Virus record (IMG/VR): IMGVR_UViG_2778261637_000006
Source: a virus
Lineage: Duplodnaviria; Heunggongvirae; Uroviricota; Caudoviricetes
DNA length: 41,036 bases
Direction: 5' to 3' (one strand)
In this document: positions 1-41,036 of the stretch, in pieces
Numbering within the stretch: position 1 is the first letter of the stretch
Layout of the letters: every line of letters starts with the position of its first letter
The notes under the pieces: generated by a model
Databases searched by the model: none
The model's input: the letters and a program-made list of their open reading frames with translations, nothing else
Told to the model about the DNA's origin: nothing
Translations under genes and position numbers: made by a program

Positions 1-573
1 TTACATTTCAGGTTGCGTTATGACAGTCCCAACAGGGTGGTAGCGGTAGATCGTTGACAGTCCAATATCATAGATAATTGCCAGCCGCTTTCTGTCATAC
101 CCTTTCTGGAGCAATCTTGCGATCTGCTCATGCTGCTCCTTCGTCAGTTTCGGGCGACGTCCTCCAACTCTTCCTTGTGCTCGCGCAGCAGCCAGTCCTG
201 CCAGCGTGCGCTCAACTATCAGTTCACGCTCCATTTCTGCCAGTGCACCCATCATATGAAAAAAGAACCTTCCCATCGGAGTGCTGGTATCGATTGAATC
301 CGTCAGACTGCGAAAATTGACACCTTTTGCGCGTAGCTCTTCTGTGAGAGCAATGAGGTGTTTCATTCTTCTACCCAACCGATCCAGCTTCCAGACCACC
401 AATGTATCCCCTCTTTTAAGGCACTTTAAAGCGCGTTTCAGGCCTGGTCGTTCCGACTTGGTTCCGCTCATTTTGTCCTCAAAAATCTGTTCACATCCTG
501 CGCACATTAATGCATTGCGTTGCAAATCTGTGTTTTGGTCATTTGTTGACACACGTATGTAGCCAATCAGCAT
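1..573 (-). CDS. gin: Serine DNA invertase, Gin/Pin/Cin/Hin family
   Basis: 190 aa from internal Met MLIGYIRVSTNDQNTDLQRNAL; conserved resolvase catalytic Ser in VSTNDQ and C-terminal HTH; very close to the Mu Gin and e14 Pin sequences as recalled. The upstream 43 codons of the ORF track are rejected. Confidence 0.9.
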   Translation of the reverse strand: MLIGYIRVSTNDQNTDLQRNALMCAGCEQIFEDKMSGTKSERPGLKRALKCLKRGDTLVVWKLDRLGRRMKHLIALTEELRAKGVNFRSLTDSIDTSTPMGRFFFHMMGALAEMERELIVERTLAGLAAARAQGRVGGRRPKLTKEQHEQIARLLQKGYDRKRLAIIYDIGLSTIYRYHPVGTVITQPEM

Positions 574-628
574 TAAAAATACTCCCTTTTGAGTGGTTAA
601 AGTACTGAGATAATGTGGGGAGGATTTG

Positions 629-850
629 AGAGATAAACGTTGGTTTGGGGGAAGGCTCTGCACTGCCTGTTGGTGTGCCTGTTCCATGGCCCACCGCCAC
701 ACCGCCAGCAGGCTGGTTAAAGTGCGACGGGCGCGCCTTTACAAAAGAACAATATCCTGTTCTGGCCAGAGTCTACCCGACCCTCCGTCTTCCCGATTTG
801 CGCGGTGAGTTTATCCGTGGATGGGACGACGGGCGCAAAGTTGATACGGG
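629..850 (+). repeat. Copy A of a ~215-bp homology block shared by three tail-fibre cassettes; candidate gix/hix-like crossover core at about 629..654
   Basis: Near-identical to 1143..1365 and to the reverse complement of 2570..2784; the start contains AAACGTTGGTTTGGGGGAAGG, resembling the AAACC-NN-GGTTT core of Gin/Hin sites. Confidence 0.5.
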
Positions 851-1148
851 GCGTTCATTGCTAAGTGGTCAGGCTGCAACATTTATTCGTACAGCTTTGC
901 AGGATTATTACGGTTACGATCTGAATACTAATGTCAAAGTAGGTATCGCTTTTGCTACTGCTGATTCTGTTATAACCGTTGGAAACCCAGCTAATCCTAA
1001 AGCAGGAAATAATAGCGATTATGTTCCTGCATCAGCAGATAACTCTATAACGGGTATTCAAAGGACAGCGGAGGATAATTTTACCGGGGCATGGATATCA
1101 ATGCGCCCCCGCAATGTTGCGTTTAATTACATCGTAAGGGCCGCATAA
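645..1148 (+). CDS. Promoterless alternative tail-fibre C-terminal cassette 1
   Basis: Begins with TTG, no SD; first ~70 aa (LGEGSALPVGVPVPWPTATPPAGW...RGWDDGRKVD) match the C-terminal part of the fibre gene, then a divergent ~90 aa tip, ending in conserved RPRNVAFNYIVRAA. Confidence 0.7.
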   Translation: MGEGSALPVGVPVPWPTATPPAGWLKCDGRAFTKEQYPVLARVYPTLRLPDLRGEFIRGWDDGRKVDTGRSLLSGQAATFIRTALQDYYGYDLNTNVKVGIAFATADSVITVGNPANPKAGNNSDYVPASADNSITGIQRTAEDNFTGAWISMRPRNVAFNYIVRAA

Positions 1149-1365
1149 AAACGTTGGTTTGGGGGAAGGCTCTGCATTGCCTGTTGGTGTGCCTGTTCCG
1201 TGGCCCACCGCCACACCGCCAGCAGGCTGGTTACAGTGCAACGGAGCTACGTTCACCAAAGAACAATATCCTGTTCTGGCCAGAGTCTACCCGACCCTCC
1301 GTCTTCCCGATTTACGCGGTGAGTTTATCCGTGGATGGGACGACGGGCGCAAGATTGACGAGGGG
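1143..1365 (+). repeat. Copy B of the homology block; candidate crossover core at about 1143..1168
   Basis: Same AAACGTTGGTTTGGGGGAAGGCTC start and ~200 bp near-identity with copy A. Confidence 0.5.
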
Positions 1366-1632
1366 CGTAAGTTGCTTTCATGGCAGAAAGGTACACTGGT
1401 CGGCGGTCATGACGATAACGATTCTTCGCTGGATATCTCGTACATGAGTAACGGAAATAATATTGACTATGGCGGCGATAAGGTGTTTGCGGGGAATTAC
1501 CGTAGCGATTATTTGTGGTACGCAATTCTGGGTGGAACAAACAGTCGCGCAAAAGCCGAATTAAACGGAGCATTCTTTAACATAACCCGCCCCCGCAATA
1601 TCGCGTTTAACTATATCGTGAGGGCGGCGTGA
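1159..1632 (+). CDS. Promoterless alternative tail-fibre C-terminal cassette 2
   Basis: TTG start, shared N-terminal 70 aa, distinct tip, conserved end RPRNIAFNYIVRAA. Confidence 0.7.
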   Translation: MGEGSALPVGVPVPWPTATPPAGWLQCNGATFTKEQYPVLARVYPTLRLPDLRGEFIRGWDDGRKIDEGRKLLSWQKGTLVGGHDDNDSSLDISYMSNGNNIDYGGDKVFAGNYRSDYLWYAILGGTNSRAKAELNGAFFNITRPRNIAFNYIVRAA

Positions 1633-1638
1633 TACCGT

Positions 1639-2253
1639 TCAGCTGGCAAGTGCCAGTGGCGCTTCCGGCCAGCTGATTTCAGGTGCCGTGCTGATATCCA
1701 GTGCGTTCAGCTCGTCGATATAATCCAGCACGGCGTTCAGTTTTGCCGTTTCTTCTGGTGTCAGACTGCGACCAGCACGCAGTTTGAGGTTGATAAGATC
1801 GACGGACGCCATCGCCTGTTTCACCCGTTGCTGGCGTTGCTGTCTGGCAACCTCCAGTTCTGCGGCTCGCTGCCGTTCAGTATCGGTTACCCACGCCTCA
1901 CCGTTCCAGGTATCCCATGGCGTGGCCGGCTGTTTTGTGGTGGTGTCCGCCGGGTAATCACCCGGTTGGGTAATCAGAACGGGGTTACCGTTCTCCGTGC
2001 TGTATACCGTCTCGCCGCGGTGATCAGGCACATGCTCCCACCCGTTCAGCGTGGCAGTCCGGCAAACCACGTAACCCGAAATTGCCTCCGGCGGTGCATC
2101 GGCGCACGAATGTGCCGGAGTACCCACCCCAAGGGCGAGATACTCCACAGAGGATGAGGTGTATTCCCGGGTTTCCTCGTCATAGTGATATACAGTGATC
2201 TCGCCCGCTACAGTGGCGATACCGTTTTCATCCAGAACTGCAGTGTTACTCAT
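1639..2253 (-). CDS. Tail-fibre assembly protein (Mu U / Tfa family)
   Basis: 204 aa immediately downstream of the fibre gene with 1-nt overlap; Tfa-like N-terminus MSNTAVLDENG and C-terminal region. Confidence 0.8.
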   Translation of the reverse strand: MSNTAVLDENGIATVAGEITVYHYDEETREYTSSSVEYLALGVGTPAHSCADAPPEAISGYVVCRTATLNGWEHVPDHRGETVYSTENGNPVLITQPGDYPADTTTKQPATPWDTWNGEAWVTDTERQRAAELEVARQQRQQRVKQAMASVDLINLKLRAGRSLTPEETAKLNAVLDYIDELNALDISTAPEISWPEAPLALAS

Positions 2254-4190
2254 TAAACTGCCCTCACAATGTAATTAAGTGCAATGCTACGGGGTCTGAC
2301 AGTGATACCCTTCGCATACCCGCTTCTGATAGAGGTCAGAATAGTAGCCTGCATACCATTGTCTGACATTGCCACGACAGGATCGCTGAATGTTGTCCCG
2401 TCCGGCATTTTAAAGCTGCCCTCACGAAGGTCTGTAATGGAATCTTCATTGTTGAATCCCATGCCGACTATCCCCGAGGTTCCCGTAGTGTCCTGGTTAT
2501 AATAATCCAGCATTGCTGTTCTTAACAGCGTTGCCCCTTGTGCGGACAGCAACTTACGTCCTGTATCAACTTTGCGCCCGTCGTCCCATCCACGGATAAA
2601 CTCACCGCGTAAATCGGGAAGACGGAGGGTCGGGTAGACTCTGGCCAGAACAGGATATTGTTCTTTTGTAAAGGCGCGCCCGTCGCACTTTAACCAGCCT
2701 GCTGGCGGTGTGGCGGTGGGCCACGGAACAGGCACACCAACGGGTAGCGCCGAGCCTTCTCCTAAACCAAGGTAATTGAGGACATCTTTTATACTGCCCT
2801 TAGCGATAATAGCGCGACCAATAGCTGTAAGGGTTGCCAGCGCTGCGCGGTCTGCTCCGGTAAAATAAGGCAACCGATCTGCTGCAGTGGCAAGTCCTGC
2901 CAGAGCAGTGAGCGTGGCATCTGCCGGTTGTTTTCCGTTTGCCAGATCGTATGCAGCCTTGACCGCTTTCGGTGTGGCGGCCAGTATTTCAGACGTGCTG
3001 TTGATGGCACTGCTCAATTGTATGGTGCCTTTTGCCGTCAGCGAGGCAGCAGGCACTCCCGTTATCTGACTCCACGGGTGAGTGTGGCTGACGGGCGCCT
3101 TGCCGGCTGCAAGGTCGTATGCAGCCTTGACCGCCTTCGGCGTGGCAGCCTCAGTTTCTGATTGACTGTCCGTGGCGCTGCTCAGTTGTACGGTGCCTTT
3201 TGCCGTCAGCGAGGCAGCAGGCACTCCCGTTATCTGACTCCACGGGTGAGTGTGGCTGACGGGGGCCTTGCCGGCAGCCAGGTCATATGCAGCCTTGACG
3301 GCCTTTGGTGTGGCGGCCAGCGTTTCAGAGGTGCTGTTGGTGGCACTGCTCAGTTGTACGATCCCTTTACGGGTCGTTGTTGCATCCTGGGCTGTGTATT
3401 TTCCCCGGGCCAGATCATACGCGATTTTCACAGCCTTCGGCGTGGCAGCCTCAGTTTCTGATTGACTGTCCGTGGCGCTGCTCAGTTGTACGGTGCCTTT
3501 TGCCGTCAGCGAGGCAGCAGGCACTCCCGTTATCTGACTCCACGGGTGAGTGTGGCTGACGGGGGCCTTGCCGGCAGCCAGGTCATATGCAGCCTTGACG
3601 GCCTTTGGTGTGGCGGCCAGCGTTTCAGAGGTGCTGTTGGTGGCACTGCTCAGTTGTACGATCCCTTTACGGGTCGTTGTTGCATCCTGGGCTGTGTATT
3701 TTCCCCGGGCCAGATCATACGCGATTTTCACAGCCTTCGGCGTGGCAGCCTCAGTTTCTGATTGACTGTCCGTGGCACTGCTCAGCTGTACGGTGCCTTT
3801 TGCCGTCAGCGAGGCAGCAGGCACTCCCGTTATCTGACTCCACGGGTGAGTGTGACTGACGGGTGCCTTGCCGGCTGCAAGGTCGTATGCAGCCTTGACG
3901 GCTTTTGGTGTGGCGGCCAGCGTTTCAGAGGTGCTGTTGGTGGCACTGCTCAGTTGGGTGAACCCCTTAGCTGTCAGTGTCGCGTCCGGGTGGTTACGGG
4001 AACGTACGTGTTCAGCCAGTGACTGTGCGGCTTCCTCCGTTTTTTTCTTCAGCCATTTCGTCCTGTTTGCCAGTTGCCGGGGGGCTCGATTTGATATCCC
4101 GTCAGCACCACCCAGAACCGGATCTGATGTCTCCAGTTGATAGATTTTTTCTTCCCACTTTTCTGTTTCATTCAGGTTTCCCATAATCAA
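2253..4190 (-). CDS. Tail fibre protein (Mu S-like) with internal repeats; currently fused variable tip
   Basis: 645 aa; repeated ~100-aa units (TAKGTVQLSSATDSQSETEAATPKAVK...); C-terminal 170 aa begins with the shared LGEGSALPVG block. Confidence 0.9.
   Translation of the reverse strand: MIMGNLNETEKWEEKIYQLETSDPVLGGADGISNRAPRQLANRTKWLKKKTEEAAQSLAEHVRSRNHPDATLTAKGFTQLSSATNSTSETLAATPKAVKAAYDLAAGKAPVSHTHPWSQITGVPAASLTAKGTVQLSSATDSQSETEAATPKAVKIAYDLARGKYTAQDATTTRKGIVQLSSATNSTSETLAATPKAVKAAYDLAAGKAPVSHTHPWSQITGVPAASLTAKGTVQLSSATDSQSETEAATPKAVKIAYDLARGKYTAQDATTTRKGIVQLSSATNSTSETLAATPKAVKAAYDLAAGKAPVSHTHPWSQITGVPAASLTAKGTVQLSSATDSQSETEAATPKAVKAAYDLAAGKAPVSHTHPWSQITGVPAASLTAKGTIQLSSAINSTSEILAATPKAVKAAYDLANGKQPADATLTALAGLATAADRLPYFTGADRAALATLTAIGRAIIAKGSIKDVLNYLGLGEGSALPVGVPVPWPTATPPAGWLKCDGRAFTKEQYPVLARVYPTLRLPDLRGEFIRGWDDGRKVDTGRKLLSAQGATLLRTAMLDYYNQDTTGTSGIVGMGFNNEDSITDLREGSFKMPDGTTFSDPVVAMSDNGMQATILTSIRSGYAKGITVRPRSIALNYIVRAV
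2570..2784 (-). repeat. Copy C of the homology block, inverted relative to A and B, inside the fibre gene; candidate crossover core at about 2759..2784
   Basis: Reverse complement reads CCTTGGTTTAGGAGAAGGCTC followed by ~190 bp near-identical to copy A. Confidence 0.5.
2860..3960. repeat. Tandem direct repeat, 300-bp unit, about 3.5 copies, in-frame in the fibre gene
   Basis: Identical stretches at 3121, 3421 and 3721 (cagccttcggcgtggcagcctcagtttctgattgactgtccgtggc); shadow ORFs 3162..3461 and 3462..3761 are identical. Confidence 0.85.
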
Positions 4191-4765
4191 CTGCTCCCGT
4201 GGTTATAACTGCCATCATGGATGGCGGTATTGTTATAGCGAATGGCCACAGACTGATACTCCAGGCTGGCCAGATGGCAGCGGGCCGGTGCAAATGCAGC
4301 GAGCGTCTGACGCAGCATCGCGGCCTGATCGTTAGTAATGGGCTGTTTCAGAATAACGCGATAAACCGCCCAGGCGGCTGCATCTCCATGAACAAACAGT
4401 CCGTTATAGCTGCGATTGCCGTCGTAACTGAGACGACCTGTGCCTTCAATCAGATCCACTTCACCAAAGCCAAAACGGCGGATAACTTCCCGGATTGACC
4501 ACGGCGTCCCTTTATACCGGTGTAGTTCGATGGCTGCTTTTATAAGCATGCGGCGAACATCGTCCGATTCCGCCAGCTCCCAGCCATCGCCAGACAGTGA
4601 GAACTGCTCGCCCAGCCATGGCAGCGCAGAACTGTCGACGATATCGACGAGAAAGACCATCAGTACGCTCAGGTCGATGTTATCCAGCCGCCCTGCCAGT
4701 CTTCCCAGCGTCCTGAGACTGATATCACCCTCAAGCGGTGGCGGGAGTTGTAATGGCTCAGTCAT
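4187..4765 (-). CDS. Baseplate/tail protein (P2 gpI-like, Mu gp48-like)
   Basis: Position between the baseplate J-like gene and the fibre gene; ATG at 4765 chosen over upstream GTG. Confidence 0.7.
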   Translation of the reverse strand: MTEPLQLPPPLEGDISLRTLGRLAGRLDNIDLSVLMVFLVDIVDSSALPWLGEQFSLSGDGWELAESDDVRRMLIKAAIELHRYKGTPWSIREVIRRFGFGEVDLIEGTGRLSYDGNRSYNGLFVHGDAAAWAVYRVILKQPITNDQAAMLRQTLAAFAPARCHLASLEYQSVAIRYNNTAIHDGSYNHGSS

Positions 4766-5861
4766 CAGACACTCCACTCATGTTAAGTGTGATCGCCGTA
4801 CAGTTTGCCCATTCGTTTTCTGCCACCACCCTCAGTGCCGGTGTCACCAGTTCAACCTGGTACACCCCGGAAACGGACAATGCACTGATAATCTGGCTGG
4901 GGACAATATCACGCCCCAGCGTGGCGGCACGTGATGCCACCCAGTTCTGTATGGCGCTGTTAGCGGCATCTTTTACAGACCTGGCATCCTGATCACGATA
5001 GATCGTAATCCTGGCTTCAATGGTGTAATCCACCTTCACTGGTGTTTTAGCCCGCACTGTATCAGTGAGTGGCCTGACTTTCTCATCAGAGCAGAAACTC
5101 TCTACCAGCGTGAGAACACCGCCGTCCGGCAGACCGGTACTGAGCAGCGGATACAGATCTACGGTCCCGGGAACCGGGGAAAGCACAGCAACATCGACAA
5201 TGTTGGGATGGGCCTGCATGGCATGAAAGCGGTATGCGCCACGGCTTCCGGCATTGGTGAATGACTCCGGGGCCAGCCTGATACGCTCCCGGAGCCTGTC
5301 ATCGTCTTCCTGTTCTGAACCGCCGGAACTGGCCGTCAGATTGCTCACCAGCAGGTCGACGTTATCAATCTCATCGAGTAACTGACTGACCTGCGCAGGT
5401 TGCCAGCCGTTACCAGCGGTACCGGGTTCGGTACAGGTGGACGTGACATTGACCAGCAGCAATCCGGCCTTCAGTACCACATCTGTATCGGTGGCAAAAA
5501 TAACGCTGTCGGAAGCGCTGACGCGGGTGCCTGCCGGGATCAGCACATCAATGGTCAGTGCCTCATCCACAGAGAACTGAAGTGTGGTGGTGGCAGGCTG
5601 CGCGGCAAGGCGGTATACACCAACCAGTTCTCCGAGGTAATCAATCATCGGCTCTCGTGAAAAGGCGACCAGATTCTGCTTTGCTGCCTCCTGTACCGCA
5701 ACCCTGACCAGCATTTCGCGATAGGCCCACAGATCAATCAGCAGACGTTCTGCCTGTGCCGGGTACAGCGTTTTGCCGGTATCCGCTTCATACTTCGCAA
5801 TCATTTCTGCCGTGATTTTGTCGGCATCGCGTTCAATAAAATCGGGTTCTGTCAGCGCCAT
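4758..5861 (-). CDS. Baseplate J-like protein (Mu gp47 / P2 gpJ family)
   Basis: 367 aa, typical N-terminus MALTEPDFIERDADKITAEMIAKYE; conserved position. Confidence 0.85.
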   Translation of the reverse strand: MALTEPDFIERDADKITAEMIAKYEADTGKTLYPAQAERLLIDLWAYREMLVRVAVQEAAKQNLVAFSREPMIDYLGELVGVYRLAAQPATTTLQFSVDEALTIDVLIPAGTRVSASDSVIFATDTDVVLKAGLLLVNVTSTCTEPGTAGNGWQPAQVSQLLDEIDNVDLLVSNLTASSGGSEQEDDDRLRERIRLAPESFTNAGSRGAYRFHAMQAHPNIVDVAVLSPVPGTVDLYPLLSTGLPDGGVLTLVESFCSDEKVRPLTDTVRAKTPVKVDYTIEARITIYRDQDARSVKDAANSAIQNWVASRAATLGRDIVPSQIISALSVSGVYQVELVTPALRVVAENEWANCTAITLNMSGVSDD

Positions 5862-6199
5862 AGCAACTCCTGAGTCCGGGTCTGTCCGTCTGAGCCTTTC
5901 CAGCTCACCCGGAGCGTAAGATGTTCGCCGTCGACGGCGGGTTTAACTGACATAAGCTGGCAGCGGGGCTCCCAGCGTCGGATGGCATCGACGGATTCGC
6001 GCACCACATGCGGAATGGCCCGGTCTACAGGCCAGTCGATATAAAGATGCAGATTGCTGCCGAACTCCGGGCGATGCGGGTCGCTGCCGCGGGGAGTCCG
6101 CAGGATAATTTGAATCGCCTGCCGGATATCATCCAGCCCCCGGACAATTTCGCCGGGAGCCTGCAGGGTCGGTTGCCAGAATACTGAGGTTGTTTTCAT
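5852..6199 (-). CDS. Baseplate protein, GPW/gp25-like (Mu gp46)
   Basis: 115 aa; gp25-like motifs (IRQAIQIILRTPRGSDPHRPEFGSNL). Confidence 0.85.
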   Translation of the reverse strand: MKTTSVFWQPTLQAPGEIVRGLDDIRQAIQIILRTPRGSDPHRPEFGSNLHLYIDWPVDRAIPHVVRESVDAIRRWEPRCQLMSVKPAVDGEHLTLRVSWKGSDGQTRTQELLWR

Positions 6200-6253
6200 G
6201 GGGGCAGTATTGCCCCCGTGCGGGAACGCTGATATTAAAGGCGTTTAAAAAGC

Positions 6254-6850
6254 TCAGTGGGAGTGGTGGCTGGAGTTTTCGCCATCAGACAACATACTGC
6301 CCGTGGCATGGGCATTCCCTTTAATCTCGATATTGCCATGGATGGTCGCGGTAACACCTTCACCACCAGAACCCGCCATGCCTCCTTCGTAAATCAGCTT
6401 ACCCCTGACACGCAGATCTCCGGTAAGTTCGGTTTCCGGTGCGTCAATCGTGGCTTTCTGTGTTTTCAATACCACATCAGCACCACACTCAATGACAATA
6501 TGCTCAATGCCGCCCCGGATGATCAGAGTGTGCGTCTTCCGGTTGTAGCTGTACTCTGCACCATCAGCAAACCGGGTTCCCCGGATATTTTTGTCACTGA
6601 ACGGTGGTTTATCGACGTCTGAATACACCGCGCCCAGAATAACACCATCCTCGCCGTTGGCATCGAGCAGCACCTCAACCTGCTCCCCCACGTCAGGGAG
6701 CCAGTAATCTTTGTTATCCTGGGTATTGCGCTGCAGCACGTTAAGCCAGTTTGTGCGCAGGTTATCGCATTCAGGCAGACGAACGCGGGCCTGAACCCTG
6801 TCGGCATCAACGGCACTGACCGTACCGACCTGACGAGTGACACCAGTCAT
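6254..6850 (-). CDS. Baseplate spike/assembly protein V-like (Mu gp45)
   Basis: 198 aa; gpV-like N-terminus (VGTVSAVDADRVQARVRL). Confidence 0.8.
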   Translation of the reverse strand: MTGVTRQVGTVSAVDADRVQARVRLPECDNLRTNWLNVLQRNTQDNKDYWLPDVGEQVEVLLDANGEDGVILGAVYSDVDKPPFSDKNIRGTRFADGAEYSYNRKTHTLIIRGGIEHIVIECGADVVLKTQKATIDAPETELTGDLRVRGKLIYEGGMAGSGGEGVTATIHGNIEIKGNAHATGSMLSDGENSSHHSH

Positions 6851-8019
6851 TTTTTCTTCTCTCTTATTACTGTGGACGTGCTGCCGTCCGGTTTATAGAT
6901 GGTCAGCATCCGGGTTTTGCCGATTTTTTTACCTTTCTTCGCCTTGCCCTGTGTGATCGGCCCCCGTGCCACTTCCAGCTCTGTGGTGTAGCCGCTGTTA
7001 CGGTCAAACGCATGGCGGGCAGTGGTTATGAGCCATGGCCCGGATAACTGCCCAAAACCCACCAGTTCAATTTTGTTGCCTGCTGTCAGTTGAGGTGTTC
7101 CCGTCAGCGTCAGGGAGCCGTTCTGCTGGTATTCGTTATGTCTGGCCAGTGCTGAATCCGCTTTAATCCGGGCACTGTCCGGGTCGCTGACGCGGCTGTT
7201 AACTTTAAGTGAGTCAGCGCTGGTAACCTTACCACCTTTGAGCTTTTTGTCGCTTTCACGGGTACCACCATCAGCTTCGTAGACGATCAGTTTTTTACTG
7301 CTGCTTTTCTGGTGTTTTACCTTTGCAGATTTATAGACCCGGTTGATGGTGTCACGCAGGGAAAAGCGGGCCACATCCTGCGGTTTTAACTGCCTGACCG
7401 GCTCCTGACTGCGCAGTGTGGCCAGATGAGAAAAAATCAGCTGGTCACTGACCACTTTCACTGCATAACCATACTCGCTGGCCAGCCGGCGCAGAAAACC
7501 CACGTCGGTTTCAGCATACTGGGTCACCCGGTCGATTCTGATGGACTCAATGCTGCCCACCAGTTTCAGCCGGTGCTTTCTGGCAATCCGCCCCGCAACA
7601 GCTGCCAGCGTGGTGTTCTCAAAACCACGACTGGTTTTAGTCCGCAGGGCACTGTTAACCGAGGTGGCCACCCCACGGATAGAAACAACGGAAGCGGGCG
7701 AACTCACTTCGATCTCGTCTATAGAGAACGTACCGCAGGACAGCAGCTTCTCGTCCTGATAGCCCATTTTCAGCGTCAGCGTGTCACCCTTGCCCGGATA
7801 CCACTTATCCAGCCAGCGGCCATCGGTGTCGTCCAGCTCCACCTCAATGGTATCGGACTCATTTTTGATGTTATCGCTCCAGGTCACACGGGTGACATAA
7901 GGCGCGATATCAGAGGTGATGTTTTTCTGCAGATACCACAGAGTGAACACCGGTGTCAGCACATCGCTGACGCCGGTTAACGCTGATGTGACTTGCGCAG
8001 TGCTGTTTATCTCAGCCAT
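6847..8019 (-). CDS. Baseplate hub protein (P2 gpD-like, Mu gp44/P)
   Basis: 390 aa; conserved position upstream of V/W/J. Confidence 0.8.
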   Translation of the reverse strand: MAEINSTAQVTSALTGVSDVLTPVFTLWYLQKNITSDIAPYVTRVTWSDNIKNESDTIEVELDDTDGRWLDKWYPGKGDTLTLKMGYQDEKLLSCGTFSIDEIEVSSPASVVSIRGVATSVNSALRTKTSRGFENTTLAAVAGRIARKHRLKLVGSIESIRIDRVTQYAETDVGFLRRLASEYGYAVKVVSDQLIFSHLATLRSQEPVRQLKPQDVARFSLRDTINRVYKSAKVKHQKSSSKKLIVYEADGGTRESDKKLKGGKVTSADSLKVNSRVSDPDSARIKADSALARHNEYQQNGSLTLTGTPQLTAGNKIELVGFGQLSGPWLITTARHAFDRNSGYTTELEVARGPITQGKAKKGKKIGKTRMLTIYKPDGSTSTVIREKKK

Positions 8020-8222
8020 GGGGCAATATCCTCTTCTGTACGGGCTTCTTCAGCCTCAATCACCGGGATCAGTAACAACAGCCCGGAGGGCAGCACCGGC
8101 GTGATGGCCACGTGCGGATTGGCGGCAATAATCCGGGGATAGCCCAGCGGGTCACCGTAGTACTGCCATGCCAGCGAATCCCAGCGCTCTCCGTCACGGG
8201 TAACATGTTCAAGAAACATCAC
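8007..8222 (-). CDS. Tail protein X-like (LysM-like small tail protein)
   Basis: 71 aa; pattern DSLAWQYYGDP...IIAANP...LLLLIPV typical of P2 gpX-like proteins. Confidence 0.7.
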   Translation of the reverse strand: MMFLEHVTRDGERWDSLAWQYYGDPLGYPRIIAANPHVAITPVLPSGLLLLIPVIEAEEARTEEDIAPWLR

Positions 8223-9103
8223 ACACTCCTCGTCAGTATTCTGGCGGCCATTGCACTTAATCCCGGAGACATGCGGTTGAATGCTGTTCCGACGGCGTTA
8301 AGCTGCCCGGAAACGGTATCCAGAGCACCTGCAATATTTCTTTTGTCCACACCACTCAGCGCAGACTGTGCCTGCTGTACATACGTGGCTGCTTCGCTGG
8401 CTGTTCTGGCCAGACTGATGGCATCGGGCATGGATTCAGAGAGTGCGTTAAACGCCGGAACACTTTTCCCCAGAGCCCCGGAGATATTACCCAGTCCGCT
8501 CATCAGCCCCGGCACACGGGTCAGTGCGACAACGGGGTTATCCTTCATTTTCTGTGTCACCCGAACGGCGCTGATAGTGGTCTGGAGTACAGACTGCGCC
8601 TGTTTCGCATAGTTGACGCCGTTGCGGATGAACTGCGCCACCCCGGAAGGTGAAGGAATGGCACCGGAGACCGCCCCGACACCCGGGAGCTTCGTGCGTA
8701 TTGCCGGTGGTTGCAGAGGATTTTTCGGGTCACCGGTGTATTCCCGGAGAGACACGGTGGCACTGACAGCCAGCACGTTGCCGGTACTGTCAGTCTGCTC
8801 GCTGGTTGCAGTCACATCGGTAATCACGAACCAGCCGCGATAGTCACCGTTGCCGAAGACCAGCGCCAGTGCCTGATGGGCTTTCATGGCTGTTCGCAGT
8901 CTCGCCAGCTCCACATCGGGTACACAATAATGCTGATGGAAAACCAGAGTTATCTGGATTTCGTCCAGCCTGTCGCCGACGAACTGCAGGCCAGGCTTAC
9001 CCCCGATGCGGGCATGCTCCGCATAATCGACGCCGAACGTGGCCTCGAAGCCGTCCCAGTAGGTAATCAGCTCAAACTCAATATCACCCAGTACGGCAAA
9101 CAT
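8219..9103 (-). CDS. Tail protein, P2 gpU-like / Mu N (DNA circulation) family
   Basis: 294 aa; N-terminus GDIEFELI...HARIGGKPGLQFVGDRLDEI resembles gpU family; directly downstream of tape measure. Confidence 0.7.
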   Translation of the reverse strand: MFAVLGDIEFELITYWDGFEATFGVDYAEHARIGGKPGLQFVGDRLDEIQITLVFHQHYCVPDVELARLRTAMKAHQALALVFGNGDYRGWFVITDVTATSEQTDSTGNVLAVSATVSLREYTGDPKNPLQPPAIRTKLPGVGAVSGAIPSPSGVAQFIRNGVNYAKQAQSVLQTTISAVRVTQKMKDNPVVALTRVPGLMSGLGNISGALGKSVPAFNALSESMPDAISLARTASEAATYVQQAQSALSGVDKRNIAGALDTVSGQLNAVGTAFNRMSPGLSAMAARILTRSV

Positions 9104-12100
9104 CAGCGGTACTCCTTACGTTGTTTCTGAGCCAGCAGACGCTCCAGCATTTTTTCCAGCTCATGCAGACTCATATTCAGGGCACCAGTCAGTCCTGCAG
9201 GCGCTGTGGTTTCCCTGCCATTGAGGAAAAACTGAGGATTAAAGCTGACCTGGATACCACCAGACGTTCCACCGCCGGTTGCAGCTGCACCACGGCCTGA
9301 ATATCCGGCAGCCAGGATTTCAGGCGAGGGGATACGGGGAACATCCGGTGTCATCTCATTTGCCAGACGTTGCCCTGGTAAAATCGATGCCCGGGTGGAG
9401 AGCGGAATAACGGGCATGGAAGACAAACTATTGATTACGGCTCCGATCGCATTTTTAGCAGACGACATAAACCCATTGATATCGGGCAACGGCATACTGA
9501 AGCGAACACCTGAAGTGTTATCCCGTATTTCTGGCCCCTGAATGCTCACGGGCATTCTGGGGAGCAGTTCACTGGCCATTCGCTGCCCGGCCAGAGCTGC
9601 AAGCGGAGTGGTCCGCTGCAGGCCAATGGCGGCCCCCTGCGCGATATTGTCACCAAAGCCCATAAACACGCGGCTCGGCGAATGAATGCCCAGCTTTTCG
9701 CTGAACCAGCCACTGATGCTGTCACCCATTCCGGTTACACTGGATTTGAGCGACTCCCATTTGTTTTTGATACCGTTAATCAGACCGTCGACAAGATGGC
9801 CACCGAAGTCGGTGAACTTTGCCGGCAGATCAACACCAAGATATTTCAGCGCAGCTGCAAAGGCTTTATAGAGCAGACCTGCCGGCGACCAGTTAATCAG
9901 CAGCTTACCAGTTCCCGCGATACCGCCGTTAAAGGCTTCCTGAATGTCAGCCCAGCACTGTTTAAACCAGCTACTGATGCTGTCACCCATTCCGGTTACA
10001 CTGGATTTGAGCGACCCCCATTTGTTTTTGATACCGTTAATCAGACCGTCGATAAGATGGCCACCGAAGTCGGTGAACTTTGCCGGCAGAGCAACGCCGA
10101 AATATTTCAGCGCAGCCGCAAAGGCTTTATAGAGCAGGCCTGCCGGCGACCAGTTAATCAGCAACTTACCAATTCCCACAATGCCGCCGTTAAAGGCTTC
10201 CTGAATGTCAGCCCAGCGCTGTTTAAACCAGCTACTGATGCTGTCACCCATTCCGGTTACACTGGATTTGAGCGACCCCCATTTGCTTTTGATACCGTTA
10301 ATCAGACCGTCGATAAGATGGCCACCGAAGTCGGTGAACTTTGCCGGCAGAGCAACGCCGAAATATTTCAGCGCAGCCGCAAAGGCTTTATAGAGCAGGC
10401 CTGCCGGCGACCAGTTAATCAGCAACTTACCAATTCCCACAATGCCGCCGTTAAAGGCTTCCTGAATGTCAGCCCAGCGCTGTTTAAACCAACCACTGAC
10501 AGCCCCCCAGTTGCGGTAGATAAGGTAAGCTGCTGTCGCGACAGCGGTGATAACGAGACCGATGGGATTCATCATCAGCGCTCGCCCAATCCAGAGAACG
10601 GCACGTGCAGCGCTCATAAAACCGCGAACGAGGCTGCCCGCCAGAACTTTGCTGAGTTTCAGTCCTCCGCTGGTCAGTCGGCTGAATCCAGTGACAAGCC
10701 AGCGTAATTTGCCACCTTCTCCGAGTGCGGTAGTCAGTCGATGCCAGTTGGTCCGGAGTAAAACAGTAGTTTTCCAGACGTTCACAAAGGGGGAAATAAG
10801 GAGATTCAGCCCCAGTTTGAGACCAATAGTCGCTATCTTAATCGCAAGGAGCGCACTGATGAGCTTAAAAGCCCCACTGACAAATTGCGGGTGAGTCGCT
10901 ACCCAGTGTTTTGTCCCCTGAATGAGTGGGAGCAGTTCCTGAGTCAGAGAAATAAAAGATGGAGCTAATTGATCGCCCAGCGTAATTGCCAGATCGCGAC
11001 TGCTGACCATAAGTGTTTTAGTGGCTTCAAGGGGAGATTTCAGCCGCTGATCATAAGCACTGGCAAGCAAATCGTTATCCGCAGCCCTGAGAGCACCGGC
11101 ACGGATCTCTCGATATCTGTCCATGTTGGCCAGCATCGGGCGGATAAATGCCATGACCTGCATATCCGCGAACATATCGCCCAGACCAAAGTTTTTCGCC
11201 AGAGCCTGAAGTGCCTCATCTCTTGCCGTATCATTCTTTATTTTCATGGCTGATTTGAAGCCGGCCAGCGCTTCGGGGCTTTTGGCATTGAGGTAACGTT
11301 CTATAACACTCAACATCCCTTCAATCGGAGAGATCCCCGCAGCTTTATAACTCGCAATAGATCCCTGCAAATCAATACCCAGATCAGCAAACTGTTTCTG
11401 AGTATCGCGGGCAAAAATTTTGGTAAGAAAGTTTTTAAAATTATTGGCTGCTTCGTCGGTGGAACCTGCACCGATTTTTGCTATCTGGAGACTGGCCCCG
11501 ATTTCAGCAACAGCCTCTTTTCCACTGGCAAGACCCGCCATCATTGGGGCCAGGGACTGCATCCACTTGACCTGATCCGGGATTTCAAATGACCCCTGGT
11601 CACCGGCATAAGCCATAATATTCTGAACGGCACCAAAATCTCTGGCCGCACCTTTCAGGGAGTTTTGCCAGACTGCGGCCACTTTTGCCCAGTCCTGAGC
11701 AGACGTGCGTGTTGCCGTTGCCGCGCGGGCAATATCCGGCATCAGAAAACCGATATCTGACACATTATCAATATTGTCGCTGATGAGTGAACCCACCGCC
11801 TCCTGCAGCTCATCCTGATACTGATTGTATTTAAGCGCCCAGCCTTTTATCTGTCCGGCAAGTGCATCCCGCGTTTTATTGTCATATTTTGCGGTGATCG
11901 ACATATCAATCATTTTGTCCTGAAAAGACATGGACTGCTGAACGGCAGGGGAAACCGTATGATAAACAGTCTGTGCCATGCCATACGCTTCAATCCCCTG
12001 ACCATACAGCGCCATGCGGTTAGCTTTCAGCGCATCACTGGTAGCGGATGCCGCTGACAGACGGCGCTGCTGGCGCTCAATTTGCTCCATGGTGCGGCTT

Positions 12101-12315
12101 ACCCGCAGCAGCTCGCTGTTGAGATGCTGCATCCGGGAAGAACCCAGTTGACCATAACGTTCTGTTGCACGGGTTAAAGCGTTCTGACGTTCCTGCAGGC
12201 GGCGTGAGGTATCGCTCAGGGAATCAAGCGCACGGCGGGTACCGCTCATTGCAGAACGGAATGTGCTGCCAATCATCCCGCCGATAACAACGCCGACTGA
12301 AAACTGTCCCGACAT
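9103..12315 (-). CDS. Tail tape measure protein
   Basis: 1070 aa, coiled-coil-rich N-terminus, hydrophobic central region, three tandem 87-aa repeats; follows the frameshifted chaperone. Confidence 0.9.
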   Translation of the reverse strand: MSGQFSVGVVIGGMIGSTFRSAMSGTRRALDSLSDTSRRLQERQNALTRATERYGQLGSSRMQHLNSELLRVSRTMEQIERQQRRLSAASATSDALKANRMALYGQGIEAYGMAQTVYHTVSPAVQQSMSFQDKMIDMSITAKYDNKTRDALAGQIKGWALKYNQYQDELQEAVGSLISDNIDNVSDIGFLMPDIARAATATRTSAQDWAKVAAVWQNSLKGAARDFGAVQNIMAYAGDQGSFEIPDQVKWMQSLAPMMAGLASGKEAVAEIGASLQIAKIGAGSTDEAANNFKNFLTKIFARDTQKQFADLGIDLQGSIASYKAAGISPIEGMLSVIERYLNAKSPEALAGFKSAMKIKNDTARDEALQALAKNFGLGDMFADMQVMAFIRPMLANMDRYREIRAGALRAADNDLLASAYDQRLKSPLEATKTLMVSSRDLAITLGDQLAPSFISLTQELLPLIQGTKHWVATHPQFVSGAFKLISALLAIKIATIGLKLGLNLLISPFVNVWKTTVLLRTNWHRLTTALGEGGKLRWLVTGFSRLTSGGLKLSKVLAGSLVRGFMSAARAVLWIGRALMMNPIGLVITAVATAAYLIYRNWGAVSGWFKQRWADIQEAFNGGIVGIGKLLINWSPAGLLYKAFAAALKYFGVALPAKFTDFGGHLIDGLINGIKSKWGSLKSSVTGMGDSISSWFKQRWADIQEAFNGGIVGIGKLLINWSPAGLLYKAFAAALKYFGVALPAKFTDFGGHLIDGLINGIKNKWGSLKSSVTGMGDSISSWFKQCWADIQEAFNGGIAGTGKLLINWSPAGLLYKAFAAALKYLGVDLPAKFTDFGGHLVDGLINGIKNKWESLKSSVTGMGDSISGWFSEKLGIHSPSRVFMGFGDNIAQGAAIGLQRTTPLAALAGQRMASELLPRMPVSIQGPEIRDNTSGVRFSMPLPDINGFMSSAKNAIGAVINSLSSMPVIPLSTRASILPGQRLANEMTPDVPRIPSPEILAAGYSGRGAAATGGGTSGGIQVSFNPQFFLNGRETTAPAGLTGALNMSLHELEKMLERLLAQKQRKEYR
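9690..10480. repeat. Tandem direct repeat, 261-bp unit x3, in-frame in the tape measure gene
   Basis: Near-identical blocks starting about 9700, 9962 and 10223; copies 2 and 3 almost identical. Confidence 0.85.
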
Positions 12316-12390
12316 AGTGGTTAACCTCCGGGGAAGGTGAAAAGACGTGAGGGGATAACGCAGAACAGCCGCTACTGGCGGCTGTCTGTA

Positions 12391-12486
12391 CTATGATTTG
12401 TCGCCGTACTCGCTTTTGATTTGCTCTTCAGCCTGCTCCAGCCACATCTCCAGATCGTCAGTATCGAGGGCATCAATCTCCCCCGG
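12391..12486 (-). CDS. C-terminal extension of the chaperone reached by a putative programmed frameshift (+1/-2 frame)
   Basis: ORF 12391..12648 overlaps the chaperone 3' end in the +1 frame; a G5 run (CCGGGGGAGAUUGA on the mRNA) sits just before the chaperone stop. Confidence 0.4.
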   Translation of the reverse strand, partial: PGEIDALDTDDLEMWLEQAEEQIKSEYGDKS

Positions 12487-12808
12487 CTGAAACCGGAACC
12501 ATCTCGCCAGCAGCCCCTGCGCCTGCGTCAGCGCCCTGGTTGCTCTCACCCATCCCCGTGATGAGCTGAAATCGTTTCTGTAACTGCAGGTAATCAGCCA
12601 GATCCATATTGTCGAGATCTTCCGGGAGAAGACCAGTACTGCGGGCAATCAGCGGTTCGTCCCAGTCTGCCGGGTTTTTGCTGATTTTGCGCACCTGCTT
12701 CAGGTCTTTTACCGTCAGGCGTTTCAGTTCAACCAGCTCAATTCTGGTGCCTGCAGCAGTGGTGAAGGGATAAGACAATTTAAAAGTATCGGATGGGGTC
12801 TGTGACAT
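12473..12808 (-). CDS. Tail assembly chaperone (P2 gpE / Mu gp41-like), short form
   Basis: 111 aa immediately upstream of tape measure; overlapped by a second ORF in another frame. Confidence 0.75.
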   Translation of the reverse strand: MSQTPSDTFKLSYPFTTAAGTRIELVELKRLTVKDLKQVRKISKNPADWDEPLIARSTGLLPEDLDNMDLADYLQLQKRFQLITGMGESNQGADAGAGAAGEMVPVSAGGD

Positions 12809-12905
12809 GATTGTGCTCCTGTGTAAGTTCAGGGCAGTATGTCGGGAGAAGCGCGTGACGGATATTAAAGGAGATTAAGAAGAAGGGGCCGGAGCCCCTG
12901 TGATG

Positions 12906-13187
12906 TCAGCAAGTGCGAAACCCCTTGCAGTTACGCAGGAAAGCGATGAGAAGCGTCTTTCCCTCAGATTTGCCGATGCCGGAGAACCAGTGGTCGGGAG
13001 GCTCCCATGCTTCAATCAAATCCGCCAGTTTGCGGGCCTTTGAACGTGTGCAGTCAATCGGGTCATTGGTTTTACGGGTATTAAAAAGGGTTTCCACCCC
13101 CGGAATATCAAGGAGGGTAAACCACGTACCATTTGACATGCCCAGTGCCGCACATCGTCCTCCTTTATCCGTCAGTTCAACACTCAC
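12906..13187 (-). CDS. Hypothetical small protein between tube and chaperone genes
   Basis: 93-aa ORF, GTG start 3 nt after the tube stop with GGGGG SD-like run; no recognisable motifs. Confidence 0.4.
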   Translation of the reverse strand: MSVELTDKGGRCAALGMSNGTWFTLLDIPGVETLFNTRKTNDPIDCTRSKARKLADLIEAWEPPDHWFSGIGKSEGKTLLIAFLRNCKGFRTC

Positions 13188-13189
13188 CG

Positions 13190-13711
13190 TCAGCCCCCGA
13201 TATTGATACGGTAGTCAGTCAGTTGATCAACACCGCCGACCCGGAAGATGTTGGCCAGATAGTCCAGTTGCAGCAGCTCTTCACCATCCAGTACCTGTCT
13301 GATATACGTGCAGGTGAAGCTACTGGAGAACTCGGCGTTCTCGTGCTGTTTGAACGTCCCCAGCGGGTTCTTCTTGAACATAATCGTCAGGAAGGTGACC
13401 AGCGGGATTTCGTCAATCAGCCCCTGCGAGCTGTAGCGCTGGACGCTGGAACGACACTGCAGTGCCAGCGACCTGTACGGGTTCGCGGCAGACAGCATCG
13501 CATCGCGGTAAAAGCTGTTCCATTTGATTTCGCCTTCCAGCTTGTCAAAACCAGCCGGGAGTTCCACCTTACCCACCATCCCCAGCGCCTTGTGTTCCTG
13601 CATAATCATGGAGACATCGGGGAGTTTGACTTCCTCAGCCCGTCCCAGCAGGTTAGTACCATCCAGATAGATGTTGGCATTCGTGATGCGGTTTATCTCA
13701 ATCTTTGACAT
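13190..13711 (-). CDS. Tail tube protein (Mu M / P2 FII-like)
   Basis: 173 aa, directly downstream of sheath with overlapping stop/start. Confidence 0.85.
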   Translation of the reverse strand: MSKIEINRITNANIYLDGTNLLGRAEEVKLPDVSMIMQEHKALGMVGKVELPAGFDKLEGEIKWNSFYRDAMLSAANPYRSLALQCRSSVQRYSSQGLIDEIPLVTFLTIMFKKNPLGTFKQHENAEFSSSFTCTYIRQVLDGEELLQLDYLANIFRVGGVDQLTDYRINIGG

Positions 13712-15138
13712 CAGTTGCCCCCTTTCAGGGTTAACAGGTATTCCGAGGTGATCTCAGTCTCAAACGTCAGTCGCTCCAGCGGCGGTGGTGGCGTATATTT
13801 GTAGCTCAGCAACAGGTGCCCGGCGGCCAGCTCCGTCTCCGGATTGCGGGCCGGATCAAACCAGCAACGGAAGCCCAGTACCGCACCATCACCAGTCATT
13901 TTGCGACCGTAGGCGTTGACCGACTCCGTCAGTGCATCAATCAGCGCCTGAGTAATCGGCATGTCGATGTACTGCTGGCTGAAATAACGAATGGACTCGT
14001 TGATCACATCACCGGTGCGGCGAACGTTCTCAAAGTTACGCATATGGGTGACCGTTGGCCATGCTGCCGTCCGGTTACCCCACAGACGAAGGCCGCTGCC
14101 GTAACTGCTGAATACCGTGGTGATCCCCTGTTCGTTAAGCAGGTTCACCTCACTCTGCGGGTCATCAATCATCGCGGACAGCTGGCGCTCCACGCCGGTG
14201 ATCCCCAGAATCTCCTGATTGGAGGATGACCACCAGTAGCCCTTGTCCAGATCGACTCTGGCACGCAGACCTGCTGCACGCTGGCTGAGCGGCTCCAGAC
14301 GCTCTGTGTTTGTCACCGGGTCATATACCTTCACATGCGGATAGCACAGACGGACGCGGTCGGAGCTGGTATTGAAGTTGATGGTGCCTTCCGGGCCACG
14401 ACCTGCCAGAGCCTGTGCAAAGGTGGTACCGACAGGCGCATCAATGTAGGTTACCGCGCCCAGCTTCTCTGCCATGGCGATAAGCTCAACTGCGACACTC
14501 TTCTGGGTGCAGAACACCGGCGCAATCAGAATTTTGGCGAAATAGCCGTACAGGTTGAAGCTGTCGTTAAGCAGCTTCATGCCGGTTCGGTTTCCGGCGC
14601 TGTTCACCCCGCCGATGATGTCCGCCGCAGTCACCTTCGACGGGTCCGCGTACTCATAGCTCACCTTCACGCTGCCACCGGCCTCAATAGCCTTGCCCAG
14701 GTTCGTGAGCACACCCGCCTGCGCATCAACACGGTAGTCCGTGTTCGCCGTGTGGGTGGTGCTGCCTTCACTGTTTTTCACCACCACATTAGCGACAACC
14801 GGATGCGCCAGTCTGGCCTGCCCTGTCGATTTGTCAAAGGTAACCACCTCATCCTCGATCGCCGTTTTATGTTTCGCCGGGTCGAGGACGTTAATGACCA
14901 GAACGGTGCCTGCACCATGGTCATAAATCGCATCCAGCGCCTGCGGAATGGTAAAGCCGGTGAACTGGCTGCCAAATGCCGCTGCGTCTTTCTCAGACAG
15001 GCACTGTACCAGCGTATTGACATCCCCCATCGGGGCGGTACCAATCAGGCCAATAACGGCAGATTTCACCGTTTTAACCGGGCGGGCACCGTTTTCCACC
15101 TCAATGGTTTCGGGACCATGCAGATAGTTAGCTGCCAT
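13711..15138 (-). CDS. Contractile tail sheath protein (Mu L / P2 FI-like)
   Basis: 475 aa; position and size typical of myovirus sheath. Confidence 0.9.
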   Translation of the reverse strand: MAANYLHGPETIEVENGARPVKTVKSAVIGLIGTAPMGDVNTLVQCLSEKDAAAFGSQFTGFTIPQALDAIYDHGAGTVLVINVLDPAKHKTAIEDEVVTFDKSTGQARLAHPVVANVVVKNSEGSTTHTANTDYRVDAQAGVLTNLGKAIEAGGSVKVSYEYADPSKVTAADIIGGVNSAGNRTGMKLLNDSFNLYGYFAKILIAPVFCTQKSVAVELIAMAEKLGAVTYIDAPVGTTFAQALAGRGPEGTINFNTSSDRVRLCYPHVKVYDPVTNTERLEPLSQRAAGLRARVDLDKGYWWSSSNQEILGITGVERQLSAMIDDPQSEVNLLNEQGITTVFSSYGSGLRLWGNRTAAWPTVTHMRNFENVRRTGDVINESIRYFSQQYIDMPITQALIDALTESVNAYGRKMTGDGAVLGFRCWFDPARNPETELAAGHLLLSYKYTPPPPLERLTFETEITSEYLLTLKGGN

Positions 15139-15382
15139 GGGTGTCCTCCGTTTTCACTTCGCTGTCACTGCTGCTTCTGCGCTTTGGTGACTGCACAGCC
15201 GGTGTGCCGGCGGGTTTAGTCTCTTCAGGTACCGGCGTCAGATGTTTCAGCGCCACCAGTACCTTCACGTAGTCATGCTCCTCCGGCAGGGAAACCGTCT
15301 TCCCCGGCCAGAGCAGGATTTCGGTTCCGTCCGACAGCGTGACGCCGCTGGCCGGGCCGGAATAGCGGTATTCTTTCATCAC
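15128..15382 (-). CDS. Small phage protein (Mu gp38-like)
   Basis: 84 aa, translationally coupled between gp37-like and sheath. Confidence 0.55.
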   Translation of the reverse strand: MMKEYRYSGPASGVTLSDGTEILLWPGKTVSLPEEHDYVKVLVALKHLTPVPEETKPAGTPAVQSPKRRSSSDSEVKTEDTHGS

Positions 15383-15843
15383 TCGCTTTCCTCATAGTTC
15401 ACTTCGGTTAACAGCGGGCCGGACGGTAAATCGCTGTCTTCGATAAAGACGCTTTCAGTCGCGAAGTCGAGGGCGTACTGCCACAGCCCCCTGACTTCAC
15501 CGATAAACACCTCGCGGGTCAGCCAGATACGGCGGCGGCAGCCGGGCGGGGTGTGGCCACCGAGAATGCGGCGGACAGCATCCAGGACATTAATCGCCCC
15601 TTTTTTACCGTTGAGCTGGCGGAAGACCACCGTGACGCAGAGCTGGATAGTCTGAGACTGGATCACCGCACCGGTATCATCCGGCCTGTCAAAGCGCGAA
15701 CCGGCATAGCTCAACAGCAACGCGCCAACCGGATGGTTCAGGCGATATTCAGCCGGTTTCTCCGGGAAGTACTCCACCTGCAGTTGCGGCAGCTTCTCGC
15801 GTAACCGGGCCAGTACCGCATCAAGGACGGGCAGAACGTTCAT
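15379..15843 (-). CDS. Virion morphogenesis/tail completion protein (Mu gp37-like)
   Basis: 154 aa, conserved position after the head module; overlapping stop/start. Confidence 0.6.
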   Translation of the reverse strand: MNVLPVLDAVLARLREKLPQLQVEYFPEKPAEYRLNHPVGALLLSYAGSRFDRPDDTGAVIQSQTIQLCVTVVFRQLNGKKGAINVLDAVRRILGGHTPPGCRRRIWLTREVFIGEVRGLWQYALDFATESVFIEDSDLPSGPLLTEVNYEESE

Positions 15844-16289
15844 CAGTATTTCTCCAGTAAACCGTCACGACCGCCGAAAGTAGCCGGGCGACTGCGTACA
15901 CGAAACTCGCCAGGCTCAGGCACATCTTTCTGAGTGGACGGCAGCCCCAGCGTGAGCCTGTTATCACGTAACTCCCTGAGTTGCCGCAGCGCTTCTTTGT
16001 GGTCATCCTTCACCGTATCCGGGAGGTCACCTTCCGGGCGGCGGGCGTAGAGCCGGTAACGGACCAGCGTGATGGCAATGTCCCGCAGAACAGTCGGTAT
16101 CTCTGCCAGTGGCAGGATATAGCGTCCGCGCAGATGGGCATCAATCAGCTCGTCGGCATAGCGGATACAGCTGTCCACCACACGGGTATTCACTGTTGCA
16201 GGTGAGTCGAAGTCCATCTCTTCACTGGTGAGCTCGATAAGCGTCCGCTCCGGCACCTGCGCAAGCAAATCCTCCAGGGTGCAGTACAT
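15843..16289 (-). CDS. Head-tail connector-type protein (Mu gp36-like, DUF1320-like)
   Basis: 148 aa from ATG at 16289 (MYCTLEDLLAQ...), 2 nt after the upstream stop; longer upstream start rejected. Confidence 0.6.
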   Translation of the reverse strand: MYCTLEDLLAQVPERTLIELTSEEMDFDSPATVNTRVVDSCIRYADELIDAHLRGRYILPLAEIPTVLRDIAITLVRYRLYARRPEGDLPDTVKDDHKEALRQLRELRDNRLTLGLPSTQKDVPEPGEFRVRSRPATFGGRDGLLEKY

Positions 16290-16290
16290 G

Positions 16291-16629
16291 TCACACCCCG
16301 CGCAGGATACGAATGACGTCGCCTTCACCCCCGGCTTCATCAAGTGCAATACCACAGGATTTACCGTCGCCGGACTGCGGCACGGCTCTGGCCTGAGCAT
16401 CTGACTGAACAGCCACACCACGGCTGACAGCGGCCCCGGCCTCGACAGCAATAATGCCCAGAACGCTCACCGGCGTGCTGTCGCCGGTAACAGCATCCAC
16501 TTCGGCAACCCCGAGCGCTGCGGCACCGGCTTTACAGGGGGTATTATCTGCCCCGACAAAACGCTGCTGTGCCAGTGCTGCCCCTGCCGTTACGGTTGTG
16601 ATCAGAATGACCTGCTGAGTGGTTCCCAT
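16291..16629 (-). CDS. Gly/Ala/Val-rich putative head-associated protein
   Basis: 112 aa directly downstream of the major capsid gene. Confidence 0.55.
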   Translation of the reverse strand: MGTTQQVILITTVTAGAALAQQRFVGADNTPCKAGAAALGVAEVDAVTGDSTPVSVLGIIAVEAGAAVSRGVAVQSDAQARAVPQSGDGKSCGIALDEAGGEGDVIRILRGV

Positions 16630-16638
16630 AACGCCTCC

Positions 16639-17592
16639 TTATTTACTGATACCGGTAATGAGATACCCGGCATCGCCACCAACCACGGCGACTTTGTAGA
16701 TATCGGTATAACGGCAGTACTTCACCTTGCCACCGGCTCCGTCGTATTTGTCGGCAACAGGCATCCCCTTACGACGCAGGGTGTAGCCGAAGGACGGCTC
16801 GTTCTCGTCCGCGCTGTCCGCCCCCGGCTGCGGTTTGCCGACATAGTGCAGCATCAGATTGTCTCCCCAGATATCCGCCGGCACGCTGTTCTTATCCATT
16901 GCCGCTTTCATGGACGGCAGGGAGACTGGGGCACCGATGACGATCTCTTCGATCTGAAAGAGGTCCTGCAGGATTTCTGTGGTGATGCGCTTGCGTTCGT
17001 TGGCTCCGATGGCGGCCTGAATCGCCGGGTGGAACTTCAGCAGCGCCATCACGCCGGCCCCCATGGTCATCAGGTTAGGACGCAGCCCCGTGGCCGTACG
17101 GACCGCTTCCATACCGGCTTCAATCACCCCGATGGGGTCCCCCTTACCACCGGCCCAGCGATCACTGGCTGTCAGTTTTTTGACGTGCCCGGTACGGTAG
17201 ACCTTTTCATCCTGAGCCAGACGGGCAGCGATAAGTTCACGGCGCAGGTTCACGCCATTCGTGGCGCGACGGATGGCCTTGCTCTCTTCGTTAAACATGG
17301 ACTCCGCCTGCTCGCGATAGTCCACCGGCGCAGCCAGATCGTGTTCACCCAGCACCAGGTCCAGCGTGCCTGTTTTTTCACGGACCAGAACATTGCTGTC
17401 CGCCCCGACGGCACGCTCGGTGTCATATTCCACAAAGGCGGTTTTCCCGAAGGTCGGTACACGCACGCCTTCCTTGTCCGTCAGCACGACGGGGAAAATA
17501 CGTTCGCCGATGAATGCGGCATTTTTATAGCCACGGGCGATACTGGTCAGTACCGGATCAACGACACGTTTACCTTTTAAGTAATCAGACAT
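16639..17592 (-). CDS. Major head (capsid) protein, Mu T-like
   Basis: 317 aa; position after the I protease/scaffold gene. Confidence 0.9.
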   Translation of the reverse strand: MSDYLKGKRVVDPVLTSIARGYKNAAFIGERIFPVVLTDKEGVRVPTFGKTAFVEYDTERAVGADSNVLVREKTGTLDLVLGEHDLAAPVDYREQAESMFNEESKAIRRATNGVNLRRELIAARLAQDEKVYRTGHVKKLTASDRWAGGKGDPIGVIEAGMEAVRTATGLRPNLMTMGAGVMALLKFHPAIQAAIGANERKRITTEILQDLFQIEEIVIGAPVSLPSMKAAMDKNSVPADIWGDNLMLHYVGKPQPGADSADENEPSFGYTLRRKGMPVADKYDGAGGKVKYCRYTDIYKVAVVGGDAGYLITGISK

Positions 17593-17606
17593 GCTCTCTC
17601 CTTAAA

Positions 17607-18722
17607 TTACAGGCAGCGTGCGACAGCAGCCTCATAGCTGATGCCTTCTTTTTTGGACAGGGCCACTGCTTTCTGATGCAGGGCCAGACGCTCAGGATCG
17701 GCTTCCGCAAACTCTGCCACATCCACCTTCACCGTGTCGCCGACACGCTCTTTTGTGGCCTGTTCGGCGAAATTCATCACCGGCTCCCCGTCGGAGAGCA
17801 ATGAACGAAAGGCGGTGGCCAGCGGTGTGCGGCTTTCCCCCTCAGCAAACTCCACCGGCTTGTCGCCACCGGCGACGGCATCCAGCAGGGCAACCACCAC
17901 GGAGGAGGCGCGGGGAGCCAGACGGCCCTCTGCGACCAGTTTTTCTGCAAAGGCCACATTGTCCTTATGCAGTTGCTCCTGTCTGACCTGTGCATCACGC
18001 GCATCGCGATCAGCAGCCTGCTGCTTCAGGCGGCGGTTCTCCTCCTGAAGGGCTTCAATCTCTTCTTTTGTCATCGATGATTCCTCGTTACTTGCGGAAG
18101 ACGGCCCCGGGCCTGTCTCACTGAATTGTGCACCTGCTGCATCCTGCGACAGTGTGTCGCGGTACGCCTCTTCGCGCAGACTGTTGAGCTGCCATTCCGG
18201 CAGGACTTTTTCTGCCTCGTCCAGACTGAAGCGGGCGATCAGAAAATCGCGCAGCTTTCCCCACAGGGAGGCATTCGTGATGGCCTGCCAGTCGGCGAAC
18301 TCCACCACACCTTCTTCCTGCTCACTGAAGGACACCTGTTTCAGCCCCTTGACGGAAGGTGGCTGTGCCCCGAGAAAGCCCACATGGCGAAGGTAGAGCA
18401 CGCCGGGCTTCGGATTGGACGGTGAATCCGGGAGGTAGAAAGAGGCGGACACTTTTTTGAATCGTCCGTCGGTGACCATCTCAGCAAACTGCGGGTCCAG
18501 CTGGGCAGGCTCTGCCATCAGATCGACGCCGCTGAGCGACAGGGCTTTCACCCAGCCCCACGCCGGGTCTTCCGTTCTGGGATGACCAATCACGAGTGGT
18601 GCTTCATGGACGGACGGGTCATAGGCTTTCACGCAGGCGGCAAGATCGTCTGGCGTGAACGGCAGTTTTTTGCCGTGCATATCGGTATGAGTACCGGCTT
18701 TAAAAATGTGAATGGCTGACAT
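17607..18722 (-). CDS. Head maturation protease/scaffold, Mu I-like
   Basis: 371 aa; N-terminus MSAIHIFKAGTHTDMHGKKLPFTPDDL typical of Mu I; acidic coiled-coil C-terminal scaffold part. Confidence 0.85.
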   Translation of the reverse strand: MSAIHIFKAGTHTDMHGKKLPFTPDDLAACVKAYDPSVHEAPLVIGHPRTEDPAWGWVKALSLSGVDLMAEPAQLDPQFAEMVTDGRFKKVSASFYLPDSPSNPKPGVLYLRHVGFLGAQPPSVKGLKQVSFSEQEEGVVEFADWQAITNASLWGKLRDFLIARFSLDEAEKVLPEWQLNSLREEAYRDTLSQDAAGAQFSETGPGPSSASNEESSMTKEEIEALQEENRRLKQQAADRDARDAQVRQEQLHKDNVAFAEKLVAEGRLAPRASSVVVALLDAVAGGDKPVEFAEGESRTPLATAFRSLLSDGEPVMNFAEQATKERVGDTVKVDVAEFAEADPERLALHQKAVALSKKEGISYEAAVARCL

Positions 18723-18936
18723 TTTGCTGTCCCGCGTTATGTTGTCGGAGACAGTTTGTGAGAAATGCAGGCCCGGCGATTTTAATCTGCTTTAGAAAAC
18801 ATCAGGGGAGAAGGACAGGGAAAGCAATGCGGTGAACCGGAGGCGGTTATAAAACAGAGGCTGTAAAGCCTTTATAAGGGTAATACAGCCCCTCATTCGC
18901 TGGCAATGATAAATCACCCGCCTGAAGAGAGAAAAC

Positions 18937-19395
18937 TCAGCGACGGGCCGCTGATTCAAGATGGCGGACAATGGTATCGAGGATGGGGATTACCACTTCA
19001 GGCTGTAGTTCTCCATCCCCCGTCACCGGCAGGAACGGGCGGGCCGGAAGTTCAACAGACTCATTACGCCCCGTTTTACCCCCGAACTGGTGAATGGCAC
19101 CGTAAACAACGTTGGTCCCCACAACAGCCTGCCGGTCGTCATGGTCGGTTGATACTGACCCCATCAGACGCCCGGTATCCTGCAGTGTCTGCCCGTCACG
19201 TTCTTCCGCTGCCAGCGAGGGCATCCACCCCGGACGCCCCTCATCAAGAAAGTTAAACTGTGTTTCCGCCAGCAGGGTTCCGGCGATTTTGCGCATCGCG
19301 GGCTCCAGGTCTGTGGCAGCAAGATCCAGCGCACGGAGGCTCCGGCGCAGGGACTTATCGTTAATGGTGATACTGACCAGGTTATCGGAAGCCAT
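18937..19395 (-). CDS. Virion morphogenesis protein, Mu G-like
   Basis: 152 aa between the F-like and I-like genes. Confidence 0.75.
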   Translation of the reverse strand: MASDNLVSITINDKSLRRSLRALDLAATDLEPAMRKIAGTLLAETQFNFLDEGRPGWMPSLAAEERDGQTLQDTGRLMGSVSTDHDDRQAVVGTNVVYGAIHQFGGKTGRNESVELPARPFLPVTGDGELQPEVVIPILDTIVRHLESAARR

Positions 19396-19397
19396 TG

Positions 19398-20219
19398 TTA
19401 TCCTCTCAGTTCCTGTTGTGCCAGTGGCTGAAGCGTACCCTGATAGCGGGCCAGGTCGGGACGGTATGCTGCCCCCGGTGCATAAGACCAGCCGACGTCG
19501 GTGGTCACCTTCGTGGTGCCGGTATTAAAGGTGGCCACGTTCCGCATTTCGCCGGTTTTCTCTGAGACCAGTTTCAGTTCCTGGCCCATGGCAGAGCCGG
19601 AGCTGATAACCTTCAGGCCACGGGCACGGACATCCGCCGCACTCAGGGCAATCACACTACAGCGGCAGCGCCAGCCGTTCGGCGGGTAAAATGCCTGCCA
19701 GAACGGGTCATCCCAGCGCAGCACCAGACCATGCAGCGCCAGATGGCTCCTGCGGGTATGGCTGTCGTTGATGCCGGTATACATCCAGTACGGCCTGTCG
19801 TCGACGTTTTCCATCTGCTCCGCCCAACGACCGGCGCTGTAGAGTACGGACATATTGGTGCGAAAGATGGTGTCGAGCCGCCACGGGCTGCCCTGCTGAA
19901 TGGTGACCGGCTCACCCGTTACCGGGTCAGTCGTGTCACGTGGTCCCCACCATCCCTTACGCTTCAGCACCGGCTCCAGCTCCTGCCGGAACCAGCGATC
20001 GGTTTTTCCTTCATCGACAGCCTGCTGCAGTGCCCCGCGAATATCTTCCAGAATATCCAGGCGGGTCACTTTAGCGACGGTAAAGGCGCGGGCATGGGCT
20101 TCCTGCCACATTTCTTCCCAGTCCCAGGTAATCTGATACCCTTTGGACTTCAGGTAACTGACTGCCCGCTTCGGGGGAAGCGTCATGCAGTACGCCAGTT
20201 CAGCCGTTGTCACGCTCAT
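19398..20219 (-). CDS. Head morphogenesis protein, Mu F-like
   Basis: Downstream of portal; ATG at 20219 chosen, start uncertain (alternatives 20246, 20186). Confidence 0.75.
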   Translation of the reverse strand: MSVTTAELAYCMTLPPKRAVSYLKSKGYQITWDWEEMWQEAHARAFTVAKVTRLDILEDIRGALQQAVDEGKTDRWFRQELEPVLKRKGWWGPRDTTDPVTGEPVTIQQGSPWRLDTIFRTNMSVLYSAGRWAEQMENVDDRPYWMYTGINDSHTRRSHLALHGLVLRWDDPFWQAFYPPNGWRCRCSVIALSAADVRARGLKVISSGSAMGQELKLVSEKTGEMRNVATFNTGTTKVTTDVGWSYAPGAAYRPDLARYQGTLQPLAQQELRG

Positions 20220-21696
20220 GCAGACGCCCCCAGATATTTGCCACAAAGAGAATGCGGGCCAGCCGTTCCTGCAGATCGTCCGTGTTCATCTGAGGGTAGA
20301 GCTCCGCCAGTTCGCCCAGCAGCTCAGACGGGTTAACCCCGTTTTCGACCCGCTTAAACAGAGGTGCCAGGACGGGTTCCAGCGTGCCATTTAACACACC
20401 TCCGTTCATCAGAATGTCCAGCGCGTCGTCAAGCTGCTGCTGAGCCTGAATATCGGCATCAATCGCCTCGGCAAATGACAGCGGCAGCATGTTATTCTGG
20501 CGTTCCGACGGTGGTGTCTCGTCAATATCGCCGTCCTGCAGCTGGTACTCACGCTTAAAGTATTGCGGGGTCAGACGCAGACCCGCCCGGGTGAGTTTTT
20601 CGTCGCGGGTGGCGCGGGTGTCATCAATGGTCTCCTGTTCCCACATGGCCCAGACCGGACACGGCACATCGCCGAAGTTCAGGGTGACCACCGTTCTGAT
20701 AACCTGATTCACTGCTGCCTGAATGATGTCCGCATCCGCATCGCGGATATCAGCCGTTACCTCCAGCCCGGCCTGTGCAGAGGCCTTGTTACTGTTCGCT
20801 TCCGTGGTCTGATTCTGACCAAGTAATGCAATGGAGATCTCACTGCGTGACAGTGTGATCAGCTCGCGGAATACCTCGCTGCTGTCCGCCTTACCATCCG
20901 CGGCTTTGAGTTCGATGCTGCTGTCATCGGGGATGGCGGCCACCGCGTCCTCCACCATCTGCTCCATGGAGTCCAGCAGTTTTTCAATCTCTGCATCATT
21001 TGCACCCCTCGGGTGCTTACCGATCACCCACGGGGAGCCAAACTTTTCGGCAAAGCGGAGCCAGAATTTCATCCCGCCTTTCTTGAAGGCGACCGGCCAG
21101 AAGCACATGGACAGGTCCGGGAAACCGTAAGGATTGTCATACGAGGCATCCTGTGCCGGCACCACGAATTTTGACGGTGACAGCAGCTCACCCTCCACAC
21201 CCGCATCACGCGCCCGGAAGCGCAGGCAGTTGTCCGTATCAAACTGAAACCACTCAGGCGGTTTGCCGACAATATCCGTCACTGCCCACGCCCTGACCGA
21301 ACGGCCCCACATGATTTCACAGGGCTGATACCCGTAGAGCACGGCATCACTCATCTCACCGATGATGCGGGACAGATCCAGATCGTCGAGCATGTCGCGG
21401 ATGAAACGGAAGACCCGGGCAGAAGCGTGACCGCGCTCCAGTCCACGCTCCAGTGATTTGAGCGCTGCTTTACGTCTGCGGATACAGCCCCCGACCAGCG
21501 GGTCGGTGCGCAGTTCGCGGTAGATACGGATATCCCGTCCCTGAGCCTTGAGAATGGGATCAGGATTGGGCAGATACATGCCCAGTCCGTAAAAGTCGAT
21601 CGCGCGGCTGCGGGAGGCAATCTGCGCGGTCAGTGATTTCTGAGGCTCAGAAAAAGCAACAAATTCATCGGGTGAAACCCAGATACCCCTCGCCAT
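20200..21696 (-). CDS. Portal protein (Mu gp29/H, DUF935 family)
   Basis: 498 aa directly downstream of large terminase with 1-nt overlap. Confidence 0.9.
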   Translation of the reverse strand: MARGIWVSPDEFVAFSEPQKSLTAQIASRSRAIDFYGLGMYLPNPDPILKAQGRDIRIYRELRTDPLVGGCIRRRKAALKSLERGLERGHASARVFRFIRDMLDDLDLSRIIGEMSDAVLYGYQPCEIMWGRSVRAWAVTDIVGKPPEWFQFDTDNCLRFRARDAGVEGELLSPSKFVVPAQDASYDNPYGFPDLSMCFWPVAFKKGGMKFWLRFAEKFGSPWVIGKHPRGANDAEIEKLLDSMEQMVEDAVAAIPDDSSIELKAADGKADSSEVFRELITLSRSEISIALLGQNQTTEANSNKASAQAGLEVTADIRDADADIIQAAVNQVIRTVVTLNFGDVPCPVWAMWEQETIDDTRATRDEKLTRAGLRLTPQYFKREYQLQDGDIDETPPSERQNNMLPLSFAEAIDADIQAQQQLDDALDILMNGGVLNGTLEPVLAPLFKRVENGVNPSELLGELAELYPQMNTDDLQERLARILFVANIWGRLHERDNG

Positions 21697-23219
21697 CAGA
21701 ATCCCTCCAGCATACGGGCCGCCTGACGACGACGGCGTGAGCTTGCCTTCACCGGCCCTTTGTTAATTTCACGGCTGGCGAAATACGCCAGCGCCAGTGC
21801 GATGGCTGAATCCCCGTGACGTTTACCACCATCAGCCTTTGCTTTTGAGCGTTGCTCCGGCACGCGGGGGACACCGTTCACCACCTGAACGGCCCGCAGG
21901 TCATCCAGTGTGTCTTCATCCTTTGGTAAGTCCACCAGGTTACCGTCTTCCAGTGCAGCTTTGACCGGAGGCATATGCTCCCGGTACCAGCCTTCGGTTG
22001 GCATCACCTGCTGAACCCGGCCGGAGCCGTAGCGCTGCATGGCGTATTCAGCCAGATAGGCACCATTACCACGGGCATCAAACGCTGCACCCAGCAGACC
22101 GGGCAGGCCATCCATCAGATACCAGGTGATTTGCTCCTGCTGCCTGAACGGCACGTTACGCAACTCCAGTACGAATGGCACGCGTCGTATCAGGTTCTTC
22201 TCCTGCAACAACGGGTAGTCCACCGACAAATCCCCGCTACGGCCAAAGTCACGCCCCAGAAAAGAGCGGGCACCAGCGGGGAGCGCCTCCAGTAATGGTT
22301 TCAGATGCTCATCAAGCCAGTCCTGCGTCTCGCGGAAGCGAACCTCATCAGACAGCAGTTCATAACCTTCCTTGCAGGTCAGACGCAATACCGGCGTATC
22401 AGCGGACATGCGGGACTCTATCAGGGCTCGGGACAGCCAGGCACCGCCACCGTTGGCCGGAATACAGTCAAGCTCTTCGGATGCACCGGCACCGTAGAAT
22501 TTGTACACCGACGCCATCCAGGCCTGCTCGGATGCCTCCGACCATTCCTTCCCGGTGCGCAGACAAACGCGCCGGAACAGCCCCTCAGATACGGCTTCCC
22601 GGAAAGTGATGCGATGTACGCTGCCTCCCTGACGTCCGGCACGGATATCCCCGATAAGCGTATTGAACGGATTGTCGTCACCGTCATGGGTGGAGATAAC
22701 GCGTACCTTTCCCCCCCAGATAAGCATCGCCAGCGCCGCTTTCAGCAGTTCGTCCAGTTGCTCATGGAACGCCGCTTCGTCGATAACAATAATACCCTGA
22801 CGGCCACGCAGGTTAGACGGGCGGCTGGAGAGCGCAACAATACGAAAGCCGGAGTCAGGAAATTTGATGGTGTAAGTCCTGATGTGTTTGTCGTCGTCGT
22901 CCTCTTCCCAGAATCCTTCTTCAATTTCACTGGCCGCATAGTTGAATGCCCGTGCCCACATCGCACACGCCTGAATGTATTCGACGGTCATGTCCTGGTT
23001 ATAAGCGATGTAATACACATTCATCCCGCCTGCTGGCGCAGAAGAGGCGGCGGTCAGTACGTTATCGGATGCCTCAGCCCATGTAATACCGGTACGACGG
23101 CTCTTTTCTATCACCTTAAGCGGAGAGGCATCTGCCACCCAGCGCTGCTGGTAGGGCAACAGAACGGGAGGGGCCTTATAACTCGCGGTGTCAGGAATGT
23201 GCGGCGGCAGCTCCGTCAT
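21696..23219 (-). CDS. Terminase large subunit (Mu gp28-like)
   Basis: 507 aa; ATPase-type motif GIIVIDEAAF and C-terminal nuclease-like region. Confidence 0.9.
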   Translation of the reverse strand: MTELPPHIPDTASYKAPPVLLPYQQRWVADASPLKVIEKSRRTGITWAEASDNVLTAASSAPAGGMNVYYIAYNQDMTVEYIQACAMWARAFNYAASEIEEGFWEEDDDDKHIRTYTIKFPDSGFRIVALSSRPSNLRGRQGIIVIDEAAFHEQLDELLKAALAMLIWGGKVRVISTHDGDDNPFNTLIGDIRAGRQGGSVHRITFREAVSEGLFRRVCLRTGKEWSEASEQAWMASVYKFYGAGASEELDCIPANGGGAWLSRALIESRMSADTPVLRLTCKEGYELLSDEVRFRETQDWLDEHLKPLLEALPAGARSFLGRDFGRSGDLSVDYPLLQEKNLIRRVPFVLELRNVPFRQQEQITWYLMDGLPGLLGAAFDARGNGAYLAEYAMQRYGSGRVQQVMPTEGWYREHMPPVKAALEDGNLVDLPKDEDTLDDLRAVQVVNGVPRVPEQRSKAKADGGKRHGDSAIALALAYFASREINKGPVKASSRRRRQAARMLEGF

Positions 23220-23764
23220 GATACCACCCCCAGAATTTCCCGGCGCAGTGCCTGTACGGCTTCCGCAGAGAGCCCGCCCTTACGGGCAATTTTCTCGGCG
23301 GCAGCGGCAGCACGTTCAACCCTCTCTCTGACTTCTGCCTGATAGCGCTTGAGGTTGACCGAGGCGCGGGTCAGTGTGGCGATATTTTTTGAAGCCGTTG
23401 CCAGCAGTTTTGCCCGGGCGAAGGGATCGTCGTTTTCCCGCGACTCCTGCAGGCGCATCAGGATATCCGTCATTTCGGTCTGGACGAGGGTTATCAGCCC
23501 GGCTGAACGGTCATCAGGATCGTCTCCGGCCTCCCGGGCAAGCAGACGCGCTGCCTCGGTTGCCGCCCGCACCCGGGCCAGTTGCTGCTCCATTTTGTAG
23601 CCAAACCGCTGCAGGGAAGAGCGGGTGATGCTGTACCCCTTTTCCTTCAACAGACTTTCAAGCTCTGCATAGCCGGTGAAATTATTCTCCGTCAGTGCCC
23701 GCTCAAGCCAGCGACGGACCTCCTTCGGCAGAGAATCAATGCTGCTGCGACGTCCCATAATCAC
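23216..23764 (-). CDS. Putative terminase small subunit (Mu gp27-like, DUF3486-like)
   Basis: 182 aa with N-terminal HTH-like region, immediately upstream of large terminase with overlap. Confidence 0.65.
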   Translation of the reverse strand: MIMGRRSSIDSLPKEVRRWLERALTENNFTGYAELESLLKEKGYSITRSSLQRFGYKMEQQLARVRAATEAARLLAREAGDDPDDRSAGLITLVQTEMTDILMRLQESRENDDPFARAKLLATASKNIATLTRASVNLKRYQAEVRERVERAAAAAEKIARKGGLSAEAVQALRREILGVVS

Positions 23765-24072
23765 TCACTCCAGTATTTTTCCGGGCGGGCAATACCGGGG
23801 CCGCATTCCACGGTGTATTCCACAATATCCACACCAAGGCGACTCAGATCGGCAAACCAGTCACCGGAAGGCCTCTTCTCCAGTTCCACCATCTTGCGAT
23901 CTGCCAGGTAATCAAGCTCACGGCGCAGCTCCAGTTGCGTGGTGTCCGGGTAGATGGCGCGGGACACTTCCAGCAGCAGCGTCTCGCTGGCGGTATAAGG
24001 GCGGGTTTTGTTCAGGGCAACCAGCAGACTCCAGCGCAGGGATTCGCGGCGTACCCGGGTAATATCGACCAT
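23761..24072 (-). CDS. Hypothetical phage protein (Mu gp26 position)
   Basis: 103-aa ORF coupled to neighbours. Confidence 0.5.
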   Translation of the reverse strand: MVDITRVRRESLRWSLLVALNKTRPYTASETLLLEVSRAIYPDTTQLELRRELDYLADRKMVELEKRPSGDWFADLSRLGVDIVEYTVECGPGIARPEKYWSE

Positions 24073-24398
24073 TATTGACCTCCGGTATTGCGGTACTGCT
24101 GTACCACTTCCAGTTTGTTGTAGAGCGCGTCCAGTTTGGCCTCGATGACTGTCTGGCCACGGATATAATCCTCGCGACGGACATAATTCAGCGGTAAATC
24201 CGCTTTAAATCGCATAAATTCTTTTTCCAGTTCGCCCCAGTTGGAGGCGGACTGTTGCAGGGCCTGCTCAAGGGAGGCGAATCGTGCCGCCTGGCGTTCT
24301 TCTGTTTTACTGAACAACCATTTGGCGAGCCCTCCCACAAACCCCATGAAGGTGAGCAAAAAACTCACCACCGTCCAGAATTCAACCTGCAGTGTCAT
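24072..24398 (-). CDS. Membrane-anchored protein (Mu gp25 position)
   Basis: 108 aa, N-terminal TM helix (FWTVVSFLLTFMGFVGGL) then coiled coil. Confidence 0.55.
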   Translation of the reverse strand: MTLQVEFWTVVSFLLTFMGFVGGLAKWLFSKTEERQAARFASLEQALQQSASNWGELEKEFMRFKADLPLNYVRREDYIRGQTVIEAKLDALYNKLEVVQQYRNTGGQ

Positions 24399-25006
24399 TT
24401 CTGTAATCCTTCCCGTTCATCCAGTAGCGCGTTTATCTGGTTTCGCCAGCGACGACATTGCCCTGCGTTGTCGATGATGTTGGCAAGGACGTCAAGCTGG
24501 GAGACACCCGAATTGCGTAACCGGGCGTCAGCGGTTTCAGGTTGCCCGGTCGCTGCGCCAGTGCCGGTGCCAGCGGCGGCAACTGAGTCTGAATGACCGG
24601 TGTCGACGGATGCGTTGTCGTATCCGAGTGCGGCGTTGTACTGGCGCACGAAACCGCGAGTAAACACGCACTCAATGGGATGGCTCTTACCTTTTTCATC
24701 AATCCAGCGCTGTGTGACATCGTTAATTTGCCCCTGTAGTTGTTTGTTCTGGTCCTCCAGTTGAGCAATCTGCTCAAGATAACCAGCTTCAGCCCGTTGC
24801 CCGGCGGCTACCTGCTCCTGATAACGCTCAGACCATGCGCGCAACGCCGCCACCTCACGCCGGGCCTGTTCTGCCCGGTATCCGTCAAAATCCGCCTGCA
24901 GGCGGCTGAGCGCCGCCTGACCGTCAGCGGAGGCCCGGTCGTGGCCTGTGCTGTATCCCAGCCACCAGATCGCCAGCAGGAAGGTGTTCAGGAGAATGGC
25001 CAGCAT
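24395..25006 (-). CDS. i-spanin (Rz-like)
   Basis: N-terminal TM helix MLAILLNTFLLAIWWLGY then coiled-coil periplasmic domain; downstream of endolysin. Alternative GTG start at 25042. Confidence 0.7.
   Translation of the reverse strand: MLAILLNTFLLAIWWLGYSTGHDRASADGQAALSRLQADFDGYRAEQARREVAALRAWSERYQEQVAAGQRAEAGYLEQIAQLEDQNKQLQGQINDVTQRWIDEKGKSHPIECVFTRGFVRQYNAALGYDNASVDTGHSDSVAAAGTGTGAATGQPETADARLRNSGVSQLDVLANIIDNAGQCRRWRNQINALLDEREGLQK
24433..24699 (-). CDS. o-spanin (Rz1-like lipoprotein) nested in the i-spanin gene in another frame
   Basis: MKKVRAIPLSAC: signal with L-S-A-C lipobox-like motif, then Pro/Thr/Ser-rich mature part; fully embedded. Confidence 0.6.
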   Translation of the reverse strand: MKKVRAIPLSACLLAVSCASTTPHSDTTTHPSTPVIQTQLPPLAPALAQRPGNLKPLTPGYAIRVSPSLTSLPTSSTTQGNVVAGETR

Positions 25007-25034
25007 AATGACCCGCCACGGCAGCGACCGTAAC

Positions 25035-25772
25035 TTACGTACCCACACAGCTTGCCCCTCCCCATGAGAGATAACGCGGGGCCAGCGTGAACAGGATGCG
25101 CTGGGGATAATGACGGTTCTCCCGCCAGCTGGCAGTGCTGCGTCCGGCATTCACCGTGGCGACATGACCAAACCAGCGGGTGCTGTCCAGCCCTTTTTGT
25201 GATGCAAGCCGCCTGTCCCGCTGTACCCAGCCCAGACCACCGTTATAGCCCGACAGTGTCATGGCCATACGCTCGCAGTCACTGGCGGCGCTGACGCGCT
25301 GCCACAGCCAGCGGTCATAGCTGACCAGCGCCCGGATGGCCCATGCCGGATTAAATGGCTCACGGCTGTTAAGCCCCGGCATCAACTGACTTATCCAGTC
25401 GGCGGTGGCGGGCATGAACTGCGCCAGTCCCTGAGCGCCAACCGGCGAGATCGCATCAGGTCGCCAGCCGCTTTCCTGATGCAGTTGCGCAGCGAAATCA
25501 GCCACCGGCGCAGACAGTCCCCATTCAAGCCGGGCATTACGGATCACATCATCGCGATACTGCAGCGCTGCCTGCGGAGGCTGCGCTGCGCGGGCCTGAC
25601 TGAAGAAGCCGCCACACCAGAGCAACATTGCGACAAAGAATACCCGTGCCATATGAACCAGAAAGGTCCCGGCGCGGACTGACAGGCGTTCGGTTCTGAT
25701 GAAGACCCTAAAGGCTTCGAAAGCCAGTTTCAGGGACATGCATACAATCCAGGTGATCTGCGGCCAGTTCAT
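25035..25772 (-). CDS. Endolysin, lytic transglycosylase (SLT domain) with N-terminal signal/anchor
   Basis: SLT motif AAQLHQESGWRPDAISPVGAQGLAQFMP; hydrophobic MARVFFVAMLLWCGGFF; ATG at 25772 is 2 nt after the holin stop, internal start at 25652 also possible. Confidence 0.8.
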   Translation of the reverse strand: MNWPQITWIVCMSLKLAFEAFRVFIRTERLSVRAGTFLVHMARVFFVAMLLWCGGFFSQARAAQPPQAALQYRDDVIRNARLEWGLSAPVADFAAQLHQESGWRPDAISPVGAQGLAQFMPATADWISQLMPGLNSREPFNPAWAIRALVSYDRWLWQRVSAASDCERMAMTLSGYNGGLGWVQRDRRLASQKGLDSTRWFGHVATVNAGRSTASWRENRHYPQRILFTLAPRYLSWGGASCVGT

Positions 25773-25774
25773 GA

Positions 25775-26125
25775 TTAAAGCCCCATCGCAACAGCCAGAC
25801 AGACCGCTGCAACAATCAGTGCACGGCGGATTAACGCAGCAGAAAACACCAGGTGAAGGCCGGTCTGTACCGGGAAACGCCCATCAGCCATCAGCCTGTC
25901 GTCATGTTTCAGGTACTGACCGGGACGGGCTTTGGGGAAGAGCGAACGGTCAAGCCAGTAACCCAGCACTGCTGCCAGCGTGATGAGTGCCAGCTTGTAG
26001 ATCACAACAGGCAACTGCTGTGGCGAGACCAGAGCGATGGTGCCCAGCAACAGCACTGAGGTCAGCAGCCAGCCGCTGAGGCGAGGTTTTTTAACAGGGG
26101 GAATGAATTTTTTCAGGTTTTTCAT
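25775..26125 (-). CDS. Putative holin
   Basis: 116 aa from ATG at 26125, preceded by AAGGAGA SD; basic N-terminus and two predicted TM helices; directly upstream of endolysin. Confidence 0.65.
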   Translation of the reverse strand: MKNLKKFIPPVKKPRLSGWLLTSVLLLGTIALVSPQQLPVVIYKLALITLAAVLGYWLDRSLFPKARPGQYLKHDDRLMADGRFPVQTGLHLVFSAALIRRALIVAAVCLAVAMGL

Positions 26126-26255
26126 GTGTGTCTCCTTGTCTGGTGGAGACAGCATCACAAATACAGGGCGCGAAGGATTTTAAAGCGCGTTAAGAGAGCC
26201 GGGGATACGGGATGTGCAGGATAAACGATGAATTATTCACAGAGGAGAATACGAT

Positions 26256-26999
26256 ATGACGCAGACACTGAATCCGGTCATCACTGTCACCGTGTCCGGT
26301 CCTGTGGGCAGCGGTAAAAGTTACATATTGGCGCGGATAGAGGAAGTGGTGAAACAGGAATTCGGGGGCAGCGTCATTGTCGATGCTGCAGACGTAGATG
26401 ATGAGCGGCGTATGAGTGGCGATGATCTGACGACCTGGCAGAAGCCACGGGGTGGCACAGTGATCAGGCTGGAGGAATACACGGGACAGGGCCTGTTGTC
26501 ATACGGCGAGGAGCGTATCTGTCGGACGAATGAGCTGCTGGATGTTATATGCCCCACGGGCCGGCAACCCTGGATACTGCCCGATGCACTGCATGCCACC
26601 ATTGCGGCACTGATGACAGTTTACGATCAGGAGCTGCTCATGAAGGAGCTACGTAAACTCACCGGTCAGCCAACAGAATGTTTTTCTGCCCCGAAGTACG
26701 GGAAACAGGAACACATCCCGGTGAACACGCTCCCCGTTAACCAGCCTCCCCGGTTCTTCGACGAATACATTCTGACACCGGAAAATAAAGCTGAGCACGA
26801 AGAGATCAAAGCGGCGTTGTTCCGGGAAATCAGGAAGATTGCTGAAATGCAACTGGGGGGCGGGCTGGACAGAGTGATGGCGAGAGGAGAATGGGAGTCG
26901 CTGTTTGAAAGAGTTTCCCCGGAATTACTTCCCCTCGCACTGGCTATCGGGATTATGCAGACAGCGGATAAACCTCACTTACGTTCATTAAACACGTAA
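26256..26999 (+). CDS. P-loop NTPase/kinase-like protein of unknown function
   Basis: 247 aa; Walker A VSGPVGSGKSY at residues 13-22, Walker-B-like SVIVDAADVDDE; GAGGAG SD; opposite strand to the adjacent late genes. Confidence 0.7.
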   Translation: MTQTLNPVITVTVSGPVGSGKSYILARIEEVVKQEFGGSVIVDAADVDDERRMSGDDLTTWQKPRGGTVIRLEEYTGQGLLSYGEERICRTNELLDVICPTGRQPWILPDALHATIAALMTVYDQELLMKELRKLTGQPTECFSAPKYGKQEHIPVNTLPVNQPPRFFDEYILTPENKAEHEEIKAALFREIRKIAEMQLGGGLDRVMARGEWESLFERVSPELLPLALAIGIMQTADKPHLRSLNT

Positions 27000-27379
27000 C
27001 GCATAATCCGGGATACGCATTCAGCGATGACTGCATTTTCACCGGTTTTTACTGCATCCAGAAGTGACTCTTTAAATGGTGCGGGCCGGGGCTGCAGAAG
27101 GGTCGGCGTGGCATTGAGCAGACGGAGCGTTTTTTCCGTGAGGACGACATCAGCCGCTCCCACAGCCAGCAACTGAGAGTAACGAATATAGCTGTTATCC
27201 CGAAGCCATATCAGCGTATCAATAAAATACCGGCACTTTTTCTGGTCGTGATCAACCTGGTCCGGGATATCGAAAAAACCAGAATAAATCAAAACCTGAG
27301 GTGCCGGATGCGTGTTCAGTAATCGGCAGAATATTTTGCCGGTGAGTGCATAAAAATCATCATTTAAGGAGTGCATCAT
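26975..27379 (-). CDS. Hypothetical protein (134 aa)
   Basis: Non-repetitive ORF convergent with the P-loop gene (25-nt overlap); no clear Mor/C-family HTH. Confidence 0.45.
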   Translation of the reverse strand: MMHSLNDDFYALTGKIFCRLLNTHPAPQVLIYSGFFDIPDQVDHDQKKCRYFIDTLIWLRDNSYIRYSQLLAVGAADVVLTEKTLRLLNATPTLLQPRPAPFKESLLDAVKTGENAVIAECVSRIMRYVFNERK

Positions 27380-27593
27380 GAATCCCCGATTAACGTTAAC
27401 AGAACATCAGCGCCGTGCTGAAGCAGTGAACAATGTTCTGGAAGATATTATCCGGTTACATCGCGGAGAACTGAGTGTCTGTCGTGCCGCTTTTCATTTT
27501 CAGGGAATACAAAAGCAGTTTGATACTTCTGTTTTTGCAGAAGGTATTACTTATGCCCTGGACCGGATAAGGTCAGAAAATCGCCCCGGATAA
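27378..27593 (+). CDS. Hypothetical small protein (71 aa)
   Basis: ATG with AAGGAG SD 6 nt upstream. Confidence 0.5.
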   Translation: MNPRLTLTEHQRRAEAVNNVLEDIIRLHRGELSVCRAAFHFQGIQKQFDTSVFAEGITYALDRIRSENRPG

Positions 27594-27784
27594 TCCCTAA
27601 ACCACATTAACAGAAATCCCACTATCCCTGCCGCATCATGAAAGAACGACCAGCCCGGTGCTTCGGACCCACCGGGCTGGCCATCGTCCCACAGAAGTGG
27701 CTGTGAGCCGACCGAGGTTCAGTCAGTCTCGCGAGACCAGACTAGCCTGCCATATTTTTAATAATTGTAAAAGGCTTACAGATT

Positions 27785-28549
27785 ATGAAAATGAAGACAT
27801 TACCCATCGTTCCATGGATTGGTGGCAAACGTCGCCTGGCAAAACACATCCTGCCGCTGTTTCCGGCGCATGAATGTTATGTGGAGCCGTTTTGTGGGGC
27901 AGCAGCGCTCTATTTTCTTAAGACACCCGGCAAGATCGAAGTCATCAATGATATCAACGGTGAACTGGTGAATCTGTACCGGGTGGTAAAGCATCACCTG
28001 GAAGAATTTGTCCGCCAGTTCAAATGGGCGCTGGTCAGCCGTCAGATCTACAAATGGCTGCAGATCACCCCGGAAGAAACACTGACGGATATCCAGCGTG
28101 CGGCACGGTTCTACTACCTTCAGAAGCAGGCGTTTGGCGGCAAGGTGGCAGAGCACAGCTTCGGTACCTCCACCACATCCCCGCCACGCTTCAACCTGCT
28201 GCGTATTGAAGAAGAACTGTCAGCAGCACACCTGCGGCTTTCCAGAACAGTCATAGAACACATGGACTGGCAACAGTGCATTGAGCGTTATGATCGTCCG
28301 CACACACTGTTCTACTGCGACCCACCGTACCTGGGTACGGAAGGCTATGGTGTGGATTTTCCTGAAGGGAACTACTCGCGGCTGGCAGAGCTGGCCCGGT
28401 GCATCAGAGGAAAAATGATAATTTCGGTGAACGATATCCCACAGATGCGCGAGGTGTTCACTGGACTGAACATACAGACAGTGAACATCAACTACAGTCT
28501 GGCGGGGAAATCTACGCCGCGCCGTGAACTGGTAATCTGCAACTTCTGA
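27785..28549 (+). CDS. DNA N6-adenine methyltransferase, Dam-like
   Basis: 254 aa; AdoMet motif FCGAAALYF then catalytic DPPY (FYCDPPYLG) in the order typical of Dam-type enzymes. Confidence 0.85.
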   Translation: MKMKTLPIVPWIGGKRRLAKHILPLFPAHECYVEPFCGAAALYFLKTPGKIEVINDINGELVNLYRVVKHHLEEFVRQFKWALVSRQIYKWLQITPEETLTDIQRAARFYYLQKQAFGGKVAEHSFGTSTTSPPRFNLLRIEEELSAAHLRLSRTVIEHMDWQQCIERYDRPHTLFYCDPPYLGTEGYGVDFPEGNYSRLAELARCIRGKMIISVNDIPQMREVFTGLNIQTVNINYSLAGKSTPRRELVICNF

Positions 28550-28552
28550 AAC

Positions 28553-28585
28553 AAAACCGGAAAGCACAATGCTTTCCGGTAAACC
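28553..28585 (-). terminator. Hairpin between convergent Dam and repressor genes; likely terminator for the repressor transcript
   Basis: Perfect 10-bp stem ACCGGAAAGC/GCTTTCCGGT, 5-nt loop; on the minus-strand RNA followed by UUUGUUU. Confidence 0.5.
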
Positions 28586-28665
28586 AAACAACTTCCACTA
28601 TGTCACTGGCGATGTTTTCTGAAAGCATCCAGATCAACCACCTGTCCTTTGTGTCCAGGTCAAAA

Positions 28666-29004
28666 TCAGCCTGCGAGTTTGCTTGGTTTGGGTTGAATGA
28701 AGACTTTGCCGACCTCAAGAATTGCCCTCCGTTGTTCGGGGCTCATTTCGTCGAATGCATCCATTAACTCTTTCTTTTCTTGTGACACATAAGGTGCAAC
28801 AACAGGCTGACTCCGCACCCCAGTAACTACATACAAAATATCTACACCGATTTCTGATAGTGCAGATAACTGCACTGCAGTAGGAGAAGTGCGATCTTTT
28901 TCCCAATCAATGAAAGTTCTCTTTGCCACACCTATAGCATCAGCCAACCCTTGCTGTGTAAGAGATAGACGCTCTCTTTCTTCTTTAATACGTAACCCGA
29001 TCAT
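28666..29004 (-). CDS. Prophage repressor candidate, XRE-family HTH
   Basis: 112 aa from ATG at 29004; HTH LSLTQQGLADAIGVAKRTFIDWEKDRTSP; divergent from the early operon. Confidence 0.75.
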   Translation of the reverse strand: MIGLRIKEERERLSLTQQGLADAIGVAKRTFIDWEKDRTSPTAVQLSALSEIGVDILYVVTGVRSQPVVAPYVSQEKKELMDAFDEMSPEQRRAILEVGKVFIQPKPSKLAG

Positions 29005-29028
29005 GTGAGTTTTTCTGCACTCTTTAAG

Positions 29029-29057
29029 TTGACTGGTGAGGTAATCTGCACCATAAT
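29029..29057 (+). promoter_or_regulatory. Candidate sigma70 early promoter for the ner-like/transposase operon
   Basis: TTGACT (29029..29034), 17-nt spacer, CATAAT (29052..29057); AAGGAG SD 6 nt before ATG 29105. Confidence 0.45.
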
Positions 29058-29104
29058 CTATCACACATAAGGCAAACATCATTGCATCAACAAAGGAGAC
29101 AACG

Positions 29105-29293
29105 ATGACTGCAGAACAAGTCAAAGCTCTCTTCCGCCAGCGCGGGATCACTTTCACCCGCTGGGCAGAAGAAAACGGCTACAACCGCAATGAGGTATAC
29201 CGCGTTCTCAATGGGCAGACCAAAGCCCGTTACGGTAAATCCCATGAAATCGCCGTGAAGTTGGGGCTGAAATCAACAGCTCAGGCAGCCTGA
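29105..29293 (+). CDS. Ner/Cro-like small DNA-binding protein
   Basis: 62 aa, first gene of the early operon, HTH-like ITFTRWAEENGYNRNEVYRVLNG. Confidence 0.55.
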   Translation: MTAEQVKALFRQRGITFTRWAEENGYNRNEVYRVLNGQTKARYGKSHEIAVKLGLKSTAQAA

Positions 29294-29345
29294 AGATTTT
29301 GAGTCTTTGTAAAAGGTTATCACATATCGCAAAAGAGGTATGCAG

Positions 29346-29654
29346 ATGAGTAAGACGAATGTTTCAAGCTCCGGCAGTCGCATCCTCCGGGTACTCAAAG
29401 CGCTGCGCGGTCATGCCCTGAACGGTATTTCCAACGGTGAACTGGCGGCAGCACTGCACGAGTCACCGGCAAACATCAACCGGGCACTCAACACCCTCAT
29501 TGAAGAAGGGTTGGCCCTGAAACTGGAAAACGGGCGTTTCGCGCCGGGCATCCAGTTACTGCAGATCGCTATGGCCCACAGTAACGAGATGGCACGTGCA
29601 CAGGATCGCATTAACGAAATCAACCAACGTGTCATTTCAGGTAGTCGTTTGTAA
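29346..29654 (+). CDS. Winged-helix-like putative regulator
   Basis: About 102 aa; ATG 29346 has better SD spacing than 29340; ISNGELAAALHESPANINRALNTLIEEGL resembles wHTH. Confidence 0.5.
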   Translation: MSKTNVSSSGSRILRVLKALRGHALNGISNGELAAALHESPANINRALNTLIEEGLALKLENGRFAPGIQLLQIAMAHSNEMARAQDRINEINQRVISGSRL

Positions 29655-29664
29655 GGAGTAATAA

Positions 29665-30576
29665 ATGGGACGCACCAAATCACCGATTAACACTGAACTG
29701 AACGCCGAGGTACCGCTGTCGGATGATCTCAATGTCAGTCTGAACGCCATGACACAGCATCGTATGGAGATCATGCAGCAGTTTGGCGATGGTCAGCCCT
29801 ATGAGCGTGATCGCATAGTTCATGAGGCTCGGTTTTATATGGCACAGAGCGCTGAGGCCATGCTGGAAGCAGGTAAACGACTTATTATTCTCAAAGAAAA
29901 TGAACCTCACGGGGACTTTGTTGGAATTGTAGAAGAACAACTTGGTCTGCATGTGCGCGCAGCACAACGAATGATGAAAGCATCTTTGAAATACCTTTCA
30001 CCAAAACTAGAGCCAAAAGCGACAACGTTGTCGCTTTTAGGTAAGGCAAAATTATTTGAACTTGTTGCTGAAGATGACGACGACCTTGCTGAACTGGCCG
30101 ACGGTGGCACAGTTGCCGGACTGACGCTTGACGATGTTGATCGCATGTCAGTACGTGAATTGCGTCAGGCCCTGCGCGAAGCGCGCGAAACCAACGCAGC
30201 ACAACAGCGCGTACTCGCCGACAAAAATGAAAAAATAGACTCACTCTCCACCAGACTGGAGAAGAAATCCCGTATTCAGCCACCTGAGCCTGATGAAGAG
30301 GTGAAGAAACTGCGGGCAGAAGTGACCGCGTTAGCGGTTGAGGCGGAATCTGCCATCGCCGTTCGACTGTCCAGCGCTTTTGAGACGCTGTGCGCATATT
30401 GTGCTGAAAACATGATTGATACCCCCAGAGACTTCATGGCAGGCCTGGTCTGTCAACTGGAAAGCACAGCGCGTAGCCTGCGCTCCACATTTGACCTGCC
30501 GGACGAGCCAACAGGCAATGCAGCGCCTTCATGGCTGACTGAGCCGACGCCACAGATTAACGGGCTGGAGGCATAA
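29665..30576 (+). CDS. Hypothetical protein with acidic/coiled-coil middle
   Basis: 303 aa, AAGGAG SD; between the ner-like gene and the transposase. Confidence 0.55.
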   Translation: MGRTKSPINTELNAEVPLSDDLNVSLNAMTQHRMEIMQQFGDGQPYERDRIVHEARFYMAQSAEAMLEAGKRLIILKENEPHGDFVGIVEEQLGLHVRAAQRMMKASLKYLSPKLEPKATTLSLLGKAKLFELVAEDDDDLAELADGGTVAGLTLDDVDRMSVRELRQALREARETNAAQQRVLADKNEKIDSLSTRLEKKSRIQPPEPDEEVKKLRAEVTALAVEAESAIAVRLSSAFETLCAYCAENMIDTPRDFMAGLVCQLESTARSLRSTFDLPDEPTGNAAPSWLTEPTPQINGLEA

Positions 30577-30579
30577 CCA

Positions 30580-32349
30580 ATGAATGCTGCCCTGACTGAA
30601 CGACTGGTTTATGTCGCCCGCGCGGCACGTGACGCGGGGCATGGTAAACGCGGCGCAGTATACGACGCTGCCTGTGCTGAACTTGGCATGTCCCGCGCCA
30701 CTCTGCTGCGCAGGCTGAAGGAGGTATCTGTGACTGATAAACGCAAAAAACGCGCCGATGCCGGGCGCAGCGCCCTGACCCGCGACGAAGCCGCGCTGAT
30801 ATCTGCCACACTGCGTGAGGCCACCCGCAAGAACGGTAAGCGTCTCTATTCCATCGCGGATGCAGTGGAAACCCTGCGGGCTAACGGCTTTATATCCGCA
30901 GGCAGAACAGATGAAACCACCGGTGAGTTTTTCCCGTTGTCCGAAGATGCCATCAGCCGAGCCCTGCGTAACTATGGCCTGCACCCGGAACAACTGGATG
31001 CCCCTGCGCCGCATACCGAAGTGGCCAGTCTGCATCCCAATCATGTCTGGCAGATTGACGCCTCACTCTGCACGCTTTACTACCTGAGCAATGGACATAA
31101 AGGGCTGCAGGTGATGGACAGCGCGAAGTTCTACAAGAACAAGCCCGCTAACCTTGCCCGTATCGCCAGTGACCGCGTGTGGAGTTACGAGATTACCGAC
31201 CATGCCAGCGGCTGGATTTACGTTGAGTATGTGACGGGCGCGGAATCAGGTGAGAACCTGTGTTCTGTGCTTATCAACGCCATGCAGGAGCGTGGCGGCG
31301 CAGACGTGCTGCACGGTGTGCCGAAAATACTCTATCTCGACCCCGGCTCGGCAAACACCGCGGGTATGACGAAAAACATGTGCCGCTCACTGGGCATCGA
31401 CCTGATAGCGCACAAGCCGCATAACGCCCGCGCCACCGGACAGGTGGAAAAGGCGCGGGACATTATCGAACGCAAGCTGGAGCCGGGTCTGAAGTTCCGG
31501 CCGGTTCACAGTCTGGAAGAACTCAACGCGCTGGCCGCGAAATGGCGCAGCCACTTTAACGCCACGGCTGTTCACAGCCGCCACGGTAAAACCCGCACGG
31601 ATATCTGGCTGAAGATTACTGCTGAGCAGCTGAAAAAAGCGCCTTCCGTTGAGGTATGTCGTGAACTGGCTGTGGCGGCACCAGAACTCCGCAAAGTCAC
31701 GCCAAAACTTCGTGTCTCGTTCCGGGGCACTGAATTTGACGTATCAACGGTACCGGGCGTACTGGTTGGTGAAAAACTGATGATTACCCGTAACCCGTGG
31801 CGCAGCGATGTGGCACAGGTGGTTCTGACCGGTGAGGACGGCCACGAGACGTTCTTCCTGGTCGAAGAGGTCAGAAAGAACGAGTTTGGCTTTGCTGAAG
31901 GCGCGGCGGTATTTGGCGAAAGTTACAAAGCCCTGCCGGAAACCCCGGCGCAGATGGCGGCAAAAGAAACCGAAGCGCTGGTCACCGGTACAGACAACGC
32001 CGCAGATGCAGCTGCCGCACGCAAGGCGAAGGCGCTGCCGTTCGGCGGGCGGCTTGACCCGTATAAACATATCGACGACACCACACTTCCGGCCTATATG
32101 CCGAAGCGTGGTCAGGCCTCTGACGTACGCGGGCCGCGCACTGAACAACGTCCCATGACTTATGTGGAGGCCGCGAAAGCCCTGCGCGATAAGTTCAGCG
32201 CCAACGGCTTTACCTGGACGCCGGAACATTACCGCCAGTTAACGGCACAGTATCCGGACGGCGTACCGGAAGCCGCACTGGATGAAGTCATGGCCACGCT
32301 GACCACGCCGGCCCGCAGCAGCGTTATCAGTATTGTTAACGGCAACTGA
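30580..32349 (+). CDS. DDE transposase, Mu A-like (rve/integrase core)
   Basis: 589 aa; integrase-core-like region from about residue 150 (HVWQIDASL, ILYLDPGSANT); followed by B-like ATPase and Gam. Confidence 0.85.
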   Translation: MNAALTERLVYVARAARDAGHGKRGAVYDAACAELGMSRATLLRRLKEVSVTDKRKKRADAGRSALTRDEAALISATLREATRKNGKRLYSIADAVETLRANGFISAGRTDETTGEFFPLSEDAISRALRNYGLHPEQLDAPAPHTEVASLHPNHVWQIDASLCTLYYLSNGHKGLQVMDSAKFYKNKPANLARIASDRVWSYEITDHASGWIYVEYVTGAESGENLCSVLINAMQERGGADVLHGVPKILYLDPGSANTAGMTKNMCRSLGIDLIAHKPHNARATGQVEKARDIIERKLEPGLKFRPVHSLEELNALAAKWRSHFNATAVHSRHGKTRTDIWLKITAEQLKKAPSVEVCRELAVAAPELRKVTPKLRVSFRGTEFDVSTVPGVLVGEKLMITRNPWRSDVAQVVLTGEDGHETFFLVEEVRKNEFGFAEGAAVFGESYKALPETPAQMAAKETEALVTGTDNAADAAAARKAKALPFGGRLDPYKHIDDTTLPAYMPKRGQASDVRGPRTEQRPMTYVEAAKALRDKFSANGFTWTPEHYRQLTAQYPDGVPEAALDEVMATLTTPARSSVISIVNGN

Positions 32350-32359
32350 GGAGGGAAAC

Positions 32360-33526
32360 ATGCTGGTACTGAAGCAGCAACTGAAAGAAGCCCGTATTCC
32401 ACAGGCGGTGGTGGCGAGAGCTGTCGATGTTTCTGAGGCCACGCTGGCCCAGATTGTGAATCATAACGCGTGGCCCCGCACCAGCCCCGGAGAAGTGCGC
32501 CGGCGTCTTGCGTCCTGGCTGGAAAGTCAGGGGATTGATACAACGAAGAGTTTTGATGCTGTACAGGGCGCGGCCACGCCCCGTACAGCGGGTACCACAG
32601 ATAAAACGAGCCTCAGTGAGGAAGAGAATATGTTACTCAAAAAACAGGTGTTATTTCCAGCAACCAAAAAAGCGTTTGGTCTTTTCCGTGACCCGTTCGC
32701 CGACGAAGCCATGCAGGGTTCTGATGATGTGTTCACCACCCCGGATATTCGCTACGTGCGTGAGGCGTTGTACCAGACAGCCCGTCATGGTGGGTTTATG
32801 GCCGTCATCGGTGAGTCCGGTGCGGGTAAATCCACGCTGCGCCGCGACCTGACTGAACGTATCAACCGCGAGAATGCGCCGGTAATTGTTATCGAGCCAT
32901 ACATCATCGCTATGGAAGACAACGATGTGAAAGGGAAAACCCTGAAGGCAGCAGCGATTGCCGAAGCCATTATCAGTACCATCGCACCACTGGAAAGCAT
33001 CAGACGCAGTCAGGACGCCCGCTTTCGCCAGTTGCATCGCGTCCTGAAAGACAGCAGCCAGGCGGGGTTCAGCCACGTTCTGGTGATTGAGGAGGCCCAC
33101 AGTCTGCCCATTCCGACACTGAAACACCTCAAACGCTTTTTTGAGCTGGAGTCCGGTTTCAAAAAACTGCTGTCCATCGTGCTGATTGGCCAGCCGGAAC
33201 TGGCGACAAAACTGTCTGAACGCAATATGGAAGTCCGTGAAGTCGTTCAGCGCTGTGAGGTGGTCGAACTTCTGCCTCTGGACAATAACCTTGAAGAGTT
33301 TCTGACGTTCAAACTGCAACGGGCCGGTAAACAACTGACGGACATTATGGACGCCAGCGCAGTGGATGCCATACGTGCCCGCCTGAGCAATCCGGGAAGT
33401 CATCGTAAAAATATGGTCAGCCTGCTGTATCCGCTGGCCGTCAGTAACCTGGTAATAGCCGCCATGAATCTGGCCGCTGAAATCGGGGTTCCACAGGTCA
33501 ACGCTGACGTTGTCAAAGGGGTTTAA
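32360..33526 (+). CDS. Transposition ATPase, Mu B-like (AAA+)
   Basis: 388 aa from ATG 32360 with GAGGAGGG SD; N-terminal HTH, Walker A GESGAGKST, Walker B HVLVIEEAH. Confidence 0.8.
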   Translation: MLVLKQQLKEARIPQAVVARAVDVSEATLAQIVNHNAWPRTSPGEVRRRLASWLESQGIDTTKSFDAVQGAATPRTAGTTDKTSLSEEENMLLKKQVLFPATKKAFGLFRDPFADEAMQGSDDVFTTPDIRYVREALYQTARHGGFMAVIGESGAGKSTLRRDLTERINRENAPVIVIEPYIIAMEDNDVKGKTLKAAAIAEAIISTIAPLESIRRSQDARFRQLHRVLKDSSQAGFSHVLVIEEAHSLPIPTLKHLKRFFELESGFKKLLSIVLIGQPELATKLSERNMEVREVVQRCEVVELLPLDNNLEEFLTFKLQRAGKQLTDIMDASAVDAIRARLSNPGSHRKNMVSLLYPLAVSNLVIAAMNLAAEIGVPQVNADVVKGV

Positions 33527-33528
33527 TA

Positions 33529-33798
33529 ATGAAATCCACCACAGGTATCAACCAGCAAATCAGCAAAGTGCAGTCAGCCATTATGGCGCTTAAGGCGACG
33601 AACACGGATGTACAAAGCATCACCATCAGGGGTAACAAACCTGTCATCCGCGTTTCCCGGAGTGCGCATTGCATGCGCATGCTTGAGCAGGGAAAGGCCT
33701 GTTATCTGTATACCGGTCATGACCACAGGGGACATTTCCGTCAGGGCGTTTTCGAACTGCACGGCTGTCGCGTCGTGTGGCCGGAATCTTTGTGGTAA
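33529..33798 (+). CDS. Hypothetical small early protein
   Basis: 89 aa, several Cys/His; coupled to the B-like gene. Confidence 0.5.
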   Translation: MKSTTGINQQISKVQSAIMALKATNTDVQSITIRGNKPVIRVSRSAHCMRMLEQGKACYLYTGHDHRGHFRQGVFELHGCRVVWPESLW

Positions 33799-33825
33799 TC
33801 AGCACAACAGGAGGAGTCATAAAAT

Positions 33826-34356
33826 ATGGCAAAAAGTACAAAAGGGGCAAAACGTATCAAAGCCGCAGCAGCACTCTGGGTGCCGGGGACACGCGAAGAG
33901 GTCATTGAGGGAATCAGACTGCTTGGTGACGCGCAACGTGAACTGGTCAGGGCTGAAACAGAAATGAATGACACCATTGGCGACATCACCGCACGTTATG
34001 CCCCGCTCACCGAGAGCCTGAAAAAACGCATGGCCGAACTGCAGTCCGGTATTCAGACATGGTGTGAGGCACACCGTGATGAACTGACCGGCAACGGGAA
34101 GGTGAAGTTCGCTAACCTCACCACCGGCGAGGTGCAGTGGCGAAACCGTCCGCCGTCAGTCAGTATCCGTGGGGCGGATAATGTTATTGAATTACTGAGA
34201 CGTCTGGGGCTTGAGCGCTTTATCCGTGTAAAGGAGGAAATAAATAAAGACGCCATCCTGAATGAAAAGGACGCCGTGAAAAATATTCCCGGTATTACCA
34301 TAAAAAGTGATATTGAGGATTTTTCAATAATTCCTTTTGAGCAGAATGTGCAGTAA
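33826..34356 (+). CDS. gam: Host-nuclease inhibitor Gam (Mu Gam / Ku-like)
   Basis: 176 aa; blocks such as RIKAAAALWVP, WCEAHRDELTGNGKVKFANLTTGEVQWRNRPPSVSIRG, GIEDFSIIPFEQ match Mu Gam as recalled. Confidence 0.9.
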   Translation: MAKSTKGAKRIKAAAALWVPGTREEVIEGIRLLGDAQRELVRAETEMNDTIGDITARYAPLTESLKKRMAELQSGIQTWCEAHRDELTGNGKVKFANLTTGEVQWRNRPPSVSIRGADNVIELLRRLGLERFIRVKEEINKDAILNEKDAVKNIPGITIKSDIEDFSIIPFEQNVQ

Positions 34357-34452
34357 AAACAGCATATAAGCTATTTAAAACAGCCTTTTCTTTTTTATTC
34401 CGGCATCAGCGCCGTGGGCTTCTGCACGCCGGAAACAGAGGAGAATTAAATC

Positions 34453-34647
34453 ATGATATTTAAATGTATTCAGTGCGAGAGGGATATAACAGCCCTGCGT
34501 TTTCACAGCGCCATCGCCGTGATGTCCGGTAAGTACCACGTACCTGCAGTACGCGTCACCCTGGTCTGTCCGTACTGCAGTCAGCATTTTTCGGCAGACG
34601 TGCCCGTCATGGAATTCTCCCGCCCTGACAGGGAGGACTCGCAATGA
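34453..34647 (+). CDS. Small zinc-ribbon-like protein
   Basis: 64 aa with CIQC and CPYC pairs. Confidence 0.5.
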   Translation: MIFKCIQCERDITALRFHSAIAVMSGKYHVPAVRVTLVCPYCSQHFSADVPVMEFSRPDREDSQ

Positions 34648-34916
34648 TTACCCCACAGGAAGCACGACAGCGCACCCGAACCCTTGTTGAACACTATGTC
34701 AACGAGTGTGAATGCCGCGACCTCACCGATGTGAAGCACGTCCTGACGGCGCTAATCAGCATGACCGCTCAGGCCATTGTGGCGACCAACGGAAAGGCGG
34801 CTGCCCTGCAGGTACTGGTGAACACACTCACCCACACGGCAGAGCACGATGTGCCGTACCGGATGGAAACCACTGCAGAAGGCGGCCTGAACATCACCGT
34901 CGACCGGAAACACTGA
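34644..34916 (+). CDS. Hypothetical small protein
   Basis: 90-aa ORF coupled to neighbours. Confidence 0.5.
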   Translation: MITPQEARQRTRTLVEHYVNECECRDLTDVKHVLTALISMTAQAIVATNGKAAALQVLVNTLTHTAEHDVPYRMETTAEGGLNITVDRKH

Positions 34917-34925
34917 GGGCGCGGC

Positions 34926-35231
34926 ATGACACGGAACACCGAACTCACCCGCACCGCCCTCTACCGTCTGGCCCTGCAGCGTTTCGGGCCGGACGCACAG
35001 GCCCTGAAACTGACAGAAGAGGCCGCTGAACTGGCGGCCAGTGCCGCCCGCAACCTGAACGGACAGGGCAGCGAAAGTGACCTCGCGGCAGAGCTGGCAG
35101 ACGTGGAAATCATGACAGAGCAGCTGCGCCTTCAGGGAATGGACCGGCTGATTGACTTCCACAAACAGAAAAAACTGGAACGCCTTGCCGCACGGCTGGG
35201 CGTCATGTACACCGGAGATACTGAACAATGA
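34926..35231 (+). CDS. MazG-like nucleotide pyrophosphohydrolase-type small protein (tentative)
   Basis: 101 aa with acidic helices TEEAAELAASAA and AAELADVEIMTEQL resembling MazG-like metal-binding motifs. Confidence 0.45.
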   Translation: MTRNTELTRTALYRLALQRFGPDAQALKLTEEAAELAASAARNLNGQGSESDLAAELADVEIMTEQLRLQGMDRLIDFHKQKKLERLAARLGVMYTGDTEQ

Positions 35232-35911
35232 CAGACCAGGATAAACACATTGAGAAACTGAAAAAGTTGCTGGCGCTGGCCGCATCCGGCAACCCTCACG
35301 AGGCCGCTCTGGCACTGCGCCGTGCCCGTAAACTGATGGATGTTCACGGCATCACACATTCCGACATCGCCATGAGTGATATTGATGAAACCATCAGTCA
35401 CTACTGGCCGACAGGCAGCCTCCGTCCACCGCGCTACATGCTGGGCCTGATGAACATCATCCGCGAGGCATTTGGTGTTAACTCCATCATTCACCCCGGC
35501 ACATATCCGGGTGTGGGGTTCTACGGCAACCGGGAACGGGCTGCACTGGCTGCGTACACCTGGGAAGTGCTGGCCCGCCAGCTGAAAAAGGCGCGTCAGC
35601 AATATATCAGCGCACAGAACAAAAGAATAAAAACTGCCACCCGTACCAGCCGTGGTGACCAGTTTGCTGAAGGCTGGGTGCTGGCCGTTATCAGTGAAAT
35701 ACAGTCCTTCGCCCTGACCGATGACGAACGTGAACTGATGCAGCAGTGGCTGGAACATAAATACCCGCAGACGCAAACCACCAGGGCGCGTAAACCGGGA
35801 AGAAGCCGCAATGGCGACGCCTCGCGCTATGCGGGGTTTCTTGAAGGGCAGAACGTCAGACTGCACCGCCCGGTCAGTGGGCAGGAACAACAGAAACTGG
35901 AGGCCAGATGA
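35228..35911 (+). CDS. DUF2786-like early protein
   Basis: 227 aa; N-terminus IEKLKKLLALAASGNPHEAALALRRARKLMDVHGI. Confidence 0.55.
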   Translation: MTDQDKHIEKLKKLLALAASGNPHEAALALRRARKLMDVHGITHSDIAMSDIDETISHYWPTGSLRPPRYMLGLMNIIREAFGVNSIIHPGTYPGVGFYGNRERAALAAYTWEVLARQLKKARQQYISAQNKRIKTATRTSRGDQFAEGWVLAVISEIQSFALTDDERELMQQWLEHKYPQTQTTRARKPGRSRNGDASRYAGFLEGQNVRLHRPVSGQEQQKLEAR

Positions 35912-36138
35912 TTACGCTATCAGGTAAAAGCCGGAAATTAAAAGCCTGCCGAATATCTGCCAGATACCTTTTTGCCCGCGCCTTTTTTAAGAACGTCAGG
36001 CCGGGGATCACAATTGGTGTTATTGCCGGACGCGAACAGGTTGAAAAATACATGTCAGGTGCATGGTGGAATAACGACCCTGTCATTGCTGCCCGTAATA
36101 TTCATATCAGTTGGGGGGATATTCAGAATGACGGCTGA
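35908..36138 (+). CDS. Hypothetical basic small protein
   Basis: 76 aa, ATGA overlap with the upstream gene. Confidence 0.4.
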   Translation: MITLSGKSRKLKACRISARYLFARAFFKNVRPGITIGVIAGREQVEKYMSGAWWNNDPVIAARNIHISWGDIQNDG

Positions 36139-36343
36139 ATCTGTTGTATGTGCCCTGTTCTGGTATTGTTTTGTCGGTTGGTGTACTGCTGAACTGCACC
36201 GCCGTTCAGGGTTTTATTCACGTTACAGTGGTGCTGGCTACTGGATTAGCTGGTCGGTGATGTTCCTGTGCTGGCCTGTGGCGCTTCCTTTATATGTCGA
36301 TTATATCGGTGGCGCAGGTAAAAGGAGCAACGATGATGACTAA
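36128..36343 (+). CDS. Small membrane protein (two predicted TM helices)
   Basis: 71 aa from ATG 36128; hydrophobic segments VVCALFWYCFVGWC and WISWSVMFLCWPVALPLYV. Confidence 0.45.
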   Translation: MTAESVVCALFWYCFVGWCTAELHRRSGFYSRYSGAGYWISWSVMFLCWPVALPLYVDYIGGAGKRSNDDD

Positions 36344-36785
36344 ACAACGTCTTATCCAGCTCATTCATATTGCCCGTAATGAACTGGGTATGGATGAAGA
36401 CACCTACCGCCAGATGTTACAGGGGCTGACCGGTAAAGCCTCAACCAAAGGAATGGATACCACACAACTAAACTGCGTGCTGGAATCCATGAAAAGGAAA
36501 GGCTTTCGCGTTAAGCCTGCCGGAAAAGCCAGCTCCGGTTTACCGCTGGATAACCATCCGCAGTCCAGGAAAATCCGTGCGCTATGGCTTGAAATGGCTG
36601 CTGCCGGCATTGTTCGTGACCGTTCAGAAAATGCATTAGCGCGGTGGATCAAGCGGGAAACGGGCATCAGCGCCCTGCGCTGGCTCAGTACTGAACAGGC
36701 AAGCAGTGTTATTGAGAAACTGAAGAAGTGGCAGCGCAGAGCTGCGGGAGTCAAACATGAGCGACCTGAATCAGTTTCGAAGTAA
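36333..36785 (+). CDS. GemA-like protein (Mu gp16, DUF1018-like)
   Basis: 150 aa from ATG 36333 with AAAGGAG SD; immediately upstream of mor as in Mu. Confidence 0.6.
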   Translation: MMTKQRLIQLIHIARNELGMDEDTYRQMLQGLTGKASTKGMDTTQLNCVLESMKRKGFRVKPAGKASSGLPLDNHPQSRKIRALWLEMAAAGIVRDRSENALARWIKRETGISALRWLSTEQASSVIEKLKKWQRRAAGVKHERPESVSK

Positions 36786-37155
36786 AGGGCCGGAACTCCT
36801 GGTGGAGCTGGCACAGCATACCTCTGAGACCGTTCGCGAGATTATTGATATTGAGCCCGCAATTGCCGACCAGATTGGTCAGGCCGTCGCGAACCGAATG
36901 ATGCAGGTCTGGGGCGGGCAAAACGTTTATTTCCCGATGGGCATGGTATGGAAGGTCAGTCAGCGCGACCGGGAAATCTTCAGGGAGTTTAACGGACGCA
37001 ACCACCACGAACTGGCCCGCAAGTTTGGTGTTTCGCTTCAGTGGGTCTACAGCGTGGTTAAGCGGGTCAGAAAAGAAGAACTGGATCGGATGCAGGGCAG
37101 GTTGTTTGATGAAGATCTGCCAGAGGAGACGAAAGACGTTAACAAATCCAGATAA
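36757..37155 (+). CDS. mor: Middle operon regulator Mor (Mor/C family activator)
   Basis: 132 aa; C-terminal HTH FNGRNHHELARKFGVSLQWVYSVVKRVR matches the Mor pattern. Confidence 0.8.
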   Translation: MSDLNQFRSKGPELLVELAQHTSETVREIIDIEPAIADQIGQAVANRMMQVWGGQNVYFPMGMVWKVSQRDREIFREFNGRNHHELARKFGVSLQWVYSVVKRVRKEELDRMQGRLFDEDLPEETKDVNKSR

Positions 37156-37198
37156 TTCCTGCTTGTTAAAGTCCTTTCAAAAATCTCCTTATTGTATA

Positions 37199-37231
37199 AA
37201 AGCACGGTAGACCCCTTACCGTGCTTTTTTT
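37199..37231 (+). terminator. Rho-independent terminator after mor
   Basis: Stem AGCACGGTA / TACCGTGCT with 7-nt loop followed by TTTTTTT. Confidence 0.8.
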
Positions 37232-37269
37232 ATGCTCTCTCTTTAGTATTCAGGATGCAGGGAGAAAAT

Positions 37270-37902
37270 ATGTTTGACGTTTCGTTGTTAAATCTGCCAT
37301 GGGCAACACTGGTGACCCTGACCAGTGGCTATATTGGGTATTTTATTGCGAATGTGGGACTGAAGGATCACCACAAGCCCATTGAGGTGACTTTTTCTTC
37401 GCTGATTTTTGGCCTGACAGCAATGATGGCTTACCAGGCTGTTATGTGGGCAGGTCTGAATGCCTGGCTGGCAACACCACCAGCACTTCTGTGTGCCCTT
37501 ACATGCGGTGCGTGGTGGCGCAGGTACGGTCGCAAATGGATGTACAGATTACTGTGGAATAATGATATTTCATGGTCTGACGATACCAGCTCAGCATGGC
37601 AGGCAATGTTTGATCAAACAGGCTTCAGCGTTACCGAGGTCAGAGTGATTCTTCGCGATGGTTCCGGTATGATGTCACGGCTGCCAGGGAACTTTGAAGA
37701 GTGGCCTAACGGTCCGTTTACCCTGGGGAATAAAGGCGATATGGTTCTTTACGTCACGCACAGCAGCCCTTCAGGCAGTAACGAATGGGAAGAGTATAAA
37801 GGCGTGGTTGATAAGTACTGGGGAGCTCTGGCAACCTATATTCCAGCAGATCAGATTGCCAGAGTGGAGATCAGGCGCGTTCGTGCAACGAACGATGAAT
37901 GA
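37270..37902 (+). CDS. Membrane protein of unknown function (cargo near the prophage edge)
   Basis: 210 aa from ATG 37270 with GGGAGAA SD; about three N-terminal TM helices then ~110-aa soluble domain; after the mor terminator. Confidence 0.6.
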   Translation: MFDVSLLNLPWATLVTLTSGYIGYFIANVGLKDHHKPIEVTFSSLIFGLTAMMAYQAVMWAGLNAWLATPPALLCALTCGAWWRRYGRKWMYRLLWNNDISWSDDTSSAWQAMFDQTGFSVTEVRVILRDGSGMMSRLPGNFEEWPNGPFTLGNKGDMVLYVTHSSPSGSNEWEEYKGVVDKYWGALATYIPADQIARVEIRRVRATNDE

Positions 37903-38474
37903 TGTTTATTTTTTCCCTGGGGCAGGGGCTGCCGGCATAGTGGTTTTATTGGCAGAGGAAGACGATTCTCCTTTTCTACCGGAATCGCGCTCGAACGTCA
38001 CGATGTGCTTGCTTTTGGGCTTTTCTGAGTAATCCAGGCTATCATGCTTATTGTTTTGAGTAGTCATTGGAATCATCCTTTTTGTTGCGGGTCATGTTTC
38101 AGCAAACTCGATTCTAAGTTGCCAGGAAGGATGATTTCAATGCCCGACTTATCTATCGTATAGCGGAAAAGAATTTCAGTTCTGTTCACCAGAACCCATG
38201 TTAACCCACTCCAATTCGTTATTTATCTCACGGATCCCCCTTCATTTATCTCATGTCTGATCATTTATTCAACCGACGCAATTTTGCGTACCTGCTTCAT
38301 AAGCATCACGCAAAAGCTGCAAAACAGCATCTTTCCCGGAATCACCATCAAGAACTCGCCGTTCGCTTCTTCCCCTGAAATGATTAACTCCGGTATCATG
38401 TGCGCCTTATGTGATTACAACGAAAATAAAAACCATCACACCTCATTTAATATCAGGGAACCGGACATAACCCC

Positions 38475-41036
38475 ATGAGTGCAATAGAAAATTTCGATGC
38501 CCATACGCCCATGATGCAGCAGTATCTCAAGCTGAAAGCCCAGCATCCCGAGATCCTGCTGTTTTACCGGATGGGTGATTTTTATGAACTGTTTTATGAC
38601 GACGCAAAACGCGCGTCGCAACTGCTGGATATTTCACTGACCAAACGCGGTGCTTCGGCGGGAGAGCCGATCCCGATGGCGGGGATCCCCTACCATGCGG
38701 TGGAAAACTACCTCGCCAAACTGGTGAATCAGGGCGAGTCCGTTGCCATCTGCGAACAAATTGGCGATCCAGCGACCAGCAAAGGTCCGGTTGAGCGCAA
38801 AGTTGTGCGTATCGTTACGCCGGGCACCATCAGCGATGAAGCGCTGTTGCAGGAGCGTCAGGATAACCTGCTGGCGGCTATCTGGCAGGACAGCAAAGGT
38901 TTCGGCTACGCGACGCTGGATATCAGTTCCGGGCGTTTTCGCCTGAGCGAACCGGCTGACCGCGAAACGATGGCGGCAGAGCTGCAACGCACTAATCCGG
39001 CAGAGCTGTTGTATGCAGAAAATTTCGCCGAGATGTCGCTGATTGAAGGTCGTCGCGGACTGCGCCGTCGCCCGCTGTGGGAGTTTGAAATCGACACCGC
39101 GCGCCAGCAGTTGAACCTGCAATTTGGCACCCGCGATCTGGTCGGTTTTGGCGTCGAGAACGCGCCGCGCGGACTTTGTGCTGCCGGTTGTCTGTTGCAG
39201 TATGCGAAAGATACTCAACGCACGACCCTGCCGCATATTCGTTCTATCACCATGGAACGTGAGCAGGACAGCATCATTATGGATGCCGCGACGCGTCGTA
39301 ACCTGGAAATTACCCAGAACCTGGCGGGCGGTGCGGAAAATACGCTGGCTTCTGTGCTCGACTGCACCGTCACGCCGATGGGCAGCCGTATGCTGAAACG
39401 CTGGCTGCATATGCCAGTGCGCGATACCCGCGTCTTGCTTGAGCGCCAGCAAACTATTGGCGCATTGCAGGATTTCACCGCCGAGCTGCAGCCGGTACTG
39501 CGTCAGGTCGGCGACCTGGAACGTATTCTGGCGCGTCTGGCTTTACGAACTGCTCGCCCACGCGATCTGGCCCGTATGCGTCACGCTTTCCAGCAACTGC
39601 CGGAGCTGCGCGCGCAGTTAGAAAATGTCGATAGCGCTCCGGTACAGGCGCTGCGTGAAAAAATGGGCGAGTTTGCCGAGCTGCGCGATCTGCTGGAGCG
39701 AGCAATCATCGACACACCGCCGGTGCTGGTACGCGACGGTGGTGTTATCGCACCGGGCTATAACGAAGAGCTGGATGAGTGGCGCGCGCTGGCTGACGGC
39801 GCGACCGATTATCTGGAGCGTCTGGAAGTCCGCGAGCGTGAACGTACTGGCCTGGACACCCTGAAAGTCGGCTTTAACGCGGTTCATGGTTATTACATTC
39901 AGATCAGCCGTGGACAAAGCCATCTGGCACCCATCAATTACATGCGTCGCCAGACGCTGAAAAACGCCGAGCGCTACATTATTCCAGAGCTAAAAGAGTA
40001 CGAAGACAAAGTTCTCACTTCAAAAGGCAAAGCACTGGCACTGGAAAAACAGCTTTATGAAGAGCTGTTCGACCTGCTGTTGCCGCATCTGGAAGCGTTG
40101 CAACAGAGCGCGAGCGCACTGGCGGAACTCGACGTGCTGGTGAACCTGGCGGAACGGGCCTATACCCTGAACTACACCTGCCCGACCTTTATTGATAAAC
40201 CGGGTATTCGCATCACCGAAGGCCGCCATCCGGTGGTTGAACAGGTGCTGAATGAGCCGTTTATCGCCAACCCGCTGAACCTGTCGCCGCAGCGTCGCAT
40301 GTTGATCATTACCGGTCCGAATATGGGCGGTAAAAGTACCTATATGCGCCAGACCGCACTGATTGCGCTGATGGCCTACATCGGCAGCTATGTACCGGCA
40401 CAAAAAGTCGAGATTGGACCTATCGATCGCATCTTTACCCGCGTAGGGGCAGCGGATGATCTGGCATCCGGGCGTTCAACCTTTATGGTGGAAATGACCG
40501 AAACCGCCAATATTTTACATAACGCCACCGAGTACAGTCTGGTACTGATGGATGAGATTGGGCGCGGGACGTCCACTTACGATGGTCTGTCGCTGGCGTG
40601 GGCGTGCGCGGAAAATCTGGCGAATAAGATTAAAGCGTTGACGTTGTTTGCCACCCACTATTTCGAGCTGACCCAGTTACCGGAGAAAATGGAAGGCGTC
40701 GCCAACGTGCATCTCGATGCACTGGAGCACGGCGACACCATTGCCTTTATGCACAGCGTGCAGGATGGCGCGGCGAGCAAAAGCTACGGCCTGGCGGTTG
40801 CAGCCCTTGCGGGCGTGCCAAAAGAGGTGATCAAACGCGCGCGGCAGAAACTGCGTGAGCTGGAGAGCATTTCGCCGAATGCCGCCGCGACGCAGGTAGA
40901 TGGCACGCAGATGTCTTTGCTGTCCGTACCAGAAGAAACTTCGCCTGCGGTCGAGGCACTGGAAAACCTCGACCCGGATTCACTGACTCCGCGTCAGGCG
41001 CTGGAGTGGATTTATCGCTTGAAGAGTCTGGTGTAA
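38475..41036 (+). CDS. mutS: DNA mismatch repair protein MutS (host chromosomal)
   Basis: 853 aa, full length with TAA stop at 41034..41036; mismatch-binding N-terminus and Walker [10 protein letters not shown]; reads as E. coli MutS. Confidence 0.97.

Follow-up and report, generated by a model that had tools for sequence, protein, structure and literature searches.

Positions 37116-38223 of the window, the 41,036-nt stretch of IMGVR_UViG_2778261637_000006, are a mobile, optional two-gene cargo module (moron) of a BcepMu-like prophage. The membrane-protein gene at 37270-37902 (gene 1) had been described in the first-pass annotation as a single cargo gene, a description that we replace, as gene 1 is one half of a conserved convergent pair whose other half encodes a microprotein (gene 2). 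We propose, with a probability of about 40%, that the microprotein restrains the membrane protein, which would be an effector, and that the pair confers phage exclusion, abortive infection or a benefit of the addiction type. The features on which the argument draws are as follows.

36757-37155, plus strand: mor, the final backbone gene in the early operon of the prophage (Pfam Mor, E 1e-43).
37116-38223, no strand: the optional 1.1-kb cargo block (moron), absent from most related prophages.
37198-37228, no strand: hairpin terminator with A4, a 13-bp stem and T7 (fold z-score -3.5).
37260-37265, plus strand: Shine-Dalgarno sequence GGGAGA of gene 1, read from the sequence, 4-5 nt 5' of the ATG.
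37270-37902, plus strand: gene 1, encoding a 210-aa membrane protein of PHROG 12870, a remote DUF6338 relative (open reading frame, homology and model).
37906-38067, minus strand: gene 2, encoding the 53-aa hydrophilic microprotein MTTQNNKHDSLDYSEKPKSKHIVTFERDSGRKGESSSSANKTTMPAAPAPGKK of PHROG 15726 (PGAP annotation of strain S7, PHROG match and conservation).
38065-38142, minus strand: fold-back element at the gene 2 start (complementarity, covariation and RNA fold).
38111-38140, minus strand: sigma-70-type promoter of gene 2, TTGAAA, 18-nt spacer, TAGAAT (10/12 consensus matches).
38221-38263, no strand: right end of the prophage, ...TGATCA, with its last base at 38263 (junction compared with another insertion site in S7).

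The prophage is a Mu-like (BcepMu-like) transposable element, within which the window begins, at the stop codon of the invertase gene, and gene 1 lies just inside its right end. Whether the gene falls inside or outside that end had been left as a point to be checked, and the mapping of the end to 38263 places it inside; host sequence of the ygbA-mutS spacer is back by 38272, and mutS starts at 38475. Two direct ATTTATCTCA repeats at the end (38221-38230 and 38244-38253) are probably transposase-binding sites, and the terminal 40 bp of the prophage are 82% conserved in prophages that lack the cargo. In BLAST comparisons with EC958, SF-173 and KP12, homology to these cargo-less relatives ends at 37115, 13 codons before the mor stop codon. 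EC958 and SF-173 contain prophages that are ~97% identical and end ~160 bp after mor, and their homology beyond 37115 is limited to 38224-38263 of the window. The cargo block replaces ~155 bp that are present in related prophages without it. The gemA-mor backbone is found in 640 E. coli genomes, 114 of which carry the cargo block; the stretch from mor through the open reading frame to the prophage end is found in 114 of 5426 complete E. coli genomes and is inserted at many sites, among them yeiB, yecR, tnaB, mdfA and irp1. Within E. coli, the module is found in uropathogenic as well as commensal strains (ABU 83972 among them), and outside that species in Salmonella, Klebsiella, Serratia, rhizobia and other bacteria.

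The view that gene 1 is accessory cargo at a prophage end is upheld by these many insertion sites and by its absence from most of the ~97%-identical prophages. As befits a moron, the module is present or absent among close relatives and occurs in unrelated phage backbones; as for its being a transcription unit of its own, the small gene has a conserved promoter, and the sole terminator lies 5' of gene 1. The alternative that gene 1 is a conserved gene of the host at mutS, with the prophage simply lying next to it, has next to no likelihood. There is no gene between ygbA and mutS in K-12, 5419 of the 5426 genomes match the query solely over its ~215-bp host part, and gene 1 accompanies the prophage end at many other loci. 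A host gene at this locus in prophage-free strains, which the first-pass annotation had named as the finding that would count against it, was thus not encountered: the K-12 ygbA-mutS spacer is empty, and the cargo block is absent from it. No RNA family was found by Rfam in 36700-38500.

The position of gene 1 after the mor terminator, as described in the first-pass annotation, is confirmed by the hairpin at 37198-37228, which looks bidirectional in this copy. The hairpin AAAGCACGG...CCGTGCTTTT also occurs in five other loci (L008, L009, L010, L014 and L043), including those in which mor identity falls to 32-38%, and is missing from cargo-less prophages; by this comparison, the terminator travels with the module. 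Gene 1 itself runs from an ATG at 37270 to a TGA at 37900-37902 and encodes 210 aa. The ATG is the start in the PGAP annotation and in all homologs; a 236-aa form starting at a TTG (37192) was rejected, as it would cross the terminator hairpin. The good Shine-Dalgarno sequence claimed for the gene is indeed there, and GGAG or AGGA motifs occupy the equivalent position in homologous loci. The gene can thus be called independently translated. A promoter scan and reading of the sequence found no sigma-70-like promoter between the terminator and the ATG, so that independent expression is at most putative. TATAAA at 37195 was discarded as a promoter, having no usable -35 element and no conservation. 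The sole strong, conserved promoter within the module serves the small partner gene.

The gene 1 product matches PHROG 12870 over its full length (E 2.8e-133, residues 1-210 of 210) and has 72 database homologs, and an exhaustive HMM search delineated a family of 523 clusters at 50% identity, nearly all of 200-215 aa; this open reading frame is thus well beyond chance. Pfam contains no match to the product itself at E<=1. Among 41 homologs, 20 weakly match DUF6338 (PF19865) at E<=0.1 (best E 1.4e-6). Precomputed PF19865 labels are attached to six database homologs, and NCBI names one a "DUF6338 family protein." We treat the gene 1 product as a remote sister subfamily of DUF6338 rather than as a demonstrated member. 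Neither module protein was matched in Pfam, NCBIfam or PADLOC; in particular, the 5027 defense-protein models of PADLOC-DB v2 returned no family for either protein at E<=1, and nothing above noise came from a search of PDB sequences with the family profile (E of at least 0.44). A literature search retrieved nothing on gene 1; on DUF6338, PF19865, BcepMu-like E. coli prophages, Sm-like anti-phage proteins and convergent moron pairs, its sole relevant result was a proteomics study of P. stutzeri (PMC10433244), discussed below. The remote homology and structure search that had been suggested yielded PHROG 12870, weak DUF6338 matches among homologs and an Sm-like fold, and no named function. The statement that the protein has no recognizable similarity stands insofar as every relative is uncharacterized.

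An AlphaFold2 model of the gene 1 product (mean pLDDT 85.7) predicts helices at 11-27, 37-60 and 65-97 and a beta-rich domain at 119-205, from which we delimit predicted transmembrane segments at 11-27, 37-60 and 65-~88 and an Sm/LSm-fold domain at ~107-205. The mean Kyte-Doolittle value is 1.1-1.3 for all three helices, and the remainder of the protein is hydrophilic. The model and the hydrophobicity profile thus agree with the first-pass description of about three N-terminal transmembrane helices and a C-terminal domain of ~110 aa. Five K/R residues follow helix 3, and there are none in the N-terminus or in loop 2; we therefore infer by the positive-inside rule that the protein is oriented N-out/C-in and that its C-domain is cytoplasmic. 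In the model, this domain has the elements that define the Sm/LSm fold, that is, an N-terminal helix followed by a strongly bent five-stranded antiparallel sheet, and it superposes on Sm proteins.

This layout invites comparison with the core of MscS, which is N-out and in which three transmembrane helices are followed by a cytoplasmic Sm-fold beta domain. If the modeled likeness reflects function, the gene 1 product could be a small MscS-like membrane channel or sensor that alters the ion or stress physiology of the lysogen to the benefit of the host. We consider such a lysogenic conversion highly unlikely. A comparison with MscS-type channels gave no Pfam MS_channel match and no structural match of the third transmembrane helix together with the beta domain.

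The three-helix, N-out/C-in layout inferred here is also that of class I holins, and gene 1 is always co-oriented with an upstream phage operon and has no recognizable promoter. These features would suit a lytic-cycle helper, for instance a regulator of lysis timing or of membrane state, whose expression would depend on read-through, out of the early operon in this prophage and out of late operons in alphaproteobacterial ones, and which the microprotein would silence during lysogeny. Foldseek does return holins for the transmembrane part; these matches are weak and non-significant (E 0.07-1, TM-scores 0.2-0.36), and for this reason, and because the prophage has a holin of its own, we rejected a holin identity for the gene 1 product. 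Genes for that protein (Holin_2-3) and for an SLT endolysin are located at 25035-26155, and the module is therefore not the lysis cassette of the prophage. Given that the prophage is already so equipped, that ~80% of its close relatives lack the module, that a strong terminator forming part of the module lies directly 5' of gene 1 and that the module also occurs outside recognizable prophages (L005 and L072), we regard a lytic-cycle role as distinctly unlikely.

Gene 2 lies tail-to-tail with gene 1, with 3 nt between their stop codons. Its product matches PHROG 15726 (E 1.2e-41, residues 4-56, profile positions 1-53 of 53), has a GRAVY of -1.40, is probably disordered and has a C-terminus, PAAPAPGKK, in which charged residues follow a proline-rich tail. 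A Shine-Dalgarno sequence, AAGGA, lies 8 nt 5' of the ATG at 38067, and a 56-aa form was dropped in favor of the 53-aa form on the basis of Shine-Dalgarno spacing and conservation. In 14 pairwise comparisons pN/pS ranges from 0.01 to 0.64, and L015 and L021 differ by 20 synonymous changes and a single nonsynonymous change. The pattern of substitution, together with the conserved Shine-Dalgarno sequence, indicates that gene 2 is a real gene under purifying selection. The small proteins have in common the motifs [DE][YF][ST]ExPK or [SN][YF]xPxT and a C-terminus of PPxP plus charged residues. The tail varies in charge among them, with KK in some and D/E in others, which weakens a simple SH3-ligand model.

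The promoter of gene 2, TTGAAA-N18-TAGAAT, is kept in eight divergent enterobacterial loci and forms part of a fold-back element. One arm, CATTGAAATCATCCTT (38142-38127), holds the -35 hexamer and is complementary to the other, AAGGATGATTCCAATG (38080-38065), which holds the Shine-Dalgarno sequence and the start codon; the arms are 16 nt long and 94% complementary. Across eight loci, 85% of cells are paired and five pairs have compensatory changes, the score was reached by none of 500 shuffles and slid controls were 29-49% paired. The predicted RNA fold has a free energy of -22.9 kcal/mol (z -2.5). Both arms would be present only in transcripts that enter from upstream of the promoter, and judging by complementarity and covariation the element can mask the gene 2 start site in such read-in transcripts.

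Gene 1 and gene 2 are paired in most intact homologous loci, which belong to Enterobacterales, Alphaproteobacteria, Microbulbifer and Desulfobulbus and to unrelated types of prophage. The pair follows mor in Enterobacterales, even where mor is only 32-40% identical, lies within head or tail operons of siphovirus-type prophages in Alphaproteobacteria, is at the end of a P2-like tail cluster in Microbulbifer and is situated between regulatory genes and the terminase gene in Desulfobulbus. In two loci (L005 and L072), the module lies outside recognizable prophages. Comparison of these loci shows that the two genes are mobile together, passing as a unit from one element to another unrelated one. 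Where the partner is present, the convergent gap is nearly always -20 to +10 nt (+43 in one locus), the tail-to-tail layout is retained down to 24-29% identity of the membrane protein and gene 1 is co-oriented with the upstream phage operon throughout. In three Bradyrhizobium loci the membrane gene is frameshifted and the small gene is intact, which is the decay expected of a toxin with its antidote. The small gene is absent and the membrane gene apparently intact in the Arsenophonus/Pantoea symbiont loci L012, L013 and L051 and in L057; as these represent two lineages, the microprotein is not a strictly essential antidote.

This distribution bears on classical superinfection exclusion, in which the gene 1 product, as a protein of the inner membrane, would block entry of incoming phage DNA, as do P22 SieA, T4 Imm and HK97 gp15, and the microprotein would only tune its level or be functionally separate. 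Gene 1 is prophage-encoded, optional, membrane-located and found at a module junction or genome end, and no enzymatic motif or defense-family match was found, all of which would be in keeping with such a role. However, known exclusion proteins are usually encoded by single genes tied to the entry route of one phage group, whereas the pair spans Alpha- and Gammaproteobacteria and Desulfobacterota and both myovirus-type and siphovirus-type prophages. Furthermore, the large and highly conserved domain is predicted to be cytoplasmic rather than periplasmic, and the scan revealed no promoter that would drive gene 1 constitutively in the lysogen. We therefore think classical exclusion unlikely.

A further possibility is that the proline-rich microprotein is itself the active product, a secreted or ribosome-targeting peptide, and that the membrane protein is its exporter, processing partner or immunity factor. 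The strong conserved promoter serves the small gene, and the small proteins contain Y-x-P-x-T motifs that we take, by analogy, to be loosely reminiscent of insect proline-rich antimicrobial peptides. Tandem arrays of proline-rich small genes are present in Sphingobium (L023). In P. stutzeri, proteomics detected by mass spectrometry three proline-rich small proteins encoded beside a DUF6338 gene, ending in PPPPKK or PPPPPKKGG; their genes are in tandem and co-directional with the DUF6338 gene, and the proteins were reported to be unconserved beyond the species (PMC10433244). The authors raised the idea of an antimicrobial peptide and noted DUF6338 in biosynthetic clusters (PMC10433244). Nevertheless, the likelihood of a peptide-production pair is very slight, as neither signal peptide nor leader is present in the small proteins, the net charge of orthologs runs from strongly basic to strongly acidic, three transmembrane helices without an ATPase or other energizing partner would make an unusual exporter and the small gene is wholly missing at some loci. 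The P. stutzeri tails resemble those of the partners described here, whereas the orientation is co-directional there and convergent here; antisense control therefore cannot be the whole story.

Returning to an effector restrained by its partner, we envisage that in the lysogen gene 2 would be transcribed from its own conserved promoter and that the fold-back element would block translation of transcripts reading in from host DNA at any insertion site. Because there is no terminator between the genes, the gene 2 transcript would run antisense into gene 1, which has no recognizable promoter and lies behind a terminator. On the strength of this arrangement, we propose that the microprotein is a negative regulator or antidote, which may restrain gene 1 through the antisense transcript and probably also through binding of its polyproline tail to the Sm/SH3-like barrel. 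The inner-membrane protein encoded by gene 1 would be a latent membrane-perturbing effector, released when the balance is tipped, for example by phage infection or by strong transcription from the upstream phage operon, and the outcome could be phage exclusion, abortive infection or an addiction-type gain for the prophage. Ring assembly, tail-barrel binding, antisense control and any effect on phages are, like the topology, predicted here. In favor of this reading are the joint mobility and tail-to-tail geometry of the pair, the purifying selection on gene 2, its conserved promoter and covarying fold-back, the decayed Bradyrhizobium loci and the independent detection of proline-tailed proteins beside a DUF6338 gene in P. 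stutzeri. Besides the loci without gene 2, the co-directional P. stutzeri genes, the variable tail charge and the non-significant holin matches, it counts against this mechanism that there is no homology link to any defense, exclusion or toxin family and that gene 1, being co-oriented with upstream phage operons, could instead have a lytic-cycle function.

A broader extrapolation, about which we have considerable doubts, is that DUF6338-type proteins and proline-tailed microproteins constitute a widespread, unrecognized two-component system, in which the activity of a membrane-anchored Sm-like ring is gated by a disordered microprotein. Lying exactly at the point where the convergent genes meet, the terminal polyproline tract might tie the switch to translational status, possibly through EF-P-dependent stalling or phage-induced shut-off of translation. 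If so, these pairs would form a new class of module, phage-borne and serving in conflict or sensing, without homology to known toxin-antitoxin, abortive-infection or exclusion systems.

Among known families, PHROG 12870 and PHROG 15726 match the two module proteins over their full length and carry no function, and their partnership is not recorded as far as the library shows; the proteins of Pfam DUF6338 are, like the gene 1 product, membrane proteins of similar size. Both families are thus labeled "unknown function," yet the membrane family comprises more than 500 clusters at 50% identity. With its near-constant, tiny and easily overlooked convergent partner, an anonymous open reading frame becomes part of a defined two-part system of ~1.1 kb, and the orphan observation of PPPPKK-tailed proteins beside DUF6338 in P. 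stutzeri is tied to a conserved pattern.

Proteins of the Sm/LSm fold typically assemble into hexameric or heptameric rings. The C-domain of the gene 1 product has no sequence similarity to Sm, LSm or Hfq proteins (8-21% identity) and differs from them in a ~25-residue insertion between the last strands and in being predicted to be tethered to the membrane; ring formation and RNA binding are putative. A membrane-tethered Sm-fold domain would be of interest to structural biology. Membrane effectors composed of transmembrane helices and a small cytosolic beta-barrel occur in CBASS of the Cap15 type, and T4 holin T is a class I holin with a cytoplasmic inhibitor, RIII. Cap15-type effectors and class I holins appear, on the model, to share with the gene 1 product N-terminal transmembrane helices and a small cytoplasmic beta domain able to receive a signal or inhibitor, and class I holins also share the inferred N-out/C-in, three-helix topology. 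There is no homology to either, as PADLOC gave no matches and the holin matches are non-significant, and nucleotide-signaling partner genes are absent here.

In type I toxin-antitoxin systems such as txpA/RatA and bsrG/SR4 of B. subtilis prophages, the antitoxin RNA is convergent with the toxin gene and overlaps its 3' end. As here, a prophage membrane-protein gene faces a convergent unit with no terminator between them, and the promoter of the partner is the stronger one. The toxins of those systems are peptides of <60 aa, whereas the gene 1 product has 210 aa, a folded cytoplasmic domain and a putative toxicity; furthermore, the partner here encodes a protein under purifying selection and is absent from some loci. 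The fold-back element has its counterpart in IS10 and IS50, in which "fold-back inhibition" prevents translation of transposase from outside transcripts. In both cases, sequence 5' of the gene's own promoter is complementary to the Shine-Dalgarno sequence and start codon, and the hairpin is possible only in read-in transcripts, with the pairing here backed by covariation. The insertion sequences guard a transposase gene in this way, whereas the gene predicted to be guarded here encodes a microprotein, is carried as cargo and lies at one end of a transposable phage. The element may thus exemplify how cargo on a randomly transposing phage insulates itself from host read-in transcription.

The segment between the 3′ end of mor and the right end of the prophage carries what we consider a well-supported example of a conserved, mobile and optional two-gene prophage module, in which a membrane protein with a predicted Sm-fold domain is paired with a proline-tailed microprotein. 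By gene content the prophage is of the BcepMu-like transposable type: its plus-strand genes encode an rve-family transposase, an AAA+ MuB-like protein, Gam, GemA and Mor, and its minus-strand genes encode its own holin, an SLT endolysin and a Gin/Hin-type invertase. Among sequenced phages, the closest are Escherichia phage PhiKM (genus Bcepmuvirus) and Klebsiella phage KP12, with Burkholderia phages phiE255 and BcepMu next. The relevant features are as follows.

1-573 (-), Gin/Hin-type serine invertase gene (Pfam Resolvase, E 8e-51, and HTH_7)
27785-28546 (+), D12-class (Dam-type) N6-adenine DNA methyltransferase gene, near the start of the rightward gene block
36757-37155 (+), mor (Pfam Mor, E 1e-43), upstream of the membrane gene
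37198-37228, hairpin terminator (13-bp stem and T-run) between mor and the membrane gene
37260-37265 (+), Shine-Dalgarno sequence GGGAGA of the membrane gene, a good ribosome-binding site
37270-37902 (+), membrane gene, ATG to TGA, 210 aa
37906-38076 (-), small gene in its longest form (PHROG 15726, E 1e-41); the 53-aa PGAP form starts at 38067
38140-38111 (-), small-gene promoter from the promoter scan: TTGAAA, 18-nt spacer, TAGAAT
38142-38127 and 38080-38065 (-), complementary 16-nt fold-back arms, the first with the -35 hexamer, the second with the Shine-Dalgarno sequence and ATG of the small gene

The Dam-type methyltransferase may likewise be cargo or serve in anti-restriction. Window position 1 is the exact stop codon of the invertase gene, and thus the left end of the prophage lies outside the window. 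Large minus-strand ORFs, possibly tail-fibre genes, adjoin the invertase, an arrangement that suggests an invertible host-range segment. The right end lies at 38263, after ...TGATCA, where identity with one alternative insertion site ends; two ATTTATCTCA repeats are found just inside it, and the window is back in host sequence at 38272 at the latest, some 210 bp short of the mutS ATG (38475). The insertion is in the ygbA-mutS intergenic spacer, and the prophage promoter closest to mutS faces inward, away from that gene. When 37100-38480 was compared by megablast with 5426 complete E. coli genomes, the block from mor through the ORF to the prophage end was found in 114, beside varied host genes (yeiB, yecR, tnaB, mdfA, irp1, yfaV and others). 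The membrane gene therefore lies inside the mapped prophage end, a point that the first-pass annotation had left to be settled. The alternative raised there, a conserved host gene at the mutS locus, is excluded, since the block occurs at many sites and the K-12 ygbA-mutS spacer is unbroken.

The gemA-mor segment is present in 640 E. coli genomes as against 114 for the block, in agreement with the earlier claim of a cargo gene at the prophage edge, and in most of the 640 homology ends at 37112-37115, within the mor 3′ end. In EC958 and SF-173, E. coli genomes with a related prophage, the prophage ends about 160 bp past mor with no intervening gene, and the terminal 40 bp (38224-38263) alone can still be aligned (82%). 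In related phages the slot behind mor is occupied by unrelated small ORFs, encoding a hypothetical protein of 109 aa in KP12 (L002, 2727-3056) and, in PhiKM (L003, 3943-4287), 114 aa under the label 'Fe2+ ABC transporter permease protein 2', which marks the slot as a cargo hotspot. Given the block-less relatives and the other ORFs in the slot, 37116-38223 reads as a 1.1-kb insertion-type polymorphism. Across hosts, the positions of the pair are typical of morons. In Enterobacterales it is invariably found behind mor at the early operon's end, including loci whose mor is only 32-40% identical. Elsewhere it lies between a head-tail connector gene and the next genes (Pseudochrobactrum), a few small genes past the portal and capsid genes (another alphaproteobacterial prophage), after tail genes (Ensifer), at the end of a P2-like tail cluster (Microbulbifer), between regulatory genes and a terminase gene (Desulfobulbus), next to a truncated resolvase gene (Bradyrhizobium) and, on one metagenome contig, between housekeeping genes.

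Judged by its matches, the membrane gene is more than a chance ORF: the product matches PHROG 12870 end to end (E 3e-133) and has 72 homologues in a 5.8-billion-protein database, and an exhaustive HMM search yielded 523 clusters (50% identity), almost all of 200-215 aa. The ORF, its ribosome-binding site and the terminator after mor were all found as first annotated. The hairpin region folds better than 200 of 200 shuffles; this hairpin is the sole strong one, with no terminator between the module genes, and it is kept with the module in five loci (L008, L009, L010, L014 and L043) and missing from cargo-less prophages. The window copy is bordered by A4 and T7 and thus could terminate in both directions. 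No sigma-70-like promoter for the membrane gene was found by the promoter scan of 36700-38500. At 37234-37266, CUCUCUC (37234-37240) pairs in the minimum-energy fold with GGGAGAG of the Shine-Dalgarno region, a candidate anti-SD hairpin that may limit translation. A promoter-like TTGAAA-17-AATTAT at 37152-37180 (-) points antisense into mor, and the GTTCAAAAATCTC motif around it is kept in Serratia (L009, L010) despite diverged coding sequences.

The AlphaFold2 model, built from an alignment of 41 homologues (mean pLDDT 85.7), predicts helices at 11-27, 37-60 and 65-97 and a beta-rich domain at 119-205. The helices are the sole hydrophobic stretches (mean Kyte-Doolittle 1.1-1.3, versus -0.5 for residues 100-210), and model and hydropathy together agree with the three N-terminal helices and soluble C-terminal domain of about 110 aa proposed earlier. 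Positive charges are concentrated in loop 1 and behind helix 3, where residues 83-100 include five K/R; the N-terminus and loop 2 have none. By the positive-inside rule, we infer an N-out/C-in topology with a cytoplasmic C-domain. H35 in the first cytoplasmic loop is invariant and its neighbours H34 and K36 nearly so; S101 and D104 in the linker and G148, G153, D157, Y161, T163, H164 and R202 in the barrel are also invariant. That the protein is membrane-anchored with a predicted Sm-fold domain is well supported. No MscS chains were among the top hits of the structure comparison. Foldseek against viral models gave one significant match, uncharacterised, with 3-TM holins next and non-significant.

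The first-pass annotation had described a single gene; the membrane gene is real, and a convergent partner (37906-38067) was overlooked, which lies 3 nt past the membrane gene's stop codon on the opposite strand. Species-representative genomes supplied 20 loci and IMG/VR 39, and we scanned downstream of every homologue in them. Most intact loci contain a convergent ORF of 40-60 aa, with a stop-to-stop distance of -20 to +10 nt in all except L056 (+43). Hosts include Citrobacter, Serratia, Salmonella, Symbiopectobacterium, Bradyrhizobium, Afipia, Devosia, Pseudochrobactrum, Ensifer, Sphingobium and several Rhizobiales, and the partner also accompanies three homologues of 24-29% identity (Desulfobulbus propionicus, Microbulbifer and a metagenome contig). 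With well-placed Shine-Dalgarno sequences and a pN/pS of 0.01-0.64 in 14 pairwise comparisons (20 synonymous and 1 nonsynonymous differences between L015 and L021), these ORFs behave as real genes. The microprotein is hydrophilic (GRAVY -1.40). Family members have an N-terminus resembling MTxK, carry the motif Y/F-x-P-x-T/K one to three times (DYSEKPK in enterics, SYTPRTT or NYTPTTN in alphaproteobacteria) and end in a PPxP tract plus two or three charged residues (PAAPAPGKK in the window; PPPSPKKK, PPPPKK, PPPRD or PPPPVDDD elsewhere). Independent support for proline-tailed partners comes from P. stutzeri proteogenomics: three small proline-rich proteins, two ending PPPPKK and PPPPPKKGG (supplementary tables), were seen by mass spectrometry beside a DUF6338 gene, with which their genes are co-directional, and were considered species-specific (PMC10433244). 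In Sphingobium cyanobacteriorum (L023, 2008-2447, -), the membrane gene is faced not by one but by three small proline-rich ORFs in tandem (tails such as PPPPPPSR), which recall that array. A Synechococcus phage Ssp-JY41 record (L004, PP438431.1) has at its very start a 30%-identical homologue (5983-6726), the sole match in a 50,697-record phage collection; the record is 20 kb, and its end cuts a partial convergent ORF ending SSPPPKK.

The small-gene promoter is the only good one in 36700-38500 facing a module gene, and its hexamers and spacing are kept in eight divergent enterobacterial loci. In the fold-back arms of these eight loci, 85% of cells are paired, with compensatory changes at five pairs; the covariation score was reached by 0 of 500 shuffles, and slid controls paired at 29-49%. 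The gene's own promoter yields a transcript whose 5′ end lies between the arms and which cannot form the hairpin, whereas one reading in from host DNA has both arms and can. Such an arrangement would suit a gene at the very end of a randomly inserting element, and we regard careful insulation of the microprotein gene by this predicted fold-back as well supported. The same logic is known from IS10 and IS50 as fold-back inhibition, which likewise excludes own-promoter transcripts from the hairpin.

We propose that the membrane protein would perturb the membrane as an effector of phage exclusion, abortive infection or addiction, and that the microprotein, perhaps with its antisense read-through transcript, would restrain it. 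Against restraint, we found no homology to known systems, the P. stutzeri arrangement is co-directional, tail charge differs among orthologues, and two lineages have the membrane gene without the small gene. These are the Arsenophonus and Candidatus Pantoea persica symbionts (L012, L013, L051), with an apparently intact membrane gene, and L057; in the former, a promoter-arm remnant, GATGATTTCAAT, is still present directly before the prophage end. Classical exclusion of DNA entry, a lytic-cycle helper, a channel-type conversion function and a peptide-production pair are all ranked below restraint. Because both families are already in databases as 'unknown function', the genes as such are not novel. 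To our knowledge, within the literature searched, the conserved convergent pairing across distant bacteria, the predicted Sm fold of the C-domain and the putative fold-back insulator are new. The module is a prophage accessory, probably of the toxin-antidote or exclusion kind, with a modest chance of representing a new class, and it offers a concrete, cheaply testable and widely distributed system. In favor of restraint are the stronger promoter on the small gene, the promiscuity of the module over hosts and phage types, and three Bradyrhizobium loci (L024, L026, L027) in which the membrane gene is split by frameshifts and the convergent small ORF is intact; that of L026 (6605-6781) matches the L005 partner exactly. 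Finally, the two-gene layout resembles that of convergent type I toxin-antitoxin loci, which we also count in favor of restraint.

Follow-up and report, generated by a model that had tools for sequence, protein, structure and literature searches.

Coliphage Mu duplicates 5 bp of target DNA, and in Mu proper all genes except the repressor are transcribed in one direction. A different arrangement, with an early operon that is inverted with respect to the late genes, has been described for the transposable phages BcepMu and B3 (PMC2771037, PMC5977238). BcepMu has also been described as being without a tail-fibre inversion system (PMC2771037); the length of its target duplication is not given in the KS10 paper. 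On the chromosomal side, the interval fhlA/-/mutS has been described as a hotspot at which Enterobacteriaceae gain and lose islands; in Salmonella, SPI-1 is located there (PMC7232297). The mutS transcript starts at -74 with a 74-nt leader, which carries an Hfq (AAN)3 motif at -50 to -42 and an ArcZ pairing site at -26 to -15, and the documented control of mutS acts on this leader through Hfq and ArcZ (PMC5580658).

The window analysed here is a stretch of 41,036 nucleotides (IMG/VR record IMGVR_UViG_2778261637_000006) that consists almost wholly of one prophage, followed by mutS. The 572 bp in front of mutS (37903-38474) divide into a phage end of 361 bp (37903-38263) and 211 bp of native mutS upstream DNA (38264-38474). 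We are highly confident that this region represents the Mor-proximal end of a BcepMu/B3-type transposable prophage joined to the mutS-proximal 211 bp of the ygbA-mutS spacer. The coordinates of all features are collected in Table 1.

Table 1. Features of the window and target duplications of two other prophage copies (window coordinates, except where a locus number starting with L is given)
Feature	Position	Strand	Remarks
BcepMu/B3-type transposable prophage, nearly complete	1-38263		100% identity over 24,964 bp to copies at other loci
Gin-like serine invertase (Resolvase + HTH_7)	1-702	-	Other phage end, left edge of the window
DDE (rve) transposase, 589 aa	30580-32349	+	Pfam rve only; phrog_310
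AAA+ 'DNA transposition protein' (ExeA-like, MuB analogue)	32333-33526	+	AAA_22; phrog_296; RefSeq 'ExeA family protein'
Mor-family transcription activator	36757-37155	+	Pfam Mor, E = 1e-43
Intrinsic terminator after mor	37198-37228	+	Terminator scan
Accessory ORF, 210 aa	37270-37902	+	phrog_12870; three N-terminal helices, C-terminal small beta-barrel (AF2)
Accessory ORF, 53 aa, hydrophilic, Lys/Ser-rich, reads inward	37906-38067	-	phrog_15726, E = 1e-41; WP_001571575.1 in S7 and ST131
Left arm of inverted repeat	38065-38080		Covers Shine-Dalgarno and start codon of the 53-aa ORF
Promoter-like site TTGAAA-18-TAGAAT for the 53-aa ORF	38111-38140	-	10/12 consensus positions
Right arm of inverted repeat	38127-38142		Covers -35 hexamer and some of the spacer in the promoter of the 53-aa ORF
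Terminator-like hairpin (GGTTCTGGTGAACAGAACT + T-rich tail)	38178-38196	-	Near the phage terminus, upstream of the small-ORF promoter
Two subterminal direct repeats	38221-38230, 38244-38253	-	Presumed transposase sites
Terminal TGATCA	38258-38263		Phage DNA ends ...CA-3' at 38263
TTTATT, mutS-side copy of the target duplication	38264-38269		Inferred from the 6-bp length in two other copies
Native mutS-proximal ygbA-mutS spacer, 211 bp, promoter and leader	38264-38474	+	100% identical to empty-site strain 98227
mutS 74-nt leader	38401-38474	+	PMC5580658 positions mapped onto the window
Hfq (AAN)3 site ARN1 (AAUAAAAAC)	38425-38433	+	Mapped from -50 to -42
ArcZ pairing site	38449-38460	+	Mapped from -26 to -15
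mutS, intact, 853 aa	38475-41036	+	Protein identical to MutS of strain 98227
Duplication flanks, S7 copy	L003 1185-1195, 39318-39328		ATAAAG
Duplication flanks, ST131 copy	L007 170-180, 38515-38525		CGCTGT

The gene content of the prophage was taken from the copies in strains S7 and ST131, and a Pfam search of the window itself returned Mor, rve, AAA_22 and Resolvase. Open reading frames on the minus strand, from position 1 to about 26,158, encode lysis, head and P2-like tail genes. The early genes occupy the plus strand from about 26,256 to 37,902, and the two divergent clusters meet at about 26-29 kb. In tblastn comparisons covering 98-100% of the protein, the transposase was 68% identical to BcepMu TnpA and 56% identical to B3 TnpA, and the gene for its AAA+ transposition partner directly adjoins it. 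Thus the element shares with the BcepMu-like phages (Burkholderia BcepMu and phiE255) and the B3-like Pseudomonas phages a related transposase with an adjacent ExeA-like AAA+ partner, an early cluster on one strand with the lysis and P2-like tail cluster on the other, terminal CA ends and scattered insertion sites. It differs from them in its enterobacterial host and in an end-proximal accessory module of its own (phrog_12870 and phrog_15726). In contrast to BcepMu, it also carries a Gin-like invertase and inverted tail-fibre segments.

The original prediction had considered the insertion in terms of a Mu-type element. Likeness to coliphage Mu is indeed found in the transposition lifestyle, the TG..CA ends with presumed subterminal transposase sites, the Mor-, Gam- and Gin-like genes and the short target duplication. 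A Mu (Muvirus) prophage in the strict sense would likewise account for Mor, Gam, gp16, the Gin-like invertase, the TG..CA ends and the scattered insertion sites. However, the transposase belongs to another family without MuA domains: rve was the only domain detected in the Pfam search, neither of the Mu-specific domains (Mu DNA-binding, Mu-transposase C-terminal) was found, and the protein resembles those of BcepMu and B3. No Mu record appeared among 40 sampled rows of the tblastn result or in the organism tally of its 69 phage hits. Moreover, early and late genes are divergent, the early operon running opposite to the late genes, and the target duplication measures 6 bp and not 5 bp. A strict Mu prophage is therefore extremely improbable. 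Mu proper is refuted by three defining features, namely transposase type, duplication length and gene direction, and the element is a transposable phage of the BcepMu/B3 type.

At the left edge of the window, the invertase adjoins oppositely oriented fragments of tail-fibre and assembly genes (1154-2253). Judged from the gene arrangement, this indicates a putative invertible host-range segment. The neighbouring tail-fibre ORF (2253-4190, minus strand) contains a 300-bp tandem repeat of 2.7 copies that are 98% identical (3133-3956), overlapped by an array with a period of 168 bp (2940-3368). This tandem-repeat region has an unusual composition, with a GC content of 0.60 and an AT skew of -0.35.

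The closest named isolate is Escherichia phage PhiKM (PQ738613), which is 95% identical over the early region. The match to PhiKM stops at about position 37115 of the window, and the PhiKM record is without the end module seen here. A literature search did not retrieve a paper on PhiKM. The prophage of E. coli strain S7 is 100% identical over 25 kb, and all other copies (S7, ABU 83972, ST131) occupy other chromosomal sites. Among 5,426 complete E. coli genomes, the phage body was present in 612 (about 11%), at many loci and in up to three places per genome. Some of these copies were 100% identical and yet lay at different coordinates. Identical copies at scattered loci are the pattern expected of a recently active element that inserts nearly at random. 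The end module with its two accessory genes was found in only 118 of the 612 genomes with a phage body; there, this end variant is located near irp1, yodD, gudD, zraS, yeiB, xylR and other loci.

Next to mutS, the original prediction had placed a prophage-host junction close to or within the native upstream region and had proposed to locate it by alignment to prophage-free E. coli sequence. Megablast of 37600-38700 against the 5,426 genomes gave a clean split into left and right matches. On the left, the hit was to the S7 prophage in yeiB; on the right, 5,419 genomes aligned with their DNA upstream of mutS, and the two matches met at about 38264-38271. The overlap of a few bases arises because the yeiB target (CTTTAT) resembles the target used here (TTTATT). 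Base-level alignments set the breakpoint at 38263/38264. Window and S7 prophage agree up to ...CATGTCTGATCA, which ends with the last base of the prophage at 38263, and agreement with the prophage-free E. coli strain 98227 runs from TTTATTCAACCG (38264) onward, within the ygbA-mutS spacer. The insertion thus lies in the native mutS upstream region, as had been proposed, and the distance from the prophage end to the mutS ATG is 211 bp. It was also correctly recognised that the stretch follows prophage cargo (the phrog_12870 ORF) and that the approximately 570 bp upstream of mutS contain no intact host gene; the sole annotation in 37903-38474 is a doubtful ORF of 44 aa, which PGAP calls in empty sites.

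The position of the phage terminus was examined in copies from other bacteria. In six other copies, from four genera, the similarity breaks off precisely at 38263. The ends in E. coli 3-72, Citrobacter braakii, Serratia sp. Ag1 (two copies) and Salmonella diarizonae can be aligned as far as ...GTCT(G/C)ATCA, beyond which they differ completely; the same phage end is found in S7 and ST131. Since the similarity across genera stops at ...ATCA, 38263 is the true phage terminus and not a point of truncation. The Mor-proximal end of an E. coli BcepMu-type phage is now defined to the base.

Terminal repeats of Mu type had been reported as unrecognisable in this region. We found a terminal TGATCA and, subterminally, two direct repeats ATTTATCTCA (read inward, GAGATAAAT) of 10 bp each and 23 bp apart. 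At its other end, the S7 copy has the motif in an identical register, and the motif is conserved across genera. Read inward, the Mor-proximal end is TGATCAGACATGAGATAAATGAAGGGGGATCCGTGAGATAAATA and the other phage end, as seen in the S7 and ST131 copies, is TGATGCGCCGCGCGATAAATGCACTCTATCTTGTGCGATAAATG. Both ends have a TGAT tip followed by two GATAAAT-type motifs, again in the same register and 23 bp apart, and they read TGATCAGACATGAGATAAATG...GAGATAAATA and TGATGCGCCGCGCGATAAATG...GCGATAAATG. The element therefore has TG...CA termini with inverted subterminal repeats, the Mor-proximal end lying in the window and the other end in the S7 and ST131 copies. The two ATTTATCTCA repeats are presumed to be binding sites of the transposase.

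The length of the target-site duplication was obtained from two other copies of the prophage, in which it amounts to 6 bp: ATAAAG in yeiB (S7) and CGCTGT at yodD (ST131 strain). Intact yeiB reads GTGAATAAAGCCC, and after the insertion the two junctions read ...AATAAAG/TGATCAG... and ...GCATCA/ATAAAGCCC. In the ST131 strain, CGCTGT flanks both phage ends at yodD. A Mu-like duplication of 5 bp was considered as well; the S7 copy in yeiB alone allowed 5-7 bp, and the ST131 copy at yodD fixed the length at 6 bp. The four flanks on the Mor side (CTTTAT, TTTATT, ACAGCG and GCTTCT) show no strict consensus. From the 6-bp length in these copies we infer that TTTATT next to the prophage end is one copy of the target duplication here, with the other copy outside the window.

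The window begins at the stop codon of the invertase gene, and about 74 bp separate it from the other phage end and the second junction. An assembly artefact, in which one of the many phage-host junction reads of a transposable phage was joined to the mutS contig, would be compatible with this, as the second junction falls beyond the window, and also with the absence of the joined prophage-mutS junction from all other complete E. coli genomes (0/5,426 by megablast). A randomly transposing phage, however, is itself expected to yield unique sites, and the join occurs exactly at the authentic terminal CA and is followed by uninterrupted host sequence. We regard an artefact as highly improbable and the junction as that of a prophage inserted in the ygbA-mutS spacer. 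The phage would have arrived by transposition, with its terminal 3'-OH groups attacking the target with a stagger of 6 bp and with TTTATT as the hexamer used. The other junction would then be expected to read ...GGAGGAGGTTTATT/TGATGCGCCGCG... (...GAAGGAGGAGGTTTATT/TGATGCGCCGCGCGATAAATG...), with TTTATT at both junctions. Such an insertion would have moved ygbA about 38 kb away from mutS and would have spared the coding sequence of mutS, its core promoter and the 74-nt leader, in which the Hfq and ArcZ sites lie.

Where the site is empty, fhlA is followed by a small TOBE gene, ygbA (minus strand), a spacer of 286 bp, mutS, pphB and ygbI. The insertion hexamer precedes both start codons, that of ygbA by 75-81 bp and that of mutS by 205-211 bp. 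This spacer is uninterrupted in 5,405 of the 5,426 complete E. coli genomes. The locus had previously been associated with the polymorphic mutS-rpoS region. This assignment does not hold, as the insertion is 5' of mutS and that region lies 3' of it, with pphB and ygbI (the rpoS side) downstream. The relevant interval is fhlA/-/mutS (PMC7232297), into which a prophage between ygbA and mutS fits. The occupant found here is a randomly transposing phage and not a site-specific island.

One of the genomes in which the spacer is interrupted is that of E. coli p4A (NZ_CP049085.2, L013 5990-6010). Here, ygbA has been lost in a deletion of 1.43 kb, and the mutS upstream region follows directly on the middle of fhlA. 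The endpoint on the mutS side lies 2 bp inside the hexamer equivalent to window positions 38264-38269. The join shows no microhomology, and there is no phage at this place. Based on the shared position, the A/T-rich hexamer TTTATT may be a recurrent breakpoint, either a fragile or a preferred site, or the correspondence may be a coincidence.

We then considered mutS itself, for which the original prediction had suggested that the insertion could alter expression. The gene is intact, as had been stated, and over the whole host stretch (38264-41036, 2,773 bp) there are two differences from strain 98227, both synonymous. Compared with K-12, the retained 211 bp contain ordinary allelic differences only. 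The suggestion of altered expression would lose ground if the native promoter were fully intact, the prophage end well upstream and mutS expression unchanged. The first two of these points apply at the sequence level: the 211 bp are an exact match to the empty site, the published mutS start (about 38401) lies 137 bp inside host DNA, and the Hfq and ArcZ sites are intact. With core promoter, leader and coding sequence untouched, mutS is most likely expressed normally.

Several routes to a change in mutS expression, and hence in mutation rate, are nevertheless possible. Transcripts could read through from the end-proximal phage ORF, upstream elements or the coupling with the divergent ygbA promoter could have been lost, or silencing could spread from the prophage. 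No intrinsic terminator was predicted on the plus strand between 37902 and mutS (38475), so that read-through from the prophage into mutS is formally possible; the folding of the sequence after 37902 gave unremarkable hairpins (z = -0.9). In addition, the native DNA upstream of the mutS start is cut to 137 bp, and the divergent ygbA promoter region adjoins the insertion point in the empty site. Against these points stand the exact match of the core promoter and the whole leader to the empty-site strain and the documented control of mutS via the leader, Hfq and ArcZ (PMC5580658). No promoter-like site on the plus strand, outward or hybrid, was predicted in 37000-38600, a weak test as the same scan misses the native mutS promoter. 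The conserved promoter at 38140-38111 points the opposite way, towards the phage interior. We consider it very unlikely that the insertion changes mutS expression. It appears equally unlikely that the prophage end would feed transcripts into mutS or otherwise shift its expression, in which case being lysogenic here would adjust mismatch repair and the mutation rate. If the prophage did change MutS levels, lysogeny would be linked to mutation rate. As it stands, with the known control elements of mutS intact, this is a common and known prophage at a new insertion site, an ordinary finding of little consequence. On the minus strand, the terminator-like hairpin near the phage terminus could stop transcripts that run in from host DNA; strain 3-72, whose copy is 85% identical, has not conserved this hairpin.

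The phage end behind the mor terminator carries a convergent module of two accessory genes. Neither product had a Pfam or PADLOC match. All homologues of the 210-aa protein are hypothetical, and a few distant relatives carry DUF6338. Its AF2 model has a pLDDT of 82.6. A Foldseek search of the PDB with this model gave nothing below E = 0.1, with a weak Sm-like resemblance of the C-terminal barrel. For the 53-aa ORF, both promoter hexamers and their spacing are conserved in the relatives from Citrobacter, Serratia and Salmonella.

Within this module, an inverted repeat of 11 bp had been noted as the only obvious structure of the region. The repeat is real. Its coordinates had been off by one base, and the 11-mers given for it are not perfectly complementary; the structure is 16 nt long with one mismatch, and its arms (38065-38080 and 38127-38142) are 46 nt apart. 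The perfect core is AATCATCCTT (38071-38080) and AAGGATGATT (38127-38136). No comparable inverted repeat was obtained in 300 shuffles of the region. It is not the only structure either, as the terminal repeats are present as well, and it belongs to the promoter and ribosome-binding region of a phage gene. A role as part of the terminal repeats or the junction was ruled out, since it sits 121-198 bp inside the phage end. The inverted repeat is thus a feature of the phage module and not of the insertion.

Both arms are conserved in relatives from Citrobacter, Serratia and Salmonella (four genera in all), and the DNA between them varies. As plus-strand RNA, 97.9% of cells pair across six sequences. 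There is one covarying pair (T-A to C-G), and 38 of 500 shuffles gave as much. Folding energies were -32.5 kcal/mol for the plus strand versus -22.9 kcal/mol for the minus strand. An Rfam search of 37100-38600 with E values up to 1 returned two chance-level hits only. Two readings are compatible with these data. The arms may form a pair of protein-binding sites, that is, a DNA operator, or they may fold into an RNA hairpin, which would mask the ribosome-binding site in transcripts that come in from outside.

A relic of a related phage end was also observed outside the chromosome. About 145 bp, 89.7% identical and including both ATTTATCTCA repeats, are found on about 105 E. coli plasmids, mostly from poultry. 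The relic corresponds to window positions 38110-38254 and to L004 4001-4144 (plasmid p1 of strain 181.1). On the plasmid it is unannotated and is located between an IS3 remnant and a LysR-family gene.
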